Shown piece after piece: positions 1 to 64,000 of a DNA stretch of 64,000 bases. This stretch comes from an uncultured virus (IMG/VR IMGVR_UViG_3300008116_000198) (Duplodnaviria; Heunggongvirae; Uroviricota; Caudoviricetes). A program made the position numbers and the translations under genes. The stretch is taken from IMG/VR virus record IMGVR_UViG_3300008116_000198. The stretch is one strand, 5' to 3'. Below the pieces are notes generated by a model that saw nothing but the letters and a program-made list of their open reading frames with translations, searched no databases and was not told where the DNA came from. Positions within the stretch are counted from its first letter, which is position 1; each line of letters opens with the position of its first letter.

Positions 1-3
1 TAT

Positions 4-1263
4 ATGAAAAAAAATAATGATCTAATATTCGTGCAGATAGCATCATATCGTGATCCAGAATTGGTTCCTACCATCAAGGACATGATTGCCAAAGCGAAAC
101 ATCCAGAAAAATTAACATTTGGTATTTGTTGGCAAAAAGATGAAACGGAAAATCTTGATGAATTCATCGACAATCCAAATTTCAGAATTGAAACATATCA
201 TTATTCAGAAAGCCAAGGACTGGGTTGGGCTAGAAACATAACAAACAAGTTGTATCGTGGGGAAAAATACACCTTGCAGATTGATAGTCACCATCGTTTT
301 GTTCAAGATTGGGATGCAATGATTCTTGAAGATTATGATCAGGCTTTGTCGGTTGCAAAAAAACCAATCATAAGCACATATTGTACACCATTTGACACTG
401 CGTTGCCGATTGAAAAAGCAAGCCCAGTACCATGCTTGATGTCACAATATGAATTTAGCAATGACAAACTTTTGATGAGCATGCCTCATTACATTGGAGA
501 TTATGAGAAGCGAACCAAAATTATTCGCGCTCGCACGTTGAGTGGACATTTCTTTTTTGTTGCTGGAAAATTTATTGAAGAAGTACCATATGATCCAGAC
601 ATTTATTTTGGTGGATACACTGAAGAAACAACTATGAGTGTTCGTGCATATACACATGGATATGATTTCTTCAGCCCATACAGAATGATTATGTGGCATG
701 AATATACTCGCAAATATCGTCCAAAGCATTGGGATGATCACGGCAAGGAAAGTGCCACAAAGAAGACAAGTGGTGAGAGAGATATTTATGCAAGAAAGAA
801 AACTCGCCAATTGTTCGGACAAGAAGAACATGGAATTGATATGGGAATTTATGGATTAGGAAAGGTTCGCTCTTTGCATGATTATGAAGTATACGGAGGT
901 TTTAATTTCAAAGCATGTAAAATACAAGATTATACTCTATTGGTAAAAGAACCACCGAATCCACCTGATTGGGAGGCGCAATTCAAAAAAGAAAGACTCA
1001 AAATGAATGTTGCATGGGATGTAGGACATTTCATGGAAGAAGACACTGGAGATTTTGAATTCATCACATTTGGCGTCGTTGACAAATATGACACAAATTT
1101 GTTCAGAGTTGATTTCAAACCATCAACTCATCCTGAAATATTCACATACAAGAAAAGTTCAATTGATGTAGAGATAATTTCAGATAACAAGCCAGACAGA
1201 GTAATAATGTATTCTTTTAGCAAATCAAAACAGTGGGGTAAGCGTTACGAGAAAAAACTATGA
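4..1263 (+). CDS. GT60-like glycosyltransferase (Skp1 GlcNAc-transferase / GlcNAc family)
   Basis: N-terminal IFVQIASYRDPEL, LQIDSHHRF (DxH motif) and FGGYTEE are characteristic of this family. Confidence 0.8.
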   Translation: MKKNNDLIFVQIASYRDPELVPTIKDMIAKAKHPEKLTFGICWQKDETENLDEFIDNPNFRIETYHYSESQGLGWARNITNKLYRGEKYTLQIDSHHRFVQDWDAMILEDYDQALSVAKKPIISTYCTPFDTALPIEKASPVPCLMSQYEFSNDKLLMSMPHYIGDYEKRTKIIRARTLSGHFFFVAGKFIEEVPYDPDIYFGGYTEETTMSVRAYTHGYDFFSPYRMIMWHEYTRKYRPKHWDDHGKESATKKTSGERDIYARKKTRQLFGQEEHGIDMGIYGLGKVRSLHDYEVYGGFNFKACKIQDYTLLVKEPPNPPDWEAQFKKERLKMNVAWDVGHFMEEDTGDFEFITFGVVDKYDTNLFRVDFKPSTHPEIFTYKKSSIDVEIISDNKPDRVIMYSFSKSKQWGKRYEKKL

Positions 1264-2204
1264 GAATATTGTTCACTGTTTTAGGAAACAGTCGTCGTAG
1301 TAATTATCTTGACGGAGAAACATTAAGATATGGAAACGGCGGTGGATCTGGGACTGATACCAGTTCAATAATAGTTGCTGAACAACTCGCCGCACAAGGC
1401 CACGATGTGGTGTTTTGTTCAGACAAACTAGAACCACTGTTGGAAGAGTCTTATGCCAAAAAAGGAATTGTATTTAATGCAGGAAAGAAAGTTCGTGGTG
1501 TAATATACACGAACTTTCAGTTGGATAATGTTGAAAACAAAACATTTGATGTGTTGGTAAACAGTCTATGGTTCAGTAAGTACAAAGAGTTACCAGTCAA
1601 AATCACAAAGGCTGTAATCTATTGGTGTCATATGCAATGGATTTATGGAATTGGCGAGATGATTGAGTATGTCAAGGAAAACAACCTAACCCTCGGATTT
1701 GTTCATATTTCAGAATGGGAAAAGAGCATGACAAATCCAGTTGTACAGGATGCTTGTAACAAATTGCCAAATACAAAGGTTGTTACGATACCAAATCCTA
1801 TAATGGATGACATGATTGAAGAAGTGTTGAGTGAGAAGATAGAAAAGAAAAGCGGGTCATTTATTTTTCATCCACTTTGGGCAAGAGGAGGAAATGTGGC
1901 AGTACAAGCGGTACGTGAACTTGATTTTCCAGAAAAAGAATTCAACGCATTTGATTATCTCATGTGCATTCATGGTCACACTGATCCATTCTTTAGAAAG
2001 ATGCAAAAGGAACAATTGTCAAAGGACGAAGAAGGCAAGTTCAATTACACAAAGAACATAGTTGAAAAGGTCAAATATTTGGAAGCCAATACTGAATTTA
2101 AAAACAAAGTAAGAACCCAAGGCAAAGATTTCATATTTGAGAAATTTAATTCCAACAAAGTAGGACTGATGTGGCGCGATTTTATTTCACAGTTAACATC
2201 ATAA
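1260..2204 (+). CDS. GT4-like glycosyltransferase with a 78-aa internal deletion relative to its downstream paralogue
   Basis: Collinear with 2209..3387 (GGxSGTDTS, YWCHMQW, AFDY, DEEGKF) but lacks the segment containing DTFACTVAEA. Confidence 0.65.
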   Translation: MRILFTVLGNSRRSNYLDGETLRYGNGGGSGTDTSSIIVAEQLAAQGHDVVFCSDKLEPLLEESYAKKGIVFNAGKKVRGVIYTNFQLDNVENKTFDVLVNSLWFSKYKELPVKITKAVIYWCHMQWIYGIGEMIEYVKENNLTLGFVHISEWEKSMTNPVVQDACNKLPNTKVVTIPNPIMDDMIEEVLSEKIEKKSGSFIFHPLWARGGNVAVQAVRELDFPEKEFNAFDYLMCIHGHTDPFFRKMQKEQLSKDEEGKFNYTKNIVEKVKYLEANTEFKNKVRTQGKDFIFEKFNSNKVGLMWRDFISQLTS

Positions 2205-2208
2205 TATC

Positions 2209-3387
2209 ATGAGAATAGCAATCATAGTAATAGGAAACAGCAGACGAAACAATTATCTGAACGGTCATAATCTCAGATATGATGGTGGAGGGGCATCTGG
2301 CACAGACACTAGTTCAATGCTTGTTGCTGAATATTTGGCAAGCAAAGGACATGAGGTTGTAATGACTGTGGATGAATTGGAGCCATTACTTGAAGAGAAA
2401 CTACAAAAGCAGGGAAAGAAGTTTGTGCCCGGAGCAAAAAGTTATGGTGTTTCATACACAAATAAAAACTTCGACGGTATTGAGAATAAAACTTTTGATG
2501 TATTGATAAACATGCTTTGGTTTCAAGACTATGACAAGCTTCCTATTACAGTAACCAAGAGTTTGATTTATTGGTGTCATATGCAATGGGTATATGGGAT
2601 AGATGCACATATGGCATATGCAAGAAAACACAATCTTACTCTCGGAATGGTTAATGTTTCGACTTGGCAAGCTAGTGTGTCACAGAATGTTATAAATCAT
2701 GTCAAAGCCAATTACGAAAAAACAAAGCAATTCCTAATTTCAAATCCAATTTTTGATGAAATGATCAGAGAGGTTGAGCAGGAACCAATTCAAAAGAAGA
2801 AAGGTAAGTTTATATTTCACGCCACATGGCCAACGGGTGGAGATGTTGCAATGCAGGCAGTCAGAGAGTTGGATATGCCAGAAAAACAGTTTCATGCATT
2901 TGATTATTTCATAACTGTGCATGGTCATACTGAGTCATATTTCCACAACCATCAAGCGGTGGATAGAAAAACACTTTACAAACACTTGGCTGAAAGTGAA
3001 TATTTCATATATCCATTGTATACCATACACAAGGTTTTGAGAAAAGATACATTTGCATGCACTGTTGCAGAGGCTCTTGCTTTTAACACAATTGTATTAA
3101 CATATCCACTTGGTGCATTGCCAACTGTGTTTGGTGACAAGTGTGTTTGGTTGGATGCCCCTCCGGGCACTAACCTCGATGAGCTTCAACGTGCTGATTT
3201 GGCAAGAGACGAAGAAGGAAAGTTCAAATATACAAAAAATATCGTGGATAAGATAAACTATCTTGAAGCTAACCCAGAGATAAAGGAAAAATATAGAACT
3301 GGTGGAAGACAATATGTGCTTGAAAATTTTAATATTAACAAGATTGGAAAAATGTGGGAGGATTGCTTGGAGGAATTGACAAAATGA
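2209..3387 (+). CDS. GT-B fold (GT4-like) glycosyltransferase
   Basis: GGxSGTD N-terminal loop, DTFACTVAEALA (D/E-x7-E-like donor-binding motif) and GALP. Confidence 0.75.
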   Translation: MRIAIIVIGNSRRNNYLNGHNLRYDGGGASGTDTSSMLVAEYLASKGHEVVMTVDELEPLLEEKLQKQGKKFVPGAKSYGVSYTNKNFDGIENKTFDVLINMLWFQDYDKLPITVTKSLIYWCHMQWVYGIDAHMAYARKHNLTLGMVNVSTWQASVSQNVINHVKANYEKTKQFLISNPIFDEMIREVEQEPIQKKKGKFIFHATWPTGGDVAMQAVRELDMPEKQFHAFDYFITVHGHTESYFHNHQAVDRKTLYKHLAESEYFIYPLYTIHKVLRKDTFACTVAEALAFNTIVLTYPLGALPTVFGDKCVWLDAPPGTNLDELQRADLARDEEGKFKYTKNIVDKINYLEANPEIKEKYRTGGRQYVLENFNINKIGKMWEDCLEELTK

Positions 3388-4082
3388 AAATAGAAAATTT
3401 CTTTGAAAAAGGATACTATATAAATCTGGACAGAAGAACAGACAGAAACGAGCTTTTTCGTAAAGAAATGGATAGAGTTGGGTTGCTATCTTTTTTTGAA
3501 AGAGTTTCCGCTGAAGATGGTATAAATGAACCAGATCCAATGAAGAGGCATGCGTACTGTGCATATACTTATCACAAATTATTCAAGAAAATATACGATC
3601 TCGGATATGAAAGAGTGCTGATTTTTGAAGATGATGCATTTTTCTATGACAGACCAGAAATATCAGGAAGAGATTTGGCGGAAAAAGCATTGGACGATCT
3701 AAAATATTTTCCAAATTGGGACATGGTTTTGTTTGGAGGAAGACCCGTGGATACAGTTGGACCTCTGCAAATAATGACAGACAATCTTTTCAGATCACAA
3801 ATGGTTCTAGGAACTCACGCCGTTGGATACAGAAGAAAAGTTATCAAGAAGGTACTTGATGAATATGTTCCATTTCAAGATGGTACGATTGATGGTTGGT
3901 ATGGTAATGTTCCTGTCATAGAAAAATATCTGGTAAACCCCCTCGCATGTGGAGCTATGCCCGTTAAAAGTGATTTGGACGGCAATGGCTATATATCAAA
4001 CGTTAAAGATGATATCATTTGCTATGATAGAGTGCCAAAAATAGACAAACGCCATGAAACACAAAGTAATAAGCCTGTATAA
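3384..4082 (+). CDS. GT25 family glycosyltransferase
   Basis: YYINLDRRTDR, VLIFEDDA and THAVGY motifs; ATG at 3384 overlaps the upstream stop (ATGA). Confidence 0.8.
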   Translation: MKIENFFEKGYYINLDRRTDRNELFRKEMDRVGLLSFFERVSAEDGINEPDPMKRHAYCAYTYHKLFKKIYDLGYERVLIFEDDAFFYDRPEISGRDLAEKALDDLKYFPNWDMVLFGGRPVDTVGPLQIMTDNLFRSQMVLGTHAVGYRRKVIKKVLDEYVPFQDGTIDGWYGNVPVIEKYLVNPLACGAMPVKSDLDGNGYISNVKDDIICYDRVPKIDKRHETQSNKPV

Positions 4083-4743
4083 ATCGGATATTGACTATAC
4101 GATAGTTGAATTGCAAAAGAAAGTTTTTGATTATTTTTCAATTCCTCTTGAGCAAATTTCATTCGATGGCATGCATTCTACTGCCATTGAAAAATATGTG
4201 AAAAATAACAATGATTGGGACAGTATAACCATATTTGATGTTGATTGCATTCCCATCACACATGATTGTGTATCAAGAGCAATCAAGGAAATATCAGACA
4301 ATAATACCATCTATGGGAATGGACAGGCTTCCAACTCAATATTTCCAACAACACCAAGAACTCCTCCTTTTATAGCACCAAGTTTTCTAAGCTTCAGCAG
4401 AGATTTATGGGAAAGATCTCCATTCAAGAATTTTGATTTTCAAAGATATCCAAATCCAGAAGGAATTTCTATGGAAGCTGATGTGGCGGAGGTATTCACC
4501 AGAGAAAATGAAAAAGCTGGAAGAAGAATAGCTATGAATTATCCAACCAGATGTTTAACTGGTATAGCATGGAATTATTTCGGCGGATATGGCTATAAGG
4601 AATTTGGTTTTGGAATTGCAACGGAGTTTGAAAGCGGAACATATCATAATTTTCAAATCAGATTGCCAGAGAAACAAAAATACTTCTTTGATTATTGCGA
4701 CAAATTGATGCGCGGAGAAAAAATTGAAAGTTTTGTATCATGA
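4054..4743 (+). CDS. putative glycosyltransferase (GT-A-like, DxD)
   Basis: IFDVDCIP DxD motif; lies inside the glycosyltransferase cluster. Confidence 0.5.
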   Translation: MKHKVISLYKSDIDYTIVELQKKVFDYFSIPLEQISFDGMHSTAIEKYVKNNNDWDSITIFDVDCIPITHDCVSRAIKEISDNNTIYGNGQASNSIFPTTPRTPPFIAPSFLSFSRDLWERSPFKNFDFQRYPNPEGISMEADVAEVFTRENEKAGRRIAMNYPTRCLTGIAWNYFGGYGYKEFGFGIATEFESGTYHNFQIRLPEKQKYFFDYCDKLMRGEKIESFVS

Positions 4744-5564
4744 AGGAAATGACCAGCAATTATATCACTTGCAGACTGCAAGGCAGAACAGGAAACATAA
4801 TGTTTCAGATAGCAAACGGCTACTCTCAGTCGTTAAAACATAATAGACAGTTTGTTGTTCCGTCAAAAGAATCAACAACCAGTCATTTGGAAAAAGGATT
4901 GTTCAGAAAATTTGACTTTAGAATAAACACTATCCCGTCAAACAATATTGCACATCATATTTGGGCACCTTTTACATACAAAGAATTTGCTCCAGCAGAA
5001 GACAGACCCACGGCTTTCTGTGGATGGTATCAATCTGAAAAATACTTTGGAAACTATAAAGAAGTAATAAGAGATGCATTTAGTCCAACTACGGAATTTG
5101 TAATAAAAGCAACAAAAGAATTTCCGTTTTTAAATTCAGCCAGAGTTGCCGCCATAAATGTAAGAAGAGGAGATTATCTCACCCAACCAAGACATCATCC
5201 AGTTGTGACATTGGATTATATAGAAGAAGCAAGAAAACTTCTGCCACAACATGATTATCTAATGGTTCTTAGTGATGATTTTGAATGGTGTAAGAACAAC
5301 ATCAAAGGAAATAACATCATATTTCCAAGCAACTATGTTGATCAGGATGCTATGTGGCTATTATCAATGTGTGATGATTTTATTATTTCAAACTCTACAT
5401 TCAGTTGGTGGGGTGCATTCTTATCAAGAACAAAAAACAAGGTGGTTATATCTCCATCCACGTGGTTTGGACCAGACATACATGAAGATCCTTCTGATGT
5501 TTGGTGTGAAGGTTGGATAAAAGTTCCAACAAAATGGAAAGACGGTTTTATTGTAATGGAATAA
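4740..5564 (+). CDS. GT11 alpha-1,2-fucosyltransferase-like protein
   Basis: GRTGNIMFQ, GWYQSEKYF, NVRRGDY and ISNSTFSWWGAFL motifs. Confidence 0.88.
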   Translation: MKEMTSNYITCRLQGRTGNIMFQIANGYSQSLKHNRQFVVPSKESTTSHLEKGLFRKFDFRINTIPSNNIAHHIWAPFTYKEFAPAEDRPTAFCGWYQSEKYFGNYKEVIRDAFSPTTEFVIKATKEFPFLNSARVAAINVRRGDYLTQPRHHPVVTLDYIEEARKLLPQHDYLMVLSDDFEWCKNNIKGNNIIFPSNYVDQDAMWLLSMCDDFIISNSTFSWWGAFLSRTKNKVVISPSTWFGPDIHEDPSDVWCEGWIKVPTKWKDGFIVME

Positions 5565-5565
5565 T

Positions 5566-6675
5566 ATGTACGACTATCTAATAGTAGGAGCAGGATTTTT
5601 TGGAAGCATATGCGCTTATGAACTAAACAAGATTGGAAAGAAAGTCTTGGTGATTGATGTGCGCAATCATATTGGTGGAAATTGCTATAGCGAAAATAGG
5701 GATAATATCAACCTACATGTTTATGGTCCACATATATTTCATACTTCAGACGAAGAGGTTTGGAAGTGGATCAATCAGTTTACATCGTTTAATAACTTCA
5801 TATACACCCCCGTGGCTAATTATGATGGAGAGTTGTATTCTTTACCATTTAACATGTGGACGTTTTATCAGCTATGGGGAGTGCAAAGTGAAGAAGAAGT
5901 AAAAGCAATAATAGCCAAACAATCGGCCCATATTGGTGAGCCAAAAAATCTTGAAGAACAAGCAATCAAGTTGGTTGGTAGAGATGTGTATGAAACATTG
6001 ATCAAAGGGTACACGGAAAAACAGTGGCGCAAAAAGGCGACAGAGTTGCCAAAAGAGATTATCAAGAGACTGCCAGTAAGATACACTTTTAACAACAACT
6101 ATTTCAATGATAAGTATCAAGGTATTCCAATTGGTGGATACACTCAGATATTTGAAAAGCTTTTAAAAGGAATAGATGTCAAAACCGGTGTTGATTATTT
6201 CAAGGACGAATTGCCGCCTCATGACAGAGTGATATACACAGGTCCGATTGATAAATTCTATGGATACAAATATGGACATCTCGAATACAAGACTGTTTCG
6301 TTAGATCATATGAGAATGGAAACTCCAAATTATCAGGGAGTCGCCGCTATAAATTACACAAGTGAAAAAGTTCCATTCACTCGCACCATAGAACATAAAC
6401 ATTTCGAAAATTCACAGAGTGATGTGACTTGGGTAAGTTGGGAAACGCCAATCCAATATGTTCCAGAAAAAACAGAGCCATATTATCCTGTAAATGATGC
6501 TGCCAATATGGAAATATTGAAAAAGTACAAGGAAGAATCATCAAAGCAAGACAAAGTGATATTCGGTGGTAGACTTGGTGAATACAAATATTATGACATG
6601 CACCAAGTTATACGCAGTGCGTTGGATTGTGCAAATCATCTCAAATATTTGGAAGTTTGGCATCCAAAAGTGTGA
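5566..6675 (+). CDS. glf: UDP-galactopyranose mutase
   Basis: GAGFFG FAD-binding motif, HIGGNCY, YGPHIFHT, YFNDKYQGIP, EPYYP and GRLGEYKYYDM. Confidence 0.95.
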   Translation: MYDYLIVGAGFFGSICAYELNKIGKKVLVIDVRNHIGGNCYSENRDNINLHVYGPHIFHTSDEEVWKWINQFTSFNNFIYTPVANYDGELYSLPFNMWTFYQLWGVQSEEEVKAIIAKQSAHIGEPKNLEEQAIKLVGRDVYETLIKGYTEKQWRKKATELPKEIIKRLPVRYTFNNNYFNDKYQGIPIGGYTQIFEKLLKGIDVKTGVDYFKDELPPHDRVIYTGPIDKFYGYKYGHLEYKTVSLDHMRMETPNYQGVAAINYTSEKVPFTRTIEHKHFENSQSDVTWVSWETPIQYVPEKTEPYYPVNDAANMEILKKYKEESSKQDKVIFGGRLGEYKYYDMHQVIRSALDCANHLKYLEVWHPKV

Positions 6676-6776
6676 CATATGGCACATATACTGTGTCACA
6701 ATATCACAAATTGATTTTTGATTCTTAACACTGTCAGAGGTAAACTCTGGAAAATCTGATTGGCACAATTATTGAT
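6671..6776 (+). promoter_or_regulatory. putative sigma54-type promoter with an upstream palindromic activator site
   Basis: TGGCAC-N5-TTGA at 6761-6775 (consensus TGGCAC-N5-TTGC); TGTGACA...TGTCACA inverted repeat at 6671-6700. Confidence 0.5.
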
Positions 6777-6831
6777 ATAGTGTATCTGTCGGTGTCCATA
6801 ATGGAGCCGATATAAACAAAGGATACAAAAC

Positions 6832-7278
6832 ATGAGTACACTAAGTAGATATACACGGGATGAGTTTCTCACCCCATTTGATCGTCTATTTGACGATGTC
6901 TTCAATAACTTCGGCGTAACACCTTACGCTGGGTCTTATACCAAGAACAGCTATCCAAAAGTAGATGTTGTTGAGTATGATGACAGGTATGTGCTTGAAG
7001 CGGATGTTGCTGGATTGAACAAGGAAGAAGTTTCCGTGGATCTTGAAGGCGATACACTAGTAATCAAAGGAGGCAAAAGAACAAACCATGAAAATACAAA
7101 TAAAGGAAAATATCTGTATAAAGAAATTAAGCGTTCTAGTTTCACACGCTCGTTTAGTGTGGGAGAAGGTATTGACAAAAATAAAATCAAAGCCGACTTC
7201 GCAAACGGAACAATAAAAGTTGATCTTCCTAAACTGAAGATTGAAGAACAAAAGCCAAAAACATTGAGGCTCCTATAA
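6832..7278 (+). CDS. small heat-shock protein (Hsp20/alpha-crystallin)
   Basis: YPKVDVVE, DVAGLNKEEV, SFTRSF and ADFANGTIKVDLPK; SD-like AAGGA upstream. Confidence 0.93.
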   Translation: MSTLSRYTRDEFLTPFDRLFDDVFNNFGVTPYAGSYTKNSYPKVDVVEYDDRYVLEADVAGLNKEEVSVDLEGDTLVIKGGKRTNHENTNKGKYLYKEIKRSSFTRSFSVGEGIDKNKIKADFANGTIKVDLPKLKIEEQKPKTLRLL

Positions 7279-7283
7279 AATAG

Positions 7284-7326
7284 TTGACAATGTTTGGGGC
7301 TAGGTTTATTCTTAGCCCCAAACATA
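7284..7326 (+). promoter_or_regulatory. sigma70-like promoter overlapped by a 14-bp perfect inverted repeat
   Basis: TTGACA(7284)-N17-TATTCT(7307); AATGTTTGGGGCTA (7289-7302) pairs with TAGCCCCAAACATT (7313-7326). Confidence 0.5.
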
Positions 7327-7336
7327 TTATAAATTT

Positions 7337-9196
7337 ATGACTAAATCAAATGACATTGTTATTGGTATTGACCTTGGCACGACGAATTCGTGCGTGGCTG
7401 TATGGCAAGCGGGTGAAGCTACAGTAATTACCAACTCGGAAGGTGCTCGTACTACCCCTTCGGTTGTTGCTTTTACAAAAAGCGGGGAAAGACTTGTTGG
7501 TCAAGCTGCTAAGAGACAGGCGGTGACCAATCCAAAGAATACAATTTTTTCGGCCAAGAGACTTATTGGTCGCAAGTTCAACGAAGTGCAGGAAGAAATC
7601 AAGAATCTTCCATACAAGGTCGTTGAAGGTCCAAATGGAGATGCTTGGATCGAAGTAACAGAGAACGGAGAAGCTAAGAAATATTCTCCTCAACAGATTG
7701 GCGCATTTGTTCTTGGAAAGATCAAAACCGATGCCGAATCATATTTGGGACAATCTGTGAAGAAGGCGGTTATCACAGTACCTGCGTATTTTAATGATTC
7801 TCAACGTCAAGCTACCAAGGATGCTGGCACTATTGCCGGTTTGGAAGTTCTGCGTATTATCAACGAACCTACCGCAGCATCCTTAGCCTATGGTCTAGAC
7901 AAGAAGAAAGACGAGAAAATTGCCGTCTTTGACCTTGGCGGTGGTACGTTTGACGTTACCGTTCTCGAAATTGGGGACGGTGTATTTGAAGTTAAAGCCA
8001 CCAATGGTGATACGCATCTTGGTGGTGATGATTGGGACAGAGCAATCATGGACCACATGGTTGCGGAATTCAAAAAAGAAAATGGTATTGACTTGTCCAA
8101 AGATAATATGGCTTTACAGCGTCTACGCGAAGAAGCCGAAAAAACCAAGATTGCTTTGTCTTCTGCAACATCATATGATGTAAATCTCCCGTTTATCACG
8201 GCGGATGCATCTGGCCCAAAGCATTTGAATATGACAATTTCTCGTTCAAAAATGGAACAAATCTGCGAGAAGTTGTTTGAAAGAATGGATGCTCCATATA
8301 AGAACTGTTTGAAGGATGCTGGTGTATCAAATAGTGAACTCAATGAGCTTGTGCTTGTTGGTGGCATGACAAGAATGCCAAAGGTTGTTGATTATGCCAA
8401 GAAGTTCGGTGGTAAAGTTCCAAATCAAGGTGTAAATCCAGATGAAGTTGTGGCAGTCGGTGCCGCTGTACAAGGTGGTGTATTGAAGGGTGAGGTCAAC
8501 GACGTATTGTTGCTTGACGTTACTCCGCTGACCCTTGCGATTGAAACCGCAGGAAATGTTGCGACGGCAATGATTCCTCGTAACACAACAATTCCTGCTA
8601 AGAAGTCACAAGTGTTCTCCACATACAGCGACAATCAGCCTTCCGTTGATATTGTTGTATTACAGGGTGAGCGCCCAATGAGCAAAGACAATAAGCGTCT
8701 TGGAAACTTCAAACTGGACGGCATTCCGCCAGCACCAAGAGGCACTCCTCAAATTGAAGTGACGTTTGACATTGACGTAAACGGCATTCTTCATGTCTCT
8801 GCAAAAGATCTTGGAACGGGCAAAGCTCAAGATATCACCATTCAAGGTTCATCTGGTCTTTCAAAGGAAGAAGTTGAAAGAATGAAGCAAGAAGCTGAAG
8901 CAAATGCTGATAAAGACAAAGAACTCAAGGAAAATCTTGAGACCAAGAATTCTCTTGACAATATTATCTATGGTTGGGAAAAACAACTAAAGGATGGTAA
9001 CTTTGAAGATTCTGTCAAAACCGAAATTCAAAAAGGTATTGACAAAGGCAAAGAAGTGTTACAGAGTGGTGATGTTGGAAAAATGAAAGATACTATCTCT
9101 GAACTTAGCAAACTCGGAGAACTTGTTTATAAGAACAAGTCTAATGGTGGGAAAGGAACTCCAGAAGATCCAATCGAACCAGAAGTAGTAAGCTAA
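7337..9196 (+). CDS. dnaK: chaperone DnaK (Hsp70)
   Basis: [42 protein letters not shown] and GIPPAPRG. Confidence 0.98.
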
Positions 9197-9260
9197 AAAG
9201 GTTATGGTTGTCAGTTGTCCCATAAACTGACTGGTGGAGGATGGTGAATTCATCATCCCT

Positions 9261-9292
9261 AACAACCCCCAAGAAATTGGGGGTTGTTTTTT
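9261..9292 (+). terminator. intrinsic terminator downstream of dnaK
   Basis: AACAACCCCCAA-GAAA-TTGGGGGTTGTT followed by a T run. Confidence 0.85.
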
Positions 9293-9302
9293 GTATATAC
9301 GA

Positions 9303-9310
9303 TATTTATA
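9303..9310 (+). promoter_or_regulatory. TATTTATA putative late promoter
   Basis: Recurrent motif; ends 4 nt before ATG 9315. Confidence 0.6.
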
Positions 9311-9314
9311 ATAC

Positions 9315-10862
9315 ATGACATTTTTCGCATTTCTAGTGCTTTTAAGCGCAATAGCCATTTCTGCTTGTGGTGCATATTTTAGCATTATTGGTCTTAAAAT
9401 GTTGTTTATTGGGGGAGGAGTATCAATCATAGTGATGGGAACCGCGCTTGAAATTGGAAAACTTATCACCGCCACCTTCTTGAAACAAAAATGGAACGAG
9501 ATTGGATTTCTTCTGAAAACATATCTTGTTATCGCCACAATATTTTTGATGGGTATAACTTCTATAGGAATATATGGGTATTTGAGTGCAGGATACACTT
9601 CAACAAATATTGCAGTAAAAGGATATGAGCAACAAATAGAATCAAACAATATAAAGATAGTTGATCTTGAGAAAGAAATAGAAACACTCAAGAAGACAGA
9701 ATACAATGTGGTGGAAATAGGAGCGACTGAAGATAATAGGAAAAAAACAATAGAGCAAAAATTACAACTGATTGCTCAAAGAAATCAACGTATAGAAGCT
9801 ATAAGAAAATCATCAAACACAAATCAAGACGCATCTGGTGATATTTTAGCAGCCAAGCAAGCATTGGAATTATCAAAGTCTTCAACAGATAACGATATCT
9901 CAAGAGAACTTGAGCAAATAAAGCTGTATAATTCAAGATTAGAAATTTTAGATAAGGAAGTACAGAAATGGATAGATCAAGGAACGGGAAATTTATTCAG
10001 AAAAAGCGGGTTGGACCAAGCAAGAATTGTAAAGGAAGGACAGGAAAAGGAACGCTCCGATATAGATGCACAAATTAAATCTTCACAGGACAGAATATCA
10101 AAATTAAGAGATCAATATTCATCCCAAGTAAAAGAATACAACAGTCGTGTAGCTGAAATAGAAGGTAGAAGTAAATCACAAAGAGGAGAAATAGAATCCA
10201 ATGTAAAAAATCTTGAAAAAGAAATAACGGAAATAGAAGCATCTATAGTATCATACAATAAGGAAGTGGATGAAAAGATTTCATTGCTTAACAAGAACAA
10301 AGAAGAATCCGCCGAAAAAGGAAAAAATAAAATTTCAGAATATCAAGAAAACATAAAAGTTCTTAGAGTTCAAAACACCGAGATACAGGAAAAAATTATT
10401 GGGACTGACGTTGGTACATTTAAATTCATCGCAAATAGTCTTGGAATACCATTGGAAAAGGCTGTAAATTATTTCATATGGTCTATTATGGCCGTGTTTG
10501 ATCCATTGGCTATATGTTTAATCCTAGCATTTAATTCGTTGATGATAGATAGTAAAAACAAAAAATCAAAAAATAATGATAAAGAACTTAACGTAGTTGA
10601 AATTTTACCTACGTTGGAACACACGCCCACACCAACTCCTACACCAACTCCTACACCAACTCCAACGCCAACTCCAACGCCAACTTATATACCTTCTCCA
10701 ACGCCGACATATGTTCCATCTAACACTCCAACACCAACGCCAACCGAAATACCAATTCAAGTCGAGTCTACAAATGAAGATATAAATGTTGCCGCGCCAC
10801 TTCCCCCACCAATTGCTATACCTCACGCAATATCAAATGGAAAATTGCATCCAAGACAATAA
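9315..10862 (+). CDS. membrane-anchored coiled-coil protein with a Pro-Thr repeat tail
   Basis: Three N-terminal hydrophobic segments, a long heptad region, a further TM segment (FIWSIMAVFDPLAICLILAF) and a (PT)n tract. Confidence 0.8.
   Translation: MTFFAFLVLLSAIAISACGAYFSIIGLKMLFIGGGVSIIVMGTALEIGKLITATFLKQKWNEIGFLLKTYLVIATIFLMGITSIGIYGYLSAGYTSTNIAVKGYEQQIESNNIKIVDLEKEIETLKKTEYNVVEIGATEDNRKKTIEQKLQLIAQRNQRIEAIRKSSNTNQDASGDILAAKQALELSKSSTDNDISRELEQIKLYNSRLEILDKEVQKWIDQGTGNLFRKSGLDQARIVKEGQEKERSDIDAQIKSSQDRISKLRDQYSSQVKEYNSRVAEIEGRSKSQRGEIESNVKNLEKEITEIEASIVSYNKEVDEKISLLNKNKEESAEKGKNKISEYQENIKVLRVQNTEIQEKIIGTDVGTFKFIANSLGIPLEKAVNYFIWSIMAVFDPLAICLILAFNSLMIDSKNKKSKNNDKELNVVEILPTLEHTPTPTPTPTPTPTPTPTPTPTYIPSPTPTYVPSNTPTPTPTEIPIQVESTNEDINVAAPLPPPIAIPHAISNGKLHPRQ
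10623..10746 (+). repeat. coding tandem repeat (CCAACN)n encoding Pro-Thr
   Basis: acaccaactcct / ccaacgccaact units. Confidence 0.85.
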
Positions 10863-10925
10863 ATTATTTATTATACATTGACAAAAATAAATTTATGCAT
10901 ATATATGTAAGCCTCAATCATATAT

Positions 10926-11540
10926 ATGAGTTACAAAATTGTCAAAAACAAGGATTATCTACACAAGAAGACTGAACCAGTAGCGTCGATTGAAGAAGGC
11001 GAAGCAATTGCGAAGCAACTAATAGAAGCACTGGACCAGCTATCAAACGGACTTGGTTTATCCGCCAATCAAATTGGAATATCAAAGTCGGTTTCTGTCA
11101 TAAGAGTTAAGAAGGACAAAGATCCATTGATTCTTATGAATCCAACAATAACGGAATATAGTAAAGAAAAGCTTGTATTCACCGAAGGCTGTTTGAGTTT
11201 GCCCGGAAAACTTACAAACACGGTTCGTTCAACAAAAGTTACAGTATCAACATTAAATCATGCCAATCCAATTCCATTCGGACCAGAGGTCGAGCCAATC
11301 ACACAAGAATCTGTGAGAAGTGACTATGGGATATTAGAAGCGGTGTGTGTACAGCACGAGATAGATCATCTAAATGGTGTTCTTATGACCGACGACGGTG
11401 TAAGATACAACCCTCCACCAGAAAAAAAAGTAAAATATGGAAGAAATGACAAGGTGATGGTAGAAAAAAATGGAGAAACTCAATATATAAAATACAAGAA
11501 AGCCGAAGAGCTTTTAGCCGATGGATGGAAAATACTATAA
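10926..11540 (+). CDS. def: peptide deformylase
   Basis: GLGLSANQIG, EGCLS and QHEIDHLNG motifs; C-terminal GRND extension. Confidence 0.95.
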   Translation: MSYKIVKNKDYLHKKTEPVASIEEGEAIAKQLIEALDQLSNGLGLSANQIGISKSVSVIRVKKDKDPLILMNPTITEYSKEKLVFTEGCLSLPGKLTNTVRSTKVTVSTLNHANPIPFGPEVEPITQESVRSDYGILEAVCVQHEIDHLNGVLMTDDGVRYNPPPEKKVKYGRNDKVMVEKNGETQYIKYKKAEELLADGWKIL

Positions 11541-11548
11541 AACAAAAC

Positions 11549-11713
11549 ATGAATATCAATACTGATAATCTTGAGGAAATAAAGCAATTACTAGAATATG
11601 CTCTTGAATACCGTAGTTGGCCCAGTGTTGAAGATGCACTGGCCATTCTCAATGAAGAATTGGGATACGAAAACGAAGAGGATACAGATGAGGAAGAAAT
11701 AGACGAGGAATAA
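11549..11713 (+). CDS. small acidic hypothetical protein
   Basis: Fills the gap between def and the next gene; acidic C-terminus; ATG 11549 preferred to the overlapping 11525. Confidence 0.6.
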   Translation: MNINTDNLEEIKQLLEYALEYRSWPSVEDALAILNEELGYENEEDTDEEEIDEE

Positions 11714-11717
11714 AATT

Positions 11718-11972
11718 ATGTGGATACTATGGACGTTGTTGGTTATATTTTTCATCGCCGCTTGTGCGTTCGGCTATGCGTGTTACAACATGGTTAAGAA
11801 AATAGAAACCTATGAAGAATGGTTAGAATTCTTCAGAGGCGAAGTAGACGATGTGTACAACAGAATGAAGGCTGTGGACGATAGAAATTTATTTGAAAAA
11901 GACGACGACGTTGGGTTTGTATTCACAGAACTAGTAAGAATATCAAAAGAGTTCAACGAACGCATCAAATAA
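11718..11972 (+). CDS. small membrane protein
   Basis: N-terminal TM helix; C-terminal FEKDDDVG. Confidence 0.7.
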   Translation: MWILWTLLVIFFIAACAFGYACYNMVKKIETYEEWLEFFRGEVDDVYNRMKAVDDRNLFEKDDDVGFVFTELVRISKEFNERIK

Positions 11973-11975
11973 CAT

Positions 11976-12866
11976 ATGAAGAAACGCAAAAAAATTGTTA
12001 GATCGACTAAAAAGTCGATCAAAAAGATAAAATTGATCAAAAAGATAAAAAAGATACAGAAGAAAAAAGTTGTTAAAATACATACACTTCCTACTGAATT
12101 TTCTCAAGTACAAGATCCGCTCACAAGACGACGCGGTAGACCAAAAGGAAGAAAAAACAAGAATACACTCGACGGTGCTCCCAAAAAAACTTCAAATGTA
12201 TACTTCACAAAAGACACCGAGGATGCTATTGTGGCGTACAACGAAACTGAAGACCCTAGGGAAAAAGATCGCATCTACAATGACAAGATACAAGCTGCTT
12301 TTTCAAAGATTGCAGAAAACGTTTATAACACGTTCAAATTCAGTTACGCTGATGTAAGCCCACTTGAAATTCAAAAGCAGGCTATATCGCATATGGTGGC
12401 TAATATAGCCAAGTATGAGAAAGGAAAAGGAAAAGCATTCAGCTATTTTAGTATCGTGGCAAAGCATTGGTTTATTTTGGATAATAACACCACATATCGT
12501 CGTTTTAAAAAGCATGTTGAAATATGTGAGCAAGTGGGCGAGTCTGGTGAGTTTGTTATTGAACCAGAACATGAGAAGCAAGAAAGTGAGACTCGTGAAT
12601 TTATAAAGCTCATGGTTGAATATTGGGATAAAAATGTAGGTAAGCATTTTACCAAAGAACGTGATCTAAAAATAGCTAATGCTGTGATTGAGATTTTTAG
12701 AAACTCAGATCGAATTGATGTATTCAATAAAAAAGCACTATATTTGTATATACGTGAAATAGCAGATTGCCAAACTCAACATATTACGAAAGTAATTAAT
12801 CGCATGGCAAAGCCACAATCAGATATAAAAAGTGAATATTTGAACCGTGGTACCATTGTTATCTAA
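11976..12866 (+). CDS. T4 gp55-like late-transcription sigma factor with a basic N-terminal extension
   Basis: YFTKDTEDAIVAYN...KIAEN...KYEKGKGKAFSYFSIVAK resembles the gp55 region-2 pattern (FDPEK..NPFAYFT). Confidence 0.7.
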   Translation: MKKRKKIVRSTKKSIKKIKLIKKIKKIQKKKVVKIHTLPTEFSQVQDPLTRRRGRPKGRKNKNTLDGAPKKTSNVYFTKDTEDAIVAYNETEDPREKDRIYNDKIQAAFSKIAENVYNTFKFSYADVSPLEIQKQAISHMVANIAKYEKGKGKAFSYFSIVAKHWFILDNNTTYRRFKKHVEICEQVGESGEFVIEPEHEKQESETREFIKLMVEYWDKNVGKHFTKERDLKIANAVIEIFRNSDRIDVFNKKALYLYIREIADCQTQHITKVINRMAKPQSDIKSEYLNRGTIVI

Positions 12867-12883
12867 AACATATATATTCAGAC

Positions 12884-12891
12884 TATTTATA
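12884..12891 (+). promoter_or_regulatory. TATTTATA putative late promoter
   Basis: Ends 4 nt before ATG 12896. Confidence 0.6.
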
Positions 12892-12895
12892 GTGT

Positions 12896-13276
12896 ATGGA
12901 AACTTCCGAGTATGAATTGTATAAGGGAAAAAGCTTTGCTTCACTGTGCAAAGATATTGTCAGCAATTCTGAAGAAAAGAAGCAGCAATTAGATGTTTTG
13001 ATTACAGATCTTCGTGAAATGATTAAAACAGTAAACGATGCTGTTACAATTGTACCACTATTAAAGGAATATTTTGACGCTGGTATAAGAAACGACGAAC
13101 AATTAATTAAACTGGCTGCAATTGTTCAAAGACTCATGGCAGATAGAGCAGGTGCAGAATCAGATTCCAACAGTGGTATATTGACGGACGACGAAAAGAA
13201 ACAGTTGATGAGTGTTATAGAAGAGGCGGCAAAGCCTGTTCAAAAAATTAAACAACCAACCGACGAAAGATCATAA
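12896..13276 (+). CDS. hypothetical phage protein
   Basis: 126-aa ORF coupled to the next gene (TAATG). Confidence 0.75.
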   Translation: METSEYELYKGKSFASLCKDIVSNSEEKKQQLDVLITDLREMIKTVNDAVTIVPLLKEYFDAGIRNDEQLIKLAAIVQRLMADRAGAESDSNSGILTDDEKKQLMSVIEEAAKPVQKIKQPTDERS

Positions 13277-14733
13277 TGGCATATGTAAATGCAGAACGTC
13301 GCAGTGATCTTAATGTAAAACAAGACGATTTGCTTGCGTCGAAACGTTTTGTGTTGGAAAGAAAACCGGATAGTTCATTTTTTTACGAGTTGGAAGAAGC
13401 TGTAGTATTGGATGTGGTGATGGACGAAAACCATCCATTGGTAAAAAATAATGCAGTTTTGGTTGGGGCCATGCCACCTAACATAGATGGTAGTGAAGTA
13501 CAAGAAGGAACAGAAGATTACGGTAGAATTGGATGCATCAAGTTCAGATTCTTGAATTCGGAAAGAAACAAGAAAAAAGAACAACTTAATTGGGCATATC
13601 CAATAGAATGTACAGGAATAACAGAATGGCCGCTCATGAATGAAACGGTTATTGTTGGTGTATATTTGGGCAAGTTCTATTACAGTAGGAAATTGAATTT
13701 CAATTCCATCATAAATTCAAATGCTTCTTTCATAACAGAGAGAGTTGTTGGAAAAGTTGACGAAAACATAAATGAATATACGGAAAAACCATATGAGGGT
13801 CCAAGATCACAGTTGAATTATTACGGAGGACCAAATTATACGGGAGTTCTTGGTCAATATTTCAAGTTTAATCCTAAAATCAGAGGATTGAAACGATATG
13901 AAGGAGACACTATTTTAGAATCAAGATTTGGTTCATCGGTGCGATTTGGCGCATATGATGATAATCGTACAAATGACAGCGGGCTGAATGATTATTCTGA
14001 TGGTGGTGGAAATCCGATGATATTGATCAGAAATAGACAAGCGCCGATAAAAAATCCAGAAGGACAAACCGCAAGAGGGTACACGCGAGAAGACATAAAC
14101 AAAGATGGATCTTCAATTCATATTACATCTGGGAAAACAATTTCAAAATTTGCCCCAGAGACAAAAAATGCAATAATAAGTGGAAATAAGCCTGTACAGC
14201 TTCCTAAATTTGACGGAGATCAAATTGTAATCAACAGTGATAGATTGGTATTTTCTTCTAAGTCAAATGAAATGTTTTTCTTTTCCAAGAAAAAAATTGG
14301 AATGACAAGTGATGACACTATTTCCATTTCATGCCCAAACACGTTGACTTTGACTTCATTAAAGGTTGCTACAATAAATTCTCCACAAATATTTTTGGGA
14401 GATCATGCAAAAATATATGAGCCTGCATTACTGGGACGTTCTACAGTGGCTTGGATGTATGCGATGTGCGATTGGATGCTTTTGAATGTAAACACGCAAA
14501 TACAAATATTGACCACATTGATTTCATTTGCCACACCGGGAACGGGCCATAGTCACATCGGAAACATGGGAAAACCTACTCCAATATTTCCACCATCTGT
14601 TGTGGCTCCTCTTGCTCTTTGGGCAGAGCAATTACAATCTTTACAAGCATCTCAAATTAGTTTGTTGGCACTTCGTTCGCAGTTAAGTGAGCTTATGAGT
14701 AGTAGAGTGTTTGTATCAGGAGGATCGGATTAA
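13276..14733 (+). CDS. baseplate hub/spike (gp5-like) protein
   Basis: N-terminal OB-fold-like segment (WAYP...PLMNETV), EGDTILESRFGSSVRFG and QIVINSDRL; lies just before gp25/gp6. Confidence 0.55.
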   Translation: MAYVNAERRSDLNVKQDDLLASKRFVLERKPDSSFFYELEEAVVLDVVMDENHPLVKNNAVLVGAMPPNIDGSEVQEGTEDYGRIGCIKFRFLNSERNKKKEQLNWAYPIECTGITEWPLMNETVIVGVYLGKFYYSRKLNFNSIINSNASFITERVVGKVDENINEYTEKPYEGPRSQLNYYGGPNYTGVLGQYFKFNPKIRGLKRYEGDTILESRFGSSVRFGAYDDNRTNDSGLNDYSDGGGNPMILIRNRQAPIKNPEGQTARGYTREDINKDGSSIHITSGKTISKFAPETKNAIISGNKPVQLPKFDGDQIVINSDRLVFSSKSNEMFFFSKKKIGMTSDDTISISCPNTLTLTSLKVATINSPQIFLGDHAKIYEPALLGRSTVAWMYAMCDWMLLNVNTQIQILTTLISFATPGTGHSHIGNMGKPTPIFPPSVVAPLALWAEQLQSLQASQISLLALRSQLSELMSSRVFVSGGSD

Positions 14734-14739
14734 TAGCCT

Positions 14740-15606
14740 ATGGAATTTCCAAAATTTACAGCACCAACAATATCAATCAGTTCACAAACATCACTGAGTA
14801 GTATTGCAAAATCGTCTATACCTTCCATTAGTTCTCCAACAGGGCCGATCAACATAAGTGGTGTATCTAGTCAATTGTCTTTGTCTTCTATAGCTTCAAA
14901 TGCCAAGGTACCGACTTCATTATCAGGGGCGGCAAGTTCTTTGGGAGTACCAACGACCGTCGGTGGTATATCCTCCGCATTGGGAGGACCAACTTCGCTA
15001 TCGGCGGGATTGAGTTCCGCTGGCATTCCTACTACTTTACCAAATATATCGGCAGCAATACCTAATTTTTCAGCCACTTTACCGACACTCCCTACATTAA
15101 AATTGACACCAATTTCAAATTTTCCGGGACTAGATCAAGCTGGGATTTTACTTGGGGCTGGACCAAAATTTGCTGCTGAAAAAATTGCTAAACTAAAATC
15201 GATTGTTCCTCCATTTGCGCCGGGACTAAAGTTGAATATGGGAATGGTTGCCGGTGCATTATCGGTTATCAAAGCAATATCTTCGGCAAATCCATCAGAA
15301 TTATTGAAGCAAATAACTTCAAGTATTGCCGAAGACATAAAAGGTCAAGTTGGAGATGTTGCAAAGAGTGCATTAGATAGTACAGGAATTTCTAATATTC
15401 AAGGCCAAATACAAGGATTACAGAGTAGCGTAGAATCCACAGTATCTGGTGTTACGGGTGCAGTACAGGAAAACATATCCACTGTTACAGGGGCTGCACA
15501 GGATGCGGCTGCTTCTGTAACAAACCCTATACAAGAAACCGTATCTAATACAACATCGACGGTTAATGACAAAATAAGTGCTCTCAGCTTCCCACCATCG
15601 GGATAA
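14740..15606 (+). CDS. Ser/Thr/Pro-rich low-complexity protein, probably structural
   Basis: 288-aa ORF in the baseplate block; strongly biased composition. Confidence 0.65.
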   Translation: MEFPKFTAPTISISSQTSLSSIAKSSIPSISSPTGPINISGVSSQLSLSSIASNAKVPTSLSGAASSLGVPTTVGGISSALGGPTSLSAGLSSAGIPTTLPNISAAIPNFSATLPTLPTLKLTPISNFPGLDQAGILLGAGPKFAAEKIAKLKSIVPPFAPGLKLNMGMVAGALSVIKAISSANPSELLKQITSSIAEDIKGQVGDVAKSALDSTGISNIQGQIQGLQSSVESTVSGVTGAVQENISTVTGAAQDAAASVTNPIQETVSNTTSTVNDKISALSFPPSG

Positions 15607-15623
15607 TTATCAAAAATACATTA

Positions 15624-15631
15624 TATTTATA
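15624..15631 (+). promoter_or_regulatory. TATTTATA putative late promoter
   Basis: Followed by an AAGGA SD and ATG 15647. Confidence 0.6.
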
Positions 15632-15646
15632 TAAGGAACCATATAT

Positions 15647-16093
15647 ATGAAAAAGCAGGAACTTGTAGAAATTATAAGAACTCTAGTAAAAGAAGAAGTT
15701 AATAATGCACTTCCACATCTTCTTATGGAAGTTTTGGCAGAAAAAATGGTGCAAAATTCAAACTCTTTGTTGGAAACAAAAAAGCCAACAGAGCAGCTTC
15801 CAAAAAGAACACCAAATGTTTCTTTTGAAGCAACTCCAAAACAGTCACCAGTTCAAGCGCCAAAAACGTTCACAACAAACCCAATTTTGAATCAAGTGCT
15901 CAATGAAACTGTTGGAGGGATTCCACAAGAAGAATCTTCTGGTACACCATCCGCAATAGATGCACTTCAAAGTCTTCCAAAACAAGTATTGGCGGAAAAC
16001 AAAGAAGTTGCAGCGGTCGCATCTGCAATGACAAGAGACTATTCTCAACTATTGAAAGCAATTGACACGAAAGCAAAAGCTAAAAGACCATAA
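15647..16093 (+). CDS. hypothetical protein with an N-terminal 'ELVEIIRTLVKEE' leader
   Basis: ORF with SD; leader resembles those of 30490, 55402 and 55719. Confidence 0.75.
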   Translation: MKKQELVEIIRTLVKEEVNNALPHLLMEVLAEKMVQNSNSLLETKKPTEQLPKRTPNVSFEATPKQSPVQAPKTFTTNPILNQVLNETVGGIPQEESSGTPSAIDALQSLPKQVLAENKEVAAVASAMTRDYSQLLKAIDTKAKAKRP

Positions 16094-16500
16094 TGGCAAC
16101 ACAAAACGCACAACCTTATGGAATAACTCTACCCATAACACATGGGCCAAGTGGATATTTTAATCAAAGTTATAGCGTGGGAGAACAAATTAAAAGTAAT
16201 CTAAACTTATTGCTGAGAACAAAAAAGGGAGAAAGAAGAATGAATCCTGATTTTGGTTCTGGATTATGGAGCGTGTTGTTCGAGAATAATGTGGAGGAAA
16301 TTGGTCAAATTGTTGAATCCACTATCAGAAAAGATATATCAAGATGGATGAATTATGTGAATGTCGAATCTGTTGATGTTGATAGAACAAGTGATAGTTC
16401 GCAACACAGAATAAATGTTTCCGTAGTATACACTGTCCCAGTTGTTGGAATAACAAACGAGCAAGTATTACAAGTTGACATGAACACAACCAACGTATGA
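16093..16500 (+). CDS. baseplate wedge subunit, gp25-like
   Basis: IKSNLNLLLRTKKGERRMNPDFGSGL. Confidence 0.9.
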   Translation: MATQNAQPYGITLPITHGPSGYFNQSYSVGEQIKSNLNLLLRTKKGERRMNPDFGSGLWSVLFENNVEEIGQIVESTIRKDISRWMNYVNVESVDVDRTSDSSQHRINVSVVYTVPVVGITNEQVLQVDMNTTNV

Positions 16501-18452
16501 TATTAGACACACCAAAATCATTTCTACCGGGCAAAAAAGATGTCAAATATCTTAACAAGGATTTTTCCCAACTAAAATCCAGCTTGATTGAATTTGCCAA
16601 AACATATTATCCAAATACATATAAGGATTTCAGTGATGCATCAACAGGAATGATGTACATAGAAATGGCGGCGTATGTTGGAGATGTGCTTTCATACTAT
16701 ATTGATTATCAGTTCAAGGAATCGATGTTAGTAAATGCAGAAGAGCGCCAAAACATTATTGATGCGGCAAGATCTGTTGGTTACAAAACAAAGCCAAGCA
16801 CACCAAGTTTCACAAAATTGGATGTATATCAACTTATTCCTTCAAAAATAAATGAAGATGGCAGTATATCTCCAGACATGAAATATGCTCAGATTATAAA
16901 GCCGGGCATGGCGTGCAGCAGCGACTCTGGCATACCGTTTCTTACTAGTGTTCCCGTTGATTTTACTGTTGATACCAAGAATGATCCGTTGGAAATTTCC
17001 GTTTATCAAAGAAACGCTGCTGGTCAACCTGAATTTTATGTATTGAAAAAGACAGTAAGTGCATTTTCTGGTCAAATATCCACTGCCACAATTTCGGTTT
17101 CTTCTCCTGTTCCATTTTTCAAAGTTACTCTTTCAGATACAAATGTTATTGAAGTTATGGATGTATATGACTCCGATGGCAACAGATGGTATGAGACAGA
17201 TTATCTTGCACAAGATCTTGTTCCTATTGAAAGTGAAAACATATTCAAGAATGATTCTGCATTATCAACATATCGTGATACTGTTCCTTTCCTATTAAGA
17301 TATCTGAGAACACCGAAAAGATTTGTCACGGGGGTTGGTGCCGACAACACAACATTTTTGGAATTTGGATCTGGAACCAATGTTTCAGACGACGAAGTTA
17401 TTATTCCAAATGTGTATACAGTGAACAGAGTTTCAACTTTTAGAAATGAAACTGCCACATATGATCCATCAAATTTCTTGTCATCAAGAGCATTTGGTCA
17501 AGCACCTTCAAATACTTCATTGACAGTTCGTTATGTTGTTGGTGGCGGAATAACCAGCAATGTTAACGCAAATTCAATAAAGAACGTAACAGCGGTTGAT
17601 TTCTTCGGTGATATAACAGAACTTCCTGTTTTTGAACAGAATTTGACCACATTGGTAAGAAAGTCCATAAAAGTCAATAATCCATCTCCAGCGACAGGTG
17701 GTCGTAACGCCGAAACAAATGATGAAATACGAAATAATGCTCTTGCTAGTGTAGCAGCACAAGGTAGAGCAGTAACACAAAAAGATTATGTTATACGAGC
17801 ATATGCGATGCCTTCAAAATTTGGATCGGTTGCAAAAGCATGGGCAGTGTCGGATGCACAATTGAATCCACAAAATATCCAAGCACAGCCGCAGTCAGAT
17901 GTAACAAGTTCACTTTCTCCATCAGCAACAAATAACAAAACATTGCAGGCTGCAAACTCATTTGCGATAAATCTTTATTTGCTTGGTTATAACACAAATC
18001 AGAACTTGATTGCAACAAACGAGGCAATTCGTCAAAATCTCAAAAACTATTTGAATCAGTATCGTATGTTGACCGACAGTGTTAATCTTCTTGATGGATA
18101 TATCATCAACATTGGTGTCGATTTTACGATCATTGCATACAAGAATTACAACAAGAGAGAAGTGTTGGCAAACTGCATATCACTTGTTCAGAAATTCTTT
18201 GATATCAATAATATTCAATTCTGCCAACCAATCAATTTAAGCAGACTTGAATTGGAAATTGCAAAGGTGGACGGAGTTCAGTCTGTATCATCATTGAAGA
18301 TAAAGAATCTTACACTGCGTGATGGCGATTATTCTCCATATGAGTATGATATTGAAAAAGCGACTATGGACAAAGTGGTATATCCTTCCATAGATCCTAG
18401 CGTGTTTGAGGTTAAATTCCCATCAAAGGATATAGTAGGCCGCGTAAGTTGA
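16497..18452 (+). CDS. baseplate wedge subunit, gp6/baseplate-J-like
   Basis: KDFSQLKSSL, EMAAYVGDVLSYY, GGRNAET and RAVTQKDY. Confidence 0.88.
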   Translation: MILDTPKSFLPGKKDVKYLNKDFSQLKSSLIEFAKTYYPNTYKDFSDASTGMMYIEMAAYVGDVLSYYIDYQFKESMLVNAEERQNIIDAARSVGYKTKPSTPSFTKLDVYQLIPSKINEDGSISPDMKYAQIIKPGMACSSDSGIPFLTSVPVDFTVDTKNDPLEISVYQRNAAGQPEFYVLKKTVSAFSGQISTATISVSSPVPFFKVTLSDTNVIEVMDVYDSDGNRWYETDYLAQDLVPIESENIFKNDSALSTYRDTVPFLLRYLRTPKRFVTGVGADNTTFLEFGSGTNVSDDEVIIPNVYTVNRVSTFRNETATYDPSNFLSSRAFGQAPSNTSLTVRYVVGGGITSNVNANSIKNVTAVDFFGDITELPVFEQNLTTLVRKSIKVNNPSPATGGRNAETNDEIRNNALASVAAQGRAVTQKDYVIRAYAMPSKFGSVAKAWAVSDAQLNPQNIQAQPQSDVTSSLSPSATNNKTLQAANSFAINLYLLGYNTNQNLIATNEAIRQNLKNYLNQYRMLTDSVNLLDGYIINIGVDFTIIAYKNYNKREVLANCISLVQKFFDINNIQFCQPINLSRLELEIAKVDGVQSVSSLKIKNLTLRDGDYSPYEYDIEKATMDKVVYPSIDPSVFEVKFPSKDIVGRVS

Positions 18453-18463
18453 TTTATAACACC

Positions 18464-19789
18464 ATGCACTATTTCTTATATCCAACCAAAGACGCATACA
18501 TAAGCAACGACCCAGCATATATCACCAAGAATACTGGGCTGGATGAAATCTTGGAAGTTGAAAAGAGAATTTCATTCACAAGTTGTGCCAGTTTAGGTTC
18601 ATATATCATAGAAGTTGGATATACCAGTTCAAGTATTGAACTTTTAAGTGGATCAATGTCATCTTCATATGACTCTGGATCAACAGATCCAAGAGTAGTA
18701 TCAAGTTCATATGTGTACAAAAATTCTCCATCGGCTGGTGCAGTTTTGTCAAGAGCACTTCTTCATTTCGATCTATCAACCATTTCGGCATCACTGGCAT
18801 CAAGTGATGCAAATAAGCCAGTAAATCCAAGATTTTATCTTAATCTCAAGATTTGTGAAAGTACGGAAGTACCTACCAAGTATTCATTGGCGGCATATCC
18901 AATATCTCAATCATGGTTGATGGGAACTGGTTACAAGTATGATGGAACAACAGCACCAGACGGTGTAACATGGAAATTTTCAGATGGATATATTGAAAAG
19001 TGGGTAAGTGGATCTTTGATTGATTGTACAGGCGGCGGAAATTGGTGGATATCATCAAGTCTAGTCAGCGGTTCTGCGGTTGGAATTGTTGGTAGTGGAT
19101 CTGGCTATGTTCAACCATCATATGAAAATTGGTATTTTACATCAAGCACGGTTCCTACCACTGGATCATATGGATCGGGCCAAACCTTTGATTATGAAAG
19201 TGGAGATGTCAGAATGGATGTCTCCAATATGGTATATGCTTGGCTAAGTGGATCATTGGTTAATAACGGATTGATTCTTATGCATGGCGATGAATCAAGT
19301 TCTATTGACTATGGATCACTGAAATTCTTCAGTAAGGAAACCAATACTGTATATTCTCCATATTTGGATATGTGTTGGCATGATTCTGTATTCATTACGG
19401 GAAGTACGGACCCGATTCAGATCAGAGATTCTGTAGTGAATATGAAAAATATGGCATCTGAATATAAGTTTGGATCTATTGTACGAATGGATGTTACCGC
19501 AAGAAAGCGTTATCCAGTAAAAACATTCACCAACAAAGCATCGGATTATTTGTTCCCATATTACTTACCATCATCAAGCTATTATCAGATCAAGGACGCA
19601 GAAAGCGAAGAAACAATAATTCCATATGATGATTACACCAGACTAAGCTTTGACGGTAGTGGAAATTATTTTATGTTGGACACCAGCGGTCTTCCAATGG
19701 AAAGATATTTCAAAGTAGAAATTCGCACGGAACAAAGCGGTTCTGTTTTGACCTTTCCAGTTCCAACCGCATTCAAAGTTTCTAGATGA
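18464..19789 (+). CDS. virion structural protein (Ser/Gly-rich)
   Basis: Located in the baseplate block; KDAYI...NTGLDEILE and SRALLHFD pattern; many SGS/TGS motifs. Confidence 0.7.
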   Translation: MHYFLYPTKDAYISNDPAYITKNTGLDEILEVEKRISFTSCASLGSYIIEVGYTSSSIELLSGSMSSSYDSGSTDPRVVSSSYVYKNSPSAGAVLSRALLHFDLSTISASLASSDANKPVNPRFYLNLKICESTEVPTKYSLAAYPISQSWLMGTGYKYDGTTAPDGVTWKFSDGYIEKWVSGSLIDCTGGGNWWISSSLVSGSAVGIVGSGSGYVQPSYENWYFTSSTVPTTGSYGSGQTFDYESGDVRMDVSNMVYAWLSGSLVNNGLILMHGDESSSIDYGSLKFFSKETNTVYSPYLDMCWHDSVFITGSTDPIQIRDSVVNMKNMASEYKFGSIVRMDVTARKRYPVKTFTNKASDYLFPYYLPSSSYYQIKDAESEETIIPYDDYTRLSFDGSGNYFMLDTSGLPMERYFKVEIRTEQSGSVLTFPVPTAFKVSR

Positions 19790-20007
19790 ACGCCAATCCA
19801 TATCTATCAGGATATAATCAAGATGACATACAAAAGCTATATCAGAGTGGTTCAATCATTCCGAATATAGACGAGTATGGTAATTTGATCATTCAAAACG
19901 TAAAAGGCCAGCTTTATTCTTCTTCCATAACAATTCCTTTGGAAAACGTAGTATATAATCCAGTAAAAGTGGAAACAAAGTATACAGTAACATTCAGCGA
20001 ACTATGA
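19786..20007 (+). CDS. small hypothetical protein
   Basis: ATGA-coupled on both sides. Confidence 0.65.
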   Translation: MNANPYLSGYNQDDIQKLYQSGSIIPNIDEYGNLIIQNVKGQLYSSSITIPLENVVYNPVKVETKYTVTFSEL

Positions 20008-23000
20008 ACCTTGAAGACATGAAGTATATTTCGGCATCTTCCTCGTCACTCGGGGTTGGTTCCGACATGACTAAAGAAGATTTGATGTTTTTCACGGACG
20101 GACTAAAGTCTCAAAATTTTCCATTTGGCAAAACCGAGGATGACTTTATAAAGTTCAGCGTATATAACTTTGATAATACCTTGGTAACAGAGTCGATGAT
20201 ATATCCGAGCGGATCATATCGTAATTACACACAGTCATATTACGATCCTACAAACAGATATATTACATATTCGTATTCAAAATTTGATGGAACGGCTCCT
20301 ATATTAGTTGGTGAAACAAGCTCTTTGTTTATTGATGTTTCATCGGAAATGAGAAATCTCAATGTACCGGATGGAAATTATAGAATAACGGTAGAATTAA
20401 TGAGAAACATCGTTGGATCCAATTCTTCATCTGAAGATAAGTTGATGATATACCAGATATCAACCAACAGAGATGAAGTGGCATTGATTCCAAAAAATTT
20501 GGCAGGATCAACCGAAAAAATAAACACGCAAGTTGATGTGTTTGGAACAAACAAGGTTTTTGTAAGTGATATTGCAGATAGTATAATAGAATCAATAGCA
20601 TCTCCTGAGATTTATAATGTATACTACACTGCAAAGAATGAAAATCCTTCTGGTGCGGAGTTGTTGAAATTCTATTATGGATTTACCAACAGAGAAAACG
20701 AAACCAATAATGATATAGATGTAATTTCATTCGTCACCGATTTGTATTATGGTGTAAGGAAAGGTGGAACCAGAAACAATGGTCAAATTGCAGTAAATGA
20801 CATCTTGGGAATATATGATCAATTTAAGAATTGGTTGTATAGCAATTATGATTCAGGGTCAACTTTTAGGGATATTCAGGATTATTACTACAGCTTGTTC
20901 AGATTTGTGATTGATCAGGAGTTGAACAGAATCACAAACAAAAAGCCAGCGGAGTATGATCAAATAGTTGCATTCTTGCAAAAAATTTATTACGATCTTA
21001 CCTTTTATCCGCAATTCTATTTTCTTCAACTGAAATACAACATCGATTTGTCTGGGTATTTCAAGAATATTTTGAATCATTCGGGTGGATACGTTTCAAT
21101 TACAAATAAGAAATTGGTATTGTCCGAGGATCCTAGATACCAAAATAAGTTGGTCTTGAAACTTTCTGAGCCACTTCCACAGTCTGTTCAAAACGGAGAT
21201 GATGTTTGGATAACAAACAATTTTGGATTTTTACCAATTGTTCAAAATGTATATTACTTTACTTCAAATGTAATACAGACCATACCTTTGCGTGGTCCTA
21301 ATTTCTTGGTTAGAATTGAAAGTCAGGGAAATTCCACAGAAGCACTATCAATGGAGCAATTAATTGCTCAAACTGGAAGTGCATATAATGAAGTTCTTTC
21401 CAAGATTCTCACACCTTCTCAAACCGTAGTAGATAATACCAACTACAGAAGTTTTGAAAACTTCATAAACTTTTCTTCCGCTAAATTGAGAGTTGACGCA
21501 TTCACTGTAAAGAAAACAAAAATAGATGACTTGTATCAGACCATTGCAGAGTTGCAGCAGAAAATTGATGCCAATCCAAATGATCAGTTCTATATCAAGG
21601 AAAAAACAGACGCCAATACTGAAATAGATAATTTGGAAAATTCAATGGATGGTTATGAAAAATTCCTATACAACAATCCTTCTTGGTATACTGATCATAA
21701 CGCATCATCCTCATTATTTGACAGAGATAATGGTAACTCGCTGATCAACAATCTTCCACAGTTCATATTGGAGGATATGGAACAAAATCAGGACTATATC
21801 CTATTCGTTGGAATGATAGGACACTTCTTCGATAACATATCGTTGTTGATCAGGCAGATCACAGAAAAGAACAATTATTCAAGTAGTCCAAACTATGGAA
21901 TATCTGTTGATATCGTGGAAGATATGTTGGCTTCACTTGGTTGGGATGCGGAAATATCAAAGGAAAATCTTCCATTGCTTCTTTCCAATTTTTCTCAAAA
22001 TGATTTCGACACAAACAGCAACCTTTATGATCTTTCCAGAACAATTTCTGAAAAGCAAAGAAATCAGATAATATGGAAGAGAATACTAAACACTCTTCCT
22101 TACATATACAAGACCAAGGGTACAGAAGCATCACTGTCTTCACTATTAAGTTGTTTTGGCGTTCCAAAGAATATTATCAAGCTCAAGGAATATGGTGGAA
22201 TACAAGACGTTCATAATCTTCAGGACACAACATTGTATGTTTTGGATGAAGTAAAATACGAACCATATTTCAGTGGAAGCGGAGAATATTTCAAGTTCAA
22301 TTGGACAGGAAGCGCACAAACATTGGAACTCAATTTCTCATTCGATCCAAACAAGACAAGCACAGTTGGAAATGTGTTCAGACTTGTAAACTGCCCAAAT
22401 AGTTGGGTGGTTGGAGTGTACAGAGACAAAGGCAAGGATTGGGGAAGATTATTCTTTAGCATTGATAACGGAAGTGGTAGTGTAAAAACGATAATGACGG
22501 ACAAAGCTCCGTTCTTTGATGGTAATTCATACCACGCAATGCTTCGTAGAAATGATGCCACGGTAAATTATTCAATGTATGGATTCACCGAAAGTCAAAT
22601 TGACGAGTATCCTATAAAGTATGATATAATTGCACAACGTGCAGAGGATGCTAGAATCACATTTGAAGCAACCTCCAGCCAGTATTTAAGTGGAAGCTAC
22701 AATACTCAATTCAGATCTGGTTCGTATGTTTATGTAGGAAATTACAATCAAAATACCGCATCATTGAATATTGACCCAGAGGCATTTTTTGGAAACATTG
22801 ACGAAATAAAGTTGTGGGAACTTCCGTTGGACGATGGTAGATTTGAAAGTCATACATTATATCAAAATGCATATGACGGAAATTCGCCAGAAAAAATGAT
22901 AGCGGAAAATCTGGTTAGAATTTCATTTGAAAGACCAACCGATTTGCATGATTCAAGTACAAGTGCATCATTGAATAATCTTGCATTTAGAAAAGACTTC

Positions 23001-24641
23001 CCAACATTCACAGCAGTTAATTTCCCAGAGAGTCTTGTAGCTACAGTACAAAATTCAGAATGCGACCCTTCAATGGTGGCCGGATTCCCATATCAGTTTA
23101 GTAGAAAAGACACTCGGCAAACTGTAAAACTTCCTGATTATGGATCCAGCAAGTTCAGAAGCAACAAAATCAATTATGTTGATCAGGAACTTGCCGCGCC
23201 ATTATCTTCAACTGAAAGATCTTCGCTTCAATCGAGTGAACTTGTTTCCGTCGATTCAAATAGATTGGGTTTATTCTTCTCGCCGTCCGATATTCAAAAC
23301 ACAGAAATCATAAAGTTCTTTGGAGAATATCCACTAAGTGAACTGATTGGGGATCCTTCAACAGTGTATGAATCATCATATGCAAGATTTGAAAAGTTCA
23401 GACAGATATTCTACGATCAAGGTTTTGGAAACATAGATTATCAGTTCTTCATGAACGTTGTTCGATTCTATTTTGACAAGGCGATGTTCAAATATATTCG
23501 TTCAATTGTACCAGCAAGAGCAACACTTGTTGATGGTATACTTGTTGAGCCTTCCATACTCGAACGTCCGAAGATTGCACTTAAACCATTGGTAAGAGAA
23601 AATATTCCACAGAAGGAAGCACCAATCGATGCCAACAGAAATATTGTGGCAACCCAATCTCCAAAATTGGAAGATTCATTGGATGTAAGAACATCGGGTA
23701 GATCAATATTGAACGATGTTAATCAAGTATTCTTCCCAACCGATGAAGACCAATATGGATTCGCCGTGTATTCAGATAATGGAATAACATACTACAACGG
23801 AGATTATTATCGCGCCGATGTATTGACCATCAAGAAGCAATATCAAATACACAACAAATATAATCTTCCCACAAATGCCCTGAACGATTATGAAAAAAAT
23901 GTAAACTTGAATGGAACCGTGCAAACGGTAACAAGTTCATACCAAAAGATAAATTTGGCAAAGCTACCTGTGCTAACAGAGTATACAGCAGATTGCTCAT
24001 TGATTCAACCTCCCACTTTCAGCGGAAGTTTCAGTGGAAGTATAAGTTTTGATCCGGGTGGAGGAAATGGATTTTATTTCACAAATATATCATCAAGTCA
24101 CACCATAGATGGAGTGTACATCGGAAAAATAATTGGAGATGCCGGTGAGGGTATAATACAAAATCCCGGAATAAAGATCAGAGCCACATATATTGCGGCA
24201 TATCCACTTCAATACGGCGGACAATTTAGTTATCAATCTGGCACATGGTATTTCAACGGATACATTTACGGCGGTATTCCAGCCACAATCAATCTGACCA
24301 AATTCTCAACAACATTTTACACAACAGACGGCAGTTCTGTGTTTGATTCATTCAGATACTTGACGCAAGGACCATTCTTTGGTCCATTATCATCGGCATT
24401 TAGCTACAGAAAAGCATACAGCATGCAAAATTATCCGTATAATGCAACACTGCTGAACGGATACTTCTCCAACCACTACAAATACAGCAATCAACAGTTT
24501 TCAGTAAAGGAGATAAATTCATACGATAACACCGATAGGCCGTTCAAATGGAAAAAAGGTAGCCAAAATAAAAAAACTACCGTAGATCCTCTTACTGGCC
24601 TATTGGATAACACTGAAGCGATTGAAACAAAAACGGTCTAA
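20004..24641 (+). CDS. large baseplate/tail structural protein with a LamG-like segment
   Basis: 1545 aa; IWKRILNTLPYIYKTKGT (wedge/tail P2-I-like) and FFGNIDEIKLW (LamG-like). Confidence 0.7.
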   Translation: MNLEDMKYISASSSSLGVGSDMTKEDLMFFTDGLKSQNFPFGKTEDDFIKFSVYNFDNTLVTESMIYPSGSYRNYTQSYYDPTNRYITYSYSKFDGTAPILVGETSSLFIDVSSEMRNLNVPDGNYRITVELMRNIVGSNSSSEDKLMIYQISTNRDEVALIPKNLAGSTEKINTQVDVFGTNKVFVSDIADSIIESIASPEIYNVYYTAKNENPSGAELLKFYYGFTNRENETNNDIDVISFVTDLYYGVRKGGTRNNGQIAVNDILGIYDQFKNWLYSNYDSGSTFRDIQDYYYSLFRFVIDQELNRITNKKPAEYDQIVAFLQKIYYDLTFYPQFYFLQLKYNIDLSGYFKNILNHSGGYVSITNKKLVLSEDPRYQNKLVLKLSEPLPQSVQNGDDVWITNNFGFLPIVQNVYYFTSNVIQTIPLRGPNFLVRIESQGNSTEALSMEQLIAQTGSAYNEVLSKILTPSQTVVDNTNYRSFENFINFSSAKLRVDAFTVKKTKIDDLYQTIAELQQKIDANPNDQFYIKEKTDANTEIDNLENSMDGYEKFLYNNPSWYTDHNASSSLFDRDNGNSLINNLPQFILEDMEQNQDYILFVGMIGHFFDNISLLIRQITEKNNYSSSPNYGISVDIVEDMLASLGWDAEISKENLPLLLSNFSQNDFDTNSNLYDLSRTISEKQRNQIIWKRILNTLPYIYKTKGTEASLSSLLSCFGVPKNIIKLKEYGGIQDVHNLQDTTLYVLDEVKYEPYFSGSGEYFKFNWTGSAQTLELNFSFDPNKTSTVGNVFRLVNCPNSWVVGVYRDKGKDWGRLFFSIDNGSGSVKTIMTDKAPFFDGNSYHAMLRRNDATVNYSMYGFTESQIDEYPIKYDIIAQRAEDARITFEATSSQYLSGSYNTQFRSGSYVYVGNYNQNTASLNIDPEAFFGNIDEIKLWELPLDDGRFESHTLYQNAYDGNSPEKMIAENLVRISFERPTDLHDSSTSASLNNLAFRKDFPTFTAVNFPESLVATVQNSECDPSMVAGFPYQFSRKDTRQTVKLPDYGSSKFRSNKINYVDQELAAPLSSTERSSLQSSELVSVDSNRLGLFFSPSDIQNTEIIKFFGEYPLSELIGDPSTVYESSYARFEKFRQIFYDQGFGNIDYQFFMNVVRFYFDKAMFKYIRSIVPARATLVDGILVEPSILERPKIALKPLVRENIPQKEAPIDANRNIVATQSPKLEDSLDVRTSGRSILNDVNQVFFPTDEDQYGFAVYSDNGITYYNGDYYRADVLTIKKQYQIHNKYNLPTNALNDYEKNVNLNGTVQTVTSSYQKINLAKLPVLTEYTADCSLIQPPTFSGSFSGSISFDPGGGNGFYFTNISSSHTIDGVYIGKIIGDAGEGIIQNPGIKIRATYIAAYPLQYGGQFSYQSGTWYFNGYIYGGIPATINLTKFSTTFYTTDGSSVFDSFRYLTQGPFFGPLSSAFSYRKAYSMQNYPYNATLLNGYFSNHYKYSNQQFSVKEINSYDNTDRPFKWKKGSQNKKTTVDPLTGLLDNTEAIETKTV

Positions 24642-24692
24642 AAATAGTAAAAAAAGTATTTAGATATATATTTATTGAGAAAGTAACACTAT

Positions 24693-25334
24693 ATGGCGTA
24701 TATCAACAATGAGATTATTACCGTGGATGCGGTGCTGACAAAAAAGGGTAGAGAACTACTCGCGGCAAATGGCGGTTTGAACATTACGTCATATGCTTTG
24801 GCTGATGACGAAATTGATTATCGCTTATATCAACCAAACCACCCACAGGGTTCTGCATATTACGACTTGGCAATTCGAAACACTCCTGTATTTGAAGCAT
24901 TTACCGATGAAACTCAATTGCTGAAATACAAACTTGTTACATTACCTTCTGGTCAAACTTCTATTCCTATTATCTCTCTTGGTCAAAGTGCCATTTATGT
25001 GGACAAGGATTATAAGGGCGAAGTTGTTATTGTTCCATCAACAAATCCAGTATATAACACAACTCTTGGATATACAGCAATATTAGCAAACAAGTCAGCT
25101 GGAACAATAATTGGCGAACAGCTACAAAACGTAAGCACTGCAACTATTCCAACATTTATTGGAGACGTATCTTCAACAACTGCACAAGTAAGCTTGGGTC
25201 TTCGTTTCCGCTTTGTTCCAAATTCATCACTAACACAAACATTGTCAACAAATCTAACAGTGGTTGGAAATGAAAGCGGTGGATCTGTCACAATTCCTGT
25301 TACTGTCACCGTAAAGGGATCAACAACGACTTAA
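24693..25334 (+). CDS. virion structural protein
   Basis: VDAVLTKKGRELLA and ALADDEIDY; preceded by TATTTATT at 24669. Confidence 0.7.
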   Translation: MAYINNEIITVDAVLTKKGRELLAANGGLNITSYALADDEIDYRLYQPNHPQGSAYYDLAIRNTPVFEAFTDETQLLKYKLVTLPSGQTSIPIISLGQSAIYVDKDYKGEVVIVPSTNPVYNTTLGYTAILANKSAGTIIGEQLQNVSTATIPTFIGDVSSTTAQVSLGLRFRFVPNSSLTQTLSTNLTVVGNESGGSVTIPVTVTVKGSTTT

Positions 25335-25346
25335 TAATTTAAAGCC

Positions 25347-26468
25347 ATGATTTTCAAGCAATTTGATACAACCGACATAGTGGCAGGAAGAACACAGCCA
25401 GTATCAACTGGGTTGTGGAGCGACGGTACCGCAAGCTGGGATTCCTTTTATACCAGCAGTCGTCAAGGTCAGCAGTCCTCCTCTTTATACGAGCCACTAA
25501 ACGGTTTGTATTATACCAATGTATACGACGAGCCAACAGGTTCTGCAAATTCAGATATCTATTTTTCAATATCGTATGGACATTATGCAGGATCTGGCTC
25601 TTCGGCGTTTGACACAGGCTCGTCACAAGGAAGTTTGTTGTTCCCAACTAAGGCAATTTACAATCAATACAGAAACTTGTTGCTTGCTCCGGGTGATTCT
25701 AAATTCACCTTCGTAACATCTTCAGTATCTGGATCTGGTGTTGAGTCCGATGATATTTATGCAATTTCATTCAGAAACGCAAAATACAAGGATCGTTTAG
25801 ATCCGGGACAATTTGAAATGACCCTAAGTGGATCTGGTGTTGGAGGTGTTGCAACAAGAATTACGGTAATCGACGATTCTCGTGACAATCCAGACACCGG
25901 AGTACAAAGCGGTGGTAAGAGATATAATCTTATCGTTGGAACATTGAGCACAGGTGCGGCACAGACAAGAAATTATCAAGGAATCGGTCTAATGTACCCA
26001 GACCTTGGTATTATTATCTTGAATCCAAAGAAAGTGCACGAACTAATTGGAAAAGTTGATGGATATTCATTATATTGGAATACATCAACAAATGAATGGG
26101 GTGCACAATTTGCTAGAATGAATTCATTATTGTTTAAAGCAATAGAATCTGGTGCAGATTTTGCAGGAATGAAAGCCAGAGTTACAGAGTATGTGCCCGC
26201 TCGACATTTCTTTGTAAGGGTTAAGAATCAAGAGTACAATTATAGTAATAATCCTACATTTGTAATCTCTGAGAATGATAATCCATCAAATTCTCAAGAT
26301 ATTGGAAAATTGAGATTCACAGACTTTTACACCAATCCAAAGGTGTATATCACGACCGTTGGGCTATATAACGAAAGCAACGACCTTGTTGCTGTTGCGA
26401 AGTTAAGTCAGCCATTGCTGAAAGACTTCACCAACGAGTGCTTAATAAAGATAAAAATTGATGTTTGA
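25347..26468 (+). CDS. tail/baseplate structural protein
   Basis: C-terminal YITTVGLY...LVAVAKLSQP, shared with 26511..29678. Confidence 0.7.
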   Translation: MIFKQFDTTDIVAGRTQPVSTGLWSDGTASWDSFYTSSRQGQQSSSLYEPLNGLYYTNVYDEPTGSANSDIYFSISYGHYAGSGSSAFDTGSSQGSLLFPTKAIYNQYRNLLLAPGDSKFTFVTSSVSGSGVESDDIYAISFRNAKYKDRLDPGQFEMTLSGSGVGGVATRITVIDDSRDNPDTGVQSGGKRYNLIVGTLSTGAAQTRNYQGIGLMYPDLGIIILNPKKVHELIGKVDGYSLYWNTSTNEWGAQFARMNSLLFKAIESGADFAGMKARVTEYVPARHFFVRVKNQEYNYSNNPTFVISENDNPSNSQDIGKLRFTDFYTNPKVYITTVGLYNESNDLVAVAKLSQPLLKDFTNECLIKIKIDV

Positions 26469-26497
26469 GTTAGCGGGTAAATCCCGCCTCAATCAAA

Positions 26498-26505
26498 TAT
26501 TTATA
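26498..26505 (+). promoter_or_regulatory. TATTTATA putative late promoter
   Basis: Ends 5 nt before ATG 26511. Confidence 0.6.
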
Positions 26506-26510
26506 TCCAT

Positions 26511-29500
26511 ATGATTAAGCAGTTCTCTGCGGGAGATATCACAGTCAGACCTTTTAGCACGTTCAAGAATTGGACTGTGCAGAGCATTGACTCATCTTCT
26601 GTAGATAAATATGGTTTCCCCACTTATTATAATAACCGTTGTGAGGTTAACTATGGTATTAGAACAAGTGCCTCATTCTTTCCATCCGAAAGTGTATATT
26701 GGCAAGCTAGTATAGATCCAATAAACACATCTGGAAAATATGCCAGAAATATATGGAATTTGACAGATGCAATGTTCTACAAGAACTCAAGTGAGCCAAC
26801 TAAGTTGTTTGGTGTTGAATATTACACACAAGATCCAGAAACAGGAAAAAAGGAAATAAGAAAGATTGGAGATAGAATCGTCACATTAAATTTGAAGCAC
26901 AATGTTTGGGGAGAAAAGATTGTTCCAAACACAGTAAGAATTGTTGATGACTCAAATCCAAATAACACGCTATATGTGTTTGATGATGGATATACAAACC
27001 TTTATGCAACAGGTGGGCATTTTCCATCGGCTGAAGAAATTGGGGCAGTAAGAGAATATTTGGCTACGCCATATTGGGTGACATCAAGTGGAGAATTTTA
27101 TGTTGTGTTTAACAATGGAACAACACAATCTGTTGATTTGACAAACGCCAAACAATATATGGCAATGGGACAACAAGTTATTTATGTTGAACCATCGAGT
27201 GGATCTTGGGCATGGGACACTTCCACTCATCAAGATATTTTCCAAGTAAGTAATGAACATTTTGGTGAAGCGGTAAGCACGTGGAGAAATTATGTGGCGG
27301 TTGGTTCAAGCATGGATGATTACAGCATGTCCGAAAAAAGAATAGGATATGCGTCCATATTCAAATATGATGAGAATACAGACTCACACAGATTGATTAA
27401 AAAGATAAACTTCCCATTTACACAAAGCGGCGCAACACTTTTCAAAGATAGCTTTGGATCATCTGTTGCAATAAGAGATAATTTCTTGGCGGTTGGTTCG
27501 CCAACTGGCTCTGGATGCAGTGTTGATAAATATCCGGGATATGTTTGTGTATATGACAAGAATAAGGGAGGTCCGGATCATTGGGGCATCGTAAATCTAA
27601 TACGCGGACACAGTGACGGTGACAAGTTTGGAACTTCTGTTGCAGTTGATAATGATATTTTGGCGGTTGGTGCGCCGGGATACAGTGGAAGCATTGGCGC
27701 GGTGTATGTATTTAGAAAGAAAAGATACATGGATGCAGAATATCCATGTCAGAACATAAACACAGGCTCATATTGGAAACAGGTGACAAGTGTGGAAGAA
27801 TTCTGCAAGGAAATGGCCACGAGTTCATACTATGCGACACAAAGTTATGTGCCAACATTTGTTTCTGGAAATTATACTTGGGAACATGAAACCACTTTAA
27901 CTTCAAGTGTTGGTGCAGTGGGTGATAATTTTGGATACTGTGTGTCCGTTGACATGAACCAATTAATTGCCGGTACAAACAAGACTGGGGCTGGATATGC
28001 CACATTGTTTACATGCTCTTATTCATCTGCTTCCGTTGACGCTTGTCCAACGGCATCTTGGTACCAAATTCAAAGATTTTATGGAGATTCAACCACTGGA
28101 GATTTGGACATAACAAAACCAGAATATTCAGTTGATGTAACTTCCACCATATCATCAAACAGATTTGGAAAGAGTGTATCAATCAGCAACAAAAACTTGG
28201 TGATAGGTTGTCAATATGACAAAGCATATATTCCATATTATGGATACACAGGCAGTGCGGCTATTCTTGGTGCTGCTTATTTCTATCATTATGGATATGT
28301 GGCAGAATGCTTATCAAACCAATTCCATTTGGTCACAAAGACATTTGGAAACAGAGATTATTTGACAGATAATAATTTTGCCAAAGCCGTTTCTGTGGAT
28401 GGTACAACCGCCGCCGTTTCATCTCTTCCAGATACACTCGCCAGAACAGTTGAATTCAGTGGATCATATATTTTGGAAAATTATTCATATGCGTCCACTG
28501 GATCAAATGATGAAGTTCTTGGCAGAGTATTGATATACAATTACGATTATACTGGAAACAAATGGAATAAAACTGGTGAACTTCGCCGCAACAAGGAAAA
28601 GAATCATCCATACAACATTTATGGGTATTCTGTTTCGGTGTCATCTGATTTCTTGGCGGTTGGTGGACCGTTGGTAAACATCATAACGGGTTCATCATAT
28701 TCCAGCAGCATAAATGAATCATCACAGTCCTTGTATATGCCATCAACATATTCTGGTTCGGCGTATTTGTATGATCTTCGCAAGTATGAACAAAATCCTC
28801 ATATCGGAAATGTGTTCTATAAGAATGGATATTTTGTGATCACAAACACAGGATCAAACTACACAAATATGCTCATGGGAACTGGTTCACGTGGGTTTGA
28901 ACTTGATTATCGCGGCACGCATACAATATTTGAACATGAATATCTTGTGTCCGTTAGACCGGGAGAATTCAACTATAGTACCAATCCATCGGCGTTGGCA
29001 CAATATCCAATGGTATTTGATGTGAATGGAGATGGTGTTGTTGATACCAAGGATGTTGATCTTGTAATGCGCTATCTTCGCATGAAGAAATTCTACGCGG
29101 AATTTGTGTATGATGTTGATGGATTGATATTGGAACAAGACACATTAACCGACTATAGTTGGTGGGCAAATGACTTATTGCAAACAGAAGCAGAGGATGT
29201 TCTTCAACAAGAAAGCAGTTATGCCGCTTCAATGACAACATCATCATTTGATGCATTTACTAAAACTGCATATGATTATATTGAAAAGAATTTGGACAAG
29301 ACTGGAATATTGGATATTGATGGTAACGGAGAAATCAATCTGAATGACGGATACTTGTTCGCGCTATATGTATTGCAACAATTGAATCCAACCAGCATAG
29401 CACCATATCTTGATGCTAATTCAACACGCCAGTATGTAGTGGATATTCAAAAATATTTGGACAAATATTGCGGCGTTGACACAAAGAGCACAAATCCAGA

Positions 29501-29678
29501 ATTTCTAAACTATCAATATAGCTCATCATATGATGCTACAGGATCTTTCCTTGCGCCTTATATAACCACAGTGGGATTGTATCAAGACAATCAGCTTGTT
29601 GCAGTGGGCAAACTTGGTCGTCCAATCAAGAATTTAATTGATTGGCCAGTAAATATTGTCGTCCGTTTTGATACATAA
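26511..29678 (+). CDS. tail-associated protein with an FG-GAP beta-propeller and dockerin-like Ca-binding motifs
   Basis: Seven FGxSV-type repeats (one with VGAPG); DVNGDGVVDTKD and DIDGNGEINLND loops; C-terminal YITTVGLY domain. Confidence 0.8.
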   Translation: MIKQFSAGDITVRPFSTFKNWTVQSIDSSSVDKYGFPTYYNNRCEVNYGIRTSASFFPSESVYWQASIDPINTSGKYARNIWNLTDAMFYKNSSEPTKLFGVEYYTQDPETGKKEIRKIGDRIVTLNLKHNVWGEKIVPNTVRIVDDSNPNNTLYVFDDGYTNLYATGGHFPSAEEIGAVREYLATPYWVTSSGEFYVVFNNGTTQSVDLTNAKQYMAMGQQVIYVEPSSGSWAWDTSTHQDIFQVSNEHFGEAVSTWRNYVAVGSSMDDYSMSEKRIGYASIFKYDENTDSHRLIKKINFPFTQSGATLFKDSFGSSVAIRDNFLAVGSPTGSGCSVDKYPGYVCVYDKNKGGPDHWGIVNLIRGHSDGDKFGTSVAVDNDILAVGAPGYSGSIGAVYVFRKKRYMDAEYPCQNINTGSYWKQVTSVEEFCKEMATSSYYATQSYVPTFVSGNYTWEHETTLTSSVGAVGDNFGYCVSVDMNQLIAGTNKTGAGYATLFTCSYSSASVDACPTASWYQIQRFYGDSTTGDLDITKPEYSVDVTSTISSNRFGKSVSISNKNLVIGCQYDKAYIPYYGYTGSAAILGAAYFYHYGYVAECLSNQFHLVTKTFGNRDYLTDNNFAKAVSVDGTTAAVSSLPDTLARTVEFSGSYILENYSYASTGSNDEVLGRVLIYNYDYTGNKWNKTGELRRNKEKNHPYNIYGYSVSVSSDFLAVGGPLVNIITGSSYSSSINESSQSLYMPSTYSGSAYLYDLRKYEQNPHIGNVFYKNGYFVITNTGSNYTNMLMGTGSRGFELDYRGTHTIFEHEYLVSVRPGEFNYSTNPSALAQYPMVFDVNGDGVVDTKDVDLVMRYLRMKKFYAEFVYDVDGLILEQDTLTDYSWWANDLLQTEAEDVLQQESSYAASMTTSSFDAFTKTAYDYIEKNLDKTGILDIDGNGEINLNDGYLFALYVLQQLNPTSIAPYLDANSTRQYVVDIQKYLDKYCGVDTKSTNPEFLNYQYSSSYDATGSFLAPYITTVGLYQDNQLVAVGKLGRPIKNLIDWPVNIVVRFDT

Positions 29679-29683
29679 CAGTA

Positions 29684-29691
29684 TATTTATA
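29684..29691 (+). promoter_or_regulatory. TATTTATA putative late promoter
   Basis: Followed by an AGGAG SD and ATG 29712. Confidence 0.6.
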
Positions 29692-29711
29692 ATAAACAAT
29701 AGGAGATATAT

Positions 29712-30008
29712 ATGCCAGAACTACCATCCACTCAAAGAACATCATTAACAACAGATCTAAAGGCCAGATATGAACAGTCTGGAAAAAATTTGGCCAATGT
29801 TGGCGGCGGCAGTGCCAAAGATGCTGGAAAATTGGCTACAAACTTGATCGATAATACCGCAGTTGGACAAGGAAGAGAATGGGCACAAAAGCAATTTGGT
29901 TTAAAAGCTTCTACTGGCGTGACCAGTTTCACACAAAATGGTCTGCAATATTCGACCAATGTCTTGAAGGTAAATACCTCAAAATACGCTCCAAGCGGTC
30001 GTCTGTAA
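29712..30008 (+). CDS. hypothetical protein
   Basis: Strong SD (AGGAG) and promoter motif. Confidence 0.75.
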   Translation: MPELPSTQRTSLTTDLKARYEQSGKNLANVGGGSAKDAGKLATNLIDNTAVGQGREWAQKQFGLKASTGVTSFTQNGLQYSTNVLKVNTSKYAPSGRL

Positions 30009-30028
30009 GTTAATTTATAAATGGTTAT

Positions 30029-30453
30029 ATGAAAGTACTTGGACTTGACTTGTCCACAACTACTTGTGGTTGGGCCATAACAGAAAACAAAATTATATTG
30101 GCCGCTGGCTTTGTTGATATATCCGACGTTGAGAAATATGACACAAAAGCTGATCTTATTATTAAAGCCCTAATTGGTCATACATTTGATAAAATAATGA
30201 TAGAAGAAAGTTTGTTTGTTATATACTTGAAAACTATTACAAAGTGGGTGTAGAGTCTATTCATGCTCAAACTGCTCGTAAAAAGGCTTTGGGAGCAGCC
30301 AGAATCAAGGGCGTAAAGCCCAAGGTATTTGTAAAAGAATCTATTGAGCGAATGTATGATATGACTCCTTGGATTATAAAAAATACCAAAGGAAATCCAG
30401 ACAAGCGAATGGAAGATATGTATGATGCTATCGTGCTTTCTCTGGCTGGTTGA
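30029..30453 (+). pseudogene. RuvC-like Holliday junction resolvase, frameshifted near 30215
   Basis: VLGLDLSTTTCGW and IMIEE in one frame; CYILENYYKVGVESIH...EDMYDAIV in another. Confidence 0.75.
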
Positions 30454-30489
30454 TATTTATTATTATAACTTTTAACAAAAAATACTATT

Positions 30490-30972
30490 ATGAAAAGAAG
30501 TGAACTAAAACAATTGATTAGAGAAACGATTGAAGAAATTTCAGCAGATACAGCCAGACGAGCGGCTGATAAGGCAAAGGAGTTGGGAAGATATCAACAA
30601 GCGGGCAGATTACAACTAACTGCTCAAAAAAAGGATGTGGCGGCGTTTGGTGGAGATGTAAAAATAGAAAAGATTAAAATCGGAGAAACCGGTATACTTT
30701 CCAGTGCAGAAATGCTAAAATTGGGTAAAACTAAAGATGGTAAACCCGGTATTTCTATCCGAGTAAAAGAACCCAACCCAGTAGCACACTATTATAAAGA
30801 AAGCGCCCCCTTCACCTACAAAATATATAATCTGGTAGACAACGATCCACATATAACCACCGAGGATAAAACTAAAGTGAAAGTTGGTCGCCAAGATAGA
30901 ATGAAGTTGATAAAAGCATTCAAATCTATGGGCGTTGATATTAATCCCAATAAAATAAACATAATCGATTGA
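30490..30972 (+). CDS. hypothetical protein with a MKRSELKQLIRETIEE leader (putative internal head protein)
   Basis: Preceded by TATTTATT at 30454; leader nearly identical to that of 55402. Confidence 0.75.
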   Translation: MKRSELKQLIRETIEEISADTARRAADKAKELGRYQQAGRLQLTAQKKDVAAFGGDVKIEKIKIGETGILSSAEMLKLGKTKDGKPGISIRVKEPNPVAHYYKESAPFTYKIYNLVDNDPHITTEDKTKVKVGRQDRMKLIKAFKSMGVDINPNKINIID

Positions 30973-30995
30973 TTTTTATCTGATAAAATTATTGC

Positions 30996-31024
30996 AAAAC
31001 CCGCCAAATACGGCGGGTTTTTTG
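30996..31024 (+). terminator. intrinsic terminator
   Basis: AAAACCCGCC-AAATAC-GGCGGGTTTT followed by T's. Confidence 0.85.
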
Positions 31025-31025
31025 T

Positions 31026-31053
31026 TTGACTGATTTGCTATTTTCTGTATAGT
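31026..31053 (+). promoter_or_regulatory. sigma70-like early/middle promoter for the primase-Mre11/Rad50 operon
   Basis: TTGACT-N16-TATAGT. Confidence 0.5.
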
Positions 31054-31063
31054 GATGCGGTAA

Positions 31064-31886
31064 ATGTCATCACTAAAAGTATCAGAACTTACAAGTCTAT
31101 TGAACAAATCGTTCAAGGAAACGGGTAGACTGCGTAAGGGCAACAACTTACAATATCATTGTCCATTTTGCCATCATCACAAAATGAAGATGGAGGTATG
31201 TTTGGATGAACCAAATCAATGGCACTGTTGGGTATGTACAGGAAAGCGCCGAAAGCTCGGAAATGTTGAGTCTTATGCCAGAGTTCAAAAGTCTTGCTGA
31301 AAATGATGGTAGTAGAGAACACGCCATTGCTTTGAACTATGCTAAAAAGCGCAAGATTACGATGTGTGATATTATCAAATACAATATTGGATATTGCGCC
31401 AAGGGACCATTCTCAAACAGGCTTGTGTTTCCTTCATATGACAAGCATAACAATTTAAATTTTTACTCTTGTCGCAGCTATTATGATGATGGCTACAAAT
31501 ACAAGAACAGCGAATTCAGCAAAGATATTGTTGGGTTTGAAAACCTTGTAGACTTTGATTTTCCAATTTATCTCTGTGAAGGTGCATTGGATGCCATATC
31601 ATTGAAGCGTAATGCCATTCCACTCTTTGGCAAGTCAATGAGTAAGAAGCTAAAACAGGCAATCATACAAAGCAATTGTCCAGAAGTGAACATTGTATTG
31701 GACGATGACGCTTTGGAAGATTCAATTAAAATTGCAGAATATGTCCGCAGCATAGGAAAAGAGGCTAAGATTGTAAAATTGGAAGGTAAAGATCCCAATG
31801 TTCTTGGATTTGCCAAGACGATGGAACAAATCAAAAAAACAGATCTGCTTGACTTTTCGTCAATGATCAGATTAAAGTTGGAATAA
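31064..31886 (+). pseudogene. DNA primase (Zn ribbon + TOPRIM), frameshifted near 31236
   Basis: CPFCHHH...WHCWVC zinc ribbon in one frame; IGYC, RLVFPSYD, LCEGALDA and VLDDDA TOPRIM motifs in another. Confidence 0.8.
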
Positions 31887-31892
31887 TAATTT

Positions 31893-34800
31893 ATGGTAGA
31901 TACATACGAAACACTTGATATAGGCTTGGACAAAGTTGATTATGTTGTTCATGTCTCAGACATTCACATTCGCTTGACCAAACGCCATGAGGAATATCGT
32001 GAGGCATTTGCCAAACTATATAAGGAAATTGAAAATACACCAAAGAACACGGTTATCATAAACACGGGTGATACATTGCACAGCAAGGTTGATTTGTCAC
32101 CTGAAGCTGTTCAACTTACCAGTGAATTGTTTCATAATTTGGCAAATCTTCGTCCTACCATTGTTATTGCGGGAAATCATGACTGTCTTCTTACCAATGT
32201 TACACGTTTGGACAGCATTTCTCCTATCATTGATAATCTAAAACATAAAAATCTGTTTTATATCAAAGGTACAAAATTGTTTGGCGCGGGAAATCTTCTC
32301 ATCAACAACATGAGTGTGTTTGATGATCCTACCAAGTACATTCGAATGAAGAATGTGGTGAAGAAGATCAAGACAGCATTCGATACCAAGGTTGCGCTAT
32401 ATCATGGATCTGTGTTTAGCGCGATGACTGATGTTGGATATGAGGTTACTGACAAAACCGTATCAAACGAGTTGTTTGATGGTCATGACATAGCGATGCT
32501 TGGTGATATTCATATGGCGCAAAATTTACAGCAATATGATGCCTCTAATGAAAAACCTATCATACGATATGCGGGATCTTTCATTCAACAAAATCACGGT
32601 GAAGCATTAAGTGGCCACGGATTTTCATTATGGGATATTAAAAACAGAGCATATAAGCATATTGAAATACCAAATGATTATGGATATTTTACCATTGATA
32701 TTGACGATGGTAAGTTGATCACAGACATAAGCGGTTTGCCAAGTAAGCCAAAGATGCGTGTAAGATGCAAAGAAACGATTGCATCGGAAGTGAAAAAGGT
32801 GATAAATGAGATCAAAAAGAACCACGAAATCACTGATATCATTTATATGCGAGTGGAAAGTGATGACGCCACCAAGGTTGCAAAAAAGCAAGCATCTGCC
32901 AATCTCACACAGATTACAAATCTTGATTATCAGAACAAACTGATGTCGGAATGTCTTAAGGTCAAATATCCTGAAATCATGGACGATGAAACTCTTGAGA
33001 CTGTATACAAAATTAACAAGGATCTTAATTCATCATTGGACGATGACGATGTTTCAAAGAATATCAGATGGAAGCCAGTTAAGTTTGAATTCAGTAATAT
33101 GTTCAGTTATGGCGAGGACAATGTAGTTGATTTCACCAAGCTTGATGATGTATACGGATTGTTCGCGTCGAATGCCAGTGGTAAATCTTCCTTGATGGAT
33201 GCATTATGCTTTACAGTATTTGACAAGAGTGCCAGAGCATTCAAGGCAGTACATGTTCTTAATTCGCAAAAAATGAGTTTTAGCGGAAAATTCACTTTTG
33301 AAATCAATGATATGCAGTATGTCATTGAACGAAAAGGTTCACGTGACAAGAAAAATAATGTGAAAGTTGATGTAAACTTTTATAAGATTGAAAAGAATGA
33401 AAAGATAAGCTTGAACAGCGAAGCTCGCCGCAGTACCAATGAAATCATCAGAGATTATTTGGGAGATTATGATGATTTTGTTCTTACCACACTTGCTCTA
33501 CAGGGAAATCAAGGATCTTTCATTGATATGGGTCAAACAGAGCGCAAAGAACTTCTATCACAGTTCATTGGATTGAATGTGTTTGATAAGCTTGCTGCCA
33601 GTGCCAATGACAAGATCAAGGAACTTACTGGTGCCATCAAAACTTTCAACAAGGAAAACAATCAGTCAAAAATTGAAGGAATGAAAACTGAGGTTGGATT
33701 ATTGGAATCTAAACTAATTGATTTGAACGAGCAAAAGGAAAAGCACAGTGATGAATATGTGAAAATAAACGAGAAGATAAATACCGAGCAATCCAAACTT
33801 GTTAAGTTAGATAATGTTCCAACCAATGTTGCCACCTTGAAAAAAGAAAAGGAGACGTTGGAAATAAAAATCAAACAAGCAGTTGAAAGTGTTTCAAACA
33901 TAGACAAAGAAATTCAGACAAAGAAAAAAGAATATGATGAAATTATCAGTAAACTAAACGAATTTCCATCGGACTTGAAAGAAAAAGCAGATAAACATGC
34001 CAGTTTGAATAGAAACAAGCAGCGGATTGAGCAAGAGATGGAAAAACTGAAACTGGTTGTCAAGGAGAAGCTCAATAAACTTGATCATCTATCAAAGCAT
34101 GAGTATGATCCAAATTGCAAATACTGCTGTAATAATGCATTTGTCAAGGATGCTATGGCTGCAAAAAACAGTCTCAATGATGACAAAGAGGAAGCAAGAA
34201 AACTGTCAGTTTCATTGGCTGAAATAAAATCGCAGATAGAAGAACTTGAACAGTTTGTATCACAATATCAAAATAGTTCATCTCTGAAAGATCGTTCAAA
34301 TATTCTGTCGTCATTTATTTCCAAAAAGGAACTCGAAAAAGCAACACTAAGCAATTTATTGGACAAGAGTAAAAACAGATCAACTGAAATTGAAAACCAA
34401 ATTGAAATTTATGAACGCTCAAAAGAGATCATAGAAAACAATAAAGTTATTCTTTCTGTAATAACAGAATTAAAGTCAACTAGTAGCGATCTATCGTCCA
34501 AGCTCAAGAGCATTGAAAAGTCTCATGTTGATGCATACAGTCGAAAAGTATCAGTGTCTGATCAAATCAAAAACATCGAAGAGCAGATAAAGAAAATAGA
34601 AGATTATGAGAATGAAGTGGCCTCATATCAATATTACATTGCTGCGATTGGAAAGGACGGTGTACCATATCGCATCATATCAGACGCAATTCCAAAAATT
34701 GAACAAGAAGTAAACAATATATTGTCACACATTGTTGAATTCACTATGGAAATGGAAACAGATGGTAAGAATGTGAATGTGTATATCAAATATGATGATC

Positions 34801-35099
34801 GTAAATGGCCGCTTGAACTTTGTTCTGGTATGGAAAAGTTTGTGGCTGGTTTAGCACTTCGTGTTGCACTAATCAACATCAGTAATCTTCCAAGACCAAA
34901 TTTCCTTGTGGTAGATGAAGGATTTAGTGCATTGGATGCATCAAATATGCCAATGGTTCATGCATTGTTTGATTATTTGAAGACCAATTTTGACTTCATT
35001 GTTGTAATAAGTCATCTTGATGCCATGAGAGATATGGTCAATAAACAGCTTGAGATCAGGAAGGAAAACGGGTTCAGTAAGATAGATAACACGGTTTAA
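31893..35099 (+). CDS. fused Mre11/SbcD nuclease and Rad50/SbcC ATPase (gp47-gp46-like)
   Basis: SDIH, GD, GNHD and GDIH phosphoesterase motifs; NASGKSS Walker A, CKYC hook, CSGMEK signature, VVDEGF Walker B and ISH loop. Confidence 0.93.
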   Translation: MVDTYETLDIGLDKVDYVVHVSDIHIRLTKRHEEYREAFAKLYKEIENTPKNTVIINTGDTLHSKVDLSPEAVQLTSELFHNLANLRPTIVIAGNHDCLLTNVTRLDSISPIIDNLKHKNLFYIKGTKLFGAGNLLINNMSVFDDPTKYIRMKNVVKKIKTAFDTKVALYHGSVFSAMTDVGYEVTDKTVSNELFDGHDIAMLGDIHMAQNLQQYDASNEKPIIRYAGSFIQQNHGEALSGHGFSLWDIKNRAYKHIEIPNDYGYFTIDIDDGKLITDISGLPSKPKMRVRCKETIASEVKKVINEIKKNHEITDIIYMRVESDDATKVAKKQASANLTQITNLDYQNKLMSECLKVKYPEIMDDETLETVYKINKDLNSSLDDDDVSKNIRWKPVKFEFSNMFSYGEDNVVDFTKLDDVYGLFASNASGKSSLMDALCFTVFDKSARAFKAVHVLNSQKMSFSGKFTFEINDMQYVIERKGSRDKKNNVKVDVNFYKIEKNEKISLNSEARRSTNEIIRDYLGDYDDFVLTTLALQGNQGSFIDMGQTERKELLSQFIGLNVFDKLAASANDKIKELTGAIKTFNKENNQSKIEGMKTEVGLLESKLIDLNEQKEKHSDEYVKINEKINTEQSKLVKLDNVPTNVATLKKEKETLEIKIKQAVESVSNIDKEIQTKKKEYDEIISKLNEFPSDLKEKADKHASLNRNKQRIEQEMEKLKLVVKEKLNKLDHLSKHEYDPNCKYCCNNAFVKDAMAAKNSLNDDKEEARKLSVSLAEIKSQIEELEQFVSQYQNSSSLKDRSNILSSFISKKELEKATLSNLLDKSKNRSTEIENQIEIYERSKEIIENNKVILSVITELKSTSSDLSSKLKSIEKSHVDAYSRKVSVSDQIKNIEEQIKKIEDYENEVASYQYYIAAIGKDGVPYRIISDAIPKIEQEVNNILSHIVEFTMEMETDGKNVNVYIKYDDRKWPLELCSGMEKFVAGLALRVALINISNLPRPNFLVVDEGFSALDASNMPMVHALFDYLKTNFDFIVVISHLDAMRDMVNKQLEIRKENGFSKIDNTV

Positions 35100-35103
35100 G
35101 AGA

Positions 35104-35111
35104 TATTTATA
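35104..35111 (+). promoter_or_regulatory. TATTTATA putative late promoter
   Basis: Intergenic, upstream of ATG 35135. Confidence 0.55.
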
Positions 35112-35134
35112 ACCATAGGCGTATATATAAACCT

Positions 35135-37234
35135 ATGGAACAGATCACAAGCACAGACACCAACTCAAATTCCTACTTTCTTTTATCAAATTTCAATGAT
35201 ATACTAAAAGCGGGAAAGAATGCGTTTGTAGTAAATCCTACGCAGTTTATTGTACCAAACACCGAGATAAAAGTGTTTGCGTATGATAGTAACAACAATC
35301 CACTACCTTGTGGTAAAGTAAAACCGACAGACGCGAGATTTGCCGAACAAACCAACACCGGCGATCTTTATTATGTACTCGTTTCATCAACAATACCATC
35401 TGGTGTTGGTAGAATAGAAATAGTTGGAACAGGAATCGATGCCATAGATTATGTTGGTAAAATTGCATATTTCAACAATCAGGCATATGCAGTATCAAAC
35501 ACTCAAAGATTGCCGTTGACTCAAGCGCCCAATTCTTCTCCATTCAAAAAAGTGACAGTAAATTGGACTAGAAACTTGTTGATAGATACAACAAAAGCCG
35601 CTGATTGTGAAGTTAGGTTTTTTGATTCACCTTATGTGGAAATAACTCCACAGATATATTCTGCTCCATTGTTTCCAACGGATTCATACAGACTTGCATC
35701 AGGTTCATTTTCGTCCATTGCAATTGTTCCAAAACACAATGCAAATGGTGATTATGATTACCAATTTGATACTCCAATTTACCAACTATATTTGAATACA
35801 GGCACCAAGTTCAGTTCTTCGATGGAACATGAAGAAATAAGAATAAAGAGTCCAAGTGTTAAGAATTTCATTTATACCAACCAAACAAATAACCAAGTTA
35901 CATTTGAAGGTCAATTAAATACAGATTTCACGGCAACAATACGAAAAGTAATAAATGACACCACTCTATTATTGGATATACCATTCTCTACAGTTTCGGA
36001 TATTATTGAAAAATCAAACACCGATTCTGTTTACAACAAGAACAATTTGGTAAACATAAAAGGATATAATGCATCAGATGATGCAAATAGACAAACTGTT
36101 TATCATAAGAAAAATTTCTACATTTTAAGCATGGATAGCGGTGAGTTTGAAATTTTTCATAAAAATGTTCCCACAGAATTGCCTCGCGCCGTAATTGTCG
36201 GATCTACAACTAATAAAAAATCATTACTTAGCATAGATTGTAGTAATCTAAGATTGTTGTGTGGAAATTTGTCATCATACAAGATATATGGAAAAAGTTT
36301 AAATTCTCCGCAAAGTAAAACACTACTTTGTGATGGTAAAATAGAGCCTAGTAATTTGATATATTCAACCAATTTCGACAATGGGTTGTATGGCAACCCG
36401 AACAAATTTTACAACTCAATCCATCTGTCAAAATATTGGATATCGTCCAGTCTTAATATCACGTTTGAACAATCTCATACTACTTTGATAGATGGAGCAA
36501 CCATCAGCCACAGCGATAATCTATCACAAACAGACTATGTTATCTTCAAAGATAATACCACATCTGGGAGAACTTCTGCTTATATAAGTTATTCACTTGG
36601 ATCTAATTCATATTGGTATGCAAAATCTCCAGCGTTTGTTAATTTTTCTGTTTATCCAACCGCCTCATACTTGGGAATAACAAATATATCAACACTATCT
36701 GCATACGAAACCTCTCAAGAAAATTTAATATCCGGCTCGATACACGACAGCAATCCAATAAAACTTCAAGCCAACACATTGTATGAATTTTCCACATATG
36801 TAAAATCGGCGGCATCAAATACTGAAAATTCAATTTTGTATGTGTATTTCATGAGTGGAACCGACAAAATTAAAATTGCAGAAATAGATAGTACTTTTAA
36901 TTTTGGTGGTAATGAAAAATACAGATATACATTTTTCAGCGAAATTGAAAGGTATGGAACGATCATATTAGTTCCCGTTTCTGGAAATTGGACTGTTTCT
37001 GATTTGGGTATATATCCATATCAAAATTTAGATTACAGTCCAGATAGTTTTAATGTCAAAGTTCCTTTGGCTGTTTCGGTTGAAAATGAATTGTATGAAG
37101 TGGAAGTTGAGTTGTATGATGAATCATCAAGATTGGCTTATGGTAGAAATTCATATACATTCACATATAATAAAAAGTTTCTTCCACTAAAAAAACAAAT
37201 ATTTGTAGATCCAAGCGGCATAACTATAAATTGA
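35135..37234 (+). CDS. hypothetical protein, probably a virion protein
   Basis: 699 aa, beta-rich Ser/Thr/Asn composition, late-promoter motif upstream. Confidence 0.7.
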   Translation: MEQITSTDTNSNSYFLLSNFNDILKAGKNAFVVNPTQFIVPNTEIKVFAYDSNNNPLPCGKVKPTDARFAEQTNTGDLYYVLVSSTIPSGVGRIEIVGTGIDAIDYVGKIAYFNNQAYAVSNTQRLPLTQAPNSSPFKKVTVNWTRNLLIDTTKAADCEVRFFDSPYVEITPQIYSAPLFPTDSYRLASGSFSSIAIVPKHNANGDYDYQFDTPIYQLYLNTGTKFSSSMEHEEIRIKSPSVKNFIYTNQTNNQVTFEGQLNTDFTATIRKVINDTTLLLDIPFSTVSDIIEKSNTDSVYNKNNLVNIKGYNASDDANRQTVYHKKNFYILSMDSGEFEIFHKNVPTELPRAVIVGSTTNKKSLLSIDCSNLRLLCGNLSSYKIYGKSLNSPQSKTLLCDGKIEPSNLIYSTNFDNGLYGNPNKFYNSIHLSKYWISSSLNITFEQSHTTLIDGATISHSDNLSQTDYVIFKDNTTSGRTSAYISYSLGSNSYWYAKSPAFVNFSVYPTASYLGITNISTLSAYETSQENLISGSIHDSNPIKLQANTLYEFSTYVKSAASNTENSILYVYFMSGTDKIKIAEIDSTFNFGGNEKYRYTFFSEIERYGTIILVPVSGNWTVSDLGIYPYQNLDYSPDSFNVKVPLAVSVENELYEVEVELYDESSRLAYGRNSYTFTYNKKFLPLKKQIFVDPSGITIN

Positions 37235-37286
37235 AGAAGATATTATTTATTTGACAGATACACAAAATGTTATAACATAATCCGAT

Positions 37287-39215
37287 ATGAAAATAGTTTA
37301 TATTTCTCCACACCTTTCAACGGGCGGATGTCCACAGTTTCTATTGAAGAAAATTCAAATGTTACATATGGACCACGAGGTGCATTGTATCGAATATAAT
37401 GATCATGGGTGTTTTACTGTTCAAAAGAATCAGATCAAAGAAATTCTTGGTGATAGACTTTACAGAGTAAATGATCGCAAGGAGGAATTGCTGGAAATTA
37501 TTGATAGAGTTCAGCCAGATGTGGTTCATTTGGAAGAAATGCCAGAATATTTCATGGACAAGAGTATTGCGATGAAATTGTATAGCAAGGATCGAAAATA
37601 TAAACTCATTGAAACATCCCATGACAGCAGCTTTGATCCAAAAAACAAAGGATTTTTTCCAGATAGATTTATATTCGTCAGTAAGTTTCAGGAAGAAACC
37701 ATGAAAGTTTTGGGTATTCCAAGTGAAGTTTGTGAATATCCTATTGTTATTATTCCAAGAAAGCCGCGTGAAGAAGCACTGAAAGTATTGGGGCAAGATC
37801 CAAAGAAAAAACATGTAGTTCACGTTGGGTTATTTACTCCAAGAAAAAATCAGGCCGAGATCATTGATTATGCCAAGTCTCTGATCAATTATCCAATACA
37901 ATTTCACTTTGTAGGAAATCAAGCTGAAAATTTCAGATTCTATTGGGAACCGTTGATGAAAAATTTTCCAAAGAATTGCACTTGGTGGAATGAAAGAAAA
38001 GATGTTGGCAATTTTTACCAAATGGCAGATCTATTTCTATTTCCATCAAAGGATGGTATTGGAGACAAAGAGACAAGTCCATTGGTGATACGAGAAGCAA
38101 TATCATATAACATTCCCACACTTATATACAATTCTCCTGTTTATATGGGAATGTATGATAAGTTTGATGCTGTGGAATATTTGGATCAAAATAGCAAAGA
38201 TAACAACGCGAAGAAAATATTGGAAATGCTCAGTATTGATTTGAATGATATTGTTCCGATTGAAGCAGAAAAGGACGAAGATATCAAGATTGATTATGAT
38301 CGCGCAGACAATAAGATAAATGTCTCCAGTCGTATCCAAATTGAAAATGCCCTACTATCAATTAAAGAGTTGGATAGCAAGCAAGTATTATATGCAGCGC
38401 CATACAACCCATTACACAAAGATATCAAGTATTGGATTATTCCTGTGCCCAAGGGGTTCATGGATTTTGAAACAGATAAATACTTTGGTGGTATATTGGT
38501 TGAATTGTACAGCAATGATAAGCTCATATACACCAAGGAATTCAGAATCAAGTATCCAGATGTACTAAAACCTTCTGTGGTGTTAAAGAACAACACATCG
38601 CCTTCATACAGCAATTATATGGAATTTTTTGTACACAAGATATATGATCGTTATCTTGCCAACAAGAAATTTGACACCGTGGTTGATGTTGGTGCCAATA
38701 TCGGATTATGGTCCGAATATATCAGACGCTCGTCAACTTGCCAAAAGATATACGCGGTCGAGCCTAATATCCAAGCATTGGAGATATTGACCAACTCTTT
38801 TACAAACAATGAATTTATTATTGTGGACAAAGCTCTTACAGATAAAGATGGCGAGTTGGAATTCTTCGTAGACAACAACAATTCCACAATTGGCGCAACA
38901 ACAAAACAGGGAAGTCTTCAAAACTCATACAAAGTAAAAGCGGTGTCGTTCAAGACATTCCTAAAAGAGAATGACATCAAACATATTGACTTGTTCAAAA
39001 TGGATATTGAAGGTGGTGAATATTCATTCTTTGAAAGCATGCAGAGCGAAGATTTGAACAAGATTTCCAACCTTATGATTGAATTTCATCTTGGAAACGG
39101 AAGAACGATGGAAAAAGATGTCGCGATTCTTGAAGCACTTTTCAGAGGTGCTGGGTTCAAGAGCTTTATTTCAAAGGAACATGACTTGGGTGGATTTATC
39201 TTTGCAACCAAATGA
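37287..39215 (+). CDS. GT4 glycosyltransferase fused to an FkbM-type methyltransferase
   Basis: PHLSTGG, VGLFTPRKNQ and ETSPLVIREA; C-terminal VDVGANIG, AVEP and KMDIEGGE. Confidence 0.88.
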   Translation: MKIVYISPHLSTGGCPQFLLKKIQMLHMDHEVHCIEYNDHGCFTVQKNQIKEILGDRLYRVNDRKEELLEIIDRVQPDVVHLEEMPEYFMDKSIAMKLYSKDRKYKLIETSHDSSFDPKNKGFFPDRFIFVSKFQEETMKVLGIPSEVCEYPIVIIPRKPREEALKVLGQDPKKKHVVHVGLFTPRKNQAEIIDYAKSLINYPIQFHFVGNQAENFRFYWEPLMKNFPKNCTWWNERKDVGNFYQMADLFLFPSKDGIGDKETSPLVIREAISYNIPTLIYNSPVYMGMYDKFDAVEYLDQNSKDNNAKKILEMLSIDLNDIVPIEAEKDEDIKIDYDRADNKINVSSRIQIENALLSIKELDSKQVLYAAPYNPLHKDIKYWIIPVPKGFMDFETDKYFGGILVELYSNDKLIYTKEFRIKYPDVLKPSVVLKNNTSPSYSNYMEFFVHKIYDRYLANKKFDTVVDVGANIGLWSEYIRRSSTCQKIYAVEPNIQALEILTNSFTNNEFIIVDKALTDKDGELEFFVDNNNSTIGATTKQGSLQNSYKVKAVSFKTFLKENDIKHIDLFKMDIEGGEYSFFESMQSEDLNKISNLMIEFHLGNGRTMEKDVAILEALFRGAGFKSFISKEHDLGGFIFATK

Positions 39216-39218
39216 TGT

Positions 39219-39866
39219 ATGGAATGGTCTGAAATTACAACAACATACCTTTCTGGGCTTGTAGGTGGAATAGATGGTGTATTTCACGCGGGTGCTCATG
39301 ATGGTGAAGAAATAACCGAGTATGTCAAATGCGGCATAAATAACATTGTTTGGGTCGAAGCCAATTACAGAACACTCAATAAGCTGATAAACACCACATC
39401 AAAGTATGGAAGAAACCAATTTTGGTATTCACATTGCCTATCCGATGTTGATGATCAGATCAATGTGTTCAACATATCCAACAACGATGAAAGTTCTTCC
39501 ATGCTTGATTTTGGAAAAGATCATAAAGAGCTTATGTCTCATATCGTATATGTTAGCAAACAATATATGCTTACCAAGCGAATTGACACATTAGTCAAAG
39601 AACAAAAAGATTTTGATTGGAACAGCATCAATTATTTGGTAACAGATTGCCAAGGATGTGATTTGAAGGTGTTGAAAGGATGTGGAAATTTGCTTGCTTC
39701 TCCAAATTTGAAAATAATCAAAAGTGAAGTTGATGTGAAAGAAATGTATCGTGGTGGATCAACGGAAAAAGAAATTGGAAATCACTTATCTCAGTTTGGT
39801 TTTGAGCTTAGATTTTGGTTCAATGCAAATGGTGGTTGGGGCGAACGTTATTGGTTCAGAAATTAA
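39219..39866 (+). CDS. FkbM-family methyltransferase
   Basis: FHAGAHDGEE, WVEAN, SSSML and DCQGCDLKVLKG. Confidence 0.8.
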   Translation: MEWSEITTTYLSGLVGGIDGVFHAGAHDGEEITEYVKCGINNIVWVEANYRTLNKLINTTSKYGRNQFWYSHCLSDVDDQINVFNISNNDESSSMLDFGKDHKELMSHIVYVSKQYMLTKRIDTLVKEQKDFDWNSINYLVTDCQGCDLKVLKGCGNLLASPNLKIIKSEVDVKEMYRGGSTEKEIGNHLSQFGFELRFWFNANGGWGERYWFRN

Positions 39867-39868
39867 TT

Positions 39869-41179
39869 ATGGACGAAAATACATTCATAGACATATGGAA
39901 TGAGTGCTGTGAGTTCAATATTGAACAGAAGCCAGAGGAATATAGGCAGTTACTTGAACTGTTGGAATTAAAATGTAAAAAAGGAGCAGTGTTGGAAATA
40001 GGTTCCAACTATGGCGGAACTACGGTTGGATTTTGCAGAATGTTCAACAAAGTTATAACCATTGACATAAAACACGATCCAAACTTTGACAAGTTAAAAT
40101 CCAAGTATTCTGGATATCAGTATGTGTTGGGAGACTCCAAGAGTAATGACATGTTGGAGTATATCAAGAGTCTTGGCATCAAGTTTGATTTTATCTTCAT
40201 AGATGGCGATCATTCATATGAAGGCGTGAAAAACGATTATGAAAAATACAAGCAGTTTCTTGCTCATGATGGTTATATGGCATTTCATGACATTGTGTAT
40301 AGCCAAGAAAACGAAGCAAATAATTGCAGAGTAGATAAGCTATGGAATGAATTTGATTCGTATGGTTTGGAAAAGTATATGTTTATTTCGTCGGCAAAAA
40401 CTCATTCTTATCGTACAGACCAACTATTCTACACATTTGTCAACAATCGACCATATTCATCATGGGGAGGAATTGGTGTATTAAAGAACACTCCTGTAGC
40501 TGTGTTCTGTCACAATTATTTGGCAAATGGATGGATTGATATTGTGCAAAGTCAATTGAGCAAATTGATCAATTCTGGATTGTATAAGAGAGCGGACAAA
40601 ATTGTATATGGAGTATTGCCAACAGATGAAATGTCTTATTCTGCATTCTTGGCTATGATAAGACTTAGGGATGTTGACAAGAAAATTGAAATATATCGTT
40701 ACAGCAAAAACATGTATGAATATCCTACGCTCATACATCTTCAGAATTATTGTGCCAATAATCCAAACGCGCATGTTTTGTATTATCATGCCAAAGGTAC
40801 TTCACGCAAGTATGATACCAACATAGAATCTTGGCGCGAATGTCTTGAGTATTTCAATATAGAATTGTGGAGAAAGGCTGTGAATGATCTTAATATTGGC
40901 AACCATGATGTATGTGGAGCATTGTATGTTACTTGGTTTGCTTTCTTGGACAAAGTGTTTACAAACTATTATTCTGGTAATTTTTGGTGGTCTAGTGCAA
41001 AATATATAAACACATTGCCAAACTTGTCCGCCAAAATGATTGAATCAAAAATGGATAGAGATGTGCCAGAAAGATGGATTGGGTATGGAGCACATAGATG
41101 GGCAAACTATTATAACGAAAATGTGTCATCTTGGTATGAACATTATTTCGATCCCAATATTTATAGACAGGTAAAATAA
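39869..41179 (+). CDS. class I methyltransferase (Methyltransf_24-like) fused to a putative glycosyltransferase domain
   Basis: LEIGSNYGG, FIFIDGDHSYEGV and FHDI; C-terminal YYHAKG...YSGNFWW. Confidence 0.8.
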   Translation: MDENTFIDIWNECCEFNIEQKPEEYRQLLELLELKCKKGAVLEIGSNYGGTTVGFCRMFNKVITIDIKHDPNFDKLKSKYSGYQYVLGDSKSNDMLEYIKSLGIKFDFIFIDGDHSYEGVKNDYEKYKQFLAHDGYMAFHDIVYSQENEANNCRVDKLWNEFDSYGLEKYMFISSAKTHSYRTDQLFYTFVNNRPYSSWGGIGVLKNTPVAVFCHNYLANGWIDIVQSQLSKLINSGLYKRADKIVYGVLPTDEMSYSAFLAMIRLRDVDKKIEIYRYSKNMYEYPTLIHLQNYCANNPNAHVLYYHAKGTSRKYDTNIESWRECLEYFNIELWRKAVNDLNIGNHDVCGALYVTWFAFLDKVFTNYYSGNFWWSSAKYINTLPNLSAKMIESKMDRDVPERWIGYGAHRWANYYNENVSSWYEHYFDPNIYRQVK

Positions 41180-41182
41180 GTT

Positions 41183-41980
41183 ATGTACAAAGGTAAAAAG
41201 GTTATACTCACAACCACAGCGTGCAGACGCCCACAATTGCTGTATATGGCAATCAAGAGTTTTGGAGTATTTTGTACAGACAAAGATGTTATAGATGAAA
41301 TTTATTACTTGGACGATTCATCATCTCAAGAAGATCGTAATTTTGCCATAGAAACATATACAAAGTTTATTGGCAAACCTGTTATATTCAGATTTGTTGA
41401 GCGCGAAACATTTCCAGACAATTATAGACATGCCAGAATGCTCAATATCTGGAGAGAATGTGTTATTGAATCGAAAGCCGATTATGTGTTTCATCTTGAA
41501 GATGATCATCGCATGTATAACATGCTTACTATAGGCCAGCCTATTGATATCATGCAAAAATATCCAGAATATGCATACATCGGATATTGTCACAGTTGGA
41601 AACATTTTCCAAAAGGCATGGAGCCAAAAAGAGTAATTGGGGATTTTTGGGAAACTGTATATTTTGATGATCGTCCAATAAATGATCACTTGTTTATGGA
41701 TGACGCTATGGCTATGCAGACTGGTCCAGAATGGTGGATGTATTATATAAATTGGCCATATTTTTCATTGAGGCCGGGCGTGCATGATGCAAAAAAACTT
41801 TTATCGGTGGGAGAATTTTCAACGACATATGACCGCGAAAAAATGAGTGTAGAACTTGAATTCGCCATCCGTTGGAAAGATATGGGTTATAAAAGCATGA
41901 TGAGCAAGAATTTTACTTCACTTCATACTGGACAAAGTCCCGAACTTAGTGCATATAAGTTGAACGCATCTGCCAGATAA
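41183..41980 (+). CDS. GT2-like glycosyltransferase
   Basis: TTTACRR, LDDSS and FHLEDD. Confidence 0.7.
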   Translation: MYKGKKVILTTTACRRPQLLYMAIKSFGVFCTDKDVIDEIYYLDDSSSQEDRNFAIETYTKFIGKPVIFRFVERETFPDNYRHARMLNIWRECVIESKADYVFHLEDDHRMYNMLTIGQPIDIMQKYPEYAYIGYCHSWKHFPKGMEPKRVIGDFWETVYFDDRPINDHLFMDDAMAMQTGPEWWMYYINWPYFSLRPGVHDAKKLLSVGEFSTTYDREKMSVELEFAIRWKDMGYKSMMSKNFTSLHTGQSPELSAYKLNASAR

Positions 41981-41982
41981 AC

Positions 41983-43755
41983 ATGAGCAAACCAATCAGA
42001 CTAACTGTTATAATTCCTTGTTACAACTTTGAAAAGTATGTAACACAAGCTATCGATTCTGTGTTGAATCAGAATGTGAACTTTGGTATTGAAGTATTGA
42101 TTGTGGATGATAATTCTACTGATAATACTTTCAACATCATAAATCAAAAATATGGATCAAACAATTTGGTGAAGATACATCAGTCTCCAAAAAATCAAGG
42201 AATAACAAAGAATCTCAAGGACATGATGGATAAGGCGCTGGGCCAGTATCTGTATACAATGGACGGCGATGATTTCATCATTGATATGAATTATCTTCAA
42301 CGTGCGGTTGATTTTTTGGATAATAATCCAAAATATTCATTGGTATGTTCTGGCTACAAACTTTTATATAACGATGGAACGATGTATCCCACAGAGGACG
42401 ATCCTGCCGTATGGTCTGCTCCACGTGAAGACATATATCTCAATGATTTGCTCTCGGTGAATTATATTTCATTTGGCAGAGTATTTCGTAATTACAAGAA
42501 TATCATAAAGCCTTGGATGCACGATGAACTGCATGAAGATTGGACTATCAATGCGGAAATATTGAAGAACGGCCCAGCCAGATGTGACAAGAATTATACA
42601 GGAATTTACAGAATAACAAAAGCTGGTCGCATAACTTCCATGAGCGAAGGACAGGTACACGAGAAGAACAGAAAAACTATTGCCGCCATAAAGAGCAATC
42701 TTACACTGAAAACAATATCAATTGTTGATTCATTTGTACACAATGAAAATGTTAAAGTTAAGCTTGAGAGATGCATTAAATTTTTGAAAGAGGATGGGCA
42801 TGAAATTTTGCTGGTATCCAATACTCCTGTGGATAAGCATATTATACAAGATGTAAAATTTTTCATGTATGATAGCAGAAATCAACTATTCAAGCAGGAA
42901 TATGAGACAAAAAACACAGTTGATTTTTGGCGTGCATTGAATGGTAATTTGGAAGTACATGATATTGTTACCGCAGTGCAAAAGCACGGTCTCAGTGTTC
43001 TTATCAATCTATTCAATGCACTACATTATGCAAAACAACAGGGATATACACATTTTCAAAGATTTGAAGTCGATGATTTGTTTGGTGAAAAATCAAGATC
43101 TTGGATCAAGCGAGTTCCAACATATGTACTTGAAGAAGATAAACGAGGATTGATATATTACAATTATGAGAATTCTCCTTCTGATATTTCGTTTCACTAT
43201 TTCTTCTGTGAGATAGATTATTTTCTAAAGAAGATAAGCCGCATAACTTGTGAGGAAGATTATGTGAAGTATCTGCATGACTATTATGGTAACAAGGAAT
43301 TCAAGATTGTAGAAGTATTCATGTATGATCAATTAAAGAAGAATGGCGACAAGGAAATATTACAGAAGACTGGAAGAGAAATGAAGATTGATTTTTTCGA
43401 CACGAAATGGAACACAGAAACTTCCGTAAGTAATTTTGAAACAACATTCTTTGGCTGCACCACCAAGGTGTATGAAGCTAGAAATTGGAATTCTGTGGCC
43501 AGAGAGTTCAATAAGAGGGACGATTATGTGTTGGTAACATATTCATACAATGATACACCTATAAAACGCATAATTGATGTTGAAAAACATGATGGTACCA
43601 GAGAAACAATCGAGCAGTCTGTACATGCAGCTGGTAGTTGGGTATGGCATGTTCTGTCGCCAAATTCAAAAGCAGTTTCAGTTTATCAAGACGGTAATCT
43701 ATTATACAATCAACAAATAAAAAATCTTGAATCTTGGGCTGGATTCAGAAGCTAA
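41983..43755 (+). CDS. GT2 glycosyltransferase with an additional C-terminal domain
   Basis: VIIPCYN, VDDNSTDNT and MDGDD. Confidence 0.85.
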   Translation: MSKPIRLTVIIPCYNFEKYVTQAIDSVLNQNVNFGIEVLIVDDNSTDNTFNIINQKYGSNNLVKIHQSPKNQGITKNLKDMMDKALGQYLYTMDGDDFIIDMNYLQRAVDFLDNNPKYSLVCSGYKLLYNDGTMYPTEDDPAVWSAPREDIYLNDLLSVNYISFGRVFRNYKNIIKPWMHDELHEDWTINAEILKNGPARCDKNYTGIYRITKAGRITSMSEGQVHEKNRKTIAAIKSNLTLKTISIVDSFVHNENVKVKLERCIKFLKEDGHEILLVSNTPVDKHIIQDVKFFMYDSRNQLFKQEYETKNTVDFWRALNGNLEVHDIVTAVQKHGLSVLINLFNALHYAKQQGYTHFQRFEVDDLFGEKSRSWIKRVPTYVLEEDKRGLIYYNYENSPSDISFHYFFCEIDYFLKKISRITCEEDYVKYLHDYYGNKEFKIVEVFMYDQLKKNGDKEILQKTGREMKIDFFDTKWNTETSVSNFETTFFGCTTKVYEARNWNSVAREFNKRDDYVLVTYSYNDTPIKRIIDVEKHDGTRETIEQSVHAAGSWVWHVLSPNSKAVSVYQDGNLLYNQQIKNLESWAGFRS

Positions 43756-43759
43756 CAAT

Positions 43760-45883
43760 ATGAAAGTAATTAATGTAAATCCGGGCATACTTCCCATTCC
43801 ACCAAATGGATGGGGCGCAATCGAAAAAATCATATGGGATTATCATCTCCAACTGCAAAAAATTGGAGTACACAGTGAGATAAAATACCTTAACGAAATC
43901 GAATATGACGATAGCACAATTGTACACGTACATGTGGCAAATTTGGCTAACATGTTTCACGAGAAAGGTGTACCTTATATTTTTACTATCCATGACCATC
44001 ATGCATATGTTTATGGAAAAGATTCTCCAGTATTCAAAGAAAACTTAAAAGCCATAGAAAACAGTGTATTTTCATTATCACCATGCAAATATTTGCTTCC
44101 ATATTTTGGTAGCAAAAAACTAAGATATTTTAGTCATGCTGTAAATACCGATGTTTTTACATTCAATAATCGTCATAGACACAATCCACTGAAATTGCTT
44201 TGTGTAGCTAATAATGGATATGCATATAACCAAAGTGTGGATAGAAAGGGATTTGGAATTGCAATACAAGCAGCAAAAGAATTAGGTCTTCCAATCACAA
44301 TTGCTGGGCCAAAAAATAATGACAACTTTTTCAAGACCCTTGACCCAGAACTAAACAACTATTCCAAGCTAACAAAACTGTATGATTTGGATGAAAAATG
44401 GTTGGTAAATTTGTACAACGAAAACGATCTGTTCCTTCATTTCTCTGAATTGGAAGCTGGACATCCGAATCTAACATTATTGGAAGCAATGGCGTGTGGT
44501 CTTCCGGTTGTTGGAACTTTTGAGGAAAAAGAGTATGATGGCATGGTAGTTTCCGAAAGAAAATTTGAAAATGCCATAGAATCAATTAAATATGCTGATC
44601 AAAATTATGATTTATTGAGAAATCATGCATTAAGCAATGCAAATAAAAATTCATACGCTAACAGAGTACATGGTTTGGTCAAACTATACAGTGAATATAG
44701 AGAGCGTATTTTCAGCAAGCAACTTGAAGTTGCATACAGTAACACCAAGATAACATATACTGAAGCGAAAAATAGAATCAAAGTAACATTTGATGACGGT
44801 GCAAAAGTTGATATATCTGGTGCAGTTCAGAAAAAATACAGAGTAAAATTCATAGATGGTCTTACCAACATGGTTGTATATCAAACTGATATATACAACA
44901 ACATGTGGGCCACTACAAATACCAAGTACTACAACAAGTGGTTGGTAGAAGTGTTTGATATCACCGACGGCATTGAAGTGTTGGAATATTCCGAGGCAAT
45001 GGATCTAAAGAATCGCACAGTAAAAGTTGTATTCGACAGTGAAAGTTTGGGAGATATTCTTGCGTGGATCGGCGCCGTCGATGAATTTCAAAATAAACAT
45101 CAATGCAAGATGTATTGTGTGATATTCAACAAGTACTTGCGTGCTTTACTTGAAAAAAATTATTCAAACATAAAATTTTTGGCTGTTGATGTTTACGCCG
45201 AAGAATATTATGCAAAGTATAAGATAGGATGTTTTGATTCAAATGGATATCATCCATATATTCCAAAGGATCCGCGCACATTGAATTTGTGTTCAATTGC
45301 AAATTGTATTTTAGGTTTAACAGATGTTGAACATAAACCAAAGCTGAATATTGACAGAAAGAAATACAGTAAAAATAAGAAATATGTATGTATTGCTGTG
45401 CAAAGTACATGTCAGGCAAAATACTGGAACAATAAGAATGGTTGGAACAATGTGGTCAAATATCTTAAATCTCAAGGATATGAAGTATGGTGTATAGACA
45501 GATTCAACAGCTTTGGCACCAAAGATAATATGAATTATATACCAGACGGTTGCATTGATAAGACCGGAGACTTTCCGTTGGAAGAACGCATGGCTCAGTT
45601 GGCTGGTGCAAAATTTTTCATTGGACTAAGTTCTGGTCTTTCGTGGGTGGCGTGGGCGGTAGGTGTGCCAGTTGTAATGATTAGTGGATTTACAAAGGCA
45701 TATAATGAGTTCTATACGCCGCATCGTATCATAAATGAAAATGTATGCAATGGCTGTTGGAACGACGTTAATGTGAAGTTTGACCGCTCTGATTGGTTAT
45801 GGTGTCCATATAACAAGAACTTTGAATGTTCTACTCAAATATCTGTGGATAGAGTGCTGTCTGAAGTTAAAAAGTTGATATAA
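43760..45883 (+). CDS. GT4 domain fused to a TibC/Aah-like autotransporter heptosyltransferase domain
   Basis: PPNGWGAIE and EAGHPNLTLLEAMACGLPV; SLGDILAW, FFIGLSSGLSW and CNGCWN...WCP...FEC cysteine cluster. Confidence 0.85.
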   Translation: MKVINVNPGILPIPPNGWGAIEKIIWDYHLQLQKIGVHSEIKYLNEIEYDDSTIVHVHVANLANMFHEKGVPYIFTIHDHHAYVYGKDSPVFKENLKAIENSVFSLSPCKYLLPYFGSKKLRYFSHAVNTDVFTFNNRHRHNPLKLLCVANNGYAYNQSVDRKGFGIAIQAAKELGLPITIAGPKNNDNFFKTLDPELNNYSKLTKLYDLDEKWLVNLYNENDLFLHFSELEAGHPNLTLLEAMACGLPVVGTFEEKEYDGMVVSERKFENAIESIKYADQNYDLLRNHALSNANKNSYANRVHGLVKLYSEYRERIFSKQLEVAYSNTKITYTEAKNRIKVTFDDGAKVDISGAVQKKYRVKFIDGLTNMVVYQTDIYNNMWATTNTKYYNKWLVEVFDITDGIEVLEYSEAMDLKNRTVKVVFDSESLGDILAWIGAVDEFQNKHQCKMYCVIFNKYLRALLEKNYSNIKFLAVDVYAEEYYAKYKIGCFDSNGYHPYIPKDPRTLNLCSIANCILGLTDVEHKPKLNIDRKKYSKNKKYVCIAVQSTCQAKYWNNKNGWNNVVKYLKSQGYEVWCIDRFNSFGTKDNMNYIPDGCIDKTGDFPLEERMAQLAGAKFFIGLSSGLSWVAWAVGVPVVMISGFTKAYNEFYTPHRIINENVCNGCWNDVNVKFDRSDWLWCPYNKNFECSTQISVDRVLSEVKKLI

Positions 45884-45898
45884 AAACCCATTGATATA

Positions 45899-45906
45899 TA
45901 TTTATA
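45899..45906 (+). promoter_or_regulatory. TATTTATA putative late promoter
   Basis: Ends 4 nt before ATG 45911. Confidence 0.6.
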
Positions 45907-45910
45907 TCAT

Positions 45911-48900
45911 ATGGACATTTCTATAACCAATCTCAAAAAGTATGTTTTTGAGCCTAAGACAGAGTCTTTGCGACTAAAGCGTGCCAATGAGATATTGGGG
46001 CAGGGAATGATTGCTACGGAAAAAGTGGATGGCACAAAACTTACTCTTGTTCGTACTAATCAGACTGATCCGAATGATTATACCAAGAATTGGGTTGTAG
46101 CATATAAGGGAACTGTATTATATCCAAAAGAGTTTGCATACCTTACTCCACAGGGAAAAAAAGATATATCTCAATCATCTGTTGGTATAGGCCAATATGC
46201 TTTGATTTTTGATCATTTGGAAAAAATCAATAACAAGATTGCTAGTATTCCAAAAAGCACGGAGTTCAGTGTTGAATTTGCGCAGAACAAGGATACTCTC
46301 ACAAGAACATATGTTCAGAAAGGTGGAATGTTCTTAAGAAGTTATGGTGAGGTGTCATATCGTATTGTTGGTGGTGGGTTGAATACTGTTCCGAAACAAG
46401 AGATCACAGACTATACCAACGTAAAAAGAATGGCAGATCTTTTGGAAATTAGCGCGTTTCCTATTTTCTTTCAGGGCAAAATAACAAGAGAAAATGTAGC
46501 AAAATATCCATCAATTGCGCCAAAAATGATGAGCGCCGATTGGAATAATCCATTGGATGTGTTAACCAAGTTTTCTGATGCTATGCTGTCTATACCATCT
46601 ACTCTTGGTGGTACAACGGAGGGCGTGGTACTGAAACTTGATAATGGAAGCTTTTACAAAATTGTTCAAGCTGACCAATATAGCTCTGATGTAAGAGGTG
46701 CTAAGAAAGATTTGTATAAACTTGAGCCAGAAGCGGCCACATCATATTTCCAACAGATCAGAGCACTTATTCAAAAAGTATTTGATACCATTGGCACGGA
46801 TGGAAAGACAGAAGAAGATATCATATCCGACACAAACTTTTACATTGCCAAAAATGAAAAAAGCTTGGCTAAATTTTTTGATGCATTGCAGAAGATTGCT
46901 GGAAACAAAAAGAACCTCGTACAGATCAAGGATGATATTCACGACACTGTTCGTCTTATGACTTCAAAGCAGGAACTCCTTGGGTCAAAAACAAAATCAA
47001 TCGCGCTTCTTCCTATTGCTGGCAAACCACTACACATTGGACATTGGAAACTGATTGAAAAGGCGGCAAATGAAAATGATAATGTTGTGGTCTATACATC
47101 AACAACCGACCGTGTGCGTAAAGGAGAATTTCCGATATATGGCGATGATTTTGTGCAGATATGGAGTGATATGCTCATTCCATCATTGCCAAAGAATGTA
47201 AAAGTGAAATTTGTTGATTCTCCATTAAGATCTGTCATGCATGAACTTGGATGGTTTGAACAAAGACTTACTCAAGACGCTGCAAATGTACCAGTCATTA
47301 ATCTATATTCAGACAAAGAGGATATTGAAACAAATTTCAAGCAAGAAGATCTGAACAAGTATCCAGAATTATTGAAAGCTGGAAAGATCAATAAAGTTGG
47401 CGTAGAAAGAACAAGTACGGTCAATGTCAGCGGCACAAAGATGAGAGAATTCTTGCAGAACAATGACAAGGACTCCTTCATGAAATATTTACCTCCTATA
47501 TCAACCAAGGATAAAGAACAAATATGGAATATTCTTTCATCTCGCAGACCAAGTGATCTTGCTGAAATAAATCCATACGCTGTATTGGCTGAAAAACTGA
47601 TTAATGAAGTTGCAAATGAAATATTGAATGAAGGCGGATGGAGAAATCCAGAGACACAAGAATGGGAAGTTACACCAAAGATGGTGGCAAAGATCGTGGA
47701 AGACACTAACAAATTTTTGAATGATTTCAATGCATGGTCTGGATTATCCAAGTTGTCAACCAAAGGTCCGACAGGAAGTGGAAAATATTACAAGAACGAC
47801 TTGAATGATCCAAGTATAACTTATGGAGATATTGATATTCAACTTGTATTGCCCGTTGAAAGCAATGAAAGAAAAAATCAATTAGAAGCCAATAAAATTT
47901 TTGGAGACAAGATCCGTGAGTTCATAAAGACCAAAAAACCAAGCTATATTCACGACGCAACAAATGATCCAGATTTTGGAATTGGATACTTGATATTCAA
48001 TGTGGATGGTAAAAAAGTTCAAGTTGATCTTGTACTATCATATACTGTTTCAGCTGATTGGACGAGTGTAAGAACAACGCCAGAAAAAGGATTGAAGGGA
48101 TTTGTCACAGGAATGATGTTAAGTGCATTGAGTGACACATTGAATGTTGTTCTTGGGTCAAGCACCAATCCGTATATCAACACTGTTGATGGAAAGGTTG
48201 TATCATCCTCAATCAAGAAAGATGCTGTGCAAAAATTCCTAAAGCCAAATGAAGTATTTGCCGAGATTGTACGATTTTATGGTGAAATGGCGGACATTGA
48301 AAACCCAGACTTATCTTTATTGGTTGGTTATATGGGCCTTGATGCCAACGACCCTTCATTAAAAAAGAAATGCCAAACCGTGGTTGCTTTGGCAAATACA
48401 CTTGAAAAGAATGGAATATTTGACGCTGGAGTCATAACCTCCAAGGATGGTATAACAATCAAAAGCAGAAAACAATTTGTTGATCGCGTAAGAACCACAT
48501 ACATCGATATGATGCAGCGAGCAAAAACAGCCAAAAAACTTGAAAAAGCACAAACACCAAGCGCCATGAGAACAATAGAAAAAATAAAAAATCATGCTGA
48601 TCTGGGAATACAGATGGCAAACGAACTTATTAAAGAACATTATACACTTCTGATGGAATCTGGTAAATCCATAGCCGCCGTGGACCCAAAAACGCCAAAG
48701 ATGGTAAATGGTCAGCCAGCACAGGCAACAACCAAATTAAGAATTGTTGATCCGCAGGGCAAGGATGTGCATTCAGCAGTGTCAAAGGACATCAAGGAAC
48801 TTGTGTATGTATTGAATGCCAAGGTCGGTTTTTGGAAAAAGAATAATCCGTACATTGAAAATGGATTTATATTCAATGGTAGTTCACAATTTCTAATGGA

Positions 48901-49813
48901 TCCAAACAAGTTTGGTGTGTTGAGCAAATACAAAGATTCTTTTGGTGACATAGATGTTATCATTCCAAAATCAAAATTGGATGCTTTGACATCATTTTTG
49001 GACAGCATTGATGACAATAAAGCTGATTGGAATCCGACAACTCAAAACAGATTGTCTAGTAAGTTTTATTATGTTGGACGCACGAAGAGTTATGCATCCA
49101 TTCCAGATCAACTTGTAACACTTTGGTATTATGATCCAATGAAGCAAGTTGTTCAAGTGGACTTTGAAGGTGATGAAATGTTTCTTGATCCGCAAGGATA
49201 TGAAAAGCCAAGCGAGTGGACAAAATTCAGCAAAGATTCTCCGTGGGAAGATTTGACCGTAGGTATCAAGGGATTGGCTGGGGCATTAATGCTTCGCTCA
49301 TTAGCAAGAGCAACAACAGTATTACCAAATGCAGTTGTGTTGACGCCGGGCGCAGTCAAGAAAGTTCAGTCTGGTGCAGTCAAGGAACTTACCGATAAGG
49401 AAGTTACTAAAGCAGCACAGCACAGTATTCCATCTGCATACACATTAAATACTGGCGGTGGTGGTACTGGTATACGTAAGGCATACGAATTAGTAAAGAC
49501 AATGCCATATAATGGGAAGATGGTTGATGCATATAGATTTGTGGAAGCCAAAGAAACAAAACCAGAAGACAGAATCACGGATGTTGGCAGAATATTTGAA
49601 ATATTGTTCAAAAAGAAAGCATCGCCTGAAGAAAGAGCTGAATTTCGCAGCTATCAGGGACTGTTAAGACTAATGAAGAAATATTTGGACAAGAAAACCA
49701 TCGACATTGCTATGAATAGATTCACGGAAGTTTTGGCTGGCGAAGGTTTAAATCCAAAGGAATATGCTTCTGTGCAAAAGGCTACGAAAGATATTCTTGG
49801 ATTGTCTATATAA
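45911..49813 (+). CDS. multi-domain nucleotidyltransferase: ligase-like KxDG domain, HIGH-type domain and two Pol-beta-like domains
   Basis: TEKVDGT/EGVVLK/YKIV; KPLHIGH/VSGTKMR; TGSG..GDIDI..QVDL; NGSS..GDIDV..QVDF. Confidence 0.75.
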   Translation: MDISITNLKKYVFEPKTESLRLKRANEILGQGMIATEKVDGTKLTLVRTNQTDPNDYTKNWVVAYKGTVLYPKEFAYLTPQGKKDISQSSVGIGQYALIFDHLEKINNKIASIPKSTEFSVEFAQNKDTLTRTYVQKGGMFLRSYGEVSYRIVGGGLNTVPKQEITDYTNVKRMADLLEISAFPIFFQGKITRENVAKYPSIAPKMMSADWNNPLDVLTKFSDAMLSIPSTLGGTTEGVVLKLDNGSFYKIVQADQYSSDVRGAKKDLYKLEPEAATSYFQQIRALIQKVFDTIGTDGKTEEDIISDTNFYIAKNEKSLAKFFDALQKIAGNKKNLVQIKDDIHDTVRLMTSKQELLGSKTKSIALLPIAGKPLHIGHWKLIEKAANENDNVVVYTSTTDRVRKGEFPIYGDDFVQIWSDMLIPSLPKNVKVKFVDSPLRSVMHELGWFEQRLTQDAANVPVINLYSDKEDIETNFKQEDLNKYPELLKAGKINKVGVERTSTVNVSGTKMREFLQNNDKDSFMKYLPPISTKDKEQIWNILSSRRPSDLAEINPYAVLAEKLINEVANEILNEGGWRNPETQEWEVTPKMVAKIVEDTNKFLNDFNAWSGLSKLSTKGPTGSGKYYKNDLNDPSITYGDIDIQLVLPVESNERKNQLEANKIFGDKIREFIKTKKPSYIHDATNDPDFGIGYLIFNVDGKKVQVDLVLSYTVSADWTSVRTTPEKGLKGFVTGMMLSALSDTLNVVLGSSTNPYINTVDGKVVSSSIKKDAVQKFLKPNEVFAEIVRFYGEMADIENPDLSLLVGYMGLDANDPSLKKKCQTVVALANTLEKNGIFDAGVITSKDGITIKSRKQFVDRVRTTYIDMMQRAKTAKKLEKAQTPSAMRTIEKIKNHADLGIQMANELIKEHYTLLMESGKSIAAVDPKTPKMVNGQPAQATTKLRIVDPQGKDVHSAVSKDIKELVYVLNAKVGFWKKNNPYIENGFIFNGSSQFLMDPNKFGVLSKYKDSFGDIDVIIPKSKLDALTSFLDSIDDNKADWNPTTQNRLSSKFYYVGRTKSYASIPDQLVTLWYYDPMKQVVQVDFEGDEMFLDPQGYEKPSEWTKFSKDSPWEDLTVGIKGLAGALMLRSLARATTVLPNAVVLTPGAVKKVQSGAVKELTDKEVTKAAQHSIPSAYTLNTGGGGTGIRKAYELVKTMPYNGKMVDAYRFVEAKETKPEDRITDVGRIFEILFKKKASPEERAEFRSYQGLLRLMKKYLDKKTIDIAMNRFTEVLAGEGLNPKEYASVQKATKDILGLSI

Positions 49814-49873
49814 TAAAATACGCGGCAACCTATTATGAACTTTGCCGCATATATATCTTAAAGGTTTTATAAT

Positions 49874-50497
49874 ATGAAGAAAAATATAGATATTGTCAGA
49901 GATTATTTGAACGGTGAACGCCCTGTGATACAGGTTGGATATCGTGGTGATATGGACAAATATATCATCAGAAAAGTTGGAGAACGTTGGACTGATTCCA
50001 GTGGAAAAGAATGGGAACAAAAAGATTATGGACCCGTTGCCGTGACGAGAGTTTCGGATATTATCCGCGAGGAAATGAATGATAAATGTGTATGTTGTAA
50101 GAAAGAAATAAGATGGGGAACAAGACAAGATCGTAAAATGTATTATCGTACAAAGAAATGTTTGGATTGTGTTGTGGAAGAAGAAACTCAATTAAAAATC
50201 AAAGGAAAATACAAATTGTACGAAACCAAGAAACTGCTTGAGAATGAACTATCGTATTTAAATGATATTCGACAGAAGCTAAAAGAGAGCAAGGATTATC
50301 TTGAAAGTGAAGATTCAAAGACCCTTACATGGGCAAATTCAACAGGTATGGTTGAAGAATGGAGTAATGAAGCAAGAGGAGAATTACTTGAAAACGTCAA
50401 AAAAGATTTTGTGACTTGTTTGAAAAAAATAAAAGCGGCTGAAAAGGAGTTGAAGAAAGTAGATGGAGAAATTAGCAAAGTTCTTACCCCAAGCTGA
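49874..50497 (+). CDS. hypothetical protein with CxxC-type cysteine pairs
   Basis: RKVGERWTD, CVCCK...CLDC and a coiled-coil C-terminus. Confidence 0.75.
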   Translation: MKKNIDIVRDYLNGERPVIQVGYRGDMDKYIIRKVGERWTDSSGKEWEQKDYGPVAVTRVSDIIREEMNDKCVCCKKEIRWGTRQDRKMYYRTKKCLDCVVEEETQLKIKGKYKLYETKKLLENELSYLNDIRQKLKESKDYLESEDSKTLTWANSTGMVEEWSNEARGELLENVKKDFVTCLKKIKAAEKELKKVDGEISKVLTPS

Positions 50498-50852
50498 TGT
50501 AATTGATGCATTGGCTCATAGGGTGAAATCAAGATTTTCATCGTCCGATGGGAAATGTGAATACATGGCCCAAGAACTTGTAAAGGAACTAAGAAGCAGA
50601 GGAATAAGAGCGGAGCATGTGATGGGGATATTCACATTGGATGAACCGGGAGCATGGAAATATAGATCGGATGAAGATGAAAATTTGGATGAATATCAAG
50701 TCAATCACGATTGGGTAAATGTTGAAGGAAAAATATTGGATATATCAGCGGACCAATTCAAGAAATATGTTTATGTGAACATACCTGATGTGGTGTATAT
50801 AAGTTACTCTGATCCATTATACAGATATTACGAGGAACTTGGACATGTCTGA
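50463..50852 (+). CDS. putative transglutaminase/papain-like fold protein
   Basis: GKCEYMA ... NHDW ... ILDIS gives the Cys-His-Asp order. Confidence 0.5.
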   Translation: MEKLAKFLPQADVIDALAHRVKSRFSSSDGKCEYMAQELVKELRSRGIRAEHVMGIFTLDEPGAWKYRSDEDENLDEYQVNHDWVNVEGKILDISADQFKKYVYVNIPDVVYISYSDPLYRYYEELGHV

Positions 50853-52491
50853 GGGTAAGACTAAAAATCTCAAAGATGTAATCAGAGAAGAATACATCAA
50901 GTGCGCCAAAGATCCAATATACTTCATGAAGAAGTATGTGAAAATCCAACATCCTACACGCGGCACTTTGCCATTTATCACATACCCATTTCAGGATAAA
51001 GCATTGGAAAACTTTGTTCATCATAACCAAAATATTATTCTTAAAAGCCGCCAAATGGGAATTACAACATTGGTAGCGGGATATAGCATATGGTTGATGA
51101 CGTTTCATAATGACAAACAGATACTTTGCTTGAGTATTACACAAGAAACATCCAAGGCAATTGTAACCAAAGTAAGATTTGCAAACGATAATTTACCAAG
51201 TTGGTTGAAAGTACCAGCAGTTGAAGATAACAGACTATCACTGAAACTAAAGAATGGATCCGAAATTAAAGCAGCAAGTAGTGCTGGTACATCTGGTCGT
51301 TCAAGTGCATTGTCATTGCTCGTAGTAGACGAAGCTGCGTTTATTGATAACATAGAAGAAATTTGGTTATCATCCCAATACACATTATCAACGGGTGGTA
51401 AAGCAATTATCCTATCAACTCCGAATGGCGTAGGTAATTGGTTCCATAAGATGTGGACAGAATCCGAGGAAGGATTGAACAGTATGAATAGAATCAGTCT
51501 TCCTTGGCATCTTCATCCAGAGCGAGATCAAAAATGGAGAGATGAACAAACCAAACTCTCTGGAGAAAGAGGAGCCGCCCAAGAATGTGATTGTGAATTC
51601 AGCACATCTGGTAACACTGTAATTGAAATTCCAATACTTGAATGGTACAGCAAGAATCAAGTAACAGAACCAATTGAAAAACGGGGAATGGATAGAGGCT
51701 ATTGGATATTTAAATATCCAGAAGCTGGAAAATCATATATGGTGAGCGCCGACGTAGCCCGTGGTGATGCATCAGATTATAGCGCCGCTCAAATATTAGA
51801 TATTGAAACAATGGAGCAAGTGGCAGAATATAAAGGAAAATTGCCAACCAAAGAATATGCTCGTGCGCTAATCACAATGGCAACAGAATACAATAATGCA
51901 CTGCTTGTGATAGAAAACGCAAATGTTGGTTGGGCAGTCATACAGGAAGTATTGGACAACAGTTATCCAAATTTGTTTTATAGTTCATCGGATCTTCAAT
52001 ATGTTGATGTCGAAAATCAAATGACCAACAAGATAAATGCGCAAGAAAAGAAGATGACTCCGGGGTTCACCACTTCAAACAAGTCTAAGCCTCTTCTAAT
52101 ATCAAAGCTTGAAAGCTATTTCAGAAATAAGGAAGTTATTATTCATAGTAAAAGATTGGTTGAAGAATTACAAGTGTTTATATGGAAGAGTGGTGCTGTG
52201 TCATCAAAGGCAGAAGCAATGGATGGATATAATGATGACCTTGTTATGTCTTTGGGAATTGGACTTTGGATAAGAGATGTCGCGCTAAGATTAAGAAAAG
52301 ACTCAGAAACTATAACAAGAACCATACTTGATAGAATAGGGTCTACTTCAAATGACCAAGTAAAAGGCAACATGCAATCCTTGTATAGAAATACAAATCC
52401 ATTTGGAACGCAGCCAAACCCGTGGCAAATGAAGGTTGGTGGTCATGGCTCAAGTCAGCAACCAATCGACTTAACATGGTTATTAAAATGA
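50845..52491 (+). CDS. terminase large subunit (T4 gp17-like)
   Basis: LKSRQMGITT, VVDEAAF, STPNG, ADVARG and DDLVMS. Confidence 0.95.
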   Translation: MSEGKTKNLKDVIREEYIKCAKDPIYFMKKYVKIQHPTRGTLPFITYPFQDKALENFVHHNQNIILKSRQMGITTLVAGYSIWLMTFHNDKQILCLSITQETSKAIVTKVRFANDNLPSWLKVPAVEDNRLSLKLKNGSEIKAASSAGTSGRSSALSLLVVDEAAFIDNIEEIWLSSQYTLSTGGKAIILSTPNGVGNWFHKMWTESEEGLNSMNRISLPWHLHPERDQKWRDEQTKLSGERGAAQECDCEFSTSGNTVIEIPILEWYSKNQVTEPIEKRGMDRGYWIFKYPEAGKSYMVSADVARGDASDYSAAQILDIETMEQVAEYKGKLPTKEYARALITMATEYNNALLVIENANVGWAVIQEVLDNSYPNLFYSSSDLQYVDVENQMTNKINAQEKKMTPGFTTSNKSKPLLISKLESYFRNKEVIIHSKRLVEELQVFIWKSGAVSSKAEAMDGYNDDLVMSLGIGLWIRDVALRLRKDSETITRTILDRIGSTSNDQVKGNMQSLYRNTNPFGTQPNPWQMKVGGHGSSQQPIDLTWLLK

Positions 52492-52518
52492 TTATCTTAT
52501 AAAAATATAACGAGTATA

Positions 52519-52526
52519 TATTTATA
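52519..52526 (+). promoter_or_regulatory. TATTTATA putative late promoter
   Basis: Intergenic, upstream of the portal gene. Confidence 0.55.
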
Positions 52527-52555
52527 CTTTAGGCGCTCATATATATACAATACTT

Positions 52556-54469
52556 ATGGCTGATCAAAAAGACTTATTTAGTAGACTGAAAAAGATGTTC
52601 TCTACGGACGTTATTGTTCGTAATGTGGGCGGAAAGAAAATCAAAGTTGTAGACACAGATGAAATACAATACGCAACAGACAGAAATAGTTTGCGCGACC
52701 GTTTTAATCGCTTAAGAAGTTCAACATATAATCTTCATAATCGCGATTTGAGCATGGCATATCAGTCAAGCCGTCTTGAGTTATTCAGAGATTATGATGT
52801 AATGGACATGGATCCTATCATTGCATCTGCATTGGATATTTATAGCGATGAATGCCTTGTACCAAGTGAGTTTGGTAATGTTCTTACTATTCGATCCAAG
52901 AATGAAAATATCAAGCGCATTCTTCATAATTTGTTTTATGACATAATGAATGTTGAGTTCAACATGTGGAGTTGGACTCGTAACATGTGCAAATATGGAG
53001 ATTTCTTTTTGCGCATGGAAATATCTCCCGAGTATGGTGTGTATCTTGTTCATCCAATCAGTCCATATGAAATCACACGCATAGAAGGTAGTGATCCAAA
53101 GAACATCAATTATGTAAAATACCAACATGATGGTGTTGGCGGCGGAATGGAATATGAAAATTTTGAAATCGCACACTTTAGACTTTTGAGCGACAGCAAT
53201 TTTCTTCCATATGGAAAATCGATGGTTGAACCAGCACGCCGTGTATGGAAGCAATTGAGCTTAATGGAAGATGCCATGCTTATTCATCGTATCATGCGTG
53301 CACCAGAAAAGAGAATATTCTCAATTGACGTTGGCAATATTCCTCCTGCTGATATTGACACGGCGATGCAAAAAATCATCAGCCAAGTCAAGAAAGTTCC
53401 ATACATTGATGAGAAAACAGGAGATTATAATCTAAGATTCAATCTTAACAACATGATTGAAGACTTTTATCTGCCTGTTCGTGGCAGTGACAGTGGAACA
53501 AAGATCGATACGTTGCCGGGAATGGAATTCACTGGTATTGATGATCTTGAGTATATTAGAAACAAAATGATGGCCGCACTCAAGATTCCAAAGGCGTTTC
53601 TTGGATATGAAGAAGGATTAAGTGGCAAAGCGACACTTGCGGCGGAAGATGTAAGATTTGCTCGTACTATTGGGCGCATTCAGCGCATTCTTATTTCCGA
53701 ATTAACCAAAATTGCAATTGTTCATTTGTATGTTCAAGGATATCAAGATGCATCTCTTGTTGACTTTGAATTGGAACTAAGTAATCCAAGCACAATCTTT
53801 GAACAAGAAAAATTGGAAATTTGGCAAAATAAAATCAATCTTGCATCGGATATGAAAGATAGCAATATGTTTAGCAAGACATGGATGTATAACAATATAT
53901 TCAATATGTCAGATGTTGACATTGAAACATTGCAGAATGAGGTTGTTGGTGATAAAAAAGAAGAATGGAGACTGCAACAAATTACTGATGAGGGCAGCGA
54001 TCCTGCGTTTGCAACTGGTGGAGGTGAAGGTGCTACTGGTGGAGGTGGTGCAGCACCTGAACTTGGTGGCGGTGAAGGCGGTGGGGCGGAGGCTGGTGGA
54101 GAAGCTGGTGGATTGCCTCCGCTTGAAGAAGAACAAAAAGCCGACGAAGCCATTATTGACGAAGAAACAAGAAAAGATCGTGAACGTGGAAATCGCGATC
54201 AAACAGGAAACAAGGAAAAATATACATCTTCGCACACCAAAAACTTTGGGGAAGATCCTCTTGGTAACAAAGAAAACAAAGAAAAATCAAAAACAGAACG
54301 CAGAACTCGTCATATATACAGAAGCTCTGGATTGTCTTTAGAAGAAGATTTGAAGAATATAAAAAACTCCTTGAAAAGCAAGCATGTTAATAAACAAAGA
54401 AAGGTAATTGTAGAAGGAAAATCCATATTAGATGAATCCAATATCATTGAAGAGGATAAACCTCTCTAA
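52556..54469 (+). CDS. portal protein (T4 gp20-like)
   Basis: LMEDAMLIHRIMRAPEKRIFSIDVGN, EDFYLPVR and IDTLPG; Gly/Glu-rich tail. Confidence 0.95.
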   Translation: MADQKDLFSRLKKMFSTDVIVRNVGGKKIKVVDTDEIQYATDRNSLRDRFNRLRSSTYNLHNRDLSMAYQSSRLELFRDYDVMDMDPIIASALDIYSDECLVPSEFGNVLTIRSKNENIKRILHNLFYDIMNVEFNMWSWTRNMCKYGDFFLRMEISPEYGVYLVHPISPYEITRIEGSDPKNINYVKYQHDGVGGGMEYENFEIAHFRLLSDSNFLPYGKSMVEPARRVWKQLSLMEDAMLIHRIMRAPEKRIFSIDVGNIPPADIDTAMQKIISQVKKVPYIDEKTGDYNLRFNLNNMIEDFYLPVRGSDSGTKIDTLPGMEFTGIDDLEYIRNKMMAALKIPKAFLGYEEGLSGKATLAAEDVRFARTIGRIQRILISELTKIAIVHLYVQGYQDASLVDFELELSNPSTIFEQEKLEIWQNKINLASDMKDSNMFSKTWMYNNIFNMSDVDIETLQNEVVGDKKEEWRLQQITDEGSDPAFATGGGEGATGGGGAAPELGGGEGGGAEAGGEAGGLPPLEEEQKADEAIIDEETRKDRERGNRDQTGNKEKYTSSHTKNFGEDPLGNKENKEKSKTERRTRHIYRSSGLSLEEDLKNIKNSLKSKHVNKQRKVIVEGKSILDESNIIEEDKPL

Positions 54470-54496
54470 AATTGGGGTTTTTATCAACCATGCTCA

Positions 54497-54504
54497 TATT
54501 TATA
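54497..54504 (+). promoter_or_regulatory. TATTTATA putative late promoter
   Basis: Intergenic, upstream of ATG 54519. Confidence 0.55.
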
Positions 54505-54518
54505 AATAATAAAATTGT

Positions 54519-55394
54519 ATGAAGAAGCTGAAACACTCTAAGTATAAGAATGCAGGTATATTATTCGAATTGTTGGTGCGTCAAGTTACTGCCGACATTC
54601 TTAACGGCCAAGAGGACTCTAAAGCAAATGGAATTCTTCGTAAGTATTTCAGCGAGTCAACAGAACTTGGTAGAGAAAATAGATTATATAGAATCATTTT
54701 GGAAGAAAAAGCCAAGGATACATCAGCCGCCGACAGACTTCTTGAAACAATATTGCGCACCAGAAAAAAGCTTGATGAAAAAGCACTTAATGTTCAAAAA
54801 TATAATTTGGTAAAAGAGATCAGTGAAAACTATCCAATTGAAGACTTTTTGAAGGGTAGTATCAACAATTACAAGCTTCTTGCCAGCATATACAAGGTTT
54901 TTGATGAAAGTGTAAATGAAGTTGTTTGTGATCCACGCGAAATTTTCCAAGCTCGCAGCTGCATTGTTGAAAGCATCATATCCAACAAGACACCAACTCG
55001 TCTTGTAAGTGAAGATGAAAAGAAGGATCTTATCAAGGTATATCAGCAGCAAAATGAAGACGTTCGTCTTCTTGCATACAAGCTTCTTGTTGATTCATTC
55101 AATGAAAAGTACAAGGGATTGGACGATAAACAAAAAGTTCTTATTCGCGAATATATCAATAATGTAAGCAACACAAATTCATTGCGTGAATATATCAATG
55201 CCGAAGTTCCATTTGTTCGTGCGCAGATAATGGAATTGAAGAGTAAGGTTGATAATGATGTTATCAAGATCAAGCTTGATGAAACACTCAATCAATTGGA
55301 CAAGATCACCAAGGGAACACTTGTGAAGGAAAATCAAATCATGGCAATGCTACTCAGCTATGAACTTATTAAAGAATTAAAAAACCTAAAATAA
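54519..55394 (+). CDS. head-region hypothetical protein
   Basis: 291-aa helical ORF directly after the portal gene. Confidence 0.8.
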   Translation: MKKLKHSKYKNAGILFELLVRQVTADILNGQEDSKANGILRKYFSESTELGRENRLYRIILEEKAKDTSAADRLLETILRTRKKLDEKALNVQKYNLVKEISENYPIEDFLKGSINNYKLLASIYKVFDESVNEVVCDPREIFQARSCIVESIISNKTPTRLVSEDEKKDLIKVYQQQNEDVRLLAYKLLVDSFNEKYKGLDDKQKVLIREYINNVSNTNSLREYINAEVPFVRAQIMELKSKVDNDVIKIKLDETLNQLDKITKGTLVKENQIMAMLLSYELIKELKNLK

Positions 55395-55401
55395 TACACA
55401 T

Positions 55402-55719
55402 ATGACACGCAACGAACTCAAACAAATCATTAGAGAAACAATTGAAGGTGTTCAGGCAGAAGCTGCCAAAGTTTCACCGTCTGGTACAACATATACTTTC
55501 AATCAACTTAACAAATTGCTAAGAGCAAACAAAATCATTGTATTTATTAAGTCCACGTATGATCAAGGACTCATTCAGATTGATAATGAAGACGGATTTT
55601 TCATGGACGAAGGTGATGATGGTGATCAAGCAGTACATGCTGCTGGGGGAGGTTACAAGTATGAATTTGGTGCAGACTTTGAAGAAGTATATGTTGCTCA
55701 AAAAGTGAATCTTAAATAA
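55402..55719 (+). CDS. hypothetical protein with a MTRNELKQIIRETIE leader
   Basis: Leader shared with 30490. Confidence 0.75.
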   Translation: MTRNELKQIIRETIEGVQAEAAKVSPSGTTYTFNQLNKLLRANKIIVFIKSTYDQGLIQIDNEDGFFMDEGDDGDQAVHAAGGGYKYEFGADFEEVYVAQKVNLK

Positions 55720-56210
55720 TGAAAGATACCAAACAAATCATTCGTGAACTTGTTGAAGAAGTCATAGAAGAAATGACAGCAACTGGTGCTGTTGCTGGTT
55801 ATATGACTCCAGCGGCATTTCGTGGTCACAAGAGCAAAAAGAAGTCAGCTGAAAAATCAATGCCGGGAGGCAAAGTTGTTGGTAAAGAAGATACGGATGA
55901 TACCACAGTAGGTGAAGGTGAAACACTTACACTTCGTCGTGATGCACACATAATGGAAGCTCGCAGTCGCTATCGCAATTTCAAAGAAAGCGACATGATG
56001 AAAAATCATGCCAAGATTTCATACGGTATTAATCAAGCCAAGAAAATGCTTGGTGAAGTTGAATATCTGGTTGGAATCTGTGAAAGATTGAAGACAGAAT
56101 GTGGATATAGCACAAATAATTTGTGGGCACGTACTCAACCAGACATGAAAGAAATCCACAATCGTCTGAAGGAAATCGCCAAACGAATCAACAGAATGGG
56201 AAAACAATAA
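55719..56210 (+). CDS. head-region hypothetical protein
   Basis: KQIIRELVEEVIEE leader; TGAVAGYMTPAAF. Confidence 0.75.
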   Translation: MKDTKQIIRELVEEVIEEMTATGAVAGYMTPAAFRGHKSKKKSAEKSMPGGKVVGKEDTDDTTVGEGETLTLRRDAHIMEARSRYRNFKESDMMKNHAKISYGINQAKKMLGEVEYLVGICERLKTECGYSTNNLWARTQPDMKEIHNRLKEIAKRINRMGKQ

Positions 56211-56214
56211 GACT

Positions 56215-56730
56215 ATGAATCTAACCGACATTGCCAAGAAAATAATCAATGAAGACAGTTGGGGCACATTTCCATCTGCTGGTGGAAGCATGGCACCCGG
56301 TCGTTCTCCTACCGCAGTGTCTCCGGGACCAACCGCCAAAAGAGTTGACATTTCAAATCTTTACAAGAATTTCAAACTTGAGTTGGAAAAGCAAGAAGAT
56401 GCACTCATTCAAAAATTTGAAGCTGATCTTAAAAAGAGCTTTTTGAAGAAAGTTGTAACTGTAAAAGCATCCAAGGGATCTGTTGGCCAAATTGAAAAGG
56501 AATATAATGTTACTGTCAACAACATTGATGTTCGTTATATGAAAGACAAATATTATGTTGTGTTCACTGGTAAAGAAGGTAACGCATCTGAAAGTGAATA
56601 TTACTTGGACGATTCTATCATAACTGTGGATGATTCACCTGCTTCAATTTCAACCGTTGGAAGAACAGGTGGCATGTCAGTCCCAGAAGATGGCACCGCT
56701 GGAAAGAAAAACATCTTACCTCAAGGATAA
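56215..56730 (+). CDS. head-region hypothetical protein
   Basis: MNLTDIAKKIINE leader. Confidence 0.75.
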   Translation: MNLTDIAKKIINEDSWGTFPSAGGSMAPGRSPTAVSPGPTAKRVDISNLYKNFKLELEKQEDALIQKFEADLKKSFLKKVVTVKASKGSVGQIEKEYNVTVNNIDVRYMKDKYYVVFTGKEGNASESEYYLDDSIITVDDSPASISTVGRTGGMSVPEDGTAGKKNILPQG

Positions 56731-56739
56731 TACAAACAT

Positions 56740-57366
56740 ATGAGCAAGCAACTACTAGTCGATTTTATTCCATTTGAGATTTCTCCTCAATTGTTAAGTG
56801 AAGCCAAAGCAAATCCAAATGCACCATTGGTATTAAAGGGACCATTGCAGAAGGCTGGAGAAAAGAACCATAACGGTCGTGTATATCCACGCGAAGTATT
56901 GGAACGTGAAGTTGAAAAGTATCAGCAAATCATCAAGGAACGTCGCGCACTTGGTGAACTTGATCACCCAGACAGTTCAGTCATCAATCTTAAGAATGTA
57001 TGTCACAATGTAACAGAGTGCCATTGGGAAGGCGATACTGTTGTTGGTACAATTGAAATTCTTACTACACCAAGCGGTAACATTGCTCGCGATCTTATTC
57101 GTAACAATATCCGCATTGGTATCAGCAGTCGTGGATTGGGCAGTGTTCGTCAAATGAACGAAAATACAGTTGAGGTTCAAGATGACTTTGAACTACTTTG
57201 CTTTGACCTTGTATCTTCGCCTTCAACACGCGGTGCATATATGAATCTTGCCGAAGGAATCAATCGTGACAAACAATTGATTGGTGGTACACAAGATCGT
57301 AAAGACATCAACAAGTATTTGAACATTGAAAATATCATTCGTGATATTCTTTCGGAAACACGTTGA
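56740..57366 (+). CDS. prohead protease (T4 gp21-like)
   Basis: NHNGRVYP, ALGELDHP, GISSRGLGS and FDLVSSPS. Confidence 0.95.
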   Translation: MSKQLLVDFIPFEISPQLLSEAKANPNAPLVLKGPLQKAGEKNHNGRVYPREVLEREVEKYQQIIKERRALGELDHPDSSVINLKNVCHNVTECHWEGDTVVGTIEILTTPSGNIARDLIRNNIRIGISSRGLGSVRQMNENTVEVQDDFELLCFDLVSSPSTRGAYMNLAEGINRDKQLIGGTQDRKDINKYLNIENIIRDILSETR

Positions 57367-57370
57367 CATT

Positions 57371-57634
57371 ATGAAAATCAAACTAAGCGAAATTGCAAAG
57401 AAAGTAATGGAAACAAACAGACCTGCACCAATCATGCTGAATGGAAAGCAAGTTGAAATGGGCTCAATCGAACTTGCGGACGTTGATCCAAGAGATTTTC
57501 CAGATTTTTCAGATGCGTATATCTCACACGCCGAGTATGTTGATGGAACTCCATTGACAGCTCAGGAAATTGAGCAGTTGGAAAAAGAAAATTATGGGTT
57601 GGTCAATGATCTGGCTCACGGTAACATTTTCTAA
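57371..57634 (+). CDS. hypothetical protein
   Basis: MKIKLSEIAKKVME leader; DPRDFPDFSDAYI. Confidence 0.75.
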   Translation: MKIKLSEIAKKVMETNRPAPIMLNGKQVEMGSIELADVDPRDFPDFSDAYISHAEYVDGTPLTAQEIEQLEKENYGLVNDLAHGNIF

Positions 57635-57658
57635 CAAGTTGATATATATTTATAAAAC

Positions 57659-58227
57659 ATGAACAACAAGATAACCAATCCACTTCTTAAGCAACTTATT
57701 TCTGAAATTGCTTGGGTGATATACTTGGTGGAGAAGGTGGCGGTGAAGGCGAAAAGCAAGCGGTACCATCAGCCGCTCCATCAGCTGCACCAAAGGCACA
57801 GGCAAGTAAAGACGCTGCAACTGCTCCTTCGACGGATGCTGCTGCCGATGAAGCTGGTGCAGAAGATCCAAAAGAACTAGAAGCCGACGCCGCTAAGAAA
57901 AAAGCAGAGGTTGAAAAAGCAAAAGCTGATCTTAAAAAGGCAGAAGATGAGCTTGAACAAAATGCATATATCAAATTGAAGTCAGACAGCGGCGTCAAAT
58001 ATATGATTGGAAAAATTATTGGACAATCATTCAAAACAAATACCATAGATGCGTTGGCATCTGAAATGGCGCAAAAATTGAAAATAACAACTCCAAATGA
58101 TGCAGATTTGTTTGAAAAAGATATGGCATTGTATAAAAGCATTCCCGGAATGGTTGAACTAATTGCAGCCATAAAAGAATTGGCCGTGGAAGAACCAAAA
58201 TCTTCAGAAGAAAAATCTCCAGAATAA
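57659..58227 (+). pseudogene. head-region protein, apparently frameshifted near 57711
   Basis: Promoter motif ends 4 nt before ATG 57659; LLKQLISEIA leader in one frame, acidic/Ala-rich body (57712..58227) in another. Confidence 0.55.
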
Positions 58228-58238
58228 AATATCAATTT

Positions 58239-58691
58239 ATGAATACATTGAAACTAAGACCACTTATCGAAAATTTTCAAGCTCCTTCAGAAGCTCCAAA
58301 AAAAGAATGGACCAGTGAATTAAAGAAAGCTGCATTGGAAAATATTGGTTGTTACAATGAATATGCTCAACATCTTCATCGCGAACAAAGTTTAATGGAA
58401 ATATCACATAAGCTTTCTGAAATTGTAAAGAATGCCGAAGAACTTGCATTGCACGAAACAGAAAAATCATCTACCGACGGTAAACATTGGTTTGATGAGC
58501 AAACAGTAAGAAAAAATTTCGCAAACATGACCAAGGCTATTCAAGAATTCAACAAGTATGCAAAAGAAGCACACATTCTTGAACAAAGAATGCAAGCAAC
58601 ATACGAAGATATTGGTCATTTACTCGAACGTTATTACGAAGTAAAGAACCTTCAAGAAGGTCAGTCCGCAGTTAGCAAAATAGCAAAATAA
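58239..58691 (+). CDS. head-region hypothetical protein
   Basis: MNTLKLRPLIE leader; WFD and YEDIGHLLERYYE. Confidence 0.75.
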   Translation: MNTLKLRPLIENFQAPSEAPKKEWTSELKKAALENIGCYNEYAQHLHREQSLMEISHKLSEIVKNAEELALHETEKSSTDGKHWFDEQTVRKNFANMTKAIQEFNKYAKEAHILEQRMQATYEDIGHLLERYYEVKNLQEGQSAVSKIAK

Positions 58692-58833
58692 TAAAAATAT
58701 AAAATATTTTGTATTTTTCGTAAATACATATATATTTATTTATTATAAAATGCATCATTATTTGATGCTTAGTCGGAATAAAACAATTTCTTGAAACTCT
58801 TAATAGTTTCATCAACAAAAGGATAAAACTATT

Positions 58834-60081
58834 ATGTCAGATCTACTAAAACAAGCAATTGCCGACGCTAAAGCCGTCCGCGCAACTGCACTATCAAATG
58901 CAAAAGCTGCTCTAGAAGAGCACTTTGCACCAAAACTACAAAGCATGCTATCTGAAAAACTAGCTGCTGAGATGGCAGAAGAAGAAGCTGCTGCTCCAGA
59001 AGCTGTTGCTGCTCCAGAAGCAACACCAGCCGATGCCGCAGTTGCTCCTGCTCCAGAAGCTGCTCCTGCTCCAGAAGCTGCTCCTGCTCCAGCAGCAGAA
59101 GCTCCAGTTGAAGAACCAGCACCTGCACTAGAAGAAGAAGAAATTGAAGAATATCAAACTCTAGGCTCAGGACATCCTGACCCAGTTGAGAAGAGTGCTG
59201 CATTGGAAGAAGTAAAGAAAGCATCTTCAAATTACAAGGCAAAAACCAAGGGACACAAGACCGAAGATCATGGTCAAGAAGTTGTTGACGCAACAAAGTT
59301 GTCAACCGCAGGTGAACCAAAGGCAGCTGCCGACAGCCACAAAGCATCACCTGATTATACAAAGGTGACCGCTGGACACAAAACAGAAGATCCTCAAGGC
59401 GCTTCAAATGAAGTTGTCAAATTGGAAGAATCCGATGAAATTACAGAAGAATCATTGGATGAAATCCTAAAGGAACTTGAAAATTCAGTCAATGAAGTTG
59501 GTGGTATGGAAGAAATGGCCGCTCCTATGGAAGCAGCCGCTCCAGAAGCCAAAGAAGAAGTTGACGAAGTAATCAACCTAGATGAACTTCTATCCGAAGA
59601 AAAGGAAGAAGGCAAAAAGGAAGAAAAAGAAGAAGACGAAAAGGAAGAAGCCAACGAGTCCATCGTCAAAGAAAATCTTTCGTTGAAGAAGGAAATTGAA
59701 GAATACCGTAGCGGAATTGAATTTCTACGGAACCAGATCAATGAAATTAACCTGCTCAATGCCAAGTTGCTCTACACGAACAAGCTGTTCAAGGGAGCTA
59801 ACCTAAGCAATGAACAGAAACTGAAAGTAATCGAATCATTTGACCTCACAAAGTCCGTTCGTGAAGCCAAACTCGTTTATGCTACACTAGCAGAATCCAT
59901 CAATAGCGGTGCTAAGAAAGTTGAAACTCCTGTAAAGAAGTCTTCAACCGTCAAAAACATCACCGAGGGATTGGCCAGTAAGCCAGTTGCATCGACAAAA
60001 CCAACAACAGCCGCTGTTCTTACAGAAGGTGCCGACATGGCAAACCGCTTTAAGAAATTGGCCGGTATTCGTAGCAAGTAA
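58834..60081 (+). CDS. prohead core/scaffolding protein
   Basis: Acidic, Ala/Glu/Pro-rich, coiled coil, ends RFKKLAGI; immediately precedes the capsid gene. Confidence 0.85.
   Translation: MSDLLKQAIADAKAVRATALSNAKAALEEHFAPKLQSMLSEKLAAEMAEEEAAAPEAVAAPEATPADAAVAPAPEAAPAPEAAPAPAAEAPVEEPAPALEEEEIEEYQTLGSGHPDPVEKSAALEEVKKASSNYKAKTKGHKTEDHGQEVVDATKLSTAGEPKAAADSHKASPDYTKVTAGHKTEDPQGASNEVVKLEESDEITEESLDEILKELENSVNEVGGMEEMAAPMEAAAPEAKEEVDEVINLDELLSEEKEEGKKEEKEEDEKEEANESIVKENLSLKKEIEEYRSGIEFLRNQINEINLLNAKLLYTNKLFKGANLSNEQKLKVIESFDLTKSVREAKLVYATLAESINSGAKKVETPVKKSSTVKNITEGLASKPVASTKPTTAAVLTEGADMANRFKKLAGIRSK
58988..59106 (+). repeat. coding repeat encoding (A)PEAAPA units
   Basis: gctcctgctccagaagct tandem units. 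Confidence 0.75.
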
Positions 60082-60113
60082 AAATCAACAATCAACCTTA
60101 ACAAGGAAAAAAT

Positions 60114-61730
60114 ATGTCAGACATCAAATCACTACTAACTGAGACAACCAATCCAATGGTTAAGCTCATGAGCGAAACCCGTGGACTAGTGTCCAAATGG
60201 GAAAAGACTGGTCTTCTAGAAGGAATTAAGACCGACATGGAAAAATCACACATGTCGATTCTTTTGGAAAACCAAGCAAAGCAACTAATCGACGAAGCTA
60301 CCCGCACTGGTACTTCAGCTAACTCCGAACAATGGGCAGGCGTTGCTCTTCCATTGGTTCGCCGTGTTTTCGCTGAAATCGCCGCTAAGGAATTCGTCAG
60401 CGTTCAGCCAATGAACCTACCATCAGGTCTAGTATTCTATCTAGACTTCAAGTATGGTACCAACCAAGCTGGAAAACCAGCATTCGTAAACCAAAGCTTG
60501 TTCGGTGGAACAGGAACAAAGTTGGGTTCAACCGACAGCGCAGTCAATGGTCTATATGGCCAAGGCCGCTTCGGTTACACCATCAATGACGTTTCTGGAA
60601 GCTCAAACTTCACAGGAACAGCCACAACTGGTTCATGGTTGGATGCAAAGTTCGTTCCAGAACTATCATCATCAATCGTTGCTACCGAAATCATCAAGAT
60701 CACCGTTGACATGGATCCAGACACATATGGAACCGATCTAAATGGTGCTCGCGCATTCACGATCTCTGGATCTGGAATCGTTGATTTCTACCCAGCATTC
60801 ACAAGCGTTTCTGGAAACAATGTTTCGTTCATCGTTTCTGGTTCCGCAATTGGTGCATCCCCATCCGTAAAGATCGTTTATCACAAGCAACCAGCACCAA
60901 CAAGCCGTGGCGACTTCGAAGATCTCGGCGCAGGATTGCCAAATCAAACAGGTGTTGCCAATGACGTTGGAATTCCAGAAGTCAACCTAGAGTTGAAGTC
61001 CGAAGCCATCGTTGCAAAGACACGCAAGTTGAAAGCCGTCTGGACACCAGAATTGGCTCAAGACTTGAACGCATATCACTCAATCGACGCAGAAGCAGAA
61101 TTGACTGCTCTATTGAGCGAATACGTTTCGATGGAAATCGACCTAGAAATCCTCGACATGTTGGTAACAGCCGCTCCAACAGCAACAACCGAATACTGGT
61201 CAGCACGTATCGGTGACGAATATGACACAACACAAAACAAGTTCGTCGCAACTGCTGCTAACCGTACAGCATACGTAAAGAGCACATGGTTCCAAACATT
61301 GGGCAACAAGATCCAAAAGGTCTCCAACAAGATCCACCAGTTGACACTACGTGGTGGAGCAAACTTCCTAGTTTGCAGCCCAGACGTTGCAACCATCATC
61401 GAATCCATCCCTGGCTTCACAACCAACACAGATGGTGACCAAGCAAAGTTCGCAATGGGCGTTGCCAAGGTCGGTGCTCTAAGCAACCGTTGGACAGTAT
61501 ACAAGAACCCATACATGACCGACAACGTCATGTTGGTTGGTTTCCGTGGAAGCAACTTCCTAGAAACCGGCGCTGTATACGCTCCATACATCCCACTGAT
61601 CCAAACACCATTGGTGTACGATCCAGTGAACTTCACACCACGCCGTGGTGTGATGACACGTTATGCAAAGAAGATGATCCGCCCAGAATTCTACGGCAAG
61701 ATCGTCATCGGTGCATTGAACGAAGTCTAA
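60114..61730 (+). CDS. major capsid protein (T4 gp23-like)
   Basis: LPLVRRVF, VQPMNLPSGLVF, AKTRKLKAVWTPELAQDL, YAPYIPL and GVMTRY. Confidence 0.97.
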   Translation: MSDIKSLLTETTNPMVKLMSETRGLVSKWEKTGLLEGIKTDMEKSHMSILLENQAKQLIDEATRTGTSANSEQWAGVALPLVRRVFAEIAAKEFVSVQPMNLPSGLVFYLDFKYGTNQAGKPAFVNQSLFGGTGTKLGSTDSAVNGLYGQGRFGYTINDVSGSSNFTGTATTGSWLDAKFVPELSSSIVATEIIKITVDMDPDTYGTDLNGARAFTISGSGIVDFYPAFTSVSGNNVSFIVSGSAIGASPSVKIVYHKQPAPTSRGDFEDLGAGLPNQTGVANDVGIPEVNLELKSEAIVAKTRKLKAVWTPELAQDLNAYHSIDAEAELTALLSEYVSMEIDLEILDMLVTAAPTATTEYWSARIGDEYDTTQNKFVATAANRTAYVKSTWFQTLGNKIQKVSNKIHQLTLRGGANFLVCSPDVATIIESIPGFTTNTDGDQAKFAMGVAKVGALSNRWTVYKNPYMTDNVMLVGFRGSNFLETGAVYAPYIPLIQTPLVYDPVNFTPRRGVMTRYAKKMIRPEFYGKIVIGALNEV

Positions 61731-61756
61731 TTCTTAATAGAGTTAAACTCCTAAAC

Positions 61757-61787
61757 AAAAAGACCCGCAGAAATGCGGGTCTTTTTT
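61757..61787 (+). terminator. intrinsic terminator after the capsid gene
   Basis: AAAAAGACCCGCA-GAAA-TGCGGGTCTTTTTT. Confidence 0.9.
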
Positions 61788-61824
61788 ATTGTATATATCA
61801 TATGTATTTTTCGTACAAAATATT

Positions 61825-62616
61825 ATGAAGAAACTAAAATATTTATTGTTAAGTTTGTTAACATTGGTATCCATTTTGGTCGCCAATCCTATTGATGACA
61901 AGGCATCAAAATTTGTTTTAAATGGTGCGCCAATTAGCAAAATTACAAAAGATAATCAATATTTGATCAAAAAAGTATATGCTATTCATTACAGATATGA
62001 CAAGAAAACAGCAGAGTATGTAGTAGAGCGTCCTACAAAAGAAGATATACTTGGTGGAGCAAAAAGGCAGGATGATTTCAGACCAGATCCAGAAATACCA
62101 GAAAAGCATCAGTCAAAATTAAGCGACTATGCTGGTAATCCATATGATCGTGGTCATATGGTTCCTGCTGGAAATTCAACAAAGAATGCGGACACAATGA
62201 GTGAAAGCTTTTTTCTTTCAAACATGGTACCACAAGTTCCAAATCATAATCGCGGAATATGGAAGCAATTGGAAACATGTGTAAGAAATTGGGTGGTTGA
62301 TGAGGGTAAGGATTTATATGTTATTAGTGGTACAGCATATAATCCAGATCATAAAACAATTGGTGAAAACAAAGTTGGGGTACCAGATTATCTTTGGAAA
62401 ATTGTGATTGACGCAAAAACAAATACTTCTATATCATTTTTGTTTCCAAATACTTCATTACCTGTTGAAGATTTACCAAAGTATATTGTTAGTATTTCAG
62501 AAATAGAAACAAAAACAGGAATTGATTTTAATCCAAAAATGCCATCAAAGCAGCAAAAGGAATTTGAAGCCAGTAAAGCGGATCAAAAGAATTGGACTGG
62601 GCTGATCAAGAAATAA
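61825..62616 (+). CDS. DNA/RNA non-specific endonuclease (NucA/EndoG type) with a signal peptide
   Basis: DRGHMVPA and SFFLSNMVPQ...NRGIWKQLE; N-terminal MKKLKYLLLSLLTLVSILVA. Confidence 0.92.
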   Translation: MKKLKYLLLSLLTLVSILVANPIDDKASKFVLNGAPISKITKDNQYLIKKVYAIHYRYDKKTAEYVVERPTKEDILGGAKRQDDFRPDPEIPEKHQSKLSDYAGNPYDRGHMVPAGNSTKNADTMSESFFLSNMVPQVPNHNRGIWKQLETCVRNWVVDEGKDLYVISGTAYNPDHKTIGENKVGVPDYLWKIVIDAKTNTSISFLFPNTSLPVEDLPKYIVSISEIETKTGIDFNPKMPSKQQKEFEASKADQKNWTGLIKK

Positions 62617-62621
62617 AAATA

Positions 62622-63296
62622 TCAGCCACCTGATTTAAACACAGAAGCATTCCAATTCATTCTTTTCTTAACACCCTGATTGGTTGTTGTCTTATATTCT
62701 TTATGGTTTAAATATTCCTTGGCTGCGTCTTGGAATTTATATTGGTCCAATAGCTTCATTGTTTCTGGACCAAGATCTCCTTTTTTTCCAAACCCTCTGA
62801 ATCCCGCATTTATAATTGCGATTTTGATTGTAAGAGGAAATGTATCAAATTTCTTCATGAGTCTTTTGGCAGTATCAATTGTTCTATTAATGTCTTTGTT
62901 CAACAATTTAATAGCTTCATCATCAGTAAGTCCTTTACTGAAATCTTCGCCTTGTTGTATTTTGTGACCATATGCAATAGTATCACTGCCACCTTCTAAA
63001 CTTTTATGCGGAAACCATTTTTTCAATTGCTTGTTATATCCACCTCTTGGATTATCTTTGCTGTTTTCAAATTTCATGATTACGTTGGCCGCTTTTGATG
63101 CAACATCTTCTACCTTGGCCGTACCACTAAAATCAATATCGGGCTGCGTATAAGGCTTTCCAGCGGCACTTGACGCTGGTTGTGCATATGCGTGTTGCGC
63201 AGGAGGCATCACAAACTTTACTGGTGGTAAATCTGCCACAGGAGCTTCAATCAATTTTTGTTCTTTTAGTAAATCTTTTAGTTTGATGATACTCAT
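62622..63296 (-). CDS. GH24-like lysozyme with an N-terminal leader
   Basis: FE...DTIAYGHK and LTDDEAIKLLNKD; leader MSIIKLKDLLKE. Confidence 0.7.
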   Translation of the reverse strand: MSIIKLKDLLKEQKLIEAPVADLPPVKFVMPPAQHAYAQPASSAAGKPYTQPDIDFSGTAKVEDVASKAANVIMKFENSKDNPRGGYNKQLKKWFPHKSLEGGSDTIAYGHKIQQGEDFSKGLTDDEAIKLLNKDINRTIDTAKRLMKKFDTFPLTIKIAIINAGFRGFGKKGDLGPETMKLLDQYKFQDAAKEYLNHKEYKTTTNQGVKKRMNWNASVFKSGG

Positions 63297-63302
63297 ATAT
63301 AT

Positions 63303-63310
63303 TATAAATA
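63303..63310 (-). promoter_or_regulatory. TATTTATA putative late promoter on the minus strand
   Basis: TATAAATA on + (TATTTATA on -), ending 6 nt before the minus-strand ATG at 63296. Confidence 0.6.
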
Positions 63311-63374
63311 TGAAGATGACCGAGTATTATGTCTCGCATAATAAATATTGCGATATAAACACGGACCATAACCA

Positions 63375-63382
63375 TATTTATA
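63375..63382 (+). promoter_or_regulatory. TATTTATA putative late promoter
   Basis: Ends 4 nt before ATG 63387. Confidence 0.6.
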
Positions 63383-63386
63383 TAAT

Positions 63387-64000
63387 ATGGCAGACACATC
63401 GATAAATTACACCGTAGATCAGGATCGCGTGAGATGGCCGGGGTCTGGTTCCGCAATCACACCCGGAAGCGGCTCAACTCCTTTTGGATTTTACGATGGT
63501 GATGCAGTTTTTCAGTTGGACGCGCCGAATGCAGCAAAATGGGCGGCAACAAGATTGGGCTATCCAATCACCGACATTGAAATGATTGACAAAAATTTTT
63601 ATGCATGTTTTGAAGAAGCATGTTTTGAATATAGCGCACAAGTAAATCAGTTTAATATTCGCAACAACATGGGTGTGTTGCAAGGAAGTTCAGCCAATGT
63701 TAATTTGACCCAAACAAATGTTGCAGCAAGTGGACTGCCACAATTGATCAGATTGGCTGAAGGATATGGAACAGAGTTTGGTGTTGGTGGAAAAGTAGAT
63801 TGGAAAAAAGGATTTATACATGTTGAAGCAAAAAAGCAAACATATGATCTTCAGGCTTTGTGGGGAAATGTAAGTGAAAGTTTTGATCGTATTGAAATTC
63901 GCAGAATTTTTCATCAGATGCCACCCGCTGCTGCAAGAATTTATGATCCATTCAGCATGACTGGTATGAGCTATAGCAATGTATTGAATGAAATGGGATT
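63387..64000 (+). CDS. neck/head-completion protein (gp13-like), truncated by the window end
   Basis: Read by eye, absent from the ORF track: MADTSINY...WPGSGS...TPFGFYD...RLGYPITDIEM...FEEACFEY; no stop before 64000. Confidence 0.7.
   Translation, partial: MADTSINYTVDQDRVRWPGSGSAITPGSGSTPFGFYDGDAVFQLDAPNAAKWAATRLGYPITDIEMIDKNFYACFEEACFEYSAQVNQFNIRNNMGVLQGSSANVNLTQTNVAASGLPQLIRLAEGYGTEFGVGGKVDWKKGFIHVEAKKQTYDLQALWGNVSESFDRIEIRRIFHQMPPAAARIYDPFSMTGMSYSNVLNEMG

Follow-up and report, generated by a model that had tools for sequence, protein, structure and literature searches.

A phage polyprotein that joins ligase-fold, HIGH and Pol-beta-superfamily domains and is probably packaged and cut by the head protease

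Among the described systems closest to the gene studied here are the internal proteins IPI-III and Alt of phage T4. In T4 (PMC9026906), capsid-targeting sequences are N-terminal, the sites of the protease gp21 follow the rule L/I-X-E, and the modifying enzyme Alt is packaged and cut by gp21; terminal propeptides are trimmed off single proteins. The polyvalent proteins found in phages and in conjugative elements (PMC5512222) each combine several enzyme domains of unrelated kinds; they are predicted to be delivered together with DNA and processed, and include a zincin peptidase or MuF/ArdC domains of their own. The ASFV virion carries a Pol X and a ligase (PMC12172490), members of a repair set of Pol X O174L, ligase NP419L and an AP endonuclease. 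The T4 Rnl2 family of RNA ligases, the systems in which an RNA ligase is paired with the Pol-beta NTase RlaP and a phosphoesterase, and the cyanomyovirus pair of DUF6267 and a 'cytidyltransferase' (phrog_455, phrog_395) are the remaining points of comparison. Here we describe a gene from a window of 64,000 nucleotides (the whole stretch of DNA analysed) of an uncultured virus (IMG/VR IMGVR_UViG_3300008116_000198), which is a large, T4-like phage. The gene probably encodes cargo of the T4 internal-protein kind, with an undescribed enzyme module; a literature search, with most subscription journals outside its scope, returned no description of this four-domain (D1-D4) system.

The gene is a single open reading frame of 1300 codons on the plus strand (45911-49813) without an internal stop, and all 1300 residues belong to the four domains or to two linkers. 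This order is shared by 40 of the 265 compared proteins, the query counted, and is rearranged in other lineages. The preliminary description had read nucleotidyltransferase motifs along the chain, and all of them are present: TEKVDG with K38 at 46022, EGVVLK (E237) and YKIV (K250) in D1; KPLHIGH (47033-47044) and VSGTKMR in D2; GS...GDID (47825-47836) and QVD (48020-48028) in D3; and GS...GDID (48944-48955) and QVD (49154-49162) in D4. Pfam and PHROG matches, AlphaFold models and fold searches back these assignments, and together with conserved catalytic residues they bear out the proposal of three nucleotidyltransferase folds (ligase, HIGH and Pol-beta) in one chain. Upstream of the start codon stands a TATTTATA box (45899-45906, plus strand), a putative late-promoter element; of the 13 copies on the plus strand, 12 are found no more than 45 nt ahead of a start codon, several of them preceding head, tail or neck genes. 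On the opposite strand TATTTATA reads as the T4 late box, and from this we infer late expression; the late motif claimed earlier is in place, and lateness itself is presumptive. RNA runs yielded short contig pieces of a single study, uninformative about expression. The gene does lie three before terminase, as had been said, with two ORFs intervening, a position that varies and is not preserved in all relatives.

With T4 IPI-III and Alt the polyprotein shares L/I-X-E sites, short leaders on its stand-alone relatives and the use of enzymes as cargo (PMC9026906), and the phage genome likewise encodes a gp21-type protease and a gp23-type capsid protein. The former, a gp21-like prohead protease of family Peptidase S77 (56740-57366, plus strand; PF03420 E 2.8e-25, phrog_207 E 1.5e-53), is the presumed processing enzyme; the latter is the major capsid protein (60114-61730, plus strand; PF07068 E 1.5e-77). 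The differences are that internal joints would here free three enzymes, that neither IPI nor Alt is related to the cargo, and that the query has no N-terminal leader. Polyvalent proteins resemble it in their unrelated enzyme domains and predicted co-delivery, but their minimal Pol-beta NTase form comes from conjugative elements (PMC5512222). Pfam and PHROG find no zincin peptidase or MuF/ArdC-type domain in the polyprotein, which, unlike polyvalent proteins, would depend on the head protease acting in trans.

The evidence for cutting lies in the two linkers. Linker 1 (aa 546-574; 47546-47632, plus strand) is modelled with low confidence (pLDDT 50-58) as a leader-like helix ending in L-N-E574, and linker 2 (aa 909-916; 48635-48658, plus strand) holds the conserved sites I-K-E909 and L-M-E916; the codons of E574 and E916 occupy 47630-47632 and 48656-48658. 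Among the four-domain sequences E574 and E916 are invariant (36/36 each) while the flanking linker residues vary, and E909 is kept in 34/36. A junction matrix trained on 85 distant sites places four linker Glu among its top five of the 75 Glu in the protein: the two Glu of linker 2 take ranks 1 and 3, and those of linker 1 (E574 and the additional candidates E561 and E566) take ranks 2, 5 and 7. The same matrix gives the capsid protein's N-terminal L-T-E10 a score of 10.7, first of 45 window genes. E14 also scored (5.7) and was rejected as a cut site, with Pro next to it and a position inside the conserved N-terminal fold. In distant relatives the residue ahead of D3 is Glu in 41 of 44 scorable cases, and the one ahead of D4 is Glu or Met in 100 of 104; P3 is hydrophobic in all 93 Glu sites, against a background of 28%, and P2 is free, a signature in agreement with the gp21 rule L/I-X-E. 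The sites that had been proposed at both junctions are thus of gp21 type, and the suggestion that the domains occur alone behind xxE|GG leaders also held: stand-alone forms bear T4-type capsid-targeting leaders, and in close relatives the gene is naturally split at both joints, the freed D4 having its own leader (L237, L238, L246-L249).

Packaging in heads and cutting by the head protease are therefore very probable as judged by sequence comparison, which supports what the preliminary description had held likely. Of its polyprotein cut into separate enzymes, likely processing at two joints is supported. No conserved cleavage site separates D1 from D2, and both are modelled as one rigid unit (pTM 0.85), so four separate products were rejected and three are expected. 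The query begins at the conserved D1 N-terminus, and many relatives have a leader before D1; this missing leader, the many tagless D4 relatives and the short virion list of phage CP220, where the homologues gp026 and gp100 are absent from the 11 identified bands (PMC2853527), were counted against packaging. The same three observations would suit an ordinary cytoplasmic fusion that is neither packaged nor cut and whose Glu sites are leftovers. Yet we consider such a fusion highly improbable: E574 and E916 would hardly be invariant amid a varying linker, nor would unrelated leaders converge on one P3/P1 rule at every one of the 93 sites.

D1 (aa 1-358; 45911-46984, plus strand) is an Rnl2-like ATP-grasp adenylyltransferase/ligase with a helical C-domain. 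It has the Rnl2-type adenylyltransferase fold with the motif I Lys and the motif III/IV Glu, and shares motifs I, III, IIIa and IV with the T4 Rnl2 family; conservation is high at K38 (61/63), E122 (62/63), E237 (61/63) and K250 (60/63). The best structural matches are nick-sealing RNA ligases (VIA Z 11.7-11.8, rmsd 3.7-4.1, 186-187 residues aligned), with T4 Rnl2 itself at E 3.2e-8 in Foldseek. D1 departs from the Rnl2 and RlaP systems in falling under the Pfam cut-off (PF09414, E 5e-4, 20.7 bits against 27), in its fusion to a HIGH domain and in having partners without an RlaP match. Ligase motif V usually has two Lys; D1 conserves one, K250, and lacks the second.

D2 (aa 361-545; 46991-47545, plus strand) is a HIGH-superfamily adenylyltransferase, NMNAT/PPAT-like and fixed to D1; its HIGH Rossmannoid fold is accompanied by HxGH and, on the C-terminal side, by a motif of the SxTxxR type. 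It matches phrog_395 and phrog_3041 (cytidyltransferase) and, at E 1.4e-6, phrog_3462. That last match, and the NMN/NaMN adenylyltransferases among the top structural matches, could be read as an NMNAT restoring NAD against NAD-depleting defences, with the remaining domains as co-packaged passengers. This is very unlikely: PPAT ties NMNAT (VIA Z 11.7 against 11.9), a domain of ligase fold is rigidly attached to D2, and no NadV-like gene appears among the gene clusters that recur around 58 D4 loci, as judged by eye from representative sequences. Gene context and fold make NAD restoration, like signal synthesis, less favoured than end repair. The cyanomyovirus pair also sets ligase-like motifs beside, or fused to, a HIGH domain, and 3 proteins are fusions of D3 with DUF6267; the literature search, within the scope given above, returned nothing on DUF6267. 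The D1 and DUF6267 profiles align over motif IV-V only (probability 6%), which does not support homology between them. A cyanophage HIGH protein, matched by a PHROG that also matches D2, starts with a leader and was detected in virion MS; the evidence for cytidylyltransferase in virions consists of 2-3 peptides, which could reflect carry-over (PMC10665884).

D3 (aa 575-908; 47633-48634, plus strand) is by fold search a minimal Pol X-like nucleotidyltransferase with palm, thumb and a helical tail. It matches the Pol beta catalytic domain (VIA Z 10.1, 189 aligned, rmsd 4.1) and ASFV Pol X (Z 8.6, 162/176 residues), and its Asp triad (D640, D642, D706) is invariant in 31/31 members. Other Pol-beta enzymes reach at most Z 7.4, mostly over the palm alone. 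The Pol-beta type claimed earlier is right at the level of the superfamily, and within it D3 looks specifically Pol X-like rather than generic or cGAS-type. With the ASFV set the polyprotein has in common a minimal palm-and-thumb Pol X fold and a ligase that is here probably packaged; the ASFV enzymes differ in being separate genes, with a DNA ligase in place of an Rnl2-like one and no HIGH domain. No sequence-level match to ASFV-type Pol X exists for D3 or D4, nor did their profiles find a Pol X sequence in Pfam or among PDB sequences. D4 (aa 917-1300; 48659-49810, plus strand; phrog_19290) is a second Pol-beta-superfamily domain and a distant paralogue of D3. Both have the GS motif, and the D4 Asp triad (D1013, D1015, D1084) is invariant in 65/65. 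Direct BLAST between the two reached E 0.11, so profiles were required to link them (hhalign probability 89.9%, E 1.7e-6). D3 dominated the joint structural hit lists, in which D4 has one Pol-beta-fold match (Z 5.3). Predicted complexes of D1-D2 with D4 (0.52, 0.00 and 0.00 in three runs) are evidence neither way.

Two further readings accept packaging and differ over what the enzymes act on. Repair of tRNA or other RNA against anticodon nucleases, with D3 and D4 restoring nucleotides in the manner of RlaP and D1 ligating, overlaps the explanation we prefer and differs from it in substrate alone. RNA ligases are the closest D1 matches, Pol-beta NTases and calcineurin-like phosphatases act with phage RNA ligases (PMC7824862), and Rnl1 and a tRNA nucleotidyltransferase are encoded no farther than about 11 kb from these genes in Vibrio phage Va1. 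We nevertheless regard this as unlikely, since the RlaP profile matches none of 65 D4 and none of 31 D3 members at E<=0.1, and the Pol X thumb of D3 is typical of duplex-gap enzymes. Somewhat less likely still are injected host-takeover or anti-immune effectors, in which D3 and D4 would attach nucleotides to host proteins or to RNA ends, or synthesise decoy nucleotides, with D1-D2 adenylating or capping ends. T4 Alt offers a precedent (PMC9026906), the Pol-beta NTases of polyvalent proteins have been proposed as protein modifiers (PMC5512222), and D3 is also found alongside unrelated cargo in long mixed polyproteins, its linkage to ligases being loose (3/16 loci). The matches to cGAS, CD-NTase, OAS and TUTase are weaker than the Pol X rows (Z <=7.4) and mostly end at the palm, however, and the tight linkage of D4 to D1-D2, tagless forms included, suggests one pathway.

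That linkage was assessed by comparing different phage lineages, and its rows are not phylogenetically independent. Of 42 unrelated D4 loci, 23 have a D1-D2 gene within 6 kb, compared with 0 of 16 D3 loci, and the phosphoesterase phrog_547 is present in 17 of 48 D4 loci but in only 2 of 28 D3 loci. A P-loop kinase is fused or adjoining in two relatives (P0112 and L193); no phosphoesterase or kinase gene adjoins the polyprotein gene within the window. The family is widespread, with 912 clusters at 50% identity matching the D3+D4 profile; the profile search overcame the limited sensitivity of a near-length search, which had given 2 fragments only for stand-alone D3. A scan of genome contigs returned 5 loci, all on MAG contigs, and hence no clear cellular family. 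Homologues, some of them leaderless, occur in cultured Campylobacter and Vibrio phages; cultured members include CP220 gp026/gp100, Va1_161/166, Xanthomonas X1 and Stenotrophomonas Ps15 ORF146-149. Among cultured phages tblastn found no homologue of D3, nor one of a third Pol X-like family. About half of the D4 relatives lack a leader and begin at Met-Gly-Gly-Asn, Met-Gly-Gly being the start in 49 of 104, and 27 of the Met-start relatives with a scorable tail lack a C-terminal tag as well. Tagless D4 and D1-D2 forms sit beside genes of DNA and nucleotide metabolism. Given these leaderless, tagless relatives, the enzymes also serve as ordinary cytoplasmic proteins, and packaging is an add-on.

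The best explanation overall, to which we give even odds, is a late-made cargo polyprotein that is cut, delivered and used to mend breaks. The leader-like linker helices would tether the late-made chain in the prohead core, and a gp21-type protease would very probably, given the conservation of the sites, cut after E574 and E909/E916. This would free a bifunctional ligase-HIGH unit along with D3 and D4. The N-termini of D3 and D4 would be identical to those of their stand-alone relatives, and by analogy with the T4 internal proteins and Alt the enzymes would enter the cell with the genome. There they would mend duplex nucleic acid breaks early in infection: the Pol X-like domains would extend strands at gaps or ends by one or a few nucleotides, after which the Rnl2-like domain would seal the nick, while the HIGH domain would handle adenylate, either making the ligase cofactor or forming or reversing a 5'-5' pyrophosphate on ends. 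The phosphoesterases and kinases linked in relatives would clean the ends. The role as a packaged heal-fill-seal kit for nucleic-acid breaks is, taken alone, evenly balanced between true and false; it is the most likely reading of the Pol X thumb of D3, the nick-sealing matches of D1 and the gene linkage. We know of no end-repair pathway that uses a HIGH enzyme, and this unprecedented partner and the single motif V Lys of D1 were counted against a repair role.

A more far-reaching proposal is doubtful as a whole. Its parts, held jointly, are that an undescribed nucleic-acid-end system of Pol X-like, ligase-fold and HIGH adenylyltransferase enzymes is common to many T4-like phages, the DUF6267-'cytidyltransferase' pair included; that gp21 cutting and a helix tag that works equally at the N terminus, internally or at the C terminus load it into heads; and that the injected set patches the incoming genome with ribonucleotides, with Rnl2-type sealing and the HIGH enzyme making or undoing 5'-adenylated ends. 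If this is true, the set would be a day-zero repair system against host nucleases.

The findings define a widespread, unannotated enzyme module with members in cultured phages, and they offer a hypothesis for the cyanophage virion 'cytidylyltransferase'. A simple rule for predicting injected cargo in uncultured T4-like phages would be to look for a hydrophobic-X-E with a small residue directly after it where a domain begins. If the proposed cutting is true, T4 head-protease processing would extend from the trimming of propeptides to the release of several enzymes from a single chain.

The polyprotein feature is real. The open reading frame at 45911-49813 (+) and every motif named in it by the preliminary description were all found where they had been placed. 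A word search returned 84 relatives of 715-2275 residues. The full order, a ligase-fold domain (D1), a HIGH-superfamily adenylyltransferase (D2), a Pol X-like domain (D3) and its distant paralogue (D4), is seen in 40 of the 265 proteins collected, the query counted. Other orders are D1-D2-D4 (23), D1-D2-D3 (16), D4-D1-D2 (2), D1-D2-D4-D3 (1) and DUF6267-D3 (3), and, with fragments counted, D4 is the one domain of the four in 128 proteins and D3 in 43. D1 and D2 stay unseparated in nearly all cases, and D3 and D4 are gained or lost as entire blocks. Three relatives (L016:1944-5162, P0038 and P0040) have lost most of D3 in frame, with a short remnant preceding D4. Further long polyproteins with D3 or D4 (P0083, P0084, P0128, P0134, P0141, L122:1474-6999 and L128:1712-5587; 873-1841 residues) mix in unrelated domains (ParB, DUF6934 and another Pol-beta domain); in them hydrophobic-X-E marks the start of D3 or D4 and, judged by eye, further boundaries as well.

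The predicted structures bear out the ligase-superfamily and HIGH folds proposed for D1 and D2. In the model of residues 1-576 (pLDDT 90, pTM 0.85), D1 matches T4 Rnl2 (Foldseek E 3.2e-8; Z 11.7) and the nick-sealing RNA ligase of Naegleria (Z 11.8). Scores are lower, at Z about 8, for most of the DNA ligases and capping enzymes, with a single minimal DNA ligase at 10.0. RNA or tRNA repair is a rival here to the repair of duplex breaks. D2 matches NMN/NaMN adenylyltransferases (Z 11.9) and phosphopantetheine adenylyltransferases (Z 11.7) equally, and NAD salvage is a second rival. The HIGH domain would make or break a 5'-5' pyrophosphate, a chemistry that would fit cofactor supply or the handling of adenylated ends.

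The Pol-beta-type fold also holds for D3 by structure match, and it is predicted for D4 by profile alignment to D3. D3 aligns through palm and thumb with Pol beta, mu and lambda, bacterial Pol X and ASFV Pol X (Z 8.6-10.1), whereas OAS, CD-NTases, TUTases and poly(A) polymerases reach Z 7.4 or less, mostly over the palm only. Effector action is the third rival for the enzyme set. The D4-D3 alignment spans the GS, GD-D, Q-D and G-KG motifs (probability 89.9%, E 1.7e-6), and the invariant Asp triad is kept in both. No sequence profile of D3 or D4 tied them to known Pol X; we therefore describe them as Pol X-like by fold and do not file them as Pol X members. On their predicted folds, both would work like Pol X. 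The model of residues 551-1300 has a pLDDT of 86 and a pTM of only 0.52, which argues that D3 and D4 have no fixed mutual orientation. A third Pol X-like family of about 250 residues (L084, L085, L104, L108, L120 and L139) stands in tandem with stand-alone D3 genes; in L120 it is also preceded by a Glu leader.

A profile search gave 912 clusters at 50% identity, the best 150 of which were analyzed for domain starts. D3 was matched in 47 of these best 150 (3 as fragments), and the residue before it in the 44 non-fragments was Glu (41), the start Met (2) or another Met (1). D4 was matched in 106 of the best 150. Two escaped the pattern, both after Glu by eye; in the 104 scored, the preceding residue was Glu (46), the start Met (49), another Met (5) or other (4). 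The P3 residue at 93 of 93 Glu sites was L (46), I (35), V (10), F (1) or M (1), versus 28% at other Glu residues, with P2 unconstrained. The cleavage rule of the T4 prohead protease gp21 is L/I-X-E (PMC9026906, including section 2.6), and by sequence the junction sites follow it. A matrix of the ten residues up to P1, trained on 85 distant sites, placed E909, E574, E916, E14 and E566, in that order, as the top five of the 75 query Glu residues; E574 precedes D3, E909 and E916 precede D4, E566 is an extra candidate in the first linker and E14 lies within D1. By the same matrix, E10 of the capsid protein comes first among 45 window genes, and the top ten also include the protease and a number of small proteins from the head region. 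Stand-alone domains behind leaders, anticipated by the preliminary description, exist, and many of them have leaders of 8-12 residues, of the type that targets proteins to the T4 capsid. In the closer relative L249 the gene is split at the joint into D1-D2-D3 and a separate leader-bearing D4, and in L237, L238 and L246-L248 into D1-D2 and D4. A start Met is removed before Gly. Because Glu-site, Met-start and split-gene forms coexist, we infer two routes, protease or Met removal, to the same mature N-terminus (Gly or Ser, then Gly).

It is very probable that the polyprotein is packaged and cut into three enzymes. The sole experimental anchor is an indirect one, the 362-residue cytidylyltransferase of cyanophage S-SZBM1, detected by virion mass spectrometry with 2 peptides and 13.5% coverage (PMC9146016). 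This protein, its gene assigned by name and protein length, opens with a leader of this kind and is a member of phrog_395, a family with matches to D2 as well. PMC10665884 gives a similar virion detection with a carry-over warning. The CP220 homologues are missing from the 11-band virion protein list of that phage (PMC2853527). The query copy has no leader ahead of D1, where many relatives have one, and five Met-start D4 genes are truly leaderless, as upstream stops confirm. Where the tail of a Met-start D4 protein could be scored, it was at least 10 residues long in 20 proteins and short in 27; some of the longer tails look like a Glu site with a leader-like helix behind it. Possible C-terminal Glu and helix tags were noticed in D1-D2 genes (L063, L066, L070 and L076), in HIGH genes (L065, L068, L073 and L075) and in P0110, P0158 and P0225. 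These proteins have no N-terminal leader, and the helix resembles the leaders that the same phages have at N-termini; it is possibly a C-terminal capsid tag. Given the leaderless copies, Met-start D4 forms and mixed tails, the helix tag may be able to act at the N-terminus, the C-terminus or inside the chain, a reading tested in part, and some family members are not packaged.

Linkage was counted, uncorrected for the tree, in loci fetched with D4 alone (42 non-redundant, at least 3 kb on each side): 23/42 held a D1-D2 gene, nearly always just 3' of D4, and 30/42 a HIGH domain. Likewise without tree correction, D3 loci held D1 in 0/16 and DUF6267 in 3/16, the phrog_547 phosphoesterase occurred in 17/48 D4 loci versus 2/28 D3 loci, and a nuclease-like family read from motifs, for which Pfam gave no confirmation, in 10/58 loci. 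Two cases have a P-loop kinase, either fused or adjacent. In one clade the D4/D1-D2 pair is flanked by capsid and neck genes; in another its neighbours are DNA polymerase and nucleotide genes. Cultured phages with the pair are CP220 (gp026 and gp100) and Va1 (Va1_161 and 166); Xanthomonas phage X1 and Stenotrophomonas phage Ps15 have consecutive D4-like, unknown, ligase-motif and HIGH genes. Locus L200 encodes a leader followed by D4 fused to a further ligase-motif domain and to one that is HIGH-like. Ligase-like KxDG and EGxV motifs occur in cyanophage DUF6267 (L081:3501-5782 in S-SZBM1; L082:3519-5298 in S-PM2), which adjoins or is fused to the cytidyltransferase; a literature search on DUF6267 gave no paper.

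The window comes from a large T4-like phage and has terminase (50839), portal (52556), prohead protease (56740) and major capsid protein (60114) genes, with baseplate, primase and glycosyltransferase genes upstream. Freshwater-type viral contigs contain identical copies. The motif TATTTATA, oriented oppositely to the T4 late box, occurs at 9303, 12884, 15624, 26498, 29684, 35104, 41158, 45899, 52519, 54497, 57647 and 63375, each time 12-37 nt 5' of a start, and is a candidate promoter element for the phage group. Helix leaders ending in hydrophobic-X-E open small unknown proteins and a lysozyme-like gene (phrog_13211) at 15647, 30490, 55402, 55719, 56215 and 57371 (+) and 63296 (-), all candidates for further head cargo. 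A 129-residue frame (50463-50852) overlaps the terminase start, a position retained in several relatives, and has weak papain/transglutaminase-fold matches (PF15645, E 0.008; PF01841, E 0.03). Directly 5' of the polyprotein gene, the glycosyltransferase at 43727-45883 combines GT1-like, weak TibC-like and GT9 heptosyltransferase parts and belongs to a cluster of glycosyl- and methyltransferases. A single 1068-residue frame (31893-35099) fuses SbcD-like and SbcC-like subunits, genes often near the polyprotein gene in relatives. The region 6832-11540 encodes Hsp20, a 619-residue protein whose N-terminus presumably resembles DnaK, and peptide deformylase. Immediately 3' of the capsid gene, 61789-62616 encodes a non-specific endonuclease (PF01223, E 8e-50) whose N-terminal part includes a hydrophobic stretch.

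End-healing and sealing pathways have as parts a polymerase-like enzyme, a ligase, a phosphoesterase and a kinase. Such components are also covered in section 3.4.9 of PMC7824862, and the ASFV virion carries Pol X plus its ligase (PMC12172490). The leading candidate for the main role of the enzyme set is the mending of breaks in duplex nucleic acid. The literature searched gave no description of this enzyme module, probable cargo of the T4 internal-protein type.
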